A stretch of DNA of 61,658 bases. It comes from Basidiobolus ranarum (taxonomy: Eukaryota). Position 1 is the first letter of the stretch, and the number at the start of each line of letters is the position of its first letter. Location: the NCBI GenBank assembly GCA_040143965.1, contig JASJQH010006881.1, forward strand, positions 1 through 61,658, in the 5' to 3' direction. A model generated the notes under the pieces. That model made no database searches. It was not told the origin of the DNA and saw only the letters and a list, made by a program, of their open reading frames with translations. Of the stretch, positions 1 to 61,658 are shown in pieces. Made by a program: the position numbers and the translations under genes.

Positions 1-175
1 GGGGCTTCTAGCACAAGTTTGAAAAATCTATATATCTGAGAACTTCTAAGTTGGTAAAAATATTCTAAGTAAATTCCAATTGAGAATAATTGATAATATC
101 TTAGTGAATTACAAGATAACTAAGTTCTAAGCTATATATGACTATATAGGTGCTTAGGCAATGCTAATTTCAACA
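1..175 (-). mobile_element. Ty1/copia LTR fragment (5' end of LTR, reverse orientation)
   Basis: Near-identical to 835-1009 and reverse complement of 1364-1527. Ends in TTTCAACA, i.e. the TGTTGAAA LTR start on the minus strand. Confidence 0.75.
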
Positions 176-203
176 TAAACTACCTTCATGTCCAAATGGT
201 TGT

Positions 204-702
204 TTGGCTTTCACCAGTGATCTGAAAAACCTGAAGTCAGGTACTGTTTGCACACAGTTGGCAATCACTGAATCAGGTAAATATTGTTCATACTTGGTTT
301 ACATACCATTGATTCCCTGTCTTAAAGTTTTGATGAAATCACCCAAATATAGATCATTGATCCAATACCAAAGTACTCACCATAAAGCTGATGGTATTAC
401 CAATATACTTGATGGATATCACTACCAGAATCTGAAAAGTCAAGGTTTCTTTGAGAATACATGTGATCATGCATTTGCATTGGCTCTGGATGGTTTCTCA
501 CTAAACAAATATACCATTGGAAAGGCTTGCTGGCCAATAATTTTAATTAACTTAAATCTTCCTCCTTCTGAATGGTATAAGAGTCATAATATTTTGATAT
601 TATCCATCATATCTGGACCTAAGTCACCAGTGCTTATAGATAGCTTCTTAGAGCCTTTGATTGTGGAATTTGAATGGTTATCTAATGGGGTTCAGATAGG
701 TG
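204..702 (+). pseudogene. CACTA/En-Spm (Tnp2-type) transposase fragment
   Basis: Translation contains LALDGF...WPIILINLNLPP...NILILSIISGPKSP...DSFLEPLIVEFEWLSNGV, typical of Tnp2/Transposase_21. Truncated on both sides by LTR pieces. Confidence 0.75.
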
Positions 703-1009
703 AAGTAAATTCCTATTGAGAATGATGGATAATATCTTAGTGAAATTTAAGATAACCAAGTACTAAGCTATATATGACTATATAGGTGTTTAAGCAATGT
801 TAATTTCAATGCCAGGAACATGTGTGCAAAGTTTGGGGCTTCTAGCCAAAGTTTGAAAAATCTATATATCTGAGAACTTCTAAGTTGGTGTCAGTATTCT
901 AAGTAAATTCCAATTGATAATAATTGATAATATCTTACTGAATCATAAGATAACCAAGTACTAAGCTATATATGACTATATAGGTGCTCAGGCAATGCTA
1001 ATTTCAACA
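703..1009 (-). mobile_element. Two tandem copia LTR fragments (703-811, 835-1009)
   Basis: Direct repeats of 1-175 (AAGTAAATTCC...CTAAGCTATATATGACTATATAGGTG...ATTTCAA). Confidence 0.75.
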
Positions 1010-1350
1010 CTTTCAATAACAGAAGTAGAATTCATGGTTGCATGTAAAGCAACAAAAGAAGCAATATGGTGAAGAAAACTCTTGAGAGATTTGGGCTATT
1101 CTCAAAATTCAGCAACTACAATATTTCTAGACAATCAAAGTTTTGTCAAATTAGCTCAAAGTCCCACATTTCATACTACAAGCAAACATAGAGATATTGG
1201 ACATGATTTTATTGGAGAGACTATGGAGAATAAATTTACTACCTTATTGTTCTACAGAAGACATGATTGCTGATATATTAACCAAACCATTAGCTAGGCA
1301 GAAATTTGAGAAATTTAGACCTCTCTTAGGATTAGTTCATATGACTATTT
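1010..1350 (+). pseudogene. Ty1/copia pol RNase H C-terminal remnant
   Basis: EVEFMVACKATKEAIW*RKLLRDLG...DNQS...FHTTSKHRDI, then a frameshift to STEDMIADILTKPLARQKFEKFRPLLGL. Contains a stop and a frameshift. Confidence 0.85.
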
Positions 1351-1527
1351 AGTTGAGGGAGAGTGTAGAGGTTAGCATTGCCTAAACACCTCTATAGTCA
1401 TATATGGCTTAGTATTTAGTTATCTCCTATTTCAATATGATATTACCCATTATTCTCAATTGGAATTTACTTGAAATATTTTTGCCAACTTGGAAGTTCT
1501 CAGATCTATAGATTTTTCAAACCTGTG
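1351..1527 (+). mobile_element. Polypurine tract (AGTTGAGGGAGAG, 1351-1363) and start of the copia 3' LTR (TGTAGAGGTTAGC..., from 1364)
   Basis: PPT lies directly after the RNase H end and is followed by a TG-starting sequence that is the reverse complement of the repeats at 1-175 and 835-1009. Confidence 0.8.
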
Positions 1528-2173
1528 ATATCTCATAATAACATAGTGAAATTCCAGTAACTAGCTATATGGCTATATAGATGCTTGGGCTATGTCATTT
1601 TCAAATACAAATCCTGAATAATAATTTCTGAGTATTTAAACCACTATTGTATGTCGAACAAATGCAGGCATAGAGGAGAACAAGTTTAGCATATGCAAAG
1701 TAGGGTTATAAGCGTAACTTAGAGATAGAGCAATTGAATTAGGCAAGCTAATTGGTGATGTGAGTGCCTGAATCTCATTCTAATGCTAGCTAACTGATTG
1801 CTCTTCCCAATCAGTAATTCCATATCAAGAAATGGTAACAAACAGCACGGTGATTTAAGATACCGACACCCGTGATTAGTAAGACTTGTTTCAATGCTAA
1901 ACCAAGCGTAGACGAGCAATTTCCAGCCAAGAGCAAATGGTGAATGTGCCACTTCCCTATCAGGCTTTATCGTGTCTTTAATTACGTTTTATCGAACTTT
2001 ATCGAATTTTATCGGTTAATACTCTCATGGTGATTATCCATTTCGTAATACCACTCTAATTCCAAAATAGAAATATCGTATTTGTAAACACTTAAGTAAA
2101 CACTGGATCGTCGGGTGATGATATCTGCCGATAGCTATAAAACCTCCATTTCTGCAGCCACTCTTTCTCAAAT

Positions 2174-4102
2174 ATGGCCTACCTATCTGTACCCGAGGAG
2201 GCGAGGCGCCTTTTAAACATTCTCATTGAAAAGAACCCAGCTCTTCGTATTTCCAAGGACTATGCTCAGTCAAATATTAAATTCGAAGGCGGAGATTTGC
2301 CTATGATGCCTGGTAACATGAAATCAGGCCCCTTTGCCGGTGCTGCCTTTGCTGCACTTGGCGCTGTTGCTGATCAGATTGCACAGCTTCGATTTGGGTA
2401 ATGTGCACTGCGGCACGTATATCGTATTATGTGATTGTTAAGTGATGTTTTTGCTATTTAGTACAAGTCCAAGTCAGATCAAGGTAGATACTGATCACGC
2501 TTCTTATTTCCTTGGCTGCGTCACCCTCTTCTCTGCTGATGGTAAGGTTGGGTTGGACTGCTTTAACTTGGCACCCAAATGGGACGGTGGTTGGTGGGAT
2601 ACTCCCATGTTAAAAGAATCCACCGCAATCTATAAAACTAAAGACGGCCGGTTCTTTCAACTTCACGGAGATCTTGATGCCAGCATCTTACTCAAGGATA
2701 TTGGTCTTGACGACAAAGATCCCAAAGCCACCAATGATAGTGAGGCTCATAGAATCATCGGCGACTGGGCCAAGCAATATACAGCTGATGAATTGGAGGC
2801 TTTGATGATCAAATTACGTCATAGTGGAAGCAAATGCTATGAACCTGAGGAATGGCTTGCTACCCCCATGGTAAGAAACATATCATCATGTACAAACCAA
2901 TCTTTTTCTCAGTATCTTGCCTGTGCAGGGTCAAGCTCTAGCAAAGAGGCCACTATTTGATGTACGTGAACTAGCACCTTCAAGCGTTCCTATACCATTC
3001 CCAACTTCGAAAAACAATCGAATTCTTGAAGGGATCAAAGTAGTTGAAATGGGTAATTCACCAGCTCTTTCTGTTCCTTAGTGCAATGCATATCAGTTTT
3101 AACAAATTCCCCTATTTTATTCTTCTCGGTAATAAGTTCGCGTCATTGCTGGACCTACCATCGGTCGCACTCTGGCCGAATTTGGTGCTCAAGTAATCAA
3201 AGTCAATCCTCCTCATCTTCGAGATATTACTGGTTTGCAATTCACTCTGACAGCCGGTAAGCACACCATCGGTATTGATGCTCGCAAGCCTGAAGACAAA
3301 GCGAAACTAGAGAGTCTGGTTGCAGAAGCCGATGTATTTGTTAATGGATTTAGACCTGGATCATTAGAAAGACTCGGCTTTGGTAAACAACGTGTTCTTG
3401 AATTGGTTCAAAAAGCGAAAGGAAAAGACGCTGGGATTGTCTATGTGGATGAAAATTGCTATGGTCTAGAAGGTGATCGATTGAGTTCCATAACCTACTT
3501 GTCTCACTTTTTTAGTATTATTTCATCTTCTCACTAGTCTCATAATGTTTGTAGGTCCTTACAATGAAAGACCTGGTTGGCAGCAAATCGCAGATGCTTC
3601 AAGTGGTGTAAACATAGTCCAGGGTAGATCTTTGGGCTACAGTAACCAAGCGGTATTACCACCTCTCCCTATTGCCGATTTGAGGGGAGGCGTGGCAGGG
3701 GCAATTAGCACACTCATTGCGCTTCGAGACCGTGCCATTCGAGGTGGATCTTATAATGTAGTGTCACCATTAACAGCGGTCGATATGTTCCTTGTTTCTA
3801 AAGAAGTTGGCTTATACCCACCTGAGATGGTCGAAGAAAGTCGCAAGGAATTCCAATGGGGTGCCATCACGCCACAAGATAGCGTGCTGGATATTCTCAC
3901 TAACCTTACCACTCGATGGGCAGTGACGAGACCAGATCAACTGGATATGGAGAAGAGTCCATTCTTTGCCAGATTTAATGACGGCCCATTCGGCTCTATG
4001 AACATTATTGCACCTGTGACTCGTATTGACCAGTACCCTTCGAAGTGGGACCACCCTCCCAGACCTTATTGTTATGATCAACCAACCTTTGATTACGAAT
4101 AG
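2174..4102 (+). CDS. CoA-transferase family III (CaiB/BaiF) protein, 5 exons
   Basis: ORF pieces join via GT-AG introns. Motifs: LEGIKVVEM-RVIAGPTIGRTLAEFGAQVIKV, ADVFVNGFRPGSLERLGF, YVDENCYG. Confidence 0.85.
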
Positions 4103-4694
4103 AAGCATTCCTGTATACGTACCATGATTGTTATATTACTTGCCTTTGTCGTTTAGTTCAAGGAAACTGTATACATAAAGCAACTTTACTACATCTCATT
4201 ACAGAGCTATAATAGTGTTACAATACAATGATAAGATAGGGAGAACTTGGGGAACAAGATAGTGTCCAACTCTGATTCATTGAATGATTGATATTGTATA
4301 GAGGCATCCAAGCATCGAAGAGATTGTCGAAATTCAAACCAGAAGGTCACTATCTTATACTCAAAATACGTATGGATAAAGTTATTGCTCCATCCCGAGA
4401 ATATAGACATCTTGACAGAAATAGGAATTTGATTTGACGTGTTGGAAGCGATCATGTCTGTACCGAATGCTCGGGTAAAAATTTCGACGTTCCGATTGGA
4501 AGCTAAGTTTCCCTTTTAGAGCCCATTTGGCCTATTTGAGCTAATTTTACCAAGCAACACCATTTTCCCTAATTTGGGTGAAGTGCCCACTATCTATCTG
4601 TATCCACTCATGAACTTTTCACTGCCTGACTGAAAATATGGCCATAGTGTCTCAATGCGTTCTTTGAAGTTGAACGTTAAGCATGATGAAATCA

Positions 4695-4801
4695 ATAGCG
4701 TGGTTTGTGAATATTATGGAAGTAGCGTGGTTTGTGAATATTATGGAAATAGCGTGGTTTGTGAATATTATGGAAATAACGTGGTTTGTGAATATTATGG
4801 A
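4695..4801. repeat. 27-bp minisatellite, 4 copies (ATAGCGTGGTTTGTGAATATTATGGAA)
   Basis: Directly visible tandem units with 1-2 substitutions. Confidence 0.95.
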
Positions 4802-5270
4802 TTTAGTCATGCGTATGAGTAACAGTGAGGAGAGAAGAATAAACAGAGATGGAATTGGTTTGAAGTGTTTAATTCAACAAGCTGTATATCACTCCTTATT
4901 CATTCCTTACTCTCTAGCAACAAACATTAGTTTGGAACAATTTAGAGGTGTGACAGATCGACCCCCACAATTGCACCAAACTCAAACAGTAGGGTTGTGA
5001 ATGGATATATATATTGTTGATCATGTACATTGTTGGTCTACTTCACTTATTGAATATAAATTTGGATCCATAGCGGATGAAGAGTCGAGATCATGATTGT
5101 GAGCTACTGCTCTCAACCTCACAATTCACCGATGTAACTAATGGATGTTTCATTAGTCTATCATACGATGAAGATGTTATAATCAGTAAGTGAATATGAT
5201 TGTTGAGCACAATAGCACTCTGGAATGTATATAGTAACCCCATTTGCTTCCCAATTCAATCTAAACGAGC

Positions 5271-6307
5271 ATGTTTAAACGAGACACTTTGAAGATTGTT
5301 CTTGACGACGAACATATCCTTTTCGGAGGAACAGCGCCTAGTCGGGTTGTAAGAGGACATGTTCTTTTGAGTATTAATTCCACAGTCAAAATCAAATCAG
5401 TAGATCTAAGCTTTGAGGGCACAGTTGTAATCAGAGGAAAAGAGAATGGTACAGCATAATCCAACTTTGCTACTGTGAACAATTATATATAAACCTGTTG
5501 AATTTAGGCTCCATCCACTTTCAAAACACCTTGCTTTCTAGAGGCTGGCAATTTCTGGGATTGAGTGGAGAGCCACGGTTATTTTCCACTGGAATATACA
5601 AATACCACTTTGAACTTTTGCTGAATACAAGTCTGCCAGATTCAGTATTTACTAAACATGGTAGTATTCAATACTTATTTTATGCCAGAGCCAACCGAAC
5701 AGGATTTCGACGAACTTTAAATGACACTAAACAAATTTATATACAACATCCTATGCCGATAGAGACCGAACAAGCTCTCATTAAAACTGGTGAGCTGGAA
5801 AGCAAGCTTCGTTTCTACGTATTAGCTCCTACTTCACGATACAAACTGGGAGACGAGATACCTGTTCGAATAGGGACTAAACCACTATTGGATGACATTC
5901 GAATTACCAAAATCACTCTTGCTTTGTATGAAGGAACCAAATACCGCACACCTAACGGCTGGTCGTCTACGTACTCACATCAAATTACTGGAATTTCCTC
6001 TCCTTGGCCAACTAGTAGCTCTGAATTATTGGAACAGACTTTACGCTTGTACATTCCAAACACGTTAAGTTGCATTCAAATAGATTGCTGCTCGATTTTC
6101 TATCAGATAAAACATACTCTGGATATAATCATCAATCTAATTGATGAAGCCCGAAATAGAAAAGCCATAGTTATCAGAGTTCCTATACATCTCGCCTCTT
6201 GCTTCACGGATTACGATAACGAATTACCAAGTTATGAAGGAGTCTTGACAGCACCCCCTGAATACGCAACAGCTGAGCTGTGTCCACCTTACTCAAGTAG
6301 AGCTTGA
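5271..6307 (+). CDS. Alpha-arrestin (arrestin-related trafficking adaptor), 2 exons
   Basis: Intron 5449-5507. Arrestin_N signature (G.YKYHFEL...LPDS...HGSIQY...A), Arrestin_C (IKHTL), C-terminal PY motifs LPSY, PPEY, PPY. Confidence 0.85.
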
Positions 6308-6962
6308 TAGGAGATCGAATACTATGCCATTTCTTTTCTAAAGCAGAAAATTGGATAATATCGATTCATCTTGATTCTGTAAAATCAAAAGTTACTAATT
6401 TATTCATAATTTTAAGTTAACATTTGGGCTAGAATAAATTTTCACATGACAAACGCGTATCATTTAGTGTTCCAAGTATTCGTATCACAATGAATGCTTT
6501 CGAGCCATTCAAATCCAGATTGAACTAATCCCTCATTCAGCAACCAATCAATATGCTAACGTTACGAACTAGTGATATATATACCTAGTCAGGGTTCCGA
6601 TTTGCAACCTCCGATTCTATTTCTAATTATACATTCAGTCTCCGTTACTCTTCACTTTACTACCCATATTTCAACTTCGGGGGGAACCAAGAGCTCTCAC
6701 TTTTATCTTTTAATCAATGAAATAGGTTAGTTTTCTATATTTTTTACCTCTAGAACCCCTTTCTATATGGTAGTGAAAGTACACTTCAAACACTTGATGG
6801 CTGTCTTACGTAAATTTCAACCACATAGCCAACTAGCACAGTATAGATATGAATATGGAAACGCATACTTTATCAACGGTATATGACCACCAATTCACAC
6901 TCGAATTTTTACGTTAAACCTAAGTACTGATAGGTGTTTTCTCCTTTCGATTGATATATATA

Positions 6963-8176
6963 ATGCAGACTCTACTGCCAGACGCAACCTTTTCAAGTGA
7001 AAAATATTCCGAGAACCGATTTCAACCAACTGAAGAGAAACTAATTGTCAAAGATACAAAAGAACACGAAGAAAAAGGGATAAACAGCCCAAGTTTATCT
7101 GATACAAAGTACAACTGACTCCACTCTGACTCTTATAAGTTATTGTGTACTTACTCTTGTATTCAAGCATCAAGATAGAAACCAATCATTCTACCGAATC
7201 AAATTCAACCTCAAGAATTGACAAACAGAAGCAGGCTACACGTTTTGAAGGAAGGGAAGTTGTATTTGTGGATCCTTTAGATGAGAGTGCAGAATATTGG
7301 TGGCCAGCCATGGTAAGCGCGCCTTCCAAGCAGCTATCTAGTAACACATATAAATCCATTTACATCGAACCTAGATAGTTCCTCCTACGGAAATAGATCG
7401 TAGTATGCTCTCTCGCAAGCTTGAGCAAGACGAATGTTTAGTTAGATATTTCGAAGATAACAAATTGTATTAAGGGATTTTTTCATTTCTTATGATTGAA
7501 ATTTCGGATAATAACCTTTATAATTACTAGCTCTGTGTGTAAGGATAAAGAACTTACTCTTTTCCAACCGGGGAAAGATCCTTTTAATGAATTCTCACAC
7601 CATGAATCCTTTGTAAACGATCCTGGCGTTCTAATAGCCTTGAAATATTTACAAACGGGTGAACTGGGTAAGAAGTTCATGTGGAAACTATGGGGAAAAG
7701 ATAAGAATATTCCACCTATCGCAGCACAGCCTAGTACCCCTTCTTCAGATCCAGAGAATCCACCAAGAGATACTACCCCTGATCCACAAACTCCTCAACA
7801 AAAACATTCACGGGAACAACCAAGAAGCTCTAGTAGGAAGCGGAAAAAAGTACATGACGATTCGGAAATCAACACCGGTCAAAGCCATAGTCCGACTAGT
7901 GCTAATACTGACAAAGGGAAGCACCCATCAGCTTCGCCAGTTCTTTCTCGCGCTCCATCTACTGATAGTTCGTCAATTGTCACTCATGAAACTGCTCCGG
8001 ACAGCAAGTCTCGACTTAGACGCATGACGCCAAAATGGATTTCTAAGCGAATGAAAACTCTACGAAAAGAATACAGGAAAATACGACGCGGAGTGAGTCG
8101 TATAGCCAAAGAGCTGGTCGTCCACAAGGCGGGTGATGGCCGTATTACTAGATCTATGAGGCGCCGAAAAAGGTGA
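6963..8176 (+). CDS. Hypothetical protein with PWWP/Tudor-like domain and basic low-complexity tail, ~4 exons
   Basis: Spliced reading gives VFVDP...YWWPAM-IVPP...CLVRYFEDNK-FSVC; K/R-rich NLS-like stretches. Confidence 0.6.
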
Positions 8177-8387
8177 TAGTGTCGTTATGTTATGTAAATA
8201 CGGCTAAGTGAACCCATCACTCGAAAACAAAATACTGTAAATTATAAAGTTGAAGTTGAACCAGCGTTGTGAAGAGGTGTTAAGCGGAAGGATATTTATT
8301 GGAATATATACAAAATCACGATGGGACCTGCATGGCATAATAAATAAGAGCCATTTGAATGTGAATGATTAACTGGTTCAGAATACT

Positions 8388-9728
8388 TTAGTTGGATTTG
8401 GCGTTTTTGGCAATCCAATCCTTAACGAATACACTGATTTTCATCAAGTTCTTACTAGAATATTTTTTGTACAAAGCTTCATATTTCAATGGCTTCGAAA
8501 GGTAATCGAGGATGAGCTGACAACAATCCTGCAATTGGTCTTCACTGTATCCAGAATAGTGGGTCAAGTTGGCATCCCAGCTACCACGCTTAAGCATAAG
8601 ACGTGCGAGGTACAGACTGGCAGCGGCAGCCATGGAAGGAGGGCAGTGCAACAGACGATGATCCATCAAAGTGACTTCCATCAAGTACTTGGCAATGGTT
8701 CTAGTTTGGACATCGTAGTTGTCGGCCTTAGACACACGACGAAGGAAATTGAGTGGGTTGGGGTAGCTCATATTCCACTCAATAACCTGCAGCATATATC
8801 TTTCGGCTTTTTTCACTTCATCTTCGGTGTATCCACCATCGGTCATGTAAATGAAATTCTCAATCGATGGGGCATAGATCTCTTCATACTTGGAAGCAAT
8901 TAGCATGGCGGTAATACCAACCAACTGCAGCTTATTCAACGATACTACTCGCAATGAAAGGAATCGATCAATCAAATTAATCCCAAGGAACAAAGTCTCT
9001 GGCAATAAACGGAATTTCTCGTGAACCTCGATTAACCAATCAACCAAGATGGCACGCATTTTCCAAGCCAATCCCTTTTGCATTTCCATGTAGTTGGGAT
9101 TAGCAAGAAATTGAGGCTCGATTTCCTTTAAATACTCAAAGATTTCTTGGACATATTCAGAAACCATCAGAGGATCATATTCATCTTCAGCATCCAGATC
9201 ATCCCAATCTTGCTTGCTTTCAACCTCATCTACTGCCATAGGTGAAAACACTTGCTTTTCAACATTTGTGTTGGCCATTGTCACATCAGCAACTTGACGC
9301 TTCTTAACGCGAAGGCCCTCAGGCTTGGCTTCGGAAGTCTTTACTTTACTGACCAATGGTTTCCCAATCTTTTTGACACCAGCATTCTGTTCATTATCAC
9401 GCAATTAATACTTGCTCTAAGAACTTACAAGACCTTGTTGCTACTTACCACTTGTGGGGCAATATTGCTCACATCGCCAAGAGCGTGGCGCTTGCGAGTG
9501 AGACCTTCATTCTTACTAACGAGTTTACTTTTCAGCCCAGTAGGATTCACGTGTGAGGAGTTTTTGTGAGAAACAGCTTTAACACCTAATGGTAGTTTGG
9601 CCTTGGTGCTATTTTCATCGTTTGCAACGGATTTTCTAACATTAAGGGATGCACGCGCACGAGTCTATTCAAGTTAGAATATTGATGGATGATGGAGAAG
9701 ATAAATAAGTACACACCTGAGCAAACAT
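8388..9728 (-). CDS. G2/M B-type cyclin (Cdc13/Clb-like), 3 exons
   Basis: Cyclin box MRAILVDWLIEVH...KLQLVG...ASKYEE. Destruction box RHALGDVSN at 9464-9490. 12-nt first exon 9717-9728. Confidence 0.93.
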
Positions 9729-10306
9729 CACTTCTAGTATTCAAAACAAAATGGAAGTATCGATTCAAGGGAATGGGAAAGATCCGACTGTTATAAAGAA
9801 AGTGAAATAAACAATGAAGGCCCCCTTTTCCATTTTTGCTCATTGGTCAATGGCTTCGACAAGACGTGTATTGTCCATTTAGTATGATATCATTGGCTAT
9901 ATTGCTGACCTTGTACCATTCATTAACACTGGTTCATACTCTAAACTGTTTTTTTGTCTAGTCATGGGTACCCTTGGTTTCAGAGAGTTGTTTACCTTTT
10001 GACCAGATGTGATGATGATTGGTTCGGATCAATGTTCTTTTATTAATGATTTCTTTAACACTTAACTGTTTATTTAAGAATTGACATCCTGAGCTTTGCA
10101 TATCTCAATGAGGCAATTGTTTTGATTTAATATATCGATGTTAAAGCGCCATGGTTGGGGATACACTTTGATGGATCTTGTGATACATCTGACATACTGG
10201 AATATCTCATTCATATATATTTCTACCTTCATAAATAATGTTGGAGTCTCCGATACTCATTACAAGGGATATTAATTTATTTGCATAATATGTAGACATT
10301 CGTGAT

Positions 10307-12526
10307 TTATTCGTTAAGAACTTCTTCAGTTTCTTCGATGACTTCTTCGATCCATTCTTCAATGACTTCAGTATTACTATCTTGGGTAAAGCTAGCTTTA
10401 CCAGAAGCTGCTCTTTCTTGAGCCAACTCTGCTTCAACACGGCTTCTCCAAGTTTGCCATTCTTCAATGAGTTGACGTCTTTGGGCAAGAACGGCTGCGG
10501 AAACGGCACTTTCAGAAGAAAGATCCTCTTGTTCGAAGTCACGAGAGTAGTCCTTCAAATTCTTACGAATCTTCTTCTTCTCGTCAGCAGACAAAAGAGA
10601 TGCAGGACGAGGTCTCCACAAGATTTGCTTGAATTTATCCAAAACCTTCTTATAAAGCATAGTTCCCTTGAAATCCCAAACCATGAAACCATTCTCCATA
10701 GTATGTCTCCACATACTAGCACTGGTGATAACAAATCTACCAGTAGGATCCCATTCAATATCAGTAACACCATAGTGTTCTTGAGTGGCCAAAAGGTTCA
10801 TGTAGGCAGCAGGATCTTGCTTAATACCAGCTTGATCCTTCTTGGTTTCCAAAGGCTCAAAGTCCATATCCCAGAATTCCAAATCCCAGGTAGTTTGGGA
10901 GCGAAGGGTGGCCAAGATAACATTACGTCCACGAGGAGACCAAATAAGAGCGTTGGCGGTTTTGCGCTCGAGGGTCTTAATGAGCTTGAAACCGCCGTTG
11001 GCGAACTTGCCCTTAGCCTTCTCCATAGCATAGAAGCTAGCACTAGTTCTAGGAGTAGTGGCGGTAGTACCAGCACCGGCTTGGTTGACAGCGGTAGTGC
11101 CAGAATCAGCAGTGGTAATGATACCGAAACGAGGTTCAGTAGCAGGTTCCCAGGCGAAGCTAAGAACGGTATCGGGAACTTCAACAACGTCAACGGGGAT
11201 ATCCTTTTCTCCAACACGGAAGACCTCCAGGTTGGTGAAGTTAGATTTCTTAGTCTTGGTATGACGATCAACCTTTACACAAAGATATTTGCCACGGGGA
11301 TGCCAGAACATTTTACATTCGTTAACATTGAACAAATTCTTGGTACGAGCAATTTGACGGCCAGGGAAATTGACAAGGGTAACTCTAGCAGGTTGATTTC
11401 CAATCTCAGGAGTCCAGTAAGAGAGCATATCCTGGCTATCCTTCTTAGTTTTCTCGACGAGAGGGCACCACTCGAAATCCACAACACCATCAACCTTCAT
11501 ACTCTTTTTGTCAACAAGACCCATGGAAGGTGCTTCGTAAATGGAAATCATCTGTCCAGGTGTAACACGACCAAAGTACTTCTCTGAAGGAGACCACTTG
11601 AACATGGGCCAGTTGATCTTAGTAGGACCAGAATTCTCAGAAGCATTAGGTAAGTTAGGGAAAGAGCGGAGAAGGGCACCAGTCTTGATATCCCAAATCA
11701 CAGTATGATTACCCTCATCTTCTGGGCCAAAGGGAAGGGTGTTATTGGGAGAGTCGGATAAAACGATGGGCTCATTACTCCAAGTAACAAGGTATTTCTC
11801 GTTAGGAGAGTAATCAATAAGCTTTACTCCAGGATGAACGAAACGGACAATCTTGCCCCAGCTTTCACCACCCCAAAGAGCGATACCTTGACGATGAACA
11901 GTAGTAAGATAAGTTCCAAGAGGGGACCATTGGACATAGGTTTCAGTCCAGTTGGTTCTGCTGTGAACATGATCGGGAGCTTCAGTCTTTTTGTTCCAGA
12001 AAATGCTGACTTCTTCGCCTCTGTACATAACCCATTGGTCACGAGCTTGGGCATCAGTGAGCCATGAACGGTAGTGCTCTTGTTCAACGAATTCCTCAAC
12101 CTCGGGCTCAACAAACTCTTCACTGACATCAGAGTACTTTTGAATATCTGTAATCTTGTTAACAGCAAGGACGTGAGTCTTATCCATTCGGTAATTATCA
12201 ATATGCTTGATGGCTTGAGCAGCTTGTTCGGCGTTTTCAAATTCTACAAACAAAAAACCCTTGGAAGTAGTCTTGCCAGTCTTTTCATCAGTACTTTTAG
12301 GCATGATGAGGGCACCTTCATTCAAGAGAAGACCAGCAGACTTGAAGATCTTTCTAATGACATTAAGCAACTTTTCCTCTTTTGACTCGTCAACTTTAGG
12401 AACATTGTCAACGATGACTATGTTGTCAAAGCCTTTTTCTTCGGGTAAAGCATGCTTAGCTTCAATGTCAGAAAAATCAATGTCTTCTTCGGTCAAGGGA
12501 AGATTTTTAAAATCAATAGCGGGCAT
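10307..12526 (-). CDS. PRT1: Translation initiation factor eIF3 subunit B
   Basis: N-terminal RRM (KGFLFVEF), WTETYVQWSPLGTYL, WD-propeller, WDPTGRF...WRPRP. 739-aa uninterrupted ORF. Confidence 0.96.
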   Translation of the reverse strand: MPAIDFKNLPLTEEDIDFSDIEAKHALPEEKGFDNIVIVDNVPKVDESKEEKLLNVIRKIFKSAGLLLNEGALIMPKSTDEKTGKTTSKGFLFVEFENAEQAAQAIKHIDNYRMDKTHVLAVNKITDIQKYSDVSEEFVEPEVEEFVEQEHYRSWLTDAQARDQWVMYRGEEVSIFWNKKTEAPDHVHSRTNWTETYVQWSPLGTYLTTVHRQGIALWGGESWGKIVRFVHPGVKLIDYSPNEKYLVTWSNEPIVLSDSPNNTLPFGPEDEGNHTVIWDIKTGALLRSFPNLPNASENSGPTKINWPMFKWSPSEKYFGRVTPGQMISIYEAPSMGLVDKKSMKVDGVVDFEWCPLVEKTKKDSQDMLSYWTPEIGNQPARVTLVNFPGRQIARTKNLFNVNECKMFWHPRGKYLCVKVDRHTKTKKSNFTNLEVFRVGEKDIPVDVVEVPDTVLSFAWEPATEPRFGIITTADSGTTAVNQAGAGTTATTPRTSASFYAMEKAKGKFANGGFKLIKTLERKTANALIWSPRGRNVILATLRSQTTWDLEFWDMDFEPLETKKDQAGIKQDPAAYMNLLATQEHYGVTDIEWDPTGRFVITSASMWRHTMENGFMVWDFKGTMLYKKVLDKFKQILWRPRPASLLSADEKKKIRKNLKDYSRDFEQEDLSSESAVSAAVLAQRRQLIEEWQTWRSRVEAELAQERAASGKASFTQDSNTEVIEEWIEEVIEETEEVLNE

Positions 12527-13649
12527 GTTGCAAATCTATGCGTTGGATATGAAATAAAAATATGTAAAAATGATATCAACAAAAAAGTCTAGTGTAAAGC
12601 TTGGACTCTACAAAAAAACAAGAAAATTTTGTATCCGGGGACAACTGTTTAGTTAGCCTTCAATAAAAGCGCAGTGATACGTGAAGGATGGCTGTCGTAG
12701 GGAAAACAACACACACACAATCCAAGTCAAAGACAAACCGCCGGGAATTATTTTTTTCGATGTATCTCTGAAGTGTTAGTGGCCAGGCGAAAGTTTTTTT
12801 TTGAATTTTTTTTCCTTACAGGTTAATCTTCATCAAGGCATATCATTCGTCCATGGATTGAGATATAATTTCCATATATCATATGTAATCATTTTTTCAT
12901 TAGCCATTTCGAGATTCAGTTAAATTTTGGCATTCATTAACTAATTATCATAAGTTCTGATTTAGAATCCAAATTTCTTGATCGATGTGTTCAAAATAAA
13001 AAAAATAGCATGCTATATTTTACATCTTTGTTTTGTATAATGCTGTAATAATCAATGTCCTCTCCAAAACTCGTATTTAAGCAGTTTATGCATCAAGCTG
13101 ACTAAATGGCAGTTTATCAGTCGTGCAACCCACGCTCTCTATTAAAATTTAATTGCATACTAGTAATATCTATATTTAAATATAACGGCTATCCCGGATT
13201 GGCCAATATAGATAATTAACAGTGTGACGGTTGTATTTTATTGTCTCGATCTCCCATTAGTTACCGTTCAAGAATCAAGTAGATTCATGTATGTATGTGG
13301 GAGGCTCACTAAAAATAAATGAAGCCAACGACTCAATATAAGATATGTACACACATGTGTAGCTCAAGTGGCTTCCGATATTCCCAACTCGGTACCTAAT
13401 TTTAAATATCATGCAGTTTCCAAACCTTAAATGCAGATTTAATTGCTGCAGCCATTTCGCAGCTGATCTTATGTCTGCACTTCAACTGAACTTATCCTTC
13501 CCCTATTATCTGTTCATACTTCATCACCTGCCTTAACTTTAAACTGAACCAAATTAACTAACCCTTAGGTTTACTCGTAACTGGAAGGATAACCACTTCT
13601 TTTTCTCGTAGAGTTGTGAAGTTTAGATATTTAATATTGGAGTATAGCT

Positions 13650-15692
13650 ATGTTGGACCGTCTCACAGATTTGGATGACCATGAATTAGATGAGCAGGCT
13701 GCCATCTTTTTGCATAGTAAGAACCCCAAAAGGTTTTCCTTAGTACTGTTTGTCTCTCTATCCTGAGCATCGTAGATAACATTGAATATAATAGAACATC
13801 TCCTTTACAGTCTGCCCAACCTTTACAAACAAAGTCCTTGACAGTAAATGCAAAGCACAACCCAAATAGTGATGTGGAAAGTGTTGCCACTTCCTACGAA
13901 GATAAAAATGGGTTGAAAATCCGTATATTTAGTGAGCCCATGATTGGTGATAAAAAGGGGGGAATCAAAACTAAAGCCTCCGTTAATACTTTACAACCGC
14001 GTGAGTTGAGTATAGAAAGAGTCGACGCTTCAGATAATAATATGCGTGGCTCTTTACGAGGTAAAAAACCCCTGATGGTAAGGTTCTATACAATTCACCA
14101 AGATTCTTCGTGCTAATAGAGCAATCATCTATCACAGTTAGATGACAATGGATCAATGGGTGGGAAAAGCCGAGGAAAGAAGAAGCAGCGTCCACCTTTA
14201 AACTACAGCGATCGTAAAACGTCCGCCCTCTTCCCAGGTAATTTGGGTGCTCGTATGACTGTCTATATTAGTGACGTTGGAGGTATATAATTTCAGAATT
14301 TTATGCCATCAATAATTGTAGTCGAACTGATGGAGTGTCCTCAAATAGATGAATCAGATGAAGAATTTGTTTATCCCAAGTCTCGTAGAGTCGCTAACCG
14401 TAAAAGCGCACATTTCCGTGGTCGATTAGACCCTAAGTCTCCTGTTGATTCGCCTCTCTTTTCCCCACGTACACCTATGCCGACTCAAAATGATTCCCCT
14501 TTTGTATCGGATGCGGAGTATTTCAAATCTGGAGATTATGGTGGAGTGGGATGTTCAAATCAGTTTTACGATTCTGGATCTAGTGTTGAATCGGAGGTTG
14601 ATGATGGTTATTTTTCTTCCAAGTGGAAGAGTGATGGTAGAGGTGGCAAATCCCCAATTGGTTCTCCTCATCATCGCTATAAGCCCATGACACCTGGTAA
14701 AGAATTTTCACGACGAGCTCAGGGTCATGCATCACCCTCTCATCAAGCTGGAAGAATACAATCAGATATTGATGAGACCTTACCTTTATTCTGGAAAATG
14801 AATCCATCAGAAGCAAAAAGAAGGAGAAAGAGGTAATTCCCCCTAAGCATTTCTCAATCTGACGTTACTAAAGTAATCTGGCCATGTAATTAGAAATCGA
14901 AAAAGACAAAACTCTTTACTTGGAACATTATCATTCATTCTACTCGGAGTGATATGTTGCTTCACGTACGCATTTTCCACCATCCCGTTATCAGATGTAT
15001 CTCTAATAGGAGTAACTAATGTCCTTGCTGCCGAGAAAGAGCTTGTATTTGATGCTCACATGAAGGGAAAGAATTTGAATATCTGGACCGTGGAGATTTC
15101 TACTGTTGATATCGGAATCTTTGCCACTCCAATAAAAAGTAGCAATTCTTCAAGGAGAAACGATGAAAAGATGGCGAATCGGGTGGATACTGCGTCGCAG
15201 GAAAAAAGAGGTTAAAAGCATTGATATTAAAGTACGCCTGGCGCAACACATTTACCAACATTGTCATATAGGCACTGGTCCTGCCGAGTATCTTGGGAAT
15301 TTAGATCATCTTGACGAGCCCATGATTTTTAACCGAGGAAATGGCTTAAGTGGTACTTCAAACAGTGTGGCTGCTCAAATCCGACTCAGAAATCCTGGGG
15401 GAGTTGCCGACGAAGCAGATAATAGATGGTTACAGTCATTGCTTTGATGATCTTTTCCTGTAGTGTTATTGACATTTTTGATGATTTAAGGTATCAGATC
15501 CTCCGTCACCCATATGAACTAACCATTCGCGGGGTTCTGAAATACAAACTGTTCTTCAAATCTTACGCCATCCGAGTATGTGCAATTCAAGGCATAGATC
15601 CTACAGGAGATGGAGTTAAGTATGATCCTTTGGTAGTATGCGATCGGGAGAATTGGGATCCTCGAGACTTTCCCAAATTCGGGAACAGCTGA
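13650..15692 (+). CDS. VAC7: Vacuolar segregation protein Vac7-like, multi-exon
   Basis: Disordered N-terminus, one TM helix, then VTNVLAAEKELVFD...YLGNLDHLDEPMIF...QIRLRNPG...RW-YQILRHPYELTIRGVLKY, matching the Vac7 luminal domain as I recall it. Confidence 0.72.
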
Positions 15693-16642
15693 TTCCACGA
15701 TAGCCGTTCTCTGCCCCACAAATAATTGCTACAGCTAAATCAATGCCTCGTGTATTTGAGTTTCCCATCCAACTTCCAATTTACCATTCGTCCCTATGTA
15801 TTGTATATGGGTGTTTATGAACAGCGCGGCTAACTTACTATTTAATCCCGATTTTAGAAAATAACCCAAATCATTAAATGTGCTAAGTTCTTAGAGTAAT
15901 TGTTTGTTGCGCAATTCAGAGTAATCGTGCTGACTAGCACACTAGTAATACTGAGTTGGTATGACCAATTCCGTTGTAGTTCTTACTGAGTCTAGAGATG
16001 TACCATAGTAGCTTATAAATACTGGGCTTGGGAAGCATTGAAGATATCTAGTAATAGTTTAGAAAAACCACTCATGTGCATTGACTCATGTTAAACCATT
16101 TCCAAGGACGTGGAGAATGAAGCTTTAATTACGAATACGACGTCGTGGTTATTGTATATAATAAACTGTTCAAGTAACTGTTGGAATCTAAAGAAACCTT
16201 CGTTTGCATACACTCATTACACGAAGTCAGTATAGTATATGCATACTGAGATACATAAATATCAATTACAGTACGAATCTGATTATTCTTTCTGATCATT
16301 TCCCCATAATTTTCGGAACAGTGACAACTTTTGGAGCCAAATGTGATATTATTATGGTAAATGGGTGGACGTAGATTTGAATTGAAATTTTACGCTAAAA
16401 ATGTAAACATATAACAACAAAACAGTAAACAATTCGAATCAACTATGAGGGCTCAATAGCATTTAGACTTTATCACTTACTAGCAACTCTTGTAGCAACG
16501 TTCTTGTATATTCGTGTATTTAATAGTTATCATTGTGTGATCTTTGAATTTCCCTAGCCTTATATACACACACACGCATATATATATTGTCACTGTGCGT
16601 TCCTCCAGGTTAACATATCTAGCCCATTAAAACATACACCGA

Positions 16643-19600
16643 ATGGGAGCTAATAACTATCGAAAAACATTCGGTTCAGGACCGGGAAAAAAGAAATTCT
16701 TCCGACAGAATGATCAATCAAATCCGAAGTTTTCTTCTGGAAACAGTGCTCCTCAAGGCTCCACAGAAGTCGACTTGGAAATGTCTAGTCTAGGCAATAG
16801 ATTCGAGGAGATAAAAAAAGTAGATGCATTAGACGAAAAGATGGGCTTTTATAGATATCAAGAGGGCCCAGAGAAACTTGGTTGGCTTCTTAACATGCAT
16901 GCGGTTTGTTTGCTTTTATATGAAAGAAACTAGTTGGTTTTATAGGTTCTATGTTCTAATTCACTTTTGAACAACCAGACTTTAGTTAAAGACGCGGACC
17001 ATCCTACCGGACTTGCGGGTGTGGATTTGTATTTCTTGGAAGAGGATGGAAATTCTTTCAAAAGTACTGTTATATACAGCCCATATTTTATAATCGGATG
17101 CAAGGTACAGTATACATCCACTTTTATTTTGGTTTGATTGTTGACTCATCCTGTTACGTATAGCCGGATACTGAGGGTGAAGTAGAGGAATTTCTAAGGC
17201 GAAAGTTTGAAAATATCGTAGAGAAAGTCCAACGAGTACAGAAACAGGATTTGCATCAGGTATGCTTTGGGTTTTGATTGATCTTGCCAGAGTTGAAGAG
17301 ATATTCATTGAAATGATTTAGCCAAATCATCTTCTAGGACTCAGAAAAACTTATCTCAAATTGTCATTTCGTAACGTTCAAGACTTGTTAAGCGTTCGAA
17401 AATTCGTACTACCAATAATCAAAAAAAATCAAGAAACGAACACTGCAACCGATATTTACAGTGAAATCAACAAGTACATACCTTTTGTTTCAAGCCAAAT
17501 GTTTAATATTTGATTGACTCACATTCATATTTAGAGCCAAAAATGTTGTTGCTTATGAGGAACTTGGGGCGGAACCCATGGGTGGAAATAGGGAGGTGAT
17601 GGATAATGTCATGGATATTCGTGAATATGATATCCCCTACTACTTACGAGTAGCTATAGACAATGGTAATATAGTGGCCAATATATTATTCTTCAACCAA
17701 GCAACTTACTAACTCGATATGTGCAACAGATATCCGAGTAGGTTTATGGTATAGTGTTAAAGCCAATTCCGGGAAGATCACGATCAAAAGACGATTCGAC
17801 AAAGTCAAGCGTGCGGAACCTGTTGTGTTAGCTTATGATATTGAAACTACAAAGCTTCCGTTGAAATTCCCAGATGCCGCTATAGATTCAATTATGATGA
17901 TTTCATATATGGTTGATGGACAGGTAAATTGTTGAATACTTTCTTTTATTACTCCATGTATTAACGTTCTTCTAGGGTTATTTAATCACAAACAGAGATA
18001 TTATTTCTAAAGACATTGACGATTTCGAATATACACCTAAGCCTGAATTTGAAGGGCCTTTCATAATCTTCAATGAGGCTAATGAGGTATGGATTGTGTT
18101 TCTTTTGAGCTTTCACCGTTGGACATTGAACTAAGTCATTCTCCAGGAAGCACTTATCAGACGCTTTTTCGAGCACATTCAAGAGATCAAGCCGACTGTA
18201 TTTGTAACTTATAACGGTGATTTTTTCGATTGGCCCTTTGTGGAAACTAGAGCGCTTGCCAATGGAATCTCTATGTATGAGGTAATGGAAGTCAAGAGAG
18301 AATCTTCATGTAACCCATTTTAACAGGTTTTGATGTATTTAGGAAATTGGATTTGCAAAAGATGATCAGGATGAGTATAAATCTAAATATGCGATTCATA
18401 TGGATGCGCTAAGATGGGTTAAGCGTGATAGTTACTTGCCCGTAGGAAGTCAAGGCTTGAAAGCCGTCACCACTTCTAAACTTGGGTATAATCCGGTCGA
18501 GGTTGACCCTGAAGATATGACACGCTTCGCATCCGAACATCCACAGACGTTATCAGAATACTCCGTTTCCGACGCTGTAGCTACTTATTATTTATACATG
18601 AAATACGTGCATCCTTTCATCTTCTCTTTATGCAATATCATTCCACTCAATCCTGATGAAGTACTCAGAAAGGGAACGGGTACTCTTTGCGAAGTCTTGC
18701 TAATGGTAATGGTTCTTCTTCGTATCCAAGCTTATTCAGGGCATCTTTTAAATGAATTCTGAATGATTTTCAGGTTGAAGCTCATCAAGGAGATATCATC
18801 ATGCCAAATAAGCATGTTGACAAGCTAGAGAAGTTTTACGAGAGTCACTTGATTGAGAGTGAAACATATGTTGGTGGTCACGTAGAAGCTCTTGAGGCTG
18901 GTGTTTTCCGTAGTGACATTCCAGTGAACTTTAAAGTTGTAACTGAGGCCATTGATAAGGTCGGTGTTTCACTTTTTATGTGAAGATGCTGTGCTTTTCC
19001 TTAATTTTCTTTCACTTTATAGCTGGTGGATGAGTTGGATGCTGCGCTAAAGTTCAGTATCCAAGTAGAGGGGAACCTTTCCTTGGATCAAGTTACAAAT
19101 TATGATGAGGTAAAGGGCTTTCACATAATTAGTCGACTATTCTGTCCTTGCTAATATTAGGAATGATAACATAGGTTCGTCAAAGCATCGTTGAGAAATT
19201 AAACGACCTTAAGAAAAATCCTTCACGTTATGAGACTCCGTTGATTTATCACTTGGATGTTGCTGCTATGTACCCTAACATCATTTTGACGAACAGACTT
19301 CAACCTGATGCCATCATTGACGAAGGTACTTGCGCATCCTGTGATTTTAATCAGCCTGGTAAAGATTGCGATCGGAGATTGACATGGTCATGGAGAGGAG
19401 AGTACTTTCCTGCTAAAAGAAGTGAAATCAACATGATCAAGAATCAACTGGAATGCGAAACATTCCCCTGGCCAACACCAAATCATGCCCCTAGGGCATA
19501 CAACCGGCTTCCACTTTCTGAGCAGAATGTCTTGCTCCGAAAGCGTGTGAAAGAGTATTGTAAAAAGGTTTATAAAAAGATGCATGTAACGATGGTTGTC

Positions 19601-22600
19601 GAAAAAGAGGCCATCATTTGTCAAAGAGAAAATCCATTCTACGTCAATACTGTTAGAAGTTTTCGTGACAGAAGATACGAGTACAAAGGCCTTCACAAAA
19701 CCTGGAAAAATAACTTGGATAAATCGGAAAATCTCACGGAAGCCGATGAGGCCAAAAAGATGATCGTACTGTACGACTCACTGCAACTTGCCCACAAATG
19801 TATTCTTAACTCTTTTTACGGGTACGTTATGAGAAAAGGCTCACGTTGGTATTCCATGGAAATGGCTGGCGTGGTATGTCTTACAGGCGCAAAGATCATT
19901 CAAATGGCTCGTCAATTGGTCGAACAAATCGGCAGACCATTAGAATTGGATACTGATGGTATTTGGTGCATTCTCCCTAGTACATTTCCTGAGAATTTCA
20001 CATTCAAACTTACAAATGGTAAAAAGTTCCCGATCTCGTATCCTTGCGTCATGTTGAATCATCTGGTCCACGATCGCTTCACCAACGACCAGTACCAAGA
20101 GTTGACTAACCCCGACACATTCGAGTATTCCGTTAGAAACGAAAACAGTATCTTTTTCGAAGTTGATGGGCCCTATCGTGCCATGATTCTGCCATCATCC
20201 AAAGAGGAGGACAAACTACTCAAGAAACGTTATGCCGTATTCAATGACGATGGTTCGTTGGCCGAGTTGAAAGGATTTGAAGTGAAAAGAAGAGGTGAAC
20301 TGAAATTGATTAAAATCTTCCAGTCTCAAATTTTCAAGATTTTCTTGGAAGGCACGACCCTTCAAGAATGTTATGGAGCCGTCGCTAAAGTGGCTGATCA
20401 ATGGCTTGACGTGTTGTATAGCAAAGCAGCTACTCTGGGAGATGACGAGTTATTTGAGCTCATTGCTGAGAACAGAAGCATGTCTAAAACTCTCGAAGAC
20501 TATGGTGACCAGAAATCTACCTCGATTAGTACAGCAAAACGTCTGGCTGAGTTCTTGGGTGATCAGATGGTCAAGGATAAAGGTTTGGCCTGCCAGTTTA
20601 TCATTTCTGAAAAACCGCTTGGATTATCTGTTTCTGAAAGAGCCATTCCTATTGCCATTTTCTCTGCTGAAGCTTCTGTCAAAAAGCATTACATAAGAAA
20701 ATGGCTTAAAGACAACTCTCTTCAGGACTTTGATATCCGAAGCATCTTGGATTGGTCTTATTATTTAGATCGATTCGCTTCTGTGGTTCAAAAGTTGATT
20801 ACCATCCCAGCTGCCATGCAAAAAGTCACCAACCCTGTTCCACGTGTCCGCCATCCAGAATGGTTGCTTAGAAGAGTTGCTGCCAAGGATGATATCTACA
20901 AGCAGAATCGTATCACCGATTCATTTAAAGTAATCCCTAAACCGGCTATGGTTGAGGATATGGAGGACTTTGGAGGGTCAGAGTCTACCAAATTCAAGAA
21001 ATCTATTGCAATTGTGACCAAGAATAGACACAAGGCTACCAGCCTCACCACTAAACTGAGCGAAATCGCTAGTGATGATTTGGAGGAGGAAGCAGAGCCG
21101 GATGGTCCAGTACCTGATATGAACATTGACTACGAGGGTTGGCTAGATTATCAAAAGAAAAAATGGAAGTGGCAAAGAAACAAAAAGAGAAAGCAACACC
21201 AAAACTCTGAAGTCAGCGGCCCTCTCTCTAAAGTCCATAAAGGTGGATTGCTCCGTGATTTCTTGATTGACGAAAAGAAAGAACAGCAGAGTAACACCTG
21301 GGAAGTCTTGCAGATTACTGAAACGGAAACACCTGGTGAGTTTCGCCTTTGGATTCTTGTTAACAAGCGCATGCAGCCTATTCGCATTAAAGTCCCACGA
21401 GTATTCTATGTCAACAGTCAAGTTGACATAGATAACTACGGTGATTTGCCCGACGGCTCTTATAGATGTACACGCAGTTATAGCATTCTACCCAGAGCTC
21501 ATCACAGGAAATATCTTTACGAATTTGACATGGAGGAAAAGTTCTATCGAAACAACACTAAAGCGATGCATATTTTCTTTAGTCACCCTTCTATTGAGGG
21601 AGTCTATGAAACTCAAGTCCCTATGGTTTTAAGGGTTCTACTCCATTTAGGAATTGTTTGTAACATCAAAGATTCCGAACGAAGTGTGCAAAGCGAGAAG
21701 AGTCTCTATGACTTGTATCAAATACAAAGTCAAGTAAACCCTGATTACACTTACCTTGGCTCTAATGACTACCTGAATTATCTGTATATCTACCACGCCA
21801 ACTCCGACAGTCGTCATTTGTTTGCCATCTTTTCCACCGTAACAAATAAGGTTACTCTCTTTGTAGTGGATGGCGCTGCTAGACAGCACCAAATCCCTAA
21901 TCTGGCTAAACTATACGGAGATCGTCTCACACAACGTCTGCAGAAGGACGCCAACTTGATGGATGGCGCTTTCAAATACCACGACGATCTTGTGTTTAGT
22001 GTCAACACTTTCCCTGGAGAATCAGAAGCGTATCAAGCTATTCAAAAAGCATTGGTTCAATACTCGACCGAACACCGTGGCTCCACTATGATTGCTCTTC
22101 ATTCCCCCATGCAATACAAAACTTTGAATGAGAAAATTAGGGCACTATCCGATTTCCCTCATGTGTGCATTCCTTCTCATAAAAAAGACAACATTTTCCC
22201 TGTCCTTGACTGGCAACGACATGCCGCTCGAAGAATGGTCGCCCATTACCTCAATGTCTCCAGCTGGCTTAATGAACGCATTTCTTTAGCTAGATATGCA
22301 AACATTCCTCTTGGTAACATAGAAATGGATGCACCGATCTTCCTTTCGGACGTGTTTTTCGCTCGTCGATTAAAAGAAAGTGGTTTTGTATTGTGGTGGT
22401 CACCTTCAGCTAAGCCAGACTTGGGTGGAAAAGAACAGGATGAAAATCTTTACACTTTAGATGAGATTGTCAACCCAGAAATCAACAACTCGGGTGCTTT
22501 CAACTCTGTGTGTATCGAAGCAGACATTAGAAATCTTGCGGTAAACACAGTTCTACAATCTGGACTCATCAATGAGCTGGAAGGAAGTATGGGTGTAACT

Positions 22601-24007
22601 GGCTTTGACTCAGTCGCACATTCTCTCAATGAGCACATGGCTGGAGACGTTGAATCTACTGTATCTTATGGAGATGGTTATATTTCAGGGCAAACCTTTG
22701 GCATGCTAAAGGCTATGATCAAAGGATGGTGTCGAGAATTTGCGGAAACAAACAATCGCTTTGCCAATATGATGATTCTTCATTTCTATCGTTGGGTTAT
22801 GAACACTGGCTCTAAATTGCATGATCCCTGTTTGTACGGACTCATCCACAAAATGATGCAAAAAGTGTTTGTTCAATTGACGGGAGAATTTAAACGATTA
22901 GGCTCTAAGATTGTTTACGCTAGTCTATCTAAAGTCATTCTTGCCACTCCGAAAACATCCATGGGAAGCGCAACGATGTATGGAAGCTACATTTTCAATG
23001 CGATCCGTCAAAAGCCACTGTTTCAAGATCTAGATTTCGACTCGTTACAGTTTTGGGAAAGTGTTCTTTGGATGGACTCTGCTAATTATGGTGGCATCAT
23101 ATCTTCGACCGAGATCGGCTCTAGTGCTGGCGGAGAACCCAGCGTGGAGATGCACTGGAATATGAGGGATTATCTCCCTACTTCAATTCAAGAAAAATTC
23201 CAGATTGTTATTGCCGAGTTTATCTATGAATGTCATAAACATCGAACCGAAAAGCGCAAAGATAACAAAACAGTAGCGTACATTGTAGGTAGCGATGTTG
23301 ATACTGATTTTAAGAAGAAATTTATTAGTCATTATTTCACAAGACGCCTACTTCGAATGGTACCCGAAATAGTGGAGATATTTGAAAATTTTAAAGCTAC
23401 TAATGGTGGTCAAGATCCTTTCCCACAACTACCTGGCTCGTACATCAAACTCAACAACCCGGCACTTGAATTTATCAAATATGTATGCCAGATCTTTGGT
23501 CTAGACGAAGACATTGAGCGAGAAGTTCGTATTCTTCGCAGAAACTTACTCGACCTCATTGGTGTCAAAGAGTTTAGCGCTGAAGCACAATTCCAAAACC
23601 CTTGTGAATCTTACAAATTAATGCAGTTTATTTGTGACTATTGCAATCATTGCAGAGATCTCGATTTTTGTCGAGATCCAGACTTGTTACCTGTAGATGG
23701 TGTACCTCATCCTTGGCTTTGTCCCGGTTGTAGACAAGAATATGACAAGTCAGTCATTGAAGATGCACTTGTGGAAAATATTCAACGTAAAACTACTGCT
23801 TATCAGCTACAAGATCTCAAGTGTTCAAAATGTCGTTTGGTCAAAGCCGAAAATTTGACAGAGTACTGTCAATGTTCGGGTAATTTCGTTCTCACACAAT
23901 CACGTAAAGAACTCAACAAACAACTGACTGTACTAAAGAACATCGCGAAACTTCACCATCTGGAATTCTTGAGAGGAGTAGTGGAATGGTTACTTAGTAA
24001 ACAATAG
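16643..24007 (+). CDS. POL2: DNA polymerase epsilon catalytic subunit A, ~12 exons
   Basis: Exo motif [14 protein letters not shown]; pol motifs [30 protein letters not shown]-terminal CysA/CysB clusters. Confidence 0.98.
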
Positions 24008-24331
24008 TTTCTTGGCTTCTGTTTAATCTCTTTATTTTTATTTATTTTTCGTAAAGCGCTACAATTTCACTACTGCTGGAGCAGTTAACCATCACTTGTG
24101 TATAGGACTGCAATATCTATAGAACACTAATAATAAATCAATTCTTGTTAAACATAGGTTCGCTATTAAAGAGTCACATTTATCCCTAGTATAAAAAACC
24201 CAAACTTTTCCAGTGGTGATTTTCCTATAATAGTAGTCAAGCATCACACATGAAACGATAAAAAATTCACCCAACCTAATCTCCCCCTTATCCTTGTCTT
24301 CCTCTTCTTTTATTTTCTCTTCCCAGTATAA

Positions 24332-24685
24332 ATGTCTAACCCTGATGAAGATTCCAGCCATTGCGTCATCTCAGAGCTAACTCAGTATCAATGCGAACTT
24401 AGTCAAAAGCAAATCGTATGCAATCCATTTGTCCGCATGTTTAAAAAGTATGTATTTATCTTATCCATTCTTACACCACTCGCATATAATAATCAAATAT
24501 CAGATGCCCTGGCTTTTCAAGCATTGAGATTACCCCTGTTAGTCATGAGGATTCCATTGGCTTAGAGTAAGTGACTTTCTATGGGAAAAATGATAACGCT
24601 CTCATCATTAATAATGGATCTTTTTAGTGGCGATGTTCCCCCTCAAATTCACACGAAACCCAAATGGCCAAAGATGAAATATTGA
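24332..24685 (+). CDS. SOM1: Mitochondrial inner-membrane peptidase accessory protein Som1-like, 3 exons
   Basis: Spliced: MSNPDEDSSHCVISELTQYQCELSQKQIVCNPFVRMFK-RCPGFSSIEITP... with the C..EL.QY.C...C.PF.R.F.RC pattern. Confidence 0.65.
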
Positions 24686-25007
24686 TTGGAGTGTATGTTA
24701 GGTTTCTTTGAATAAATCAGACATACAAGTAGTTAAGATTGGATTTTAATAAGAATCAATAGACATAGCAAGTGAACGAATATAGATATAGCAACAAATA
24801 TGGACATTCTCTAAATATGTCCTATCGAATGACTAGAAGGAGATATTAACATATTAGTGTACGTAAAACATGTAATAATGGCTATATACATAATATACAA
24901 CATTTGACACATTCATAGACTTTCACTAAAAATATGCTTCCTTCCTGGAGCATTGATTATAACCGCTTATCACATCAACTCAATGCTGCTCAAGCCAAGT
25001 TGGGCCT

Positions 25008-28000
25008 TTAGATTGGAACCAGTGGATTGGTAGCTATAACGTTGATAATCGCTGGTGACTTACTAATATTCGAGGTGATCAGTACTTTGACATTTCCCAG
25101 GATTCTAATAGTTTGGATATCTCCGCTGAGTTCAATGTCTTGGTTAGAATCAAAGAATTTGTTTTGAGAGGGTTGCAACTTGGGAATGTCTTCTTCAGGC
25201 TTCACACTAGGCGTTGTTTTAGCCATTTTTTCAATATCGTCTTCAAAATGTATTTCTTCGTCTTCGTAAGATTCCTCAAGTGGATCGTCAAAATCAATAC
25301 CAGAAAGATGAGCATAATCTTCTTCATCACCGCTAATATCGCCATCCATATCATCAAGACATGCATCGTCAAAGCTTATATCTTGCAGTAACTCAGTCAG
25401 ATCTTCACTAGGTTCATCTTTAGGAATATGAACTTGAGTGTCTTTCTTCCATTGAATCTTGAATGTCTTGTTGTCTGAATCCCAATTTGAACTCTCAACT
25501 GGAAGTTTATCTATGTAGATTCGCTGTTCGATTCCAAACTCTGGAACCAAAACATCGAATCCTTTTTCAACGACATCAATAACAACAGCATTACAAACGA
25601 TGGGGCCGTGAGACTGGGTAAGATTGTACAAGTACACTGCCAAGTATATATGGCTACTCATCTCTTGAGCATTCTTTGCTGCGTCCTTCTTGGTGTTACA
25701 ATTATCCGCTATCTTCTGTATCTTGTCAGCAGGCAATTGGAATTCTTCGTTGCCGAGCAAAATGCTTTGGAGTTCCCGATGAACAATCACATCGGCATAT
25801 CTACGAATAGGCGATGTAAAGTGTGTGTAAAGAGGCACACTCAAGGCGTAATGTTGGTATTTGCTAGGATCTAGAGATCCAGCACAAAAGTATTTAGCAC
25901 GTTGCATTGGTTTGATACAGAGTGCTTGTAGAACGTGCTTAATGGAGGGTGAATCGATGGAATTTAAAGATTCTTGAAGGGCCCCGGCAGTGTCGGAATT
26001 GATATCGTATCCAAGATCCTTGGCAATCTTAACAAACTCGGACATTCTTTTTTCGAGTGGAGGTGCGTGTCTACGTAGAAACGCTTGCTCGGGGTATGCA
26101 GCGGTTATTTTCTGAGCGACGCTGATATTAGCAAGAAGCATGAATTCTTCAATAAGACGATTACTTTCTTTAAGATCATAGACTTGACAAGTTATTGGGA
26201 TTCCATCAGAGTCGAGATGGAAATTAAGTCTTATGGAGTTGATCGAAAGTGCTCCATTTTCAAAGCGGCGCTTACGCATGATTTGAGAAAGATTGTAGAA
26301 TGTTTTGATGTCAGATTCGACCTCATTTTTGGGCTGATTATATAGAGTGACATTTGGATCGAGGGGATTGCCAAGAATCACCTCTTGTGCTTGCTCATAA
26401 GCCAGTCTGCAACATGAGCTGATAACTGTTCTTCCAAACCATACATCAAGCACCTTGGCATCTGGTGTCATTTTCCACATAACAGAAAAGGCTAATCGAT
26501 CCACACCGGGATTTAAACTGCAGAGATCTTGACATAGTACATTGGGTAACATTGGTATAGCTTTTTGAACAAGGTATACCGTCGTGGCTCGAAGTTTTGC
26601 TTCGCGATCCAGGGCGGTGTCGGGTTTAACGAAGAAAGAGACATCGGCAATATGAACACCAATTTCAAGGTTCCCGTCTGGAAGTCTGCGACAAGAAACA
26701 GCATCATCTAAATCCTTGGCGGTGGCAGGATCAATGGTGAAAATCCTCTCTTGGCGCAAGTCTCTTCTACGTTGTATTTCAGTCTCCGGTATTGTCCACG
26801 GAGTCTGTGGTAAACACTTTTTGACTTGGGAACTAAAATCATCCGTACGAACGTTGTTATCGGCAAGCAAGGCCTCAGTCTCGGTAAGAACATTTCCAAT
26901 TGTACCAACTTTACGAACAATCTTTCCGAAAGGAAACATACTGCTTGATGCCCAATGCTTAATTGATGCAACAACTATTTGATTTCTGTATGCTTCAGGA
27001 TCCTTGAAGAAGTCTTTTGGGATATCCTCAGAGGGGATTATGATATACGGCACACGTTTATCTGCAGGTATAAACCAGGCCACTTCGGCATTTCCTTTTC
27101 TTCTATTATTCGAGGGATCTCCTTGGCCATTAGGTCTGTCAAGCATCAGTACTCCTGAGTATTTATTTCCATCTCCACGCTCAAAAATATAAACAACCTC
27201 TCCAAACAGTAATTTCGCCTCATTTTCAACTATTTGACACAATTAAGTTAGCGGTTAATAAGTCTAAACATAGCCAGCTTACATACCATCATACAAAACG
27301 CGGCCTCGTTTTTCCGCATCCAAGACCCGCTGCTCCTTAGCATGATCTAGCTTCTCGCCACTTAAAAGAACCACAGCAACAGAATCACCATTCAATGCGC
27401 GATTACGAAGGCGGGCTCCGCATATATAGATATCCTGCTCAAAAGCGTCTGATGTAACATAAGCATCTGAGCGGTTTCTCTTGTTGATGCGAAGTATCCC
27501 TTGATGTATAAGTTTCTTTTCTAATGCAGCTTTCAAAGCATTGGGGGTCAGGTATTCTTCATAGATACATCTGCGTCTACTTCTTCGAGAATGGGACGTG
27601 GGTGTGGCATCTTGAAATACAATATTAAAATTTACACCCTATAATTCTGAATTACAATGCCACTTACCAGTTGTAGAATGTTTGGGAGTACGTTCAGATC
27701 TTTTAGAAGCTGATTTCAGACGATCTAAAAATTGGAATTGAAATTGGAATTGGCCTGCATGAATAAATATAAAAATGCCTAGTGGTAGATGTTGCTCGTA
27801 CCTTGAGATTTGGGTGTTTTTTTATCCCCTAATTCATTTTTCTGACGACTTTGCTTGCGTGGGGTTCTATTTTCACTCAGAGAATGCTCTTGAGCCAATT
27901 CCTTGTTAGCTTTCATTGTAGGCCGTTGAGCATGTGTACTGGTTGAATTTTTTCCTCTTGTTTTCCTACTTTCTTCTTTTTTGGTTATGAGTTCAGTATC

Positions 28001-28789
28001 ACCTCTTTGTTCGGCAGAATTCTCCGATAAATCAAGTGTTTTTGCAGTGCTACTCTCTTCCCTCTGTAAATCGAGGCTCTCTTTTGCTTTATCACTCTTG
28101 GCTTTTTCAGAAGACTTGTCGTTAGCTTTATCCTTTGATTCTGACTTGGTAGTAGTTTTCCTGGGTGTGCGAGGCTTAGTCTCTCTGCTTTTTTTGTTAG
28201 ATTTAGCTGACGATTTTGATGAAGTTGTTTGACTATTATTAGTTTCGGTTGCATTCAGACTAATATTTATCAAGGAGCTAGTGAGATTCTCAACATCGTG
28301 TTCAATTACTTGGGTGGGTTTTTTATCTCCCTTTTGCTTTGAACGAGGTTTAGAAATATTTTTTTCCTTGGTGACTTGACCGGCTTCGTTTGTTTCTGTC
28401 GCAACATCCTCTGGTGGTATTTCAAGTACTTTGTTGTCCTTGTTTGGATTTATCTTTCTGGTTCGTTTCGGCTTGTTACTGCTCGATAAGCTGGATTGAG
28501 AGTTCAAAGTACTATAGTCAAACGGAACAGCATGGTGATCTTCATTGAAAGTGGTTTTGCTGGAGTTTAGTTCTTTCTTCGTAACACCTTTGGCCTTAGA
28601 AGGGGTTTTTTGGCTTTTCTTGGAAGGTCTACTAGTGGTCTCCTGACTGGAAATGACGCTCAACGTATCATAGTCTATGATCTCTAGTTCGGTAGAGTTA
28701 TTAGTTGGGAAGGGTGAAGGTGAGTCGGAAAATAACTTTCGGGAAGTTTTAGAACCTCGAGAAGAGGAGTCTCTGTTTGAAATATTCAT
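25008..28789 (-). CDS. DIS3L2: DIS3-like exonuclease 2 (RNase II/RNB family), 4 exons
   Basis: CSD motif GILRINKRNRSDAYV...RNRALNGD; RNB motifs FTIDPATAKDLDDA and YTHFTSPIRRYAD; no PIN domain. Confidence 0.88.
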
Positions 28790-29561
28790 TAACAGTTACT
28801 AAAGGAAAACGGACAATATCGAATATAAGCTAAAGAAACTAAAAAAATCACTGATAATTGGAAAATGTAGTATTATGAAAGTTACCAAGAATCGCTATTT
28901 ATGGATGTAAAATATCTTTCAAGTTCATTGGAATCACTACGCATATGCATTTGTATTTTCTAAATTCATCTGAGTTATGGTAATAGATTCGTTTTTGAAT
29001 GAACTAATTTGGTATACCGCAATTCCGTTTGGCTAAATTATGGGTATTTCCCCCCCCGTTAAAGTTAAACAAGTTAGAGTGCGATAATATTCTCTACTGC
29101 GTCATCAGTAAAACTAAATGGAAATCGCTCAAGCTTCCTCTTTGTTAGAATGAATATCGATACTTCACACGATTTTGACACTCTTTGAGAGAGAACACAG
29201 ATCGGATGGTTACGCAGCGGTAATCGGTTATCGATTACCGTGATTTATAGTCTTTCATGTAAGCGGGAGAAAACATGACCTATCGCGAAGAATATTGTAT
29301 ATTATTAAATAGTCACACACTGATTGGTAAAATAACAATAAGATGACTTTGAATTAAAAATATCCATAGATCCATTGCAGACAGCAACAAATTGTATATC
29401 AAGTATAATATCTAGATAAGCTGTCTTGAACGAAAACTGATTAGTTCCTTTAACCTGCACATAAAAGCTACTTCTTCCTTACTTGCTTTTCTTTTGTTAA
29501 ATTTACTTTAATCCTTCTGTATAACACTAATTCTTTTTGTCTAAATTTCTTCCCTTTTCTT

Positions 29562-30613
29562 ATGACTTCCGATGCTATCAAGCATACTGACCATGGTGAC
29601 CGTAAGCTTGTCACTTTCTCGGTATCTTTTTATATAGTGACGGCATTGGTGATGGTTCTTGTGAACAAAGTAAGTCAGTAATGTTTCAGTTTGTTAAAAG
29701 TTTCCTGACTCAAATGTATATTCTATAGTGGGTTTTAAACATCGTCTCTGTACCCATCACTTTTTTATGGGCTCAAATTGCCCTAGCGGTGGTTTTCTTT
29801 CACCTAAGTAGTGTATTTAATCTCTTTGTAATCCCTAAGCTGAATCTTCGTACTTGTATTTCACTTACTCCATTGATTACTATCAACGTTGTTGGACTTA
29901 CCTTCAATACCCTTTGCCTACAATATCTTGATGCGTCTTTTTATCAAGTGGCTCGTTCTTTGGTCTTACCCTTTACTGTGGCCCTGAGTTGGCTCTTTCT
30001 AAAAAAGAAATCCTCCACTATGGCTAGTCTGGCCTGCGGTATAATATGTGGTGGATTTATGGTGGGTGTACGGGGAGAGGTGACCTCCCTTGATGTTTCT
30101 TACACTGGAGTTATTTTCGGAGTTATTTCTAGTATAACCACTGCCGCTCACGCCATTATCATCAAAAAATCCCTCGAAGTGGTGAATAATAATACAATGG
30201 AATTGGTTTATTACAACAATTTCCTCTCGGCACTTACTTTAATCCCAGTTATCTTTCTAAATAGTGAAATTCAAGGCTTATTCTCACTATTTGGATCCCA
30301 AGAAAATCATCTACTTGTTTATACTTTCGTCATCGGTGTGTTGGTCACTGGATTCTTTGGCTTCTTGATTAATATCGCTGGCTTCTTACAAATCAAGGTC
30401 ACTTCCCCTGTCTCTCACATGATCTCTTCCGCTGTTCGTGGAGTCCTACAAACTATCCTGGCCGTTTACTTCTTTGGTGATGACTTGACCGGCTCGCGTG
30501 TCTTTGGAATTGCATTGATTTTAATTGGAAGTACTTTCTATACCTACATCAAAGATTCCGAATTTAGACGAGATGAGATAATCAAATCTAAAGATGCCGG
30601 GGAAAAAGTGTAA
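29562..30613 (+). CDS. Nucleotide-sugar transporter, GDP-fucose transporter (SLC35C1)-like, 2 exons
   Basis: FY.V...MVLVNK-W, FNTLCLQYLDASFYQVARSL, YYNN, QIKVTSPVSHMISS; multiple TM helices. Confidence 0.8.
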
Positions 30614-30921
30614 CCAAAAAAGCCCCCCTATTTTCATGATCACTTGTAAAATCCAACCTTTCTCCTTCTCTTGGCAACCCGATTTTGTCTTTAGAATTCG
30701 GTGTCCATCCAGGCAGTATTTCAAAATAGAACAGTTGTTTATTTGTACACATTTGAGATGCCCTTGAACATTTATTAGTGTTTTTCCGATAAACATAAAA
30801 TAACAAGTTAAATAACGTATATATCTACTAGAAAAGTTGGGATAGTAATATTGTGTGAAATCGATATGAAAACCCGGAATTTTTGTAGCTAGCTCTTTTC
30901 ATATGTATGCTCTTCACATTT

Positions 30922-33900
30922 CTACATCCCACAGCTTTCCCGTACCATTTCGATGAGTCGTTTGACACCAACCATCCAAGGTACTAAAGTATCAGACTTG
31001 GTAACCAGGTCTACATGGATCTTGTGCGCGGTATTGAAGTCACGCATTTCCAACGCTAGTAATGACAGTGTTAGAAAATCTACTTTCCGCATTGTATCTT
31101 GCCATGTTAGAACATACCTTGGGTTAATGCAAGCATTTGATCAATCACGTCCGAATTAAGTTTTTCATAATTCAAAGCATCAAATAGGTTGCCAAGTCGT
31201 TTTTCAACATCATCCACCTTCTTCTTTTGATTGGGCTTATGAATTAATAAACAAGATTAGAAATCACTTCTATTGTTGCGATTAGGTAGTATCATCACTT
31301 ACGGGTGAACTTTGCTTGATACGCTGCAACTCACTGTTAAGCATGGTGAAGATAGGCTTATGAGCTGCAGGTATTTTAGAGCGATCTCCAGGTGCTATTG
31401 AGGGGAATAATAGGTAATTTAGCTTGATGTTATTGTGAATCAAAATATGTTTTCTGATCGGTTGCTTACGATATTTTGGTTGGGGAGGAGCTTGTGGTGC
31501 AGGAGCAACATTGTTCTGAGGTGGATTGTATGAAGCTGCAGGCATAGACTGCTGGGGAGCAGCTCGGACGTTGGGTGCGACTGGTTCGTCATTGTTTGGC
31601 AATGATGCTGGTCGATAGGGCCTTCCTTGAGCATTATTCATGCCGTTGTACGCACTACCATAGCCAGGCCCAGGGTTAGGAATATTGGTGTTATACTGAG
31701 TAGCCCCGTACATTGGCTGTTGTTGATTCCTCGACTGATTATTATTGATAAACTGTTGAGCTTGAGGTTCAGATGTCTGATTCGCATACCCTGTACCTGG
31801 TTGTGAAGGTGGAGGAGGGAGAGTGCGACCGCCCATCGGAGGTGAAAAGGCAGGTTGACCAGGTGATGTGGCATTGGGGGCGGCGTTAGGGAATGGTGAG
31901 GTAATGGGGTTTACCTTAGGTGTTTGATTTCTCTTAGCAGTAGTTAAAGTTTCCAGAGGAGGGTCATTCCATGCAGGAATATTACGTTGTTGCGAAGGTG
32001 GAACCGAAGGTGACGCACCCCGAGTAGTTGGAGGTGGTTGAGTTGGATAAGCAGAGTTGAATGTGGGGGGAGCATTATAACCTGGGACATATGGCTGTTG
32101 TACCGGTTGCTGTTGATAACCACCATAAGCTCCGGGATTATAACCCGCGGAATTATTGTAGTTATCATACGGCATTGAGTTATTCATGGTATTTTGTACA
32201 GGTTGTGTAGCATATGCTGGTTGATATGTTTGAGCTTGAGCTTGAGGTTGATAATTAAATTGATTACCGTATGGAGCGTTCTGATTGTACATCTGTTGGT
32301 GAGGTTGTTGCGGTGGTTGGAATCCTGAATCACCTTGAGGGATTTGAGGAGCAGGAACAGTAGTATTGGCAGAAGGTACGTTAGTGGCAGTAGTAGTATT
32401 ACTAGCAACTGGTGCCTGTACTGGTTCTGGTTCAACAGGCTGAGTCTCAGTATATTGAGGATATTCACCTTCACCGCCGATGAATACAGGCTCGAAAGGA
32501 AATTGAGGGGCAGTCATATCAGTAACATCTACTCCTGAATGATATAGTCTTTCTCTGAGTATAGTATAAAACTCATTAAGACCATCACCTTTATCGATTA
32601 CATTGCTAGGCGTGCGATTTAGATATCTAACAGCAGTAGCCAACTCCCCTTGGGAGATCATAAGTTCCGCATACTCCAAGTATTTCTCATAAAGAGGAGA
32701 AAGATTTTGAGTATTACTCACATGATTCTGAGTATCATTAGCGTCACCCTCTGAATTGTTAGTCAACGATTCGACTTTCTCAACAGCCTTTCTGAAAACG
32801 GAGATTTTTTCAATAAAATCTTGTAACAAAGTAGCATGGCACGAGTATTCTGATCCAATTGATTCGCTGTCTTCACTGCTCGCTAGAGCTTTAATAGCGG
32901 TAGATTCGGTTTCTTTATATTGGGTAATCCAGATGTCAACAACTCGTTCGATATTTCCAGCTGCAAGATAACAAAGAATTGCTTGTTGTCTAAGTTCTCC
33001 GGATTTCTCATTGGAATCTTCATCTTTGGATACTCTGTGCCATTCAGCCTCGATTCTTTGACCCAACCTTTCACAAAGGCCAGGAAATTCTTCAGCACGC
33101 GAGTAAGTGCAAAGAATGACGAGAATCTCATTCCATTCACTCAGGTCAGCATTCTCAACGACATCGGTCAAGTCACCAGTAATAACACTTTGAAGAACAC
33201 GGATATATGGTGTAGTTTTGCTCATACGCACAAAATAAGCCTCCTGGGTACGTGATAGTAGTTCTGGCCCACCGCATACCGCAAGAATGAGAGCATCAGA
33301 CAATCTATCCTTGTCTAAACATATATTAACTGCGGATTCGAAGTCTCCTAGAGTAATAGCACGAGTGATAAGTTGGTCAATATCGGTATTTTCCTGAGGG
33401 TTGATTTTGAAAGGAGATCTAGGGATCACTTTCTTCTTGGTGGAGTCGGAAGCATTCGTGTCAGCGGACTGTGGTTCAGTCTGGTTCTTAAAAAAGTCAT
33501 TGCGAGCAACATTGTCATCATCACCAGAGAATGAGAACAATTCAGAAATACTTTCTTTACCATCGTCAGTGATGGCAGGTTCAGCTTGAGCATCTCCAGC
33601 TTCATCATTCTCAGAGCCTGAAGCTTTTTCCTCCGGTTTTTCAGTAGTTTCAGTAGGTTCAGTGTCGTCTTTGTTGGCAGAGACATTCAACTTGCCTAAT
33701 TTTTCTGCAACCTCAGAGATAAGCTCCGTTTTCTCAAATCCTAGATGCTTGACAAGTTGATCTCTGGCATCACTCTCGAATAGAATTCTCAAGATCTTCC
33801 AATTTTCTTGCTCGACATGATTTTTTGTTTGAGAGCGCTTATCACAAAATTCTTGAACAGTCTCGGATTCAAGAGCGCTCTCTAATTCTTTGGAGCGCTT

Positions 33901-35722
33901 GACAATTTCTGGTTCAGTAATAGCAGTTGCAATAGTCACTGTTTGTGTGGTAGTACTTTGTGCAGCTTGGCCGTTCCTGAACATAACAAGTTTTCCGCCA
34001 AATGCAAAAGTAGCGCCAACAGGTGGTCTAAGCCACTTCGGAGCTTGCTTTAAAGTGAACGATGGAGATACAGGAGCTGGCGTGCTCTGGGCAGCGAAGG
34101 GATCATCACTTTGCTGAGTCTCTAGAGCAGTATTTAATGACGTTGCTTCAGAAGCAGCAGATTGCAACGAAAAGATGTTAATCTAAACATAAAACTAAGT
34201 TAAGCCGGATGATGATGTAACATAGGCAGAATGAACTGTAAATACTTGGCCATCAAAGGAAGCAGTACTCAATAGATTAGGGTTTCTGGGACACCATTGA
34301 ACATCAAAGGTCCAATTTGAGCTTTGTGGTAACTAAAAATGATATTCTATAAGAATTTTCCAACAATGGAACAGAGATTCCTTCGAAATACGTTACCTCT
34401 CCAACAACTTCCCCGACTCTGGGATTCCAGCATAATGTTCTACAATCCTTTCCGGAACTTAATAAAAGGTCAGAATCCATTCTACACCATGATAGAGAGA
34501 GAATGCCTTTTGTATGACCAGATAGAATCTATAAAGAAATGTTAGAATTTGTGCAAGAAGGAAATGTGATATATAAGAGAGATACCTTTTCTGGTGCGTG
34601 TGCATTTCTTAAATCCCACATCATTATGATAGGGTTGCTATCGTCTTCAGATGCAGTAACGAGTTGAGTGGCCTATGAGGTAAGTTTTGTTAGCTGTGCA
34701 TAGAAAATGTATAAGATACAAAAGAACACTTACATTATCTGGATTCCACGCAACCGCGGTGATCCCTCTTCTTCCTCCACCGAATCCACCCATGTTTGGC
34801 ATAGATGTGCCAGGATAAGCTAAATGCATAACCTCTCGACGATTTTTCAGGTCCCACACAACCGTATATCCTGTTGTAGAGGAAGTAGCCAAAATGTGCT
34901 GAACCTGGTTATTCCACGATAAACAAGTAATATCATCTAGTCTTTGAGAACGTGGACCAGGTGAATAAGGTGTAGTAGGATTACTAAGATCCCAGATAAA
35001 AATCTGATGCAGATATTCATTTAGTACCATAACTCATAAATGAGTAAAACCAAATGATATTACCTCCCCATTACCGGCTGCAGAGGCCAAAAGGTTAGAT
35101 TGAAATGGATTAAACTCTAAGCCACTCACGGAACCAGAGTGGTTAGAGTTGCGTAGTAACAACGCTTTTTCTGGATCTCTATTGGTGTGAAAAGAATGTG
35201 TGAAAAGGAACTCTATCACTGCTCATGATAAACAATATTACTTACTTTGGACCTTCAATAAGGTCACCAGCATTCCACAGAACTAGCTCGCCACTTTCTA
35301 AACCTCCCGCAAGTATACCATGAGGTTTATCTTCGTTTATTCCACCCCAAGCGAGGCGATTGAACCTAATAAATTGAAGAATTGAGTATTTTCCTGAGAT
35401 ATTACTAGCATTGTGTTTTGCTAAGATATAACAAGTCACAGTATACTAAATAGCCACCAGCTGAGCTAGAATTACACCGTCAAAGAAGAAATACAAACTG
35501 AATACCAACATACCTGGCCTCGCTACTAATAGCAACCTCCGGTTTCCATTCATCAACTGTAGGAGATTTGTCATTGAGGTCCAATTTGAAAATCTCCAGT
35601 TCAGTTGTATTTGAAAAAGAAGCATCAAGGGCACCAGCCACGGTACCAGTTGCAATGTAAGTCTGGTTTTGATGTGGACTCCATGCAAGAGTTGATGTGC
35701 GTTTGATTTCTTTGAACTTCAT
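30922..35722 (-). CDS. SEC31: COPII outer coat protein Sec31, multi-exon
   Basis: [16 protein letters not shown]...[16 protein letters not shown]40 repeats; [20 protein letters not shown]; Pro-rich region with AWNDPP; C-terminal [11 protein letters not shown]. Confidence 0.95.
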
Positions 35723-36620
35723 TCGAAGATGCGCAAGTTATTGAAAATTAATATTTTTACTTTGAGAACTCGTAGAGCCAAGTTCTATGTGTGAGAATTG
35801 GAACAGAAATATAAAGGGGAAAAGAAACAGTTGTCAAACCCAAGTTCAAGTTACTGTAATAATAATTATAAGGACTGGCACTCACATATTTGGATACCAA
35901 AATTATATTAGCATGAACGACCATTGTTCTGATGTATTACCCTAATTCACTCAATACGTGGCATCATCTTAATACCTGCCAATGAGTTGGCTCTGAAGGA
36001 TTGGCTGATCAAGTTGTTAGAGCATATATGAGCCCTGTAGTTTTTCTGACAATTATGATTTATTTAAAGGCTTAGCATAGAAACGATATCAAAATCATCG
36101 CCAAATCATCATCAAATTCATCACTTCAGCTCTCATGTAATATAACCAGATAATCAATATTAATCATGGCTTTTTGCTATAAAAGGCGTAAATATATCTA
36201 AGAACAATCCTAGCAGTATTACGTATTACTCCCTGATTCCGCTCTTTTACCGCGCTCCTATGCTTTCATATATTCTTTGTAGTTCTATTTAGCAACTACC
36301 ATCAAGAGAATCTAAGAAATAGATTAAACTGCGAATACACAGTGAAGATGGTAAATCACTGCTGGTTGTATCGTTGTTGCAATTTGTCATGAATTATGTT
36401 TCAGTACGCTCAAGATATGCTTATTTTAACATTATATGAATAAAAATCCATGGTGTTTAAAAAAATTCATCCAAGTGGACAGGGGACCTCTAGGGTAAGA
36501 CGTAATCATTTTTGTAATGCGTATTGACAATTTCCGATATTCAAGAGTTGTGGAAAGTTATTGAGAGTGAAATATTCATAGTAATTGGTGTTGAATATCT
36601 AGAGAAGAAATACTTGCATT

Positions 36621-37578
36621 ATGTCTGATCGTTACAGTTTTTCACTTACCACTTTTTCACCTTCTGGAAAGCTTGTTCAGATTGAATACGCTCTCAATGC
36701 CGTCGCTCAAGGTGTTACCAGTATCGGAATCAAAGGTGTGTTTTAACGTGAAATTTCCTTATCTTTAGACAAACATGGAAGATTTCGATATCCCCTTTTC
36801 ACCCAACCAACATATAACATCTTTTTAACCATTTAATTACGTCTAATAGCTGCGAACGGAATTGTCATTGCTACCGAAAAGAAAACCGCTTCTCCGCTTA
36901 TCGATTCTACCACTGTAGAAAAAATTTCTACTATTTGTCCAAATGTTGGGCTAGTATACTCTGGTATGGGTCCAGATGCCAGAGTATTAGTTAATAAAGC
37001 TAGAAAGAGCGCGCAAACTTATCGTCGAGTGTATCAAGAAGATCCAACAAATACCATGTTGGTAAAGGATGTTGCCAGTGTGATGCAAGAATTCACTCAG
37101 CGAGGGTATGTCTTCAAACAAAAACACTAATTCTGTTCAGTCATTGATATGCTATTGTAAATTGTAGTGGTGTACGTCCATTTGGCGTATCGTTGCTAGT
37201 TGCTGGTTACGACGAGGGTGGTCCTTCACTCTATCAAGTTGATCCTTCAGGTTCTTACTGGGCATGGAAGGCCACTGCCATCGGAAAGAACATGGTGAAT
37301 GCCAAGACTTTCCTTGAAAAAAGGTACACTGGCTTTGCTATAAATTTGATCATTGATATGACATGTAACGTTTCATTATTTTAAGATACAACGAAGAAAT
37401 GGAATTAGATGATGCTATCCATACCGCCATTCTTACTTTGAAGGAAGGATATGAAGGTGAGATGACGGAACACTCTATTGAGATTGGTATTATCGGTGGT
37501 GGTGACTCGGAGGAGCATCGCAAGTTCAGAAAATTAACAGTCAATGAAGTCAAAGACTACTTGACCAACATCGCCTAA
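36621..37578 (+). CDS. PRE8: 20S proteasome subunit alpha type-2, 4 exons
   Basis: [62 protein letters not shown]. Confidence 0.96.
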
Positions 37579-37941
37579 ATATACCGTTAATTTTATGTAA
37601 CCATCAACCATGTAAACCCCTCACACCCACACCCACCCTCTTCCTTCCCCACTCATCCCTGGCAGACTATGTAAAAGATACAAAACTATTTACTAAATTT
37701 TTATATGTAAATGCTAAACTGTCTTTCAAACTAGTCACGAACATTCAAAGCAATTTAAGAATTATTATTATCTATTTGATGCATTTTTTGTCTCTGGCTA
37801 TCTGATAGTCGAGCAACATAAGGGTGTCTTTAACAAAAATGTTGTGATGTAAGAAAAGATAATTGATTCGGGTCGAGAAATATGCTACAGGATTAATGTG
37901 TACAATGAATCGAAACGAAGAATTGGGAGTACAGCACACGT

Positions 37942-40455
37942 TTAGGATATTTCTTTTCTTTCGGAGATCATTCTTCTGTGAGATGTGGATTTGGGCGAGC
38001 GACTGTTACCACTAACCATGCTAGTTCGGTTATAAAGTTGACTATCTTTGCCATCATTCTTCGAACGATGTACATGTGGATCGTCTAATCGCTTGCTGTC
38101 CTTGGGTGGTTTGGAAGGTTTATTCGTATGGCTATCTTCATGCGTGGAACGCGTCAATGAATCGTTCGAACACTGCTTTTGGTTTTTCTTCCTCATCTCT
38201 TTAGCTTCAAATTCATGCCAGTCACCCTCCAGCTTGGGAAAACTAAATTTCATAAGATTATGAGTTAAGGCTTCAATGCAATCAATCAGATAAACGATTC
38301 ACTCACTCTTTCAAGTCACAAGGATTTGGCTGTTCGGACGTGAAATATTTGTGTCGCAGAGCTTCGCCTGCTGATGGCCGCTTAGAGGGATCCATTGACA
38401 AGAGAGCTGTGGCCAAGTCATATGCCTCTGGTGATAAGGTGCTACATGAAAGAAAATAGATGAATATGGATTGAGAAGGGAAATACGTGTTCGTATGTAT
38501 ATGTATGGATGTAAATTACTCTCTGAAATCTTTTTCGAAACGCCTTTCTTTTGCTTCTTTTGGCTTAACAAGTCTATACCATGGTAGGCTAGTTATTGTT
38601 GGCCAACTCTCAGGGCTAGGGGTACCGAGTAGGTCGTATATCGATTGTAGCTGAGAAATTTCGTCTTTGCCTTGGAACAAAGGCTTTCGGAGAAAGAGTT
38701 CCATCATTATACATCTACCAATAAAGATGTTAGTCTTCCACCACCCCTTTCAATAGAAACAACTTATACGCACCCAACGCTCCACATATCAACCTCAGGG
38801 CCGTACTTAGTTCCGCCCAAGAGCAACTCAGGAGGCCTGTACCACAATGTAATGACTCGGTTGGTATATTGGTTGCTCTTGTGTTTCTCATAGACTCGCG
38901 CAAGCCCAAAATCAGCCAACTTCAATTGGCCACTTTTGTTTAGAAGCAAATTAGATGCTAGCAGAGATGAATTTAGGGTTAGAGGAATTAGTCAGAACTC
39001 TATATTCATGCATATATAGAATCACTCTACCCTTAAGATCTCGGTGTAATACTTCATTTTCATGAAGGTATTTGATACCACGCAAGATCTGAATCATCAA
39101 CCGTTTGATGTGGGCTGGGCTCAGTGATAGGCTAGGATGAGCAAGGAATCCCGTTAAATCGTAATCCATGTATTCAAAAACCATGTAGAGAGATCCTATG
39201 CCACACAAACCATCAGTTGCCAATTTAAACAAACAATACAGGCTCTCACAAACCTTTGTGATAAGCGATTTCCGGCAACTGGATAATATTCGGATGCTTC
39301 AGACTTTGGAGTAATTTGATCTCTCGGAGAGCTGTCAGCGGAAACTAACAAACAATTTTAATATTGCCATGAAATCATCAAAGGTAATCGCACCTACTTA
39401 CACCATCTTTTTCGGAATCGACCTTGATTCTTTTGAGAGCAACCACTGTGTTTGAAATAATATTCCTCGCCTTAAACACCTTGCTACCGATTCAAATTTC
39501 CAGGTTAATCCAGAATAGCATATAATGACCATGATCCTATAACTATAAATATTTACCCATAGGTTCCCTCGCCCACTTGCTCTAATTTCTCGTATAGGTC
39601 GATTTTGGTGTTACTTTTGGCGTCGCTTGTTTTTAGATTCTCTTTGCTTATGCCTTTGTTGTCACTTGCTTTGGGATACTCTCTACTTGTTTGGCGAATA
39701 CGATCTTTAGAAGGTACACTATTCGATGCTTGTTTATATTTTTCTACTCGTTCGGGTTGCTTCAGCTTTTTATATGAATGTTGAGAGGATAGAAAGGTTG
39801 ATTCTCTCTTTTTGTAATGGCGAGAACCTTCGTTATATTCAAGATAATCAGAGCTTTCTTGCTTTCTGGATATCGTACCGTTGCTGGCCCTTTGAGAGTA
39901 TTCTCTGGAAGTTTTCACGGTGTACTCTATGGATGTTTCAACTACTTTCTTGGTTGCTCTTTCTGTTGACCGATAATTAGTTCTCTCTTGTTTTTCTGAC
40001 TCTTCTAAACGACTACGGTTTCTTCTGGAGGAAGTACTATCTTTGCTAAGCTCACTTTGGTTCTCCTTCGATTCGTGACTTATTTTAGAGAGTGAATCTC
40101 TGCCCGAGTTGCTTTGAATAGGCTCAACTTTTGTGCGGCTGTTGGTACCAACATCGAGTTGCTTATTATTTTTAGGGGGTGAATAATGATCGCTACGAGA
40201 GACTTGAGGCTTCCGTTTAGATTGGACATCTCTGGATTGTCTAGAACGAGATCTAGACCTATAGTTACGATCCGGAGAGTAGTGAGAATTAGAACGGGCG
40301 GAATGATAAGAGCTTCCTTCTCGTTCACCTTTGCGAGAAGTGGTCCGATCTCTATCCACATCTCGATCACGTCTGCTACTACTATGTCTGGAGCTTAACT
40401 GTGGAGGAGATCTTGAACGGCTGTATCTATGTGAAGAACGGCGGTGGCTATCCAT
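37942..40455 (-). CDS. CTK1: CTD kinase Ctk1/Lsk1 (CDK12/13-like) with RS-rich N-terminus, multi-exon
   Basis: [68 protein letters not shown]. Confidence 0.85.
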
Positions 40456-41061
40456 TTTAGTACAAGTTCCAATTTTGAACGTACCAACCGTAAGAATAGT
40501 GAAAAAGAATGAGTAGAGGTGAGGTATAAACTGAAAAAGAAACCAAGTGAAAACAATGAAATGAAAAGATACAAGAGAAAATGCAAGTAAGCGAAAACCT
40601 ACTGCTTAGAAACAGCAAAAAATGCAACTACTTTCGTTGAGGAATAGTTAACTTTTTGCTCTCAAGAAAACCAGGTTTACATTCATTCATTGACTGCAGA
40701 AGCCAGGTAATTTCAATGCAAAATTTAAACTTTCTACATCGAAGTAATTGGGCTAAACTAGTCAAAATCGAATGACTTTTTTAAACAAAATACCTGAGAT
40801 CTGTCAATAAGTATAAATAGTGACGAAGGAAGGCATATTTCGATGCATATCTTGGTTAGTATATTTAACCGCATATTTACTTGAAACTCGGTGAAAATCT
40901 AGACTAATAACTTTAATCATACAAGATGCAATATATATATAGCAGAGATGCTATACTGTTATTTTCAGATGATTTTATTTTAAAATACATTTGGATACTT
41001 CAGGTTGATTAAATTTACAGGAGACAGATCATGTGTGAAGTAGGTGGCTATCAATAATGCT

Positions 41062-42345
41062 TCATTGTCCATTATTATCAAACCACCGCTGTTCTTTCAA
41101 ACGTTTAACCCAGTGCACTATCATACTCAAACGTTTACGAATTGAATGAGCCTCAAGAAGTCTATACTTCTCATATTCATTGATAGGGATTATGCTCGAT
41201 GCCCAGAAAGAGAAATCTGAAGGGTTGGAAGGCATACAACCATATGTGATATGGAATTTTTGGATAAGCCACGGAGCGCATCCCCCTTGGATAAAATTCA
41301 CAAATTCATGCGCGGATGTCATAAGTTCATTCAGAGAGGGCTGATTGAGTAATGAAGTGCTAGGACTTTCTTCTAGATCAGTATCATCGACACGTTCTAC
41401 TTTCCCAACGTAGTAACCATCCTGGTTTGAATGCTGGAGGACCCGAAACCGATGTAAGCCAATAGCCTTAACTAATGAACGACCATCAGGTAACGTTTCT
41501 ACAGAATGAATTCCTAACATTGTCCCATACGGCATAAACGGTTGACCATGACGACCTGGCAATACCATTCCAATTCTTTTCTGTTTAGTCCTCAGACATC
41601 TACGAATCATTAGGCGATGTTCCGGCTCAAAAATGTGAAGTTGAACCGGCATGTTGGGGAATACAAGCGAACTTATAAATAGAGGAGTGTCACCAATAAC
41701 GTCAGATTTATCTGTTACTCTCTTTAACTTTACCAAGTTAGGAAAACTTCCCTGTATTAGATTAGAAAGCAACCAGTTTTGAGAACCGTTTAAAAGGGTT
41801 AAACAATCTGGAAGCTGGTGGCGGCACACCGGACATCTGTTGTTGTAGTCAGCTGAGCGAAAGAGACAGTCCTTGCAGAAGGTATGTCCACATTGAGTTG
41901 TCAGAGGCTCTTCCAAAAGTGTGCAGCATACTTGACATTCGAGTTCACTTAATATATATTCGATGCTGGCTTTGTCAGATACAACATCCGATAAAATAGA
42001 ATCTGAACTAGAACAGTCAGACCAGTCTTGCTCGTCTAGAGTGTGCTTTAGCAGCAATGATGAGACTCTAATACATGCTTCTAAGGTTTTGGATATAGTG
42101 ACATCTGCATGTATTTCACTTAAGCTATGGACCCTTTGAGTGCATTGAACAAATGGGCAGGTGAAGCGAGCATGGCTCATATCAATCACACTTGGAAGAC
42201 AGTTGAGGCACAAAGTAAATCCGCATGAGAGAGTGACGGGATGTACTAACAGTTGTGAACATTGCGGGCATATGAAATACCTAAGGGTATTTTGAATATC
42301 TGGTTGATCAGTGGCAGTGTGAAAAAAATCGCAAGTACTTGCCAT
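41062..42345 (-). CDS. LON peptidase N-terminal domain and RING finger protein (LONRF-like)
   Basis: Two RING-type motifs (CPQC...CGFTLCLNC; CQVC...CGHTFCKDC...CPVCR), then the LON/PUA domain (LVFPNMPVQLHIFEP). ATG at 42345 preferred over the TTG at 42375. Confidence 0.9.
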   Translation of the reverse strand: MASTCDFFHTATDQPDIQNTLRYFICPQCSQLLVHPVTLSCGFTLCLNCLPSVIDMSHARFTCPFVQCTQRVHSLSEIHADVTISKTLEACIRVSSLLLKHTLDEQDWSDCSSSDSILSDVVSDKASIEYILSELECQVCCTLLEEPLTTQCGHTFCKDCLFRSADYNNRCPVCRHQLPDCLTLLNGSQNWLLSNLIQGSFPNLVKLKRVTDKSDVIGDTPLFISSLVFPNMPVQLHIFEPEHRLMIRRCLRTKQKRIGMVLPGRHGQPFMPYGTMLGIHSVETLPDGRSLVKAIGLHRFRVLQHSNQDGYYVGKVERVDDTDLEESPSTSLLNQPSLNELMTSAHEFVNFIQGGCAPWLIQKFHITYGCMPSNPSDFSFWASSIIPINEYEKYRLLEAHSIRKRLSMIVHWVKRLKEQRWFDNNGQ

Positions 42346-43153
42346 ACTTGATAGTACAGAATCGGTTTGAACCAAAGGGAGAATAGAGGAGCTAACCTTA
42401 GAGGTGGCTTTGACTAATAACTACAGTCACAGGAATACAGTGAATAAGAGATGAACGTTGGTTTCCCAAGAGAGGTCCATGCCTTTATATACCAAGTGTA
42501 TCCACATATTGGAGTAGGACGACCGATTTGCGCAATTGGCCATGTACACGCTATAAATGCTCAAAGGGGGAAGCGCACAGATCGAGTTTTTGCACGCAAA
42601 TACTACGATCCTATGAATATGAATTCTTTGATTGTTTGATCTCTATACAACTCCACGTAGGGAGACAAATCGATGATTCCAAACTAAAACCGAAAATATT
42701 TAAAATCCGCACGAACTTGAACCAAACATACTTCAGCAATTAGTGCCCCATGCATAGAATAAAATATGGAATTTCATTCACTTCAGAAGAATACTTGACG
42801 GCGATTTTCATTTGTGCGATAGTAACGGAGCTAATTTTGTTACTACATTGCTATTCATAATCTAGAGTCATATATATGTACAATACTGGTTTAACAAACA
42901 AAAAAATCACTACAACAAATTATCGACTGTAGGTATTAGACAGATGCGTTTTGCACTAGAACCCACTCTCTTGTCACTTACGACCCCCTCATCAACATAC
43001 CATTCAGAATTCCACTCGTTTCTACGTATTACATAATTATTACTGGTTTGATTTCATTTTAAAGCATTATTTTATTTCTTTCTGTACATTAGCATATATT
43101 TACCTAATAAAAGAATTGATATTAGTGATTGGGTCTAAAATGGGTTTGTGTTG

Positions 43154-43244
43154 GACTCCTCAGAAAAAGACATTCGACATAACGACGTTCCTTGTAAAAA
43201 AACGTATATCCGTCCGCCCGTCTACATTTATCATCGTTGGAGTC
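43154..43244 (-). ncRNA. snR70: Box C/D snoRNA, snR70 ortholog (guide for 18S Cm1639, E. coli C1402 equivalent)
   Basis: 6-bp terminal stem GACTCC/GGAGTC, C box CGATGA, D CTGA. Guide GACGGGCGG is complementary to 18S CCGCCCGUC ahead of a CGGA D' box; the D'+5 rule gives the C after CCG. Confidence 0.85.
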
Positions 43245-43370
43245 ACAAGAATAAAAAAGTACTTACATTGACCAGCTTCACCAGGGTTCAGTAGGATCAG
43301 TAAACGTCATACCTACTAAAGGAATATTGTTAATACTGAGATTGTAAAGTGAATGTTGGTGGTTAAATGG

Positions 43371-43459
43371 AATTTCTTCAGACAAGGCTGAAACTATTTA
43401 GTGACTGAATCCACATGGGGTTTTCAGTGGTTTGGTCAATCGAATCATCAGGAGAAATT
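43371..43459 (-). ncRNA. snR41: Box C/D snoRNA, snR41 ortholog (guide for 18S Gm1126, yeast numbering)
   Basis: 7-bp terminal stem AATTTCT/AGAAATT, C box TGATGA, D' CTGA, D CTGA. 13-nt guide AGTTTCAGCCTTG is complementary to 18S CAAGGCUGAAACU; the D+5 rule points to the first G of CAAGG. Confidence 0.88.
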
Positions 43460-43780
43460 GCTATATAACTTGCTATATATACAAAGTCAAATACTTACAT
43501 TACTAGGCGCTGTTGAGTGCTTTCCATGTGAGCATTCACTTTGCTTTTATACTTTCTCAAGTTGTCGTTAGGCATGGGTGAGAATCACGTGCTTCACCAT
43601 TGATTGGATACAAGGTTGCTAGTGTCATTAAGCTCGTTTTAAATATTAAATTGGTACTTAAACAAAATCAACATTCTGAAAAAAATACAAAGTAAAAAAA
43701 AACTCAACACAAATTAATGACTGAATTGAAAAAATCAAGTCCTTTGACATAGAACGAAGGCAAACGACTTACACACAAAA

Positions 43781-44691
43781 ATGAGCATTGAGGAAGCACA
43801 ATTGAAGATCGTTCTTCCAGGCGACATAATCCCTGCCGATGAGCCTTCCGAAGAGAACGAAGAGAAGCCGATTATCCGTCTCGGCCCTGGTCTTATACAT
43901 GCTCAAGATTCTGTGGTATCGGTCAGCGCAGGTATCTTACAACATCATAATGTTGGCAATCGTTGGTGGGTCGATAATAATAAAAGAAGAGTAAGTCCTT
44001 GCATTTTTTCAATGTCAGTATCAACCCCGATTTAGCTAATGCTTCGAAAACAGTATGTACCTGCCCTCGGTGAGCCTGTAATTGGTATCATAACCGGTAA
44101 ACATGCAGAATCATATAGAGTGGATATTGGTTCCGCTCAACCTGCCATGCTTCCTGCTCTTGCTTTCGAAGGAGCTACCAAAAGAAATAGGCCAAATCTG
44201 AATGTACACGACATTTTACTAAAGCTAGTAGTTATGCTTTTCAAACTAAATTCCCTTTTTTTCTTAGGTTGGATCGCTTGTATATGCTCGTGTATCTCTT
44301 GCCAATAAAGATATGGAGCCCGAGTTGGAGTGTGTAAACCCTACCTCAGGAAAGAGCGAGGGTTATGGCGAATTAAAGGATGGATTTATGTTCAAGTGTT
44401 CACTTGGTCTTTGTAGAAAGTAGTGATTTGATTTATTTGCATTCATGCTCGTTATATCACATCTCTAACCCTCGTGTTCGTATTAGGCTTCTTAATCCCA
44501 AAAGTCCAGTTCTGGTTGCGTTAGGCTCTCATTTCCCCTTCGAAACCGCCGTTGGCATGAATGGTCGAGTTTGGGTAAATTCCACTGATACTCAACATAT
44601 CATCCTATTAACAAATGCGATCAAGAATTCGGAATATTTGAATGAAAAGCAAATTAAGGAGATGGTAAAGGAGTTGGTTCATAGATTATAA
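43781..44691 (+). CDS. RRP40: Exosome complex component Rrp40, 4 exons
   Basis: VLPGD, RLGPGL, YVPALGEPVIG, LAFEGATKRNRPNL, FETAVGMNGRVWV. Confidence 0.95.
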
Positions 44692-44936
44692 AGAAAAATC
44701 CTGGTCCGATTTTTTGGAGTAAAAACGCTTCCTGTCTCTTTTTCGTCCCTTTCGAAATATCACTTTGTACATTCATGCGGTTGATTGTCCACTTATTATT
44801 GTTTTGTTATCTAATACAAATAAAAAAATGTGCTTTATATATTCCATCATGTCAACATCGATTTGTATTGAATACTCAGTTGGCGATTTTATTCATCGTT
44901 GACTTAATACTGACTGTAATTATTAGATAGGGATAT

Positions 44937-45774
44937 ATGACTACTATACCACTTCTTACACCGTACTCTTCACTTCCGTCACAAAACCTCCATAAAAATG
45001 CCTGCATTTTGGTAGTCTTATTTTGTTGTCATTTCAGGCAATTTGTTTTTAATTCTTGCATTGTTATATATATATAGCTCGTAGGAGCTCCTGATTCTGG
45101 CAAAAGATCGTTTGGTAGTATTCTACAGAGTCCAAATGAATTTGGTCTAGCACTTCAACTGTAAATATAGTTTAGTTTAGAGCATACTGGACCTTTTGTT
45201 TACTTCCTTATTTCAAAGACGTCTCGGAAAGAGTTTACCTTTACCTGAAATCCTCGCTCCACGTCCTCATATCGACTTTATCGTACTTATGCTTAGCATG
45301 AATAACAAAGAATCGTTTCACAACCTAAAGAAGTGCCTTATTGAGATAGATCCCGAATTTCTATTGGGAAGAACCTGGATAATTGCTACCAACGGTATTC
45401 TTCTAAACTAAATGAACTCTCAACCATTTTCAATGACATTAAAGAGTATATAGCAAACAAGGTGTCACAATATGCTTTCGAACGTACTGAACTTGAAGAA
45501 TGTATTAACTCTTTATATGACATTCCGCTGTTCTATGTTGATTTTCAGGTATTAAAAACTACTCTTGTCTTTAGTTGAATATTATTGAAATTTATATTTT
45601 GGCAATGAATACTACAATACTCTCTTACAGTATACACTTACCATTTTCACTTAATTCTAGAATGACGGAGCAGGTGAGGATCTACGTGATAAATTACTTA
45701 GAACAGTGGATATCGCTTCAGGATACCACAGAAATATTACCCTCTCTTACTTAAGAACTCCGCTCTCCGGATAA
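44937..45774 (+). CDS. CENPM: Centromere protein M (CENP-M) ortholog, 5 exons
   Basis: Exons 44937-45011, 45078-45160, 45219-45394, 45454-45548, 45661-45774. NACILLVG...LGKSLPLP...RPHIDFIV...IDPEFLLGR...PLFYVD aligns with human CENP-M ATILLVG...LAKSLPLP...RPRIDLIV...VDASFFLGK...PLLYCD (from memory). Confidence 0.88.
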
Positions 45775-46603
45775 ATTGACACCTCCTGACTTTTACAAAA
45801 TCCTATTTTCCGAACTACTTTTACTTGGAATAAAAATTTTCAACCAAATAGAGCTTTTAAATTCCAACATCGAATACTGGATCAGCGGAAGTTATTAAGA
45901 TTATTTCCAACTTTGATTTACTTGGTTAAGATATTGAGAATCGGACTTGTAACTGCAAGTATACAATGAAATACCGCCCAGGTAACAAAACACATTACAG
46001 TAGTTCGCGTAGGATGGATTAATCAATAACAATAATGGAAGCATCGTCGTAATTTGATCAGCATACCGTGGGATACTAGCAAGTCACGTTCTCCACTTTG
46101 CTTAGTGTTCCAAGCTTACATAAAGCGTAGTTAAGAGTAGATCAAAGCAACGAGGGCTATATCGGAAATATAAGAGCAAATCGAGGTGATCAATTTCTCA
46201 GGGTAATAAAATTTAAACGCATAAAGGTTTCACGAGTGAAATGATCTTTCCTGGTTGATAAACCTCTTAAGAATAAGGTTATTAGAATCAGTATCCATAT
46301 GGGATTCTATATATGCAAGAGCCCAGCTATCAATTACCGTTGAACCCATATATTCTACATCTAGTCCGTTTCGAACTAGTCTTACTAACATTATGTGGGA
46401 CTAATAGAAAGACTGTTTGTGATACTAGAATCGCACAAATTCAGTCTTGCATCCCGTTGTTCTGGTAACTATGTAAATTAAGCCACCTACGTAGTGGTGT
46501 AAAGAACTTTACGTGAAGTGAAAAAACATATAAAAGCCTCTCAGTGCTCTCATTCAAACATCAATTCCTCAACTTCTTCTCTCACAGCTAGTCTGTTAAA
46601 AAA

Positions 46604-47888
46604 ATGGTCCACTTCCAATCCCTTGCTTATGGAGCTATCGTTGCTATTCTTTTGGCTGTGCCAATTAGTGAAGCTAAGCAGCAATTCATTCCCAACAAGT
46701 ATATTGTGAAGTTCCGTAAGAGTGCCGACATTCAACAAGGTAAATATTCGTAATTGATTCACTTTCTGAGTAGTCTATTCATCCATGTTCTCTATCTTAG
46801 TCGACAGCCTAATCCATGAGAAGATCGAGTCTTTTAACAACGAGATCAAGTCTAGTTTCGGAGTTGCAGGTGCCGCTGGTGGTAACCAAACCTCACCTCT
46901 CTGCAAGATCGCTCGAAAGTACACTATGGGTCAATTCAAGGCTTTCGCTGGTACGCTAAGCAAAGACATTGTGAAATCTCTTCGTGGCGATCCCAATGTT
47001 GAATATATTGAGCAGGAGCAGGTGTTTACTATGGCTGGAGTCCAGAATAATCCACCTAACTGGGGTCTTGCTAGAATCTCTCAACGTCAACGTAATCCAA
47101 ATGCCCCATACAATTTCCCAAATTCAGCTGGCCAAGGGATCGATGTTTATGTCATTGATACAGGTATCAATGTTAGACACAGAGACTTCGGTGGTAGAGC
47201 TAGTCTTCCTGTCAGCTTCATTGAAGGTGAACCCACCGAAGATCTCAACGGTCATGGTTCCCATGTAGCTGGAATTGTTGGTGGTAATACCTATGGTGTA
47301 GCCAAAAAAGTCAGATTAATCGGTGTTAAAGTGTTAGGAAGAGATGGGCGTGGAAGCACATCAGGGATCATTGCTGGTGTCAATTGGGTGACTCGTCAAG
47401 CTAGATCCACTGGACGCAGAAGTGTAATCAACATGTCACTGGGTGGTGGTAATAGCAACGCTCTTAATGCCGCAGTGGATGCGGCTGTACAAGCAGGTAT
47501 TCCGGTGATTGTGGCCGCTGGTAACGAAAGTCAAGATGCTTGCAATGTATCTCCAGCTAATGGTCGCTCTGCTTTTACCGTTGGTGCTACTGACTACTAT
47601 GACAATGCTGCTAGCTATAGTAACTGGGGTCGTTGTGTGAAAATCCAGGCACCAGGCTCCAATATCTTGTCCACATACATTGGAAGCCCAGACGCTCGTA
47701 ACAGCTTATCTGGAACAAGTATGGCTAGCCCTCAAGTAGCTGGTATTGCTGCGCTTTATATGAGTGAAGGCTCAGCCAACTCACCTCAATCAGTATACAA
47801 CTCATTAACTGGTCGTGCTACTCGCAATGTAGTCAGAGGATTGAGAGGCAACAGCCCTAACTTGATGGCATACTCATTGACTAACTAA
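46604..47888 (+). CDS. Secreted subtilisin-like serine protease (S8, proteinase K-like) with I9 propeptide, 2 exons
   Basis: Signal peptide, IPNKYIVKF, intron 46740-46800, catalytic motifs VIDTG, HGSHVAG, GTSMASP. Confidence 0.96.
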
Positions 47889-47976
47889 ATGTTATTGCTG
47901 CCTCTTGAGTTTCATCATTAAATCTGAGATCTTGAAGAGTTTCAATAAACACTTTGACAATTTGATTGTTTTCTTG

Positions 47977-48062
47977 GTAATTCTTGTTCTTCTGACATAT
48001 TCGAATGGAGCGTTGATTATGTAATTCTTGTTCTTATTCGAATGGAGTGTTGATTATGTAAT
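47977..48062. repeat. Imperfect ~37-44 bp tandem duplication
   Basis: GTAATTCTTGTTCTT...ATTCGAATGGAG[C/T]GTTGATTAT occurs twice. Confidence 0.8.
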
Positions 48063-49854
48063 ACTTGCATTGGTAAATAAAGTTGGAGTAATCAATGGCG
48101 ATTCACCGAGCAAAGTTAAGCTATATTGAGTCATGTGAATCGTATTAAGATTTGTTATTTAGAAAGCTTCGAAATTGACTACTAAAAATCATCAGCTAAC
48201 ATACTTCCTGGTATGAAGATTGGAGTTGGTATATACTTAGCTGACGAACTTGCGAAAAGTAAAAAATAAACAAAATTGATTTTCAGAAATATCTAAAGTA
48301 GACTCTACGAATGGTACATATAATGTTTGATGTATTGTTAGGTATCTTTCATGAAAAAATCAACGTTTCATCAACTTTTTAGTTCTCTTCATCCAAGAGC
48401 CTTACACAGTTAGTAATGGTGATAATGGATGCACATAGAATAGGAGCACTGAATACCCATCATTCAATGAATATTCCCATAATAAAGAGTACTACGCTCT
48501 AACAGAAGAAAGTAACAGGTAACTATAGTAGATAACTTTTCTATACCCGATAAAATACCTTACGAATCAACGTTTGTAACATTCATAATACTTGTACTTC
48601 CTCTACGCTTCGTACAGGACTATAGGTCAAGGATTCCGGTCAGATGAGAATGTAACGATGATTGGTAAATCACTTATTAGCTTGAGTTAAACTAGTAACA
48701 ATCTTGATGAACAAGTAGGTTTCATTATGTGAAATCATCTTGTGTTTAATGTCATACTGGTTGGATATTTTTCTAGAATACTCTGGTCAAGATAATCCTG
48801 CCTTGCAATCATACCCCCTGCCATTCCTCGTTGTTCCTAGTCTGTGGATTCTTTATTCTATCCCAATATCCGGACTAAATCTTCCCACCTTTGTGTATTT
48901 TTCAATTAATAATTATAGAAAAGCTGAAAATAATATAGGAATGTTGAATTTAACCGTCTAATTACCATGAATTAAGCAAAATTCTTCCCACATCTACAAC
49001 ATAACCAATGACAAGTCCTTTGCCACCTGATAACTTTCCAATTGCTCGTACCTGATTTGGTATGTCTTTAGCATTACATAATTAACAGTATCAGTAGTGG
49101 AAGTGTCTATAGAATTACAAGTAGCCTTCATGTAGCTCCAGATTGAAATACGTTATCTACCAATTATTGTTGGTGTTTCAAGAATATATTTGGTAAGTGG
49201 TGTGTTTGATTAATCTCGTGGCATTTATCGAGTACTCTCACTTATTTGTGCATTCAAGTGATACTGTACAACTCCTTTCATCTTAGTGATGAAGGGGTAG
49301 GGGCGAATACGGAATGTAACTTCTATCGTGTAACATGTTCATTATGACTCTAGAGACTTCACAAATGGTTTATCAGTATGGTGTCCTTGGTATCATGTGA
49401 AGTGGGTACACGTGATAGCACAGTAGTGAAGAAATCTCTCGTAGAATACTTGTATCATACCAGAAATCATGGCGGTTAGTGTTGAACATACAGTAGAGTA
49501 GAGTGTCGCAATTTTCCATCATTTTGCACAATCAGAGCGACATAGATTCGAAACGATTGGGGACCTACTTGCATGACTATAGTAAGACGCAAATGTGAGA
49601 TTTTAATGGACCATGATAAACGGTGAAAATTCACCTACAGTGTTCGTATTATTGTAACCATAAAGAAAATCTAACTGATAGTCACATAAACATAAACATA
49701 TTCATACAAAAATTTCATGTCCCAGAGTGAAGTAAAATAAAGATATTAAAACCGCTATACACGGAGGGGTCCGGCTCCTCAACTTCTTCCATTCAAGCTT
49801 ACAAGTATTAAAAGCTTAAAAGTAGATCAAACACTAAATACAGCTGTGATAAAA

Positions 49855-52011
49855 TTAAAGGACTTTGACTGATTTAGGTCGTCCATGTTGCTCTTGCTCA
49901 AAGCGGAGAGACTGGCATACGTTATATACAAGACCATCGTCACGTACAAAAAGAAGCGGGAGTTCGAGGAACGGTCCATAATTGTGTTGGTAATTGGATC
50001 CAAATAGCTCTTCGTGTTTGGGAAGATGGGCAACCAGAACAGTTTCATGACCTTTCATAACGACAGAGCCGACTGATGGCCAAATGACACGAATATCAAG
50101 TGGACCATGATTACCGAGCCAAACTTCCAATGGCTGGTCATGAGCGTGGAAATGTCGTATAGTAAGCTCCAGAGTGTTTGTATTTGGCTTGTAAATAGGT
50201 GGACTACTTAAGGAGGGAAAAGGTGTAATGGGGCGAGTGGTGGGACCAAGGCTTTCTAGATAGTTATATTCAAACTTCGAGATACCCACTATAGTCCATG
50301 ATAGATAATCATCAACCTCTTCAATGAGGCCTGAGGCTTCCATGGAGTCAATTCCTTGTGTATTCAGTTTGGCTCGTTTGTAGGATAAAAATGGGTTAGA
50401 TGCTGTGGCGGTATCGTGTTGGTCACTGGGAGAACTAGATGCAGATAGATACATCATAACGCCAGAATCAGTGTCATCCAGCTTTTGCAAGGCTACCTTT
50501 TGCATTTGACTCACAGGTCCCGAGGCATTTTGTGCGATTCTTCCTTTTTCAACTTTCCGTATAATTAAAGGGTCCGAACAGAATCCTGTGGCGGTATCAG
50601 TCAAGATGATTTGAGAGCCATAAGTGACAGGTGAGTTGAGCAAAGGTCTGTTGGTATCACCAGATGTAGAGTTGACAAGGGTGATGGAAAATGCAGACCA
50701 AGTGGAGTTCTTCGCACAGAGCATACCAGAGTCAATGCCCATGTATTTAGTGCGTACAGTTTGAGAGTTGATACGGTTGAAGAGAGAAACGGTGGATCCA
50801 GAAAAGATGCAAGATGAGACGTTCCTTGTCTTTGAAGTTTTCTTCGAGGGTTTGGATATAATAGATATAGGCGAGGAGTCAAAAGTGGCGTGTGGAATAG
50901 GGTTCTTATTGTTAAAAACCTAGAAGCGCAACATCATTGTTAGAAATAAGCACCACCAATGTATAATTCAAAAATCCTTAAGTACCTTAAGTTTCAAAGC
51001 AAATTGTTTGGCTTTAGCGGTGCCGCTTACATGTAAATACTTAAAAGTACCGCCATTATTCTCATCTAGCATAGCCTTTTGTTCGAGTTGCCCTGGTCCA
51101 GAACCAGCTTCGCAAATGACTGACATACTAAGTTGAGGTTTCTCCGCAGAGCTAGAACCATGAACGGTAACAACCGGTGGTGGACATAAAAACCGCTTTT
51201 CAGTACCATATGACTTCTGAGCAACCGACGCATGCCAACATGTGATTCTGGTCATGTTAGACAGAAATGTACTTGGGTTGGAGCCATAGTTTTCAGTTAC
51301 AGGTAAAATTCTGTCCCCGATTTTCTTTTGAATTTTCATACGCTGATTCATATGTGTTTCTTCAAAGCTATAGGAGGCTTTACGCTTCCTATCCACTTGA
51401 GGGTCATTATAGTAGTTGTCGATAACGGGAGTAATAGGAGACATATTGTATTGGGGGTATGCTGAGATGTCCTGGCCATTGACGGAGTGAGGAGAATGAG
51501 TACCGTAATATGTGTGAGGTGGCTGAGATATAGAGGTGTTGGAAGACATCATTGAGGGGATTGATAAACTTCTTCTGGGAGAGAAATAGTCTACGATCGG
51601 TGTGGACGCTGCATCAACGATAGCGGATATCGACATTGTTGTTGAAGGAGAGCGTTCTGGAACAGTGCCTGGTATCTCACCATATTGATTAGTCCCACCG
51701 ACAGGAGAGGTTGAAATAAAAGGTTTGAACGGGTTGTTGTTTTCGCTCATGACCCGTGAGGGTTGTATGGGAATGGGTAGATGATGATCAATAGCAGAGA
51801 GCAAAGACTCCATACTGTTGCTTATAAACTGTGGAAATTTACGATCTTGATAAGCAGCCAATCCACTTGTTTGTACTATGTGAGGTTGCTGCGTAGATTG
51901 TGGGTAAATGGTAGACTTAGCAGTAGATTGAGTGCTAGGATAAGAGTAATGATATTGTGAGTCTAGCTGACGATTTTGAAGATGCCCGGTAGAGATGTTG
52001 GAGTGACTCAT
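49855..52011 (-). CDS. CSL (CBF1/Su(H)/LAG-1) transcription factor, fungal class F1 (Cbf11-like), 2 exons
   Basis: HASVAQKSYGTEKRFLCPPP, FKYLHV, IISKPSKK, LFNRINSQTVRTKY, VSQMQKVAL, WTIVG. Intron 50920-50985. Low-complexity N-terminus. Confidence 0.93.
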
Positions 52012-52564
52012 AGTTTGTACAATGATTTACAGAAGATATGATAACATTCACTACACCAGGCTAGGATGAGTAAGAATAGGAGATAATCAAGGGCTTGGTC
52101 AATGCCAAATTACTGATTGTTGACACAAGAGAGAAGAGATGGACTTTGCTGTTCTCCCCACCCCGACCATGCTTTTATACTTTGGGACAGTCAATCGATC
52201 ATCATGTTTGATTGGATCACCAAGACTTCATATAAGAAACACATTAAGATGGCGCGTGTGTGTTTCTTGACCGCAGTGTATTAAAGTTAGTTGCTTGAGA
52301 AAGATGAATGGATAAAGACAGATGATCAAGTGGTTCCAGGATTGGCGTGGGATGAAACGGAAGCGACACAAGAAACTAGAAATCACCTCGTCGTTGTCGG
52401 CATTCCTATATCTGTCTATATCTGCCTATATCTACCCATATTTGGCATGCTGGACAAGTTGCTCAGGAGGGAGAGTATTCAAGGGTTCGTAGAGGTGGTT
52501 GATTAGATTTATGAAGGGAGATCTGAGGCCAGATCTGATATACCTAGCTAGCCGAAATGGACAC

Positions 52565-53814
52565 TGTGGGAAGAACATGCTCAGCACCTCTTCCCCCAAA
52601 AAATGAATACTCAACAGGTTAGAGGTTACAAGTTACAGTCTACAGGCTTCTTTATCTTTATTTGCTCAGTTTTAGGGATCGGAATGTTCGCACGTGCATT
52701 TTGATGAAGCGGGAATACCCGCCAATCAATAGCATTCAGCCAGCAACGCAAGTAACAAGGAAGAGTTAGCCGACATTGGGTGCAATTAGCTCTGTGGACT
52801 CTAGATGATTTGGCACGAGTATAAGAATATATGCACGATATGTATGAGAAAAGGCACTGAAGCTAGCTCAACGCTAGTTCCGTGCCTTAAATGGCTATTC
52901 AGATTTAAAACTGCCACTCGTGATGTTTTTCATCCCGATTACCTTTATTAGGTTGAGAATAGTCTTGGTCATCTGATACTAAACAATTAGGCCTGGGGTT
53001 TATGGTTACGGGTAACGGTGGCTGTGGGCTAACGTGTTTCGAAATTCTACTATAGGGCCAAGATATGTTGTGTAATAGAAAGCCTGATTTAGCGTGTAAC
53101 CATCGTAGATAGACCTTGCTATCCGGTTTATATTATCCACTTGCACACGGTAAGAATGAGTCAGGCTCAGGCAATGATGTTCGGTAATAATGCTCTGGTG
53201 TCTGCTGAGAACTTGCATAGTTGCTGCTATCGGTAGGTGACAACTACTCTAGGAAACATCACCAGTCATTGTACTTCGGTTCCTCACATCCCATTGTGAC
53301 TTCTTGTGCTTTCCCAATTAGCCCATGTATATTAAAACACCGCTAATAATAACAAAGATCTGTTTGTTTTGTCGAGTTAGTAAATAAAACAGGTAATTCA
53401 CTATTCTTGCCACATATTTAGACTAATTTGAGTAGATTTGATTTTATCTATTGAGCAATGTCTGCCGTGAGAATGGAAGTCCTGATACTACTCTCAAATA
53501 TATACCTCAAGTGCCAATATACTAAAGTGCCAATATACGGTTGCTTTTGTGAAACGAACGATAGTGAATCTTATCAGCTCTTATCCATCGCGAGCGGTGT
53601 ATATGTGGCATATTAGAAGCCAGTATGAAATGAAAATGGGAATGAATTGAGAAGTAACTGCTTGTGTGAAGGTGATTGTGTGGAGCATGAAGAGGATATG
53701 CCACCCAACATAGATGCGATCGAGTTGAATGACTGCTATTGAATGGCATTCTAACGATATTTACTTGATGATTACTGTATATACTTGATGATTGCTGTAT
53801 ATTCTCTTCTCACA
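52565..53814. promoter_or_regulatory. Three candidate CSL elements upstream of the CSL gene (TGTGGGAA 52565-52572, CGTGAGAA 53466-53473, TTCTCACA 53807-53814)
   Basis: Exact matches to YGTGRGAA; function not demonstrated. Confidence 0.4.
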
Positions 53815-54379
53815 CTTTTATTACTATCCATGTGATAAGGATCTATGGACCAAAAGCGGATGATTGAGTAGTTTTGAGTCATGTGGGTCTATAGAGTATT
53901 GTCCTGCCACCATACTAAACATACATAATGCTTGCCACATAATCTGCATACATTTAGCGATTCACTTACATTTAGCGATTCACATACATTCATTTAGCGA
54001 TTCTTCGAACGATAATCTTTGCACTTATTCGTCTCTCACCCCTTCTTCAATACTCATCGGATAAAGCCAAATATATGACGCCATTTACATGCACAATGTT
54101 GCCGACAATATAATTATTCTAATTCAACATGTCTGAACAAATCATATTTAGCCAGCATCATTCATATTGTATTAACAAGGCTATTGAAAACACCCTACAC
54201 ACCGGCGAGAAACTCTCGACGCTGATGGTGGGATAATGATCGATTATTGTACTCTAATCTAAATGTAAAGCGACTTGTAAAGCGACTGTGGAAATGTTTT
54301 AAATATAGTGACTTCTTGTTATTGCTATGTGATAAATATAAAACGAATATACAACGGAATCATTATTCTATTTCTGAGC

Positions 54380-55619
54380 TTATTTGCATTCTTGGATCTC
54401 ACCCGTTCTATGATAGAATGTCGAGGCCCTGATAAAAGGCTGTAACTCATGACCAGCTTCTCTTAATTGTTGAGCTGCATTCTGTCTTTCTTGATCCAAA
54501 GTGACCGGATCTTTTATCCACTTTTCTGTGACCCGAACAAATGCCTTCACGGTTTCCCAGAAATGTTGATGTGCTTTTTGCTTCTCTTGGGATGAGACAG
54601 TGGATTCAAGCTCCTCTAGTGTAGGTGGAACATAGCGATATTCGTATGGATCTTTTCCCCCAAAAGACTCTAGTAATTGCTCGGGATCTATATGATTGCA
54701 TAACTCTTTTCGTTTACAAAAGATAATCTTCGATTGGATAACTGGGTCAAGTAATGGGGATATCATCTTCCAGAAGCCTAGATATGAACAATAGATTGGT
54801 ATATAAATCATGGTGTTGACTCTCATTATTTTGCTGACCTGAAAATACCCACGGAGCATCTACTATGTACAAGTTGCCTAAACACTCCGGATAATATGCC
54901 TCCATACAACCGACCAAAAAGTTGGCCGCGGAGAAATCCTTTTAAGTATAATCCTTAATATACGTATCTTTACTTGGATTACAAAGAGAATCAACCACTT
55001 TACCACTTTGCTCATATTAAATCCACTAGTATCTATAATGGCGGATACTTTGCCGTCCTTATCGTCGTCAAGTAAGAGTCTGCCGGTTTCCACTGTCCAA
55101 ATAACATACTGCTTAAGCTCAAGCAAGGTTTGAGCCTTTGGATGCCAGTGATGCACATACGCTATGCTAAAAAAAGAGTTAGCAAAAGTAAATCCGTTGT
55201 TATACAAAAGTTACTCGCCATAGAGGACGTCCGTAAGGATCTCGACCATGAAAATGGGTCAAACCATCTTGTAGTAATTTCTGGTTTAACGTAGTTTCCC
55301 CTTTTTCTATAATACTCTCCACATCTTCGTCTAGCCGCCAATCTAACGCGTTCATAAACATTTCACATGACTTTTGTACGTCAAACTTACGTGCACGTAA
55401 GAACCTTAGTAAAATGTTGTCAGGGTGATCAAATAGGATGATTTTCCAGAAGGCTTTCTCTACACCCCCTAGACCAGAGTCGTCTTTTGGGAAACTTTCG
55501 TTGCGTGGGTGGTCTCGAATTTTTGGAAGTACTTCCGACCACATTAAGCGTAGGCTTTTTAACTCAGTATCGGATAATTTTGAGTGCATTGCTCCTTTCC
55601 CTGACTCTTTGCTAGACAT
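54380..55619 (-). CDS. CRAL-TRIO/Sec14-family lipid transfer protein (Csr1-like), 4 exons
   Basis: DHPDNILLRFLRARKFDVQKS...WR, GRDPYGRP, IIDTSGF, EAYYPECLG, FWKMISPLLDP...SKIIF, FGGKDPYEYRY. Confidence 0.92.
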
Positions 55620-56172
55620 AATGTATCGTTTGGGCTTTCACAGAATTTAGAAGTCTACTTTGGATTCAAAGGCAAGAGTATGTACTATTGTAAATTTATT
55701 TAGCTAACTCCTTTGAACTTCCGATCGCTCAATGATGTCCTATTTTAGCTTCAAGTATTTATTTACACGTTTCCATATCACTATAATGGAATATATATAT
55801 TTCTGAGCAATTCTCTCTACGTGGATTTCTCTCAGTTGACACGAATACTCGTATATCATTGGATGAAACCAGATCAGTTGACTAAAGATGATTAATGCCA
55901 AGATCTGGTTGGCTCTGTATTTATATATTAGAAATACTTTACAGACAACTGACATAAGATTCAAGAGATAGATGTGCTTTGTCACATCAGCCCAATGAGT
56001 ATTGTATTAATATAGAGGGAATTGGTTTTTTAACGATTACTGTTCTTTTGAGGTTGCTGCATTACTGTATTATATCTATAATATACATTCAGAGTTTCAT
56101 ATTCATTGTTGCAGAGTGAGGTCATGCATTATGCTCTACACCTCGTTTATATATTGATAATAGTGGAGGAAT

Positions 56173-58213
56173 CTACAGGCTGTTTGGATATGAAAGTGGT
56201 TTGGAAAGAGGATAACACACTCTGGTACGCTTGGAGAATCTAATGTATCGTTTTTGATACAACCCTTGGGCCATTGGGGGTACCAGGTGATTCCAGGCGG
56301 TATAGTCACTATGAGTTTCAAGTCGATACCTTGTGAGGAGATTGGCCAATGTACTCTGAACAAGCATGAAGACCAACCTAAAAGAGTAGTGGGATCAGTA
56401 CATATGGATATGAATATTCTGTGCTTAAACCATACCTCTGACTAGTGTAATGAGCAAATTCAGTAGAGCTCAGATATATGGGCTCCGGGAGATTTTCTTC
56501 TACAGGATCTCTTTCTTCACCAGGCAAAATAAATGGATGGTTTATTACCTTGAAAGGGATTCGCAGTTCAGTATTTCTCGGGAGCAAACACTTTCCTAAT
56601 TGAAATGGCTCGTGTCCGGTATATCTAAGGAGATCGTTAAATGTTGAGCAATCCATACTTTTCTGGATGACTTGTTGAAACTGCTTCATAGGTTTGAGAT
56701 GTTTGAAGGTCAATAAATGATGCTTGTACTTCTCCTCAAATGTCACTCTCATTTTCCCTCGATCTTCAACATCCATCTTCTGATATTCACTATCGATTAT
56801 CTGAGAAATTCTCGCTTCAATCTGCTCCAAGGTTGACGTATCATTGAGGATATTCTCAAAGGCAGAGCTCAGGCATGTGAACAGGGTTTCCTCAATGTTG
56901 AGACTGATTTGTTTGAGTAAAAGATTAGATATAATTTTGATGCTGTCAAAGAACTGAATGTCTTCTTACATCAATGTTAGAATTTCCTCAGTTATTCTCT
57001 CTTCACTTTGCTTGTGTAGCAGATCCTTAGTTCTTTCCAAGCGAAAGTTAATGATACTTCCCAATTGGATTTGATGATCATCCGATTCCGCATCCTCAAT
57101 CAGCGCCAGAATTTTCTATGAATAAATATCAGCCATATTGGATATTCTATTTAGCCATGATGTTGATGCGTACCCGCTTCAGTTCTTCATCACATGTACG
57201 GGATGTTGTTCGAAGTGGCGAAAAGGGAATCCAAGTAAGGATCGGATATCGATGTGCCTAACAGTGACGTAAATCCAATGCAAAGCGAAGGCTTGTAGCG
57301 TAGCAAACAAATCTTACCATATTTTTCCACTTTCTACTTTCGTAAATCAGATTGACGACACATTCGTGTCGATATTTGGTCAGCTTTTTAGAGTCCAAGC
57401 CAAGAACGACAGTGGCGATAATGTCAGATACCAACTTGCTAATAATTTTCCTCTTTTCAAAAACCATCCCCGGTCTGATCAGCGTATCTTTTACGGTGTG
57501 ATCATCTGATGTGTTAAAGAGCCTATCGATTACCGCTATAACTCTAGGCTCAATCAGAAGTGAGTCTCTCTCATCAACGACATGACTTGGCTCTGCCTAT
57601 TGAAACATGCTTAGAACAGGAGCTTATTTCAGATCTACCAATGACTTACCAAGCTTGCGTATGGACTGTCACAATGCATAATTCAACTTTAGTCAGGAGA
57701 AAAGATATTCGTACGATTATCAATCACTTACCTATACCCGCGCCTTCCAACCTCTAAATTGCTGTTCTTCAGGATTTGCATAATCAATTCTGGATCAGCC
57801 ACTGAAATTTTACTTAGTCCTACAATGAAGTAAATCTTAGGAAGCAGTCACAGAAGCAAACTAAGCTACGTTATTAGGACATCATCCCATACCTATCCTG
57901 ACGACTGGTCCGAACTTTACGTGTAATTGATCATAGTGCATCTTACTGTGCAAAATCCATTTGGAGAACCACAATCTCACCTCCAACTTTATTAATTCAT
58001 ACCATTTTGGACTTGGTATTGTTCGCAAGGGATCTGTAAGAATCCTTCGTAACTAAAGAGAAGATGGATGTGAATAAACATTCAAAGTTAATCCAGTTTT
58101 GAGCTAGCCATTACCAAGCAAAATCCTCTCCATAGAAATAGGATTACACCAAATGTGGTTACTAAAGCAACGAGAGATTGGCTCAAGTCAGACCACTTTG
58201 AGCCGTTGTCCAT
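56173..58213 (-). CDS. Cytochrome P450-fold protein lacking the heme-ligating Cys (non-canonical P450 or pseudoenzyme), 9 exons, 514 aa
   Basis: Exons 58213-58115, 58052-57893, 57819-57732, 57665-57650, 57596-57318, 57257-57174, 57115-56970, 56903-56436, 56377-56173 splice in frame (1545 nt, all GT-AG). N-terminal TM anchor, DPLRTIPSP, LHVKFGPVVRIG, ISVADPELIMQIL, LVSDIIATVVLG, LGKCLLPRNTEL. Confidence 0.85.
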
Positions 58214-58947
58214 AGTTACCGATTGTTTAAAGTTAAAACCAGAGAGAAGGTATTCCAAGAATGTGAATAAAACTCAGCATTCATTCATTCATTTATTTTC
58301 CTATCCATTCCCTTTGCAATCTCTCATATCTTAAATGCCCCTTACTATCCAACATGGCAATTTAACCGTCACTTCAATCCATATATTCTCATTTCGATGG
58401 TCATTTTCATTCAGGAATGGATCATAGCCATGCACCCCTGGCTGAAATTCAATCTAAAAGGATGATTAAGCAAGATTCAACCCTACTACCCTACTACCAC
58501 TGAGGTGATTAGGTAAGATTCAATTGAAAAAAGATTCAGAAATTGAATATAGTAAGAATGACGACTAGTGGTCATCGGAGATCGATTAGTAAAACGTCAC
58601 TAATCATCTCGGTATTTCCTCAATAAATGAACACTCGCCACTGTTACTAATTCGGATTCAACATCCAGCAGCGAAGATAAAAAAGAACAAGTGCATCGGA
58701 GATAGTTCATATATGAATATTCAGGTCGGGGATAAAATGATTTCCGCCAGCTTCGGGACATAGCTCTGCCTACTCTCCTCCATAAGGGAATAAATAGAGC
58801 TGGATAATTGGTGTCGATAATACCGATTCGATTCACCCAATTTGACAGTTCTAGATGATTTTTTATGAACCATTATCCCGAGCCGAAAGCAAACTTCGCA
58901 TAAATAGAGTGCACAGTATACCGTTATTGCTGTATTGTTCGTTTGAA

Positions 58948-59784
58948 ATGGCTCAAGAAAGTGATATACTCGGCTACCCTGGCTACTGGGGAAGCGCTAC
59001 ATCTTCGGTGGATTGGTGTGAAACGAATTATGAGTATAGCTACTATGTAGCAGAGATGTTCAACAGTTTCTCTTCTTTGGCGATGGTGGTTATTGGCGAG
59101 CTTGGTGCATATCTACATCCACAATCCGAGTTTCGGTATCGTTTCGCCTTCCGTTTGATCTCTGTTGTGGGATGGGGAAGTTTACTATTCCATGGCACCC
59201 TCAAGTACGAAACACAAATGCTCGACGAGGTACCGATGTGTTGGGCAGCGGCTATGCTTTTCTACTGCCTGATCCGAAATAAATACCCGAACATCGGTGC
59301 GTGGTTTCCAATCCTCTTGGGAGCCTACACAGCCATAGTCACTGCTATTGTTTCTTTAAATTCAGGGAAGGTCCAGTTCTATCTATTTCATTTTACTTTC
59401 GCAAGTTTAGAATTGGCCGATATATTGTTCATGTTCCATATTTACCGTACTAAGCGACAAGAATCAGCAACCATTAAGTGGCTTTTCGAATCGGGACTAG
59501 GAATGTATGTGTCGGCAATGCTGATCTGGTTCACTGATTTCAATTTTTGTAAGTATTTAAACAGTCACGTCGCCCAAGCCTTAGGAAACATCACCGTAGT
59601 GGCGTTTAACCCACAATTTCATGCGGTTTGGCATGTCATGGTTTCAGCTGGACTCTATTGCTTGTGTCTACTTATCCTAGTGGATCGACAGGAAACGTTG
59701 GGATATAGAACTAAACTTCAGTATCTGTTCCATTTTATACCATATGTCTGTTGGGAGGATTTCCCTAACCCTAAAGCCTATTAG
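58948..59784 (+). CDS. Alkaline ceramidase (ACER3/Ypc1/Ydc1 family), intronless
   Basis: GYWGSATSSVDWCETNY...AEMFNSFS, GSLLFHGTLKYETQMLDEVPM, HAVWH; 7-TM CREST motifs. Confidence 0.95.
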   Translation: MAQESDILGYPGYWGSATSSVDWCETNYEYSYYVAEMFNSFSSLAMVVIGELGAYLHPQSEFRYRFAFRLISVVGWGSLLFHGTLKYETQMLDEVPMCWAAAMLFYCLIRNKYPNIGAWFPILLGAYTAIVTAIVSLNSGKVQFYLFHFTFASLELADILFMFHIYRTKRQESATIKWLFESGLGMYVSAMLIWFTDFNFCKYLNSHVAQALGNITVVAFNPQFHAVWHVMVSAGLYCLCLLILVDRQETLGYRTKLQYLFHFIPYVCWEDFPNPKAY

Positions 59785-60152
59785 AATACTGGCTTGGCCA
59801 ATTGTATAGTTGTTCTCATTTCAATATATCGATTTCTTAAACAAACCATCTCTTCACGAATTTACTAACATATGTATACATCAATAAGAATAAGAGAAGG
59901 ATATAAGAAACAATGGAAACATAATCCTTGATTTGTCAAGTGAATGGAGAAGTTATAGGGGAAATAATGGTATTGACTACTGGTATTGAGGGAAGGAAAG
60001 ACATACAAATTCTTCTTTAGATTTTTACATAAACAACCGAAACAGTGATACCGAAATTCACATATGAAAGGAAGTGAAGGAGTGAACTACTTAATTTACT
60101 ACACTACTTCAACGAATTGTCGACAATACTTACGCGAACCTTGAACTGATGG

Positions 60153-61201
60153 TTATTGAAGCTCTTTAACTCTCAGAACAGCTTGTAACAGATTGCCCAC
60201 CACAATTAAGGAAATGATGCCTGTAGGGTTTGAGGTTACCTTGATAGTAACACAGGCTTGGGCTAGTGTGAAAACAAATGTGAGATATAACCAGACCCTG
60301 CTAGAACGACTCCACCTCCATGGCTTTAGTGAGGAAGACTGGGATTGTGGACATACAAACAGGCCAAGGGTAATCACTGTTACAAGTAGATTGAATATGT
60401 AACGTATTGGATCATCCACCTATATATTAAATCAATCAAACTTAAACTTGGGATAATCTGCGACATGTAACAACTTACTAGACGGGTTTGCTTAAAATAA
60501 CCATTCATTCCAGCATATCCAATTGCCTCTACATAGAGTGTGGAGCATCCCTCAAGTGTACTAAACAAATCCTCACCAACCACTACACGCTCATCCACTC
60601 GTAATACCACATCACATATATCCAGTGCTTTCAAAGAATTGGGATATTTCTCTTGAAGGGTTTTGTAGATCTCGTGGAGAGGTTGGCTACCTTGAAATGA
60701 CATAGTACACGTAGCATGACCACGAATATTCACTCGAATATCACGTTCTACTTGGAATACATCCAATCAATAATGTTTTTCACTGGAAATTATAAATACT
60801 AGCATACCTTGTTCCGAACATAGAGAGGAATCAGCTAAGCGGTAAAATAATACGTCTTCATTCACGAAGCCTGCGGCAACTAAGTTTGCTTCCAAAATTA
60901 GAGGTTCATCCAGAATATTCCTTAAGGAGCATACTTTTTCTTGTAAAACATCTTGTATACGGTTTCGTAAGGTTTCAACTGTTTCCAATGGAGTGCCAAA
61001 TATGAAAAAATCCATAGACTCAATATTCTCGAGATCATCTATGTTCCTGCATAGTATTCTAAACAGTTTTCCCTCTTCGAGTAAACCAACACCTTCATCA
61101 AGATCCACATGGACTTCGTTCTCTGGGTCGGTTAGGGATTGACTAGAATAATGCAGACAAGACTCACCCAAGGGGTGGTTATCGATAACTCTATCACTCA
61201 T
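60153..61201 (-). CDS. Hypothetical protein with two putative ubiquitin-like domains and C-terminal TM helices, 3 exons
   Basis: Three ORF pieces join in frame via GT-AG introns (donors 60807 and 60478). ETVETLRNRIQ...L..AGF.NED pattern; about 3 hydrophobic segments at the end. Confidence 0.6.
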
Positions 61202-61572
61202 AGAGCGTGTTTTCAAACTTAAAGGCTACTTTACAAGCACCTAAGTATACTTTCCGCGCGTTCTGCAAAGGGCAAGCTGAGTAGATGTGAAGAAGTCAAA
61301 AGTTGAAATCGATAGGGTTTTCGCAATAAAGAGTCAGAAGGAAGGATTATTGTCTTTACAGGATATTCCTTTGGGAGAAAAATCCAACTGAAATGAACTT
61401 GAAGATACCACCGCTTGTTTATCCATTCACGACGTGCTTTTTATATCACCCATAACCAAACCTCTGGTCAACATTTGAAATGTATGGGAACCTGTACTGG
61501 TTACCGTAGTACCATAATTATTTACAATGATGCCTGCAATTAAATCATATCACTCTCTCCCTAGCACAAGGA

Positions 61573-61658
61573 GGGGCCGGGGGGGGGGGGGGGGGGGGTG
61601 GGGGGTGTGGGGGGGGGGGTTGTGGTGGGGGGGGGGGGGGGCGGGAATGGGCGGGGAG
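61573..61658. repeat. Poly-G low-complexity tract at window end
   Basis: Long G runs with sparse T/C/A; likely a contig-end or sequencing artefact. Confidence 0.7.

What the first reader, a model, noticed from the sequence alone, without database searches (positions are those of the whole stretch)
56173..58213. Intact full-length P450-fold gene with the heme-thiolate Cys apparently replaced by Tyr and the core catalytic motifs lost
Seen: nine exons with canonical GT-AG junctions give an open 514-aa frame with no stops. It has a classic fungal P450 start (TM anchor, DPLRTIPSP, LHVKFGPVVRIG-LSKISVADPE) and recognisable I, J/K, beta and L segments in the right order. Known: P450s need (A/G)GxxT in helix I, ExxR in helix K, PERF and FxxGxRxCxG. 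Here helix I reads LILNIEETLF, helix K reads QVIQKSMD, PERF is absent, and the heme loop reads YLSSTEFAHYTSQRL. Anchored on QRL...LANLLTRY, the Cys position is Tyr (codon 56447-56449) with His next to it. Inference: the preserved frame and introns despite such divergence suggest selection for a new role, either a Tyr/His-ligated heme protein or a heme-free, membrane-anchored lipid-binding pseudoenzyme. This is the best candidate for undescribed biology in the window.
Basis: partly seen in the sequence, partly recalled or inferred. Interest (0 to 1): 0.88.

Follow-up and report, generated by a model that had tools for sequence, protein, structure and literature searches.

The report
Cysteine-less P450-like fungal gene
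This intact fungal gene encodes a membrane-anchored protein that descends from cytochrome P450 enzymes but has lost almost every residue needed to hold and use heme, so it is most likely a non-catalytic relative kept for another, still unknown, job.

Summary
Nine GT-AG exons on the minus strand (58213-56173) give a 514-aa frame. It is letter-for-letter the annotated Basidiobolus ranarum protein KAK9729378.1.

Pfam's P450 model does not detect it, even at E<=10. It is nevertheless a P450 homologue:
- Profile-profile comparison with ten real P450s gives 98.9% probability, E 3.5e-17, over 406 collinear columns. Shuffled controls fail.
- All 30 language-model neighbours are P450s, and the independent ESMFold model superposes on a P450 at TM 0.65.

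Two alignment methods put Tyr443 in the heme-thiolate Cys column. The C-helix H..R motif, AG..T, ExxR, the PERF arginine and the FxxGxR loop are also gone. Only 10 of 38 conserved P450 columns survive.

A full-length paralogue in the same genome (47% identical) keeps the Tyr but not the neighbouring His. Neutral drift to that divergence would give about 20 stop codons, so both copies look selected.

Best reading: a heme-free, ER-anchored P450-fold pseudoenzyme. A Tyr-ligated heme is unlikely. Cys-less P450 homologues are already known (EryCII/DesVIII, CYP5619D), so this is a new variant, not a new kind. Expression, orthologues and function are untested.

The parts
56173..58213 (-). Whole gene: 9 exons, 8 GT-AG introns of 53-73 nt, 514-aa product identical to KAK9729378.1 (K7432_000343)
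58115..58213 (-). Exon 1 (res 1-33). It contains the hydrophobic N-terminal anchor, res 10-32 (58186-58118).
   Evidence: Kyte-Doolittle 19-residue means reach 1.9 at res 10-34. The AF2 model has a helix at 4-38.
57893..58052 (-). Exon 2. It carries the Pro-rich hinge DPLRTIPSP (58034-58008) and the start of HVKFGPVVRIG. This is the part most like real P450s.
   Evidence: 11 hits at E 3e-5 to 8e-4 match only res 13-112, except P0009, whose best stretch is 21-226. 6 of these 11 carry PF00067.
57732..57819 (-). Exon 3
57650..57665 (-). Exon 4, a 16-nt micro-exon encoding (S)PYASL. It lies between an ...acag acceptor and a gtaagt donor and is needed to keep the frame.
   Evidence: The paralogue has a matching hexapeptide with S116, S120 and L121 identical. 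No read evidence.
57318..57596 (-). Exon 5. The P450 C-helix H..R motif has no counterpart here or in exon 4; it is a gap in both alignments.
57174..57257 (-). Exon 6
56970..57115 (-). Exon 7
56436..56903 (-). Exon 8: helix I to the former heme loop
56882..56899 (-). Helix-I remnant NIEETL (res 293-298), in the place of A-G-x-(D/E)-T-T
56732..56794 (-). Family-specific 21-residue insertion (res 328-348, ...RGKMRVTFEE). It has no counterpart in the P450s compared and lies in the block best conserved between the two paralogues.
   Evidence: There is a gap in all P450 rows of A4 and in hhalign. The block at res 321-360 is 60% identical, the highest of 13 blocks.
56651..56662 (-). Helix-K remnant KSMD (res 372-375), in the place of ExxR
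   Evidence: hhalign shifts it by one residue (S..C); ExxR is lost either way.
56447..56449 (-). Tyr443 codon (TAC) in the column of the heme-thiolate Cys
   Evidence: It is conserved as Tyr461 in the paralogue.
56450..56452 (-). His442 codon. It is Asn in the paralogue.
56173..56377 (-). Exon 9: helix L (LANLLTRYRL, 56349-56320) and the C-terminal sheet, ending in the TAG stop at 56175-56173

Best explanation
The locus is a real, intact gene of Basidiobolus ranarum. It encodes an ER-type, N-terminally anchored protein with the cytochrome P450 fold, derived from a fungal microsomal P450.

It cannot be a heme-thiolate monooxygenase. The axial Cys is Tyr, the rest of the FxxGxRxCxG loop is unrecognisable, the C-helix H..R motif is deleted, and the ExxR/PERF triad that holds the heme core together is gone. 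I therefore infer that it carries no heme and works as a pseudoenzyme, that is, a P450-shaped binding or scaffolding protein at the membrane. It has been kept by selection in two diverged copies.

The blocks the two copies share best are the candidate working surfaces: a family-specific 21-residue insertion between helices J and K (...RGKxRVTFEEK...), helix I, and the start of helix L (TEFxxYTSQ[RK]LVF).

Shown here: the gene model, P450 homology, loss of the motifs, and existence and conservation of the paralogue. Inferred: absence of heme, non-catalytic role, ER location, and selection. The ligand or partner is unknown.
For: Gene model:
- The rebuilt model is identical to the annotated protein.

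Homology to P450s:
- hhalign of the two paralogues against 10 PF00067 proteins gives Prob 98.9%, E 3.5e-17, over 406 collinear columns, res 28-489.
- A local rerun gives score 158. The best of 20 column-shuffled controls scores 23.1, and the reversed control 12.8.
- Residues 121-514 alone still give 96.6%, E 5.4e-10.
- 30 of 30 ESM-Atlas feature neighbours are PF00067 clusters (score 0.97, 177 of 256 features shared). The Atlas's own ESMFold model aligns to a P450 model at TM 0.65 over 421 residues.
- An AF2 model built from a 16-sequence alignment (pLDDT 69, pTM 0.67) finds at least 500 PDB chains at E<=0.001. Every row listed (ranks 1-50) is a P450, at E 2.6e-9 to 8.4e-8 and TM 0.42-0.58.

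Loss of function:
- Of 38 columns conserved in at least 10 of 11 full-length P450s, the protein keeps 10 and the paralogue 11.
- The lost columns include H..R (gap), A, G, T of helix I, E and R of ExxR, the R of PERF, the P-F-S-x-G positions and the following R of the heme loop, C to Y, and G.
- No CxG lies anywhere near the heme-loop position on the gene's strand in any frame.

Selection:
- The paralogue K7432_004617 (P0014, 518 aa) is 47% identical from Met1 to the C-terminus.
- In substitution-only neutral simulations reaching 45-58% identity, the two copies carry 15-21 stops on average, and 0 of 100 runs are stop-free.
- Identity between the copies is clustered: 10 of 2000 shuffles reach the observed variance.
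- The annotated frame has the best codon score.

Precedent:
- EryCII/DesVIII are P450 homologues without the Cys and without heme that act as protein partners (PMC3391682, passages).
Against: - No expression or splicing data could be obtained.
- No orthologue outside this one genome was found. In the exhaustive search of 1.84 billion representatives, only 2 of 13 hits are full-length, and both are from B. ranarum. Two metagenome scans found nothing.
- The gene predictor could in principle have stepped over stop codons with introns, although all introns here are canonical and of typical length.
- The Tyr and its surroundings are conserved between the copies. This is also what a Tyr-ligated cofactor site would show.
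- P0001 keeps an E-T pair at the acid-alcohol position of helix I.
- The AF2 and Foldseek result is partly circular, because real P450s were in the input alignment. AF2 on the two paralogues alone failed (pLDDT 32).
- Pfam PF00067 does not match at E<=10.
- Absence of heme is inferred from motifs, not measured.
Confidence: 0.55

Rival explanations
1. It is a Tyr-ligated (catalase-like) heme protein in a P450 fold. Tyr443 replaces Cys as the proximal ligand and the protein does new redox or heme-sensing chemistry.
For: - Tyr443 falls exactly in the Cys column by hhalign and by MAFFT and is conserved in the paralogue.
- It sits inside a conserved block, TEFxxYTSQ[RK]LVF.
- A basic residue (R447/K465) follows four residues on.
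- P0001 keeps E296-T297 in helix I.
Against: - All other heme-holding features are gone: the C-helix H..R is deleted, the loop R is A or F depending on the alignment, and ExxR and the PERF arginine are lost.
- His442 is Asn in the paralogue.
- In the AF2 model, helix L runs 437-463, so Tyr443 lies inside the helix. In P450s the Cys sits on a loop just before it (plus established P450 structure). The model has only moderate confidence there.
- One full-text search for tyrosine ligation in P450s listed no natural Tyr-ligated P450 among its 12 rows. That search is not exhaustive.
Confidence: 0.07
2. It is a decaying relic, a P450 paralogue that lost function and is drifting. It is annotated as a gene only because its frame happens still to be open.
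For: - Only 10 of 38 conserved P450 columns are kept.
- Pfam does not match.
- No orthologue was found outside the species.
- The codon score of 0.06 lies at the low end of the range for neighbouring genes, 0.02-0.47.
- There is no expression evidence.
Against: - Two copies 47% identical are both open over about 515 codons. 0 of 100 neutral simulations at comparable divergence are stop-free, and the mean is about 20 stops.
- Conservation is patchy rather than uniform.
- The start codon, the MDN start, the anchor, the hinge and the micro-exon peptide are shared.
- All 8 introns keep canonical signals.
- The paralogue's locus carries two annotated products. This hints, by inference only, that transcripts were used in annotation.
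Confidence: 0.15
3. It is still an enzyme but not a heme enzyme. The P450 fold has been re-used for cofactor-free or differently cofactored chemistry, for example acid-base catalysis on a lipid by the conserved acidic residues of helix I.
For: - Helix I is among the best conserved parts. The block at res 281-320 is 57% identical, and E296 is invariant in both copies.
- The pocket-lining elements of the fold are retained in the models.
- Both neighbouring genes handle lipids, an alkaline ceramidase and a Sec14-like protein. This may be chance.
Against: - No catalytic motif of any other family was detected. All Pfam hits on the whole protein are below their cut-offs, with E>=0.011.
- No precedent for this was seen in the papers searched.
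- Only two sequences are available to define conserved residues.
Confidence: 0.13

Closest known systems
Microsomal (class II) fungal cytochromes P450, PF00067. The nearest found are Gonapodya prolifera KXS20118.1 (P0013) and Gonapodya sp. KAJ3344295.1 (P0009).
   Same: It shares the N-terminal membrane anchor, the Pro-rich hinge (PLR.IP.P), the (Y/F)GP.VR.G strand, the collinear order of helices I, J, K and L, and the LANLL.RY.(L/F)E end of helix L. It is about 17-18% identical over the whole length, and the predicted fold is the same.
   Different: There is no Cys ligand (Tyr instead), no FxxGxR, no ExxR, no PERF arginine, no AG..T and no C-helix H..R. It has a 21-residue insertion after helix J. 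Pfam's model does not match at E<=10.
DesVIII/EryCII family of actinomycete glycosyltransferase auxiliary proteins, which are P450 homologues without heme (PMC3391682)
   Same: Both are P450-fold proteins that lack the heme-ligating Cys yet are kept as functional genes. In EryCII helices I, J, K, K' and L are conserved while other parts are lost (passages). Here too, helices I to L are recognisable while the B'-C region is deleted.
   Different: EryCII/DesVIII are bacterial and soluble, and they are encoded with their partner glycosyltransferase in antibiotic clusters. This protein is fungal and membrane-anchored. No glycosyltransferase appeared among the 26 of 38 long ORFs of the window that were scanned. 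A profile of the two paralogues matches no PDB sequence at E<=10, and I take that set to include EryCII, since describes its crystal structure. It is an independent loss, not the same family.
P450 domains with degenerate CXG motifs in dioxygenase-P450 fusions (oomycete CYP5619, fungal CYP6000 series; PMC5919972)
   Same: These are eukaryotic P450-family sequences in which the heme-binding motif is degenerate. Six CYP5619D members lack the Cys altogether (passages).
   Different: Those are C-terminal domains fused to a heme peroxidase/dioxygenase, and they retain ExxR. This protein is stand-alone, has no such domain, and has lost ExxR as well.

Membership tests
Cytochrome P450 (PF00067, heme-thiolate monooxygenases) | Match to the family HMM above the gathering score | tested here: not met
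   PF00067 is not listed at E<=10 for the whole protein or for any of 6 exon/ORF pieces. The paralogue also has no hit at E<=0.01.
Cytochrome P450 (PF00067, heme-thiolate monooxygenases) | Common descent and fold: collinear profile similarity and the P450 fold | tested here: met
   hhalign gives 98.9%, E 3.5e-17, over 406 columns, and shuffled and reversed controls fail. ESM Atlas returns 30 of 30 P450 neighbours and TM 0.65. Foldseek against PDB lists only P450s.
Cytochrome P450 (PF00067, heme-thiolate monooxygenases) | Axial Cys within FxxGxRxCxG | tested here: not met
   Tyr443 is in the Cys column by hhalign and MAFFT. The F, G, R and G positions are not kept. No CxG lies near that position in any frame of the strand.
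Cytochrome P450 (PF00067, heme-thiolate monooxygenases) | ExxR in helix K and the PERF arginine (the E-R-R triad) | tested here: not met
   The E column is K372 and the R column is D375. The PERF R column is E439. hhalign gives S/C instead, so the motif is also lost there.
Cytochrome P450 (PF00067, heme-thiolate monooxygenases) | Helix I (A/G)Gx(D/E)T(T/S) | tested here: not met
   The sequence is N-I-E-E-T-L. Only the E-T pair fits, and the paralogue has N-T-G-E-N-L.
Cytochrome P450 (PF00067, heme-thiolate monooxygenases) | Heme bound, with a 450-nm CO-difference peak | not testable with these tools
   This needs purified protein.
Microsomal class II P450 topology | N-terminal hydrophobic anchor followed by a basic stretch and a Pro-rich hinge | tested here: met
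   Res 10-32 are hydrophobic, followed by RRILTDPLRTIPSP. P41, L42 and P46 are in conserved P450 columns.
DesVIII/EryCII auxiliary P450 homologues | P450 homologue lacking the Cys ligand | tested here: met
DesVIII/EryCII auxiliary P450 homologues | Specific sequence relationship to EryCII/DesVIII | tested here: not met
   A profile of the two paralogues finds no PDB chain at E<=10, and the single sequence finds none either. That EryCII's solved structure is in that PDB set is taken, not checked directly.
DesVIII/EryCII auxiliary P450 homologues | Encoded beside its partner glycosyltransferase | tested here: not met
   The neighbours are a Sec14-like protein and an alkaline ceramidase. No glycosyltransferase family appeared among the 26 of 38 ORFs of at least 120 aa that were scanned.
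Dioxygenase-P450 fusions with degenerate CXG (CYP5619 / CYP6000 series) | N-terminal heme peroxidase/dioxygenase domain fused to the P450 domain | tested here: not met
   The 514-aa protein has no such Pfam domain. Its N-terminus is a membrane anchor.

The most novel reading that the evidence does not exclude
The conserved Tyr443 (Tyr461 in the paralogue) at the exact Cys position is a tyrosinate ligand to heme or another metal centre. That would make this the first natural Tyr-ligated P450-fold protein, with catalase-like rather than monooxygenase chemistry at the ER membrane.
Probability: 0.07. Interest if true: 0.85.

Novelty: new variant of a known kind. Interest (0 to 1): 0.45.

Why it matters
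P450s are defined by their heme-thiolate chemistry. Natural members that abandon it show what else the fold can do.

The characterised heme-less case read here is the bacterial, soluble EryCII/DesVIII family, which are partners of glycosyltransferases. A eukaryotic, membrane-anchored, stand-alone version would extend pseudo-P450s to fungal ER biology. This one is kept in two diverged copies and has its own conserved insertion. It would offer a tractable case of how an enzyme fold is recycled as a binding or scaffolding module.

It also matters for annotation. Pfam misses the protein, while UniRef names it 'Cytochrome P450'. Neither label tells a reader that it cannot be a working P450, so it would be miscounted in CYPome surveys.

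The weight of all this is limited. The family is so far seen in one genome only, without expression data.

Tried and rejected
- Pfam on six exon or ORF pieces and on the whole protein gave no P450 hit and only sub-threshold noise (Peptidase_C50, HAD_2 and others).
- phmmer and hmmsearch against PDB sequences gave nothing useful. The one hit had E 1.9.
- AF2 on the two-paralogue alignment gave pLDDT 32 and was unusable.
So there was no paralogue DNA, no dN/dS and no read-based check of splicing.
- The search for homologous proteins with exon 8 ('longer') and with the paralogue alignment returned only the query itself. It did not return even the known paralogue cluster, so its silence about orthologues is weak evidence.
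- A metagenome scan with the alignment found 132 pattern matches, none confirmed. A scan with a degenerate pattern for the conserved insertion found 0 matches.
- ESM Atlas restricted to unnamed clusters gave best scores of 0.87-0.88, below the level worth following.
- An off-frame string F*VGLHAC at 56383-56360 looked like a heme loop. I rejected it because it contains a stop, runs only about 15 more codons, and overlaps the nucleotides that encode helix L in the frame conserved with the paralogue.
- I asked whether the Sec14-like neighbour might be a heme-binding Sfh5 type (lead from the listing). Its only PDB match at E<=0.001 is yeast Csr1, E 1.3e-8, so I dropped the idea.
- An automated exhaustive splice-path search gave thousands of open paths and was uninformative. 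The model was instead built by reading the junctions.
- Earlier findings of this scan: three look-ups, nothing held.
- Literature: no paper on this gene or on Cys-less P450s in Basidiobolus appeared in the searches. The Conidiobolus CYPome paper (PMC6032100, passages) reports EXXR and CXG present in all its non-fragment P450s and does not treat Basidiobolus P450s. Supplementary tables of the papers cited were not available and might list further Cys-less fungal P450s.
Full report
**What is there**

Reading the minus strand from 58213 to 56173 and joining nine exons at canonical GT..AG junctions gives a 1545-nt CDS of 514 codons plus TAG. The introns are 53-73 nt long. One exon is a 16-nt micro-exon (57665-57650), flanked by an ...acag acceptor and a gtaagt donor. 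Without it the frame breaks.

The translation is identical to a database protein, P0001 = NCBI KAK9729378.1, 'hypothetical protein K7432_000343 [Basidiobolus ranarum]'. UniRef labels it 'Cytochrome P450'. The Tyr codon is at 56449-56447, as stated.

The annotated frame beats both shifted frames on codon usage trained on eight other long ORFs of the window. It scores 0.06 against -0.42 and -0.38, and it wins in each of four quarters. The introns score like non-coding sequence.

**Is it a P450?**

Ordinary sequence tools say no:
- Pfam PF00067 does not appear even at E<=10 for the whole protein or for any of six pieces.
- PDB sequences give nothing.

An exhaustive phmmer search over 1.84 billion representatives found 13 proteins at E<=1e-3:
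- the protein itself;
- one full-length relative, P0002, at E 4.8e-96;
- eleven weak hits (E 3.4e-5 to 8.2e-4) whose best stretches lie within residues 13-112, except P0009, whose best stretch is 21-226.

Of the 12 non-self hits, 6 carry PF00067. The other 6 are P0002 and five short fragments. So the N-terminal quarter is recognisably P450.

For the rest I compared profiles. The two paralogues against ten PF00067 proteins gives hhalign probability 98.9%, E 3.5e-17, over 406 collinear columns, residues 28-489. Re-run locally the score is 158. Twenty column-shuffled controls reach at most 23.1, and the reversed alignment scores 12.8. Residues 121-514 alone still give 96.6%, E 5.4e-10, in the right order.

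Independent support comes from the ESM Atlas:
- All 30 nearest clusters by language-model features are PF00067 clusters (score 0.97, 177 of 256 features shared).
- Its own single-sequence model (pTM 0.63) superposes on a P450 model at TM 0.65 over 421 residues.

AF2 on the two paralogues alone failed (pLDDT 32). With real P450s added to the alignment it gave pLDDT 69 and pTM 0.67. Foldseek then found at least 500 PDB chains, and every listed row (ranks 1-50) is a P450. This last result is partly circular, and I give it less weight.

Conclusion: it is a P450 homologue with the P450 fold.

**What has been lost**

hhalign and MAFFT independently place Tyr443 in the column of the heme-thiolate Cys. 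They differ in where they put the gaps upstream of it. Under either alignment, none of the F, G, R or trailing G positions of FxxGxRxCxG keeps its residue.

I counted columns conserved in at least 10 of the 11 full-length P450s of alignment A4. The protein keeps 10 of 38 and the paralogue 11 of 38.

Columns kept:
- the hinge P-L..P;
- G81 and R85 of the first strand;
- two Asp;
- R384, P399 and A458.

Columns lost:
- the C-helix H...R pair, a gap in both alignments;
- A, G and T of helix I;
- E and R of ExxR, now K and D;
- the R of PERF, now E;
- the heme loop.

By established knowledge of P450 structure, these are the residues that ligate the iron, bind the propionates and lock the heme core. 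One nuance: E296-T297 occupy the acid-alcohol positions of helix I, but the paralogue has E-N there.

A scan of all three frames of the gene's strand found no CxG near the heme-loop position. The only two CxG are upstream of the start codon and inside intron 5. An off-frame F*VGLHAC at 56383-56360 contains a stop and overlaps the helix-L codons, so it is chance. An alternative splice form restoring the motif is therefore excluded at this locus.

**Is it maintained?**

The one full-length relative is a paralogue in the same genome, K7432_004617. It is annotated with two products, P0014 (518 aa) and an N-terminally shorter P0002 (411 aa). P0014 aligns with P0001 from Met1 to near the C-terminus at 47% identity. 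Shared features are:
- the MDN start;
- the anchor and hinge;
- the micro-exon peptide (3 of 6 residues);
- Tyr443 within TEFxxYTSQ[RK]LVF;
- a 21-residue insertion (res 328-348) that no compared P450 has.

That insertion lies in the most conserved of 13 blocks, at 60% identity. His442 is Asn in the paralogue.

I simulated substitution-only neutral drift of the CDS in two lineages. At 45-58% identity the two copies carry 15-21 stops on average, and 0 of 100 runs at each of seven divergence levels are stop-free. Identity is also clustered along the sequence: 10 of 2000 shuffles reach the observed variance.

I infer purifying selection on both copies. The caveats are:
- only one pair is available;
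- no nucleotide comparison was possible, because no genome is held;
- there are no reads;
- no orthologue was seen in any other organism. Two of those searches were shown to be insensitive, since they failed to return the known paralogue.

**Surroundings**

The gene sits among ordinary nuclear genes: cyclin, an eIF2A-domain WD40 protein, DNA polymerase epsilon, a Dis3L2-like RNase, a subtilase and a CSL-type factor. There is no P450 paralogue and no glycosyltransferase among the 26 of 38 long ORFs scanned.

Its immediate neighbours both handle lipids:
- An alkaline ceramidase lies divergently upstream (58855-59784, +).
- A Sec14-like CRAL/TRIO protein lies downstream (55637-54380, -). Its only PDB match at E<=0.001 is yeast Csr1.

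This may be coincidence.

**How it most likely works**

The shown facts are a P450 fold, a membrane anchor, loss of every heme-holding motif, and two conserved copies. The best-supported reading is a heme-free P450-fold pseudoenzyme at the ER membrane that binds something, either a partner protein or a hydrophobic ligand, rather than oxidising it (confidence about 0.55). The conserved insertion, helix I and the start of helix L are the candidate working surfaces.

The rivals are:
- a Tyr-ligated heme protein (0.07);
- a heme-independent enzyme (0.13);
- a drifting relic (0.15).

**Comparison with what is known**

It works most like the EryCII/DesVIII auxiliary proteins of actinomycetes. These are P450 homologues that lack the Cys and the heme and act by binding a glycosyltransferase (PMC3391682, passages). 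It is not a member of that family. There is no specific sequence similarity and no adjacent glycosyltransferase, and it has a different topology and kingdom.

Eukaryotic P450-family sequences without the Cys have also been noted in dioxygenase-P450 fusions (CYP5619D; PMC5919972, passages). Those are fused domains that keep ExxR.

It fails four of the sequence features that define a working P450 and should not be filed as one. It is a P450-derived protein.

**Novelty and verdict**

I found nothing in print on this gene. Nothing on membrane-anchored, stand-alone Cys-less P450 homologues in fungi turned up in the searches. Supplementary tables were not available to me.

I rate it a new variant of a known kind. 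It is moderately interesting as a candidate eukaryotic pseudo-P450, and useful as an annotation caution. It rests on one genome, with no expression data and no functional clue. The bold version, a natural tyrosinate-ligated P450 fold, is not excluded but is unlikely.

Noticed in passing
window 54380-55637 (-) and 58855-59784 (+): Both immediate neighbours of the P450-like gene are lipid-handling genes. Downstream is a Sec14-like CRAL/TRIO protein whose only PDB match at E<=0.001 is yeast Csr1 (E 1.3e-8). Divergently upstream is an alkaline ceramidase (Pfam E 1.3e-52). This could be chance or a loose functional neighbourhood.
   Followed up: partly
window 56360-56383 (-), off-frame: In a shifted frame the intron-8/exon-9 boundary reads F*VGLHAC, a look-alike of the P450 heme loop. 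It contains a stop and overlaps the helix-L codons, so I judged it a chance match.
   Followed up: yes
paralogue K7432_004617 (P0014 and P0002; not in the window): The paralogue's locus has two annotated products. One is full-length (518 aa). The other (411 aa) starts inside the region matching exon 3 and lacks the membrane anchor and first strands. This hints at a soluble isoform and at transcript-based annotation.
   Followed up: partly
window 168-719 (+): An ORF fragment matches Transposase_21 (tnp2 family, E 4.2e-12) at the start of the window.
   Followed up: no
window 49855-52026 (-): Two adjacent ORFs carry LAG1-DNAbind, BTD and TIG domains. This is a CSL (Su(H)/CBF1/LAG-1)-type transcription factor gene in this early-diverging fungus.
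   Followed up: no
window 31282-34182 (-), 27779-28795 (-), 39553-40605 (-): Three long open frames (966, 338 and 350 aa) have no Pfam family at E<=0.001.
   Followed up: no
window 41062-42420 (-): An ORF combines two RING fingers with a LON substrate-binding domain, a LONRF-like architecture.
   Followed up: no
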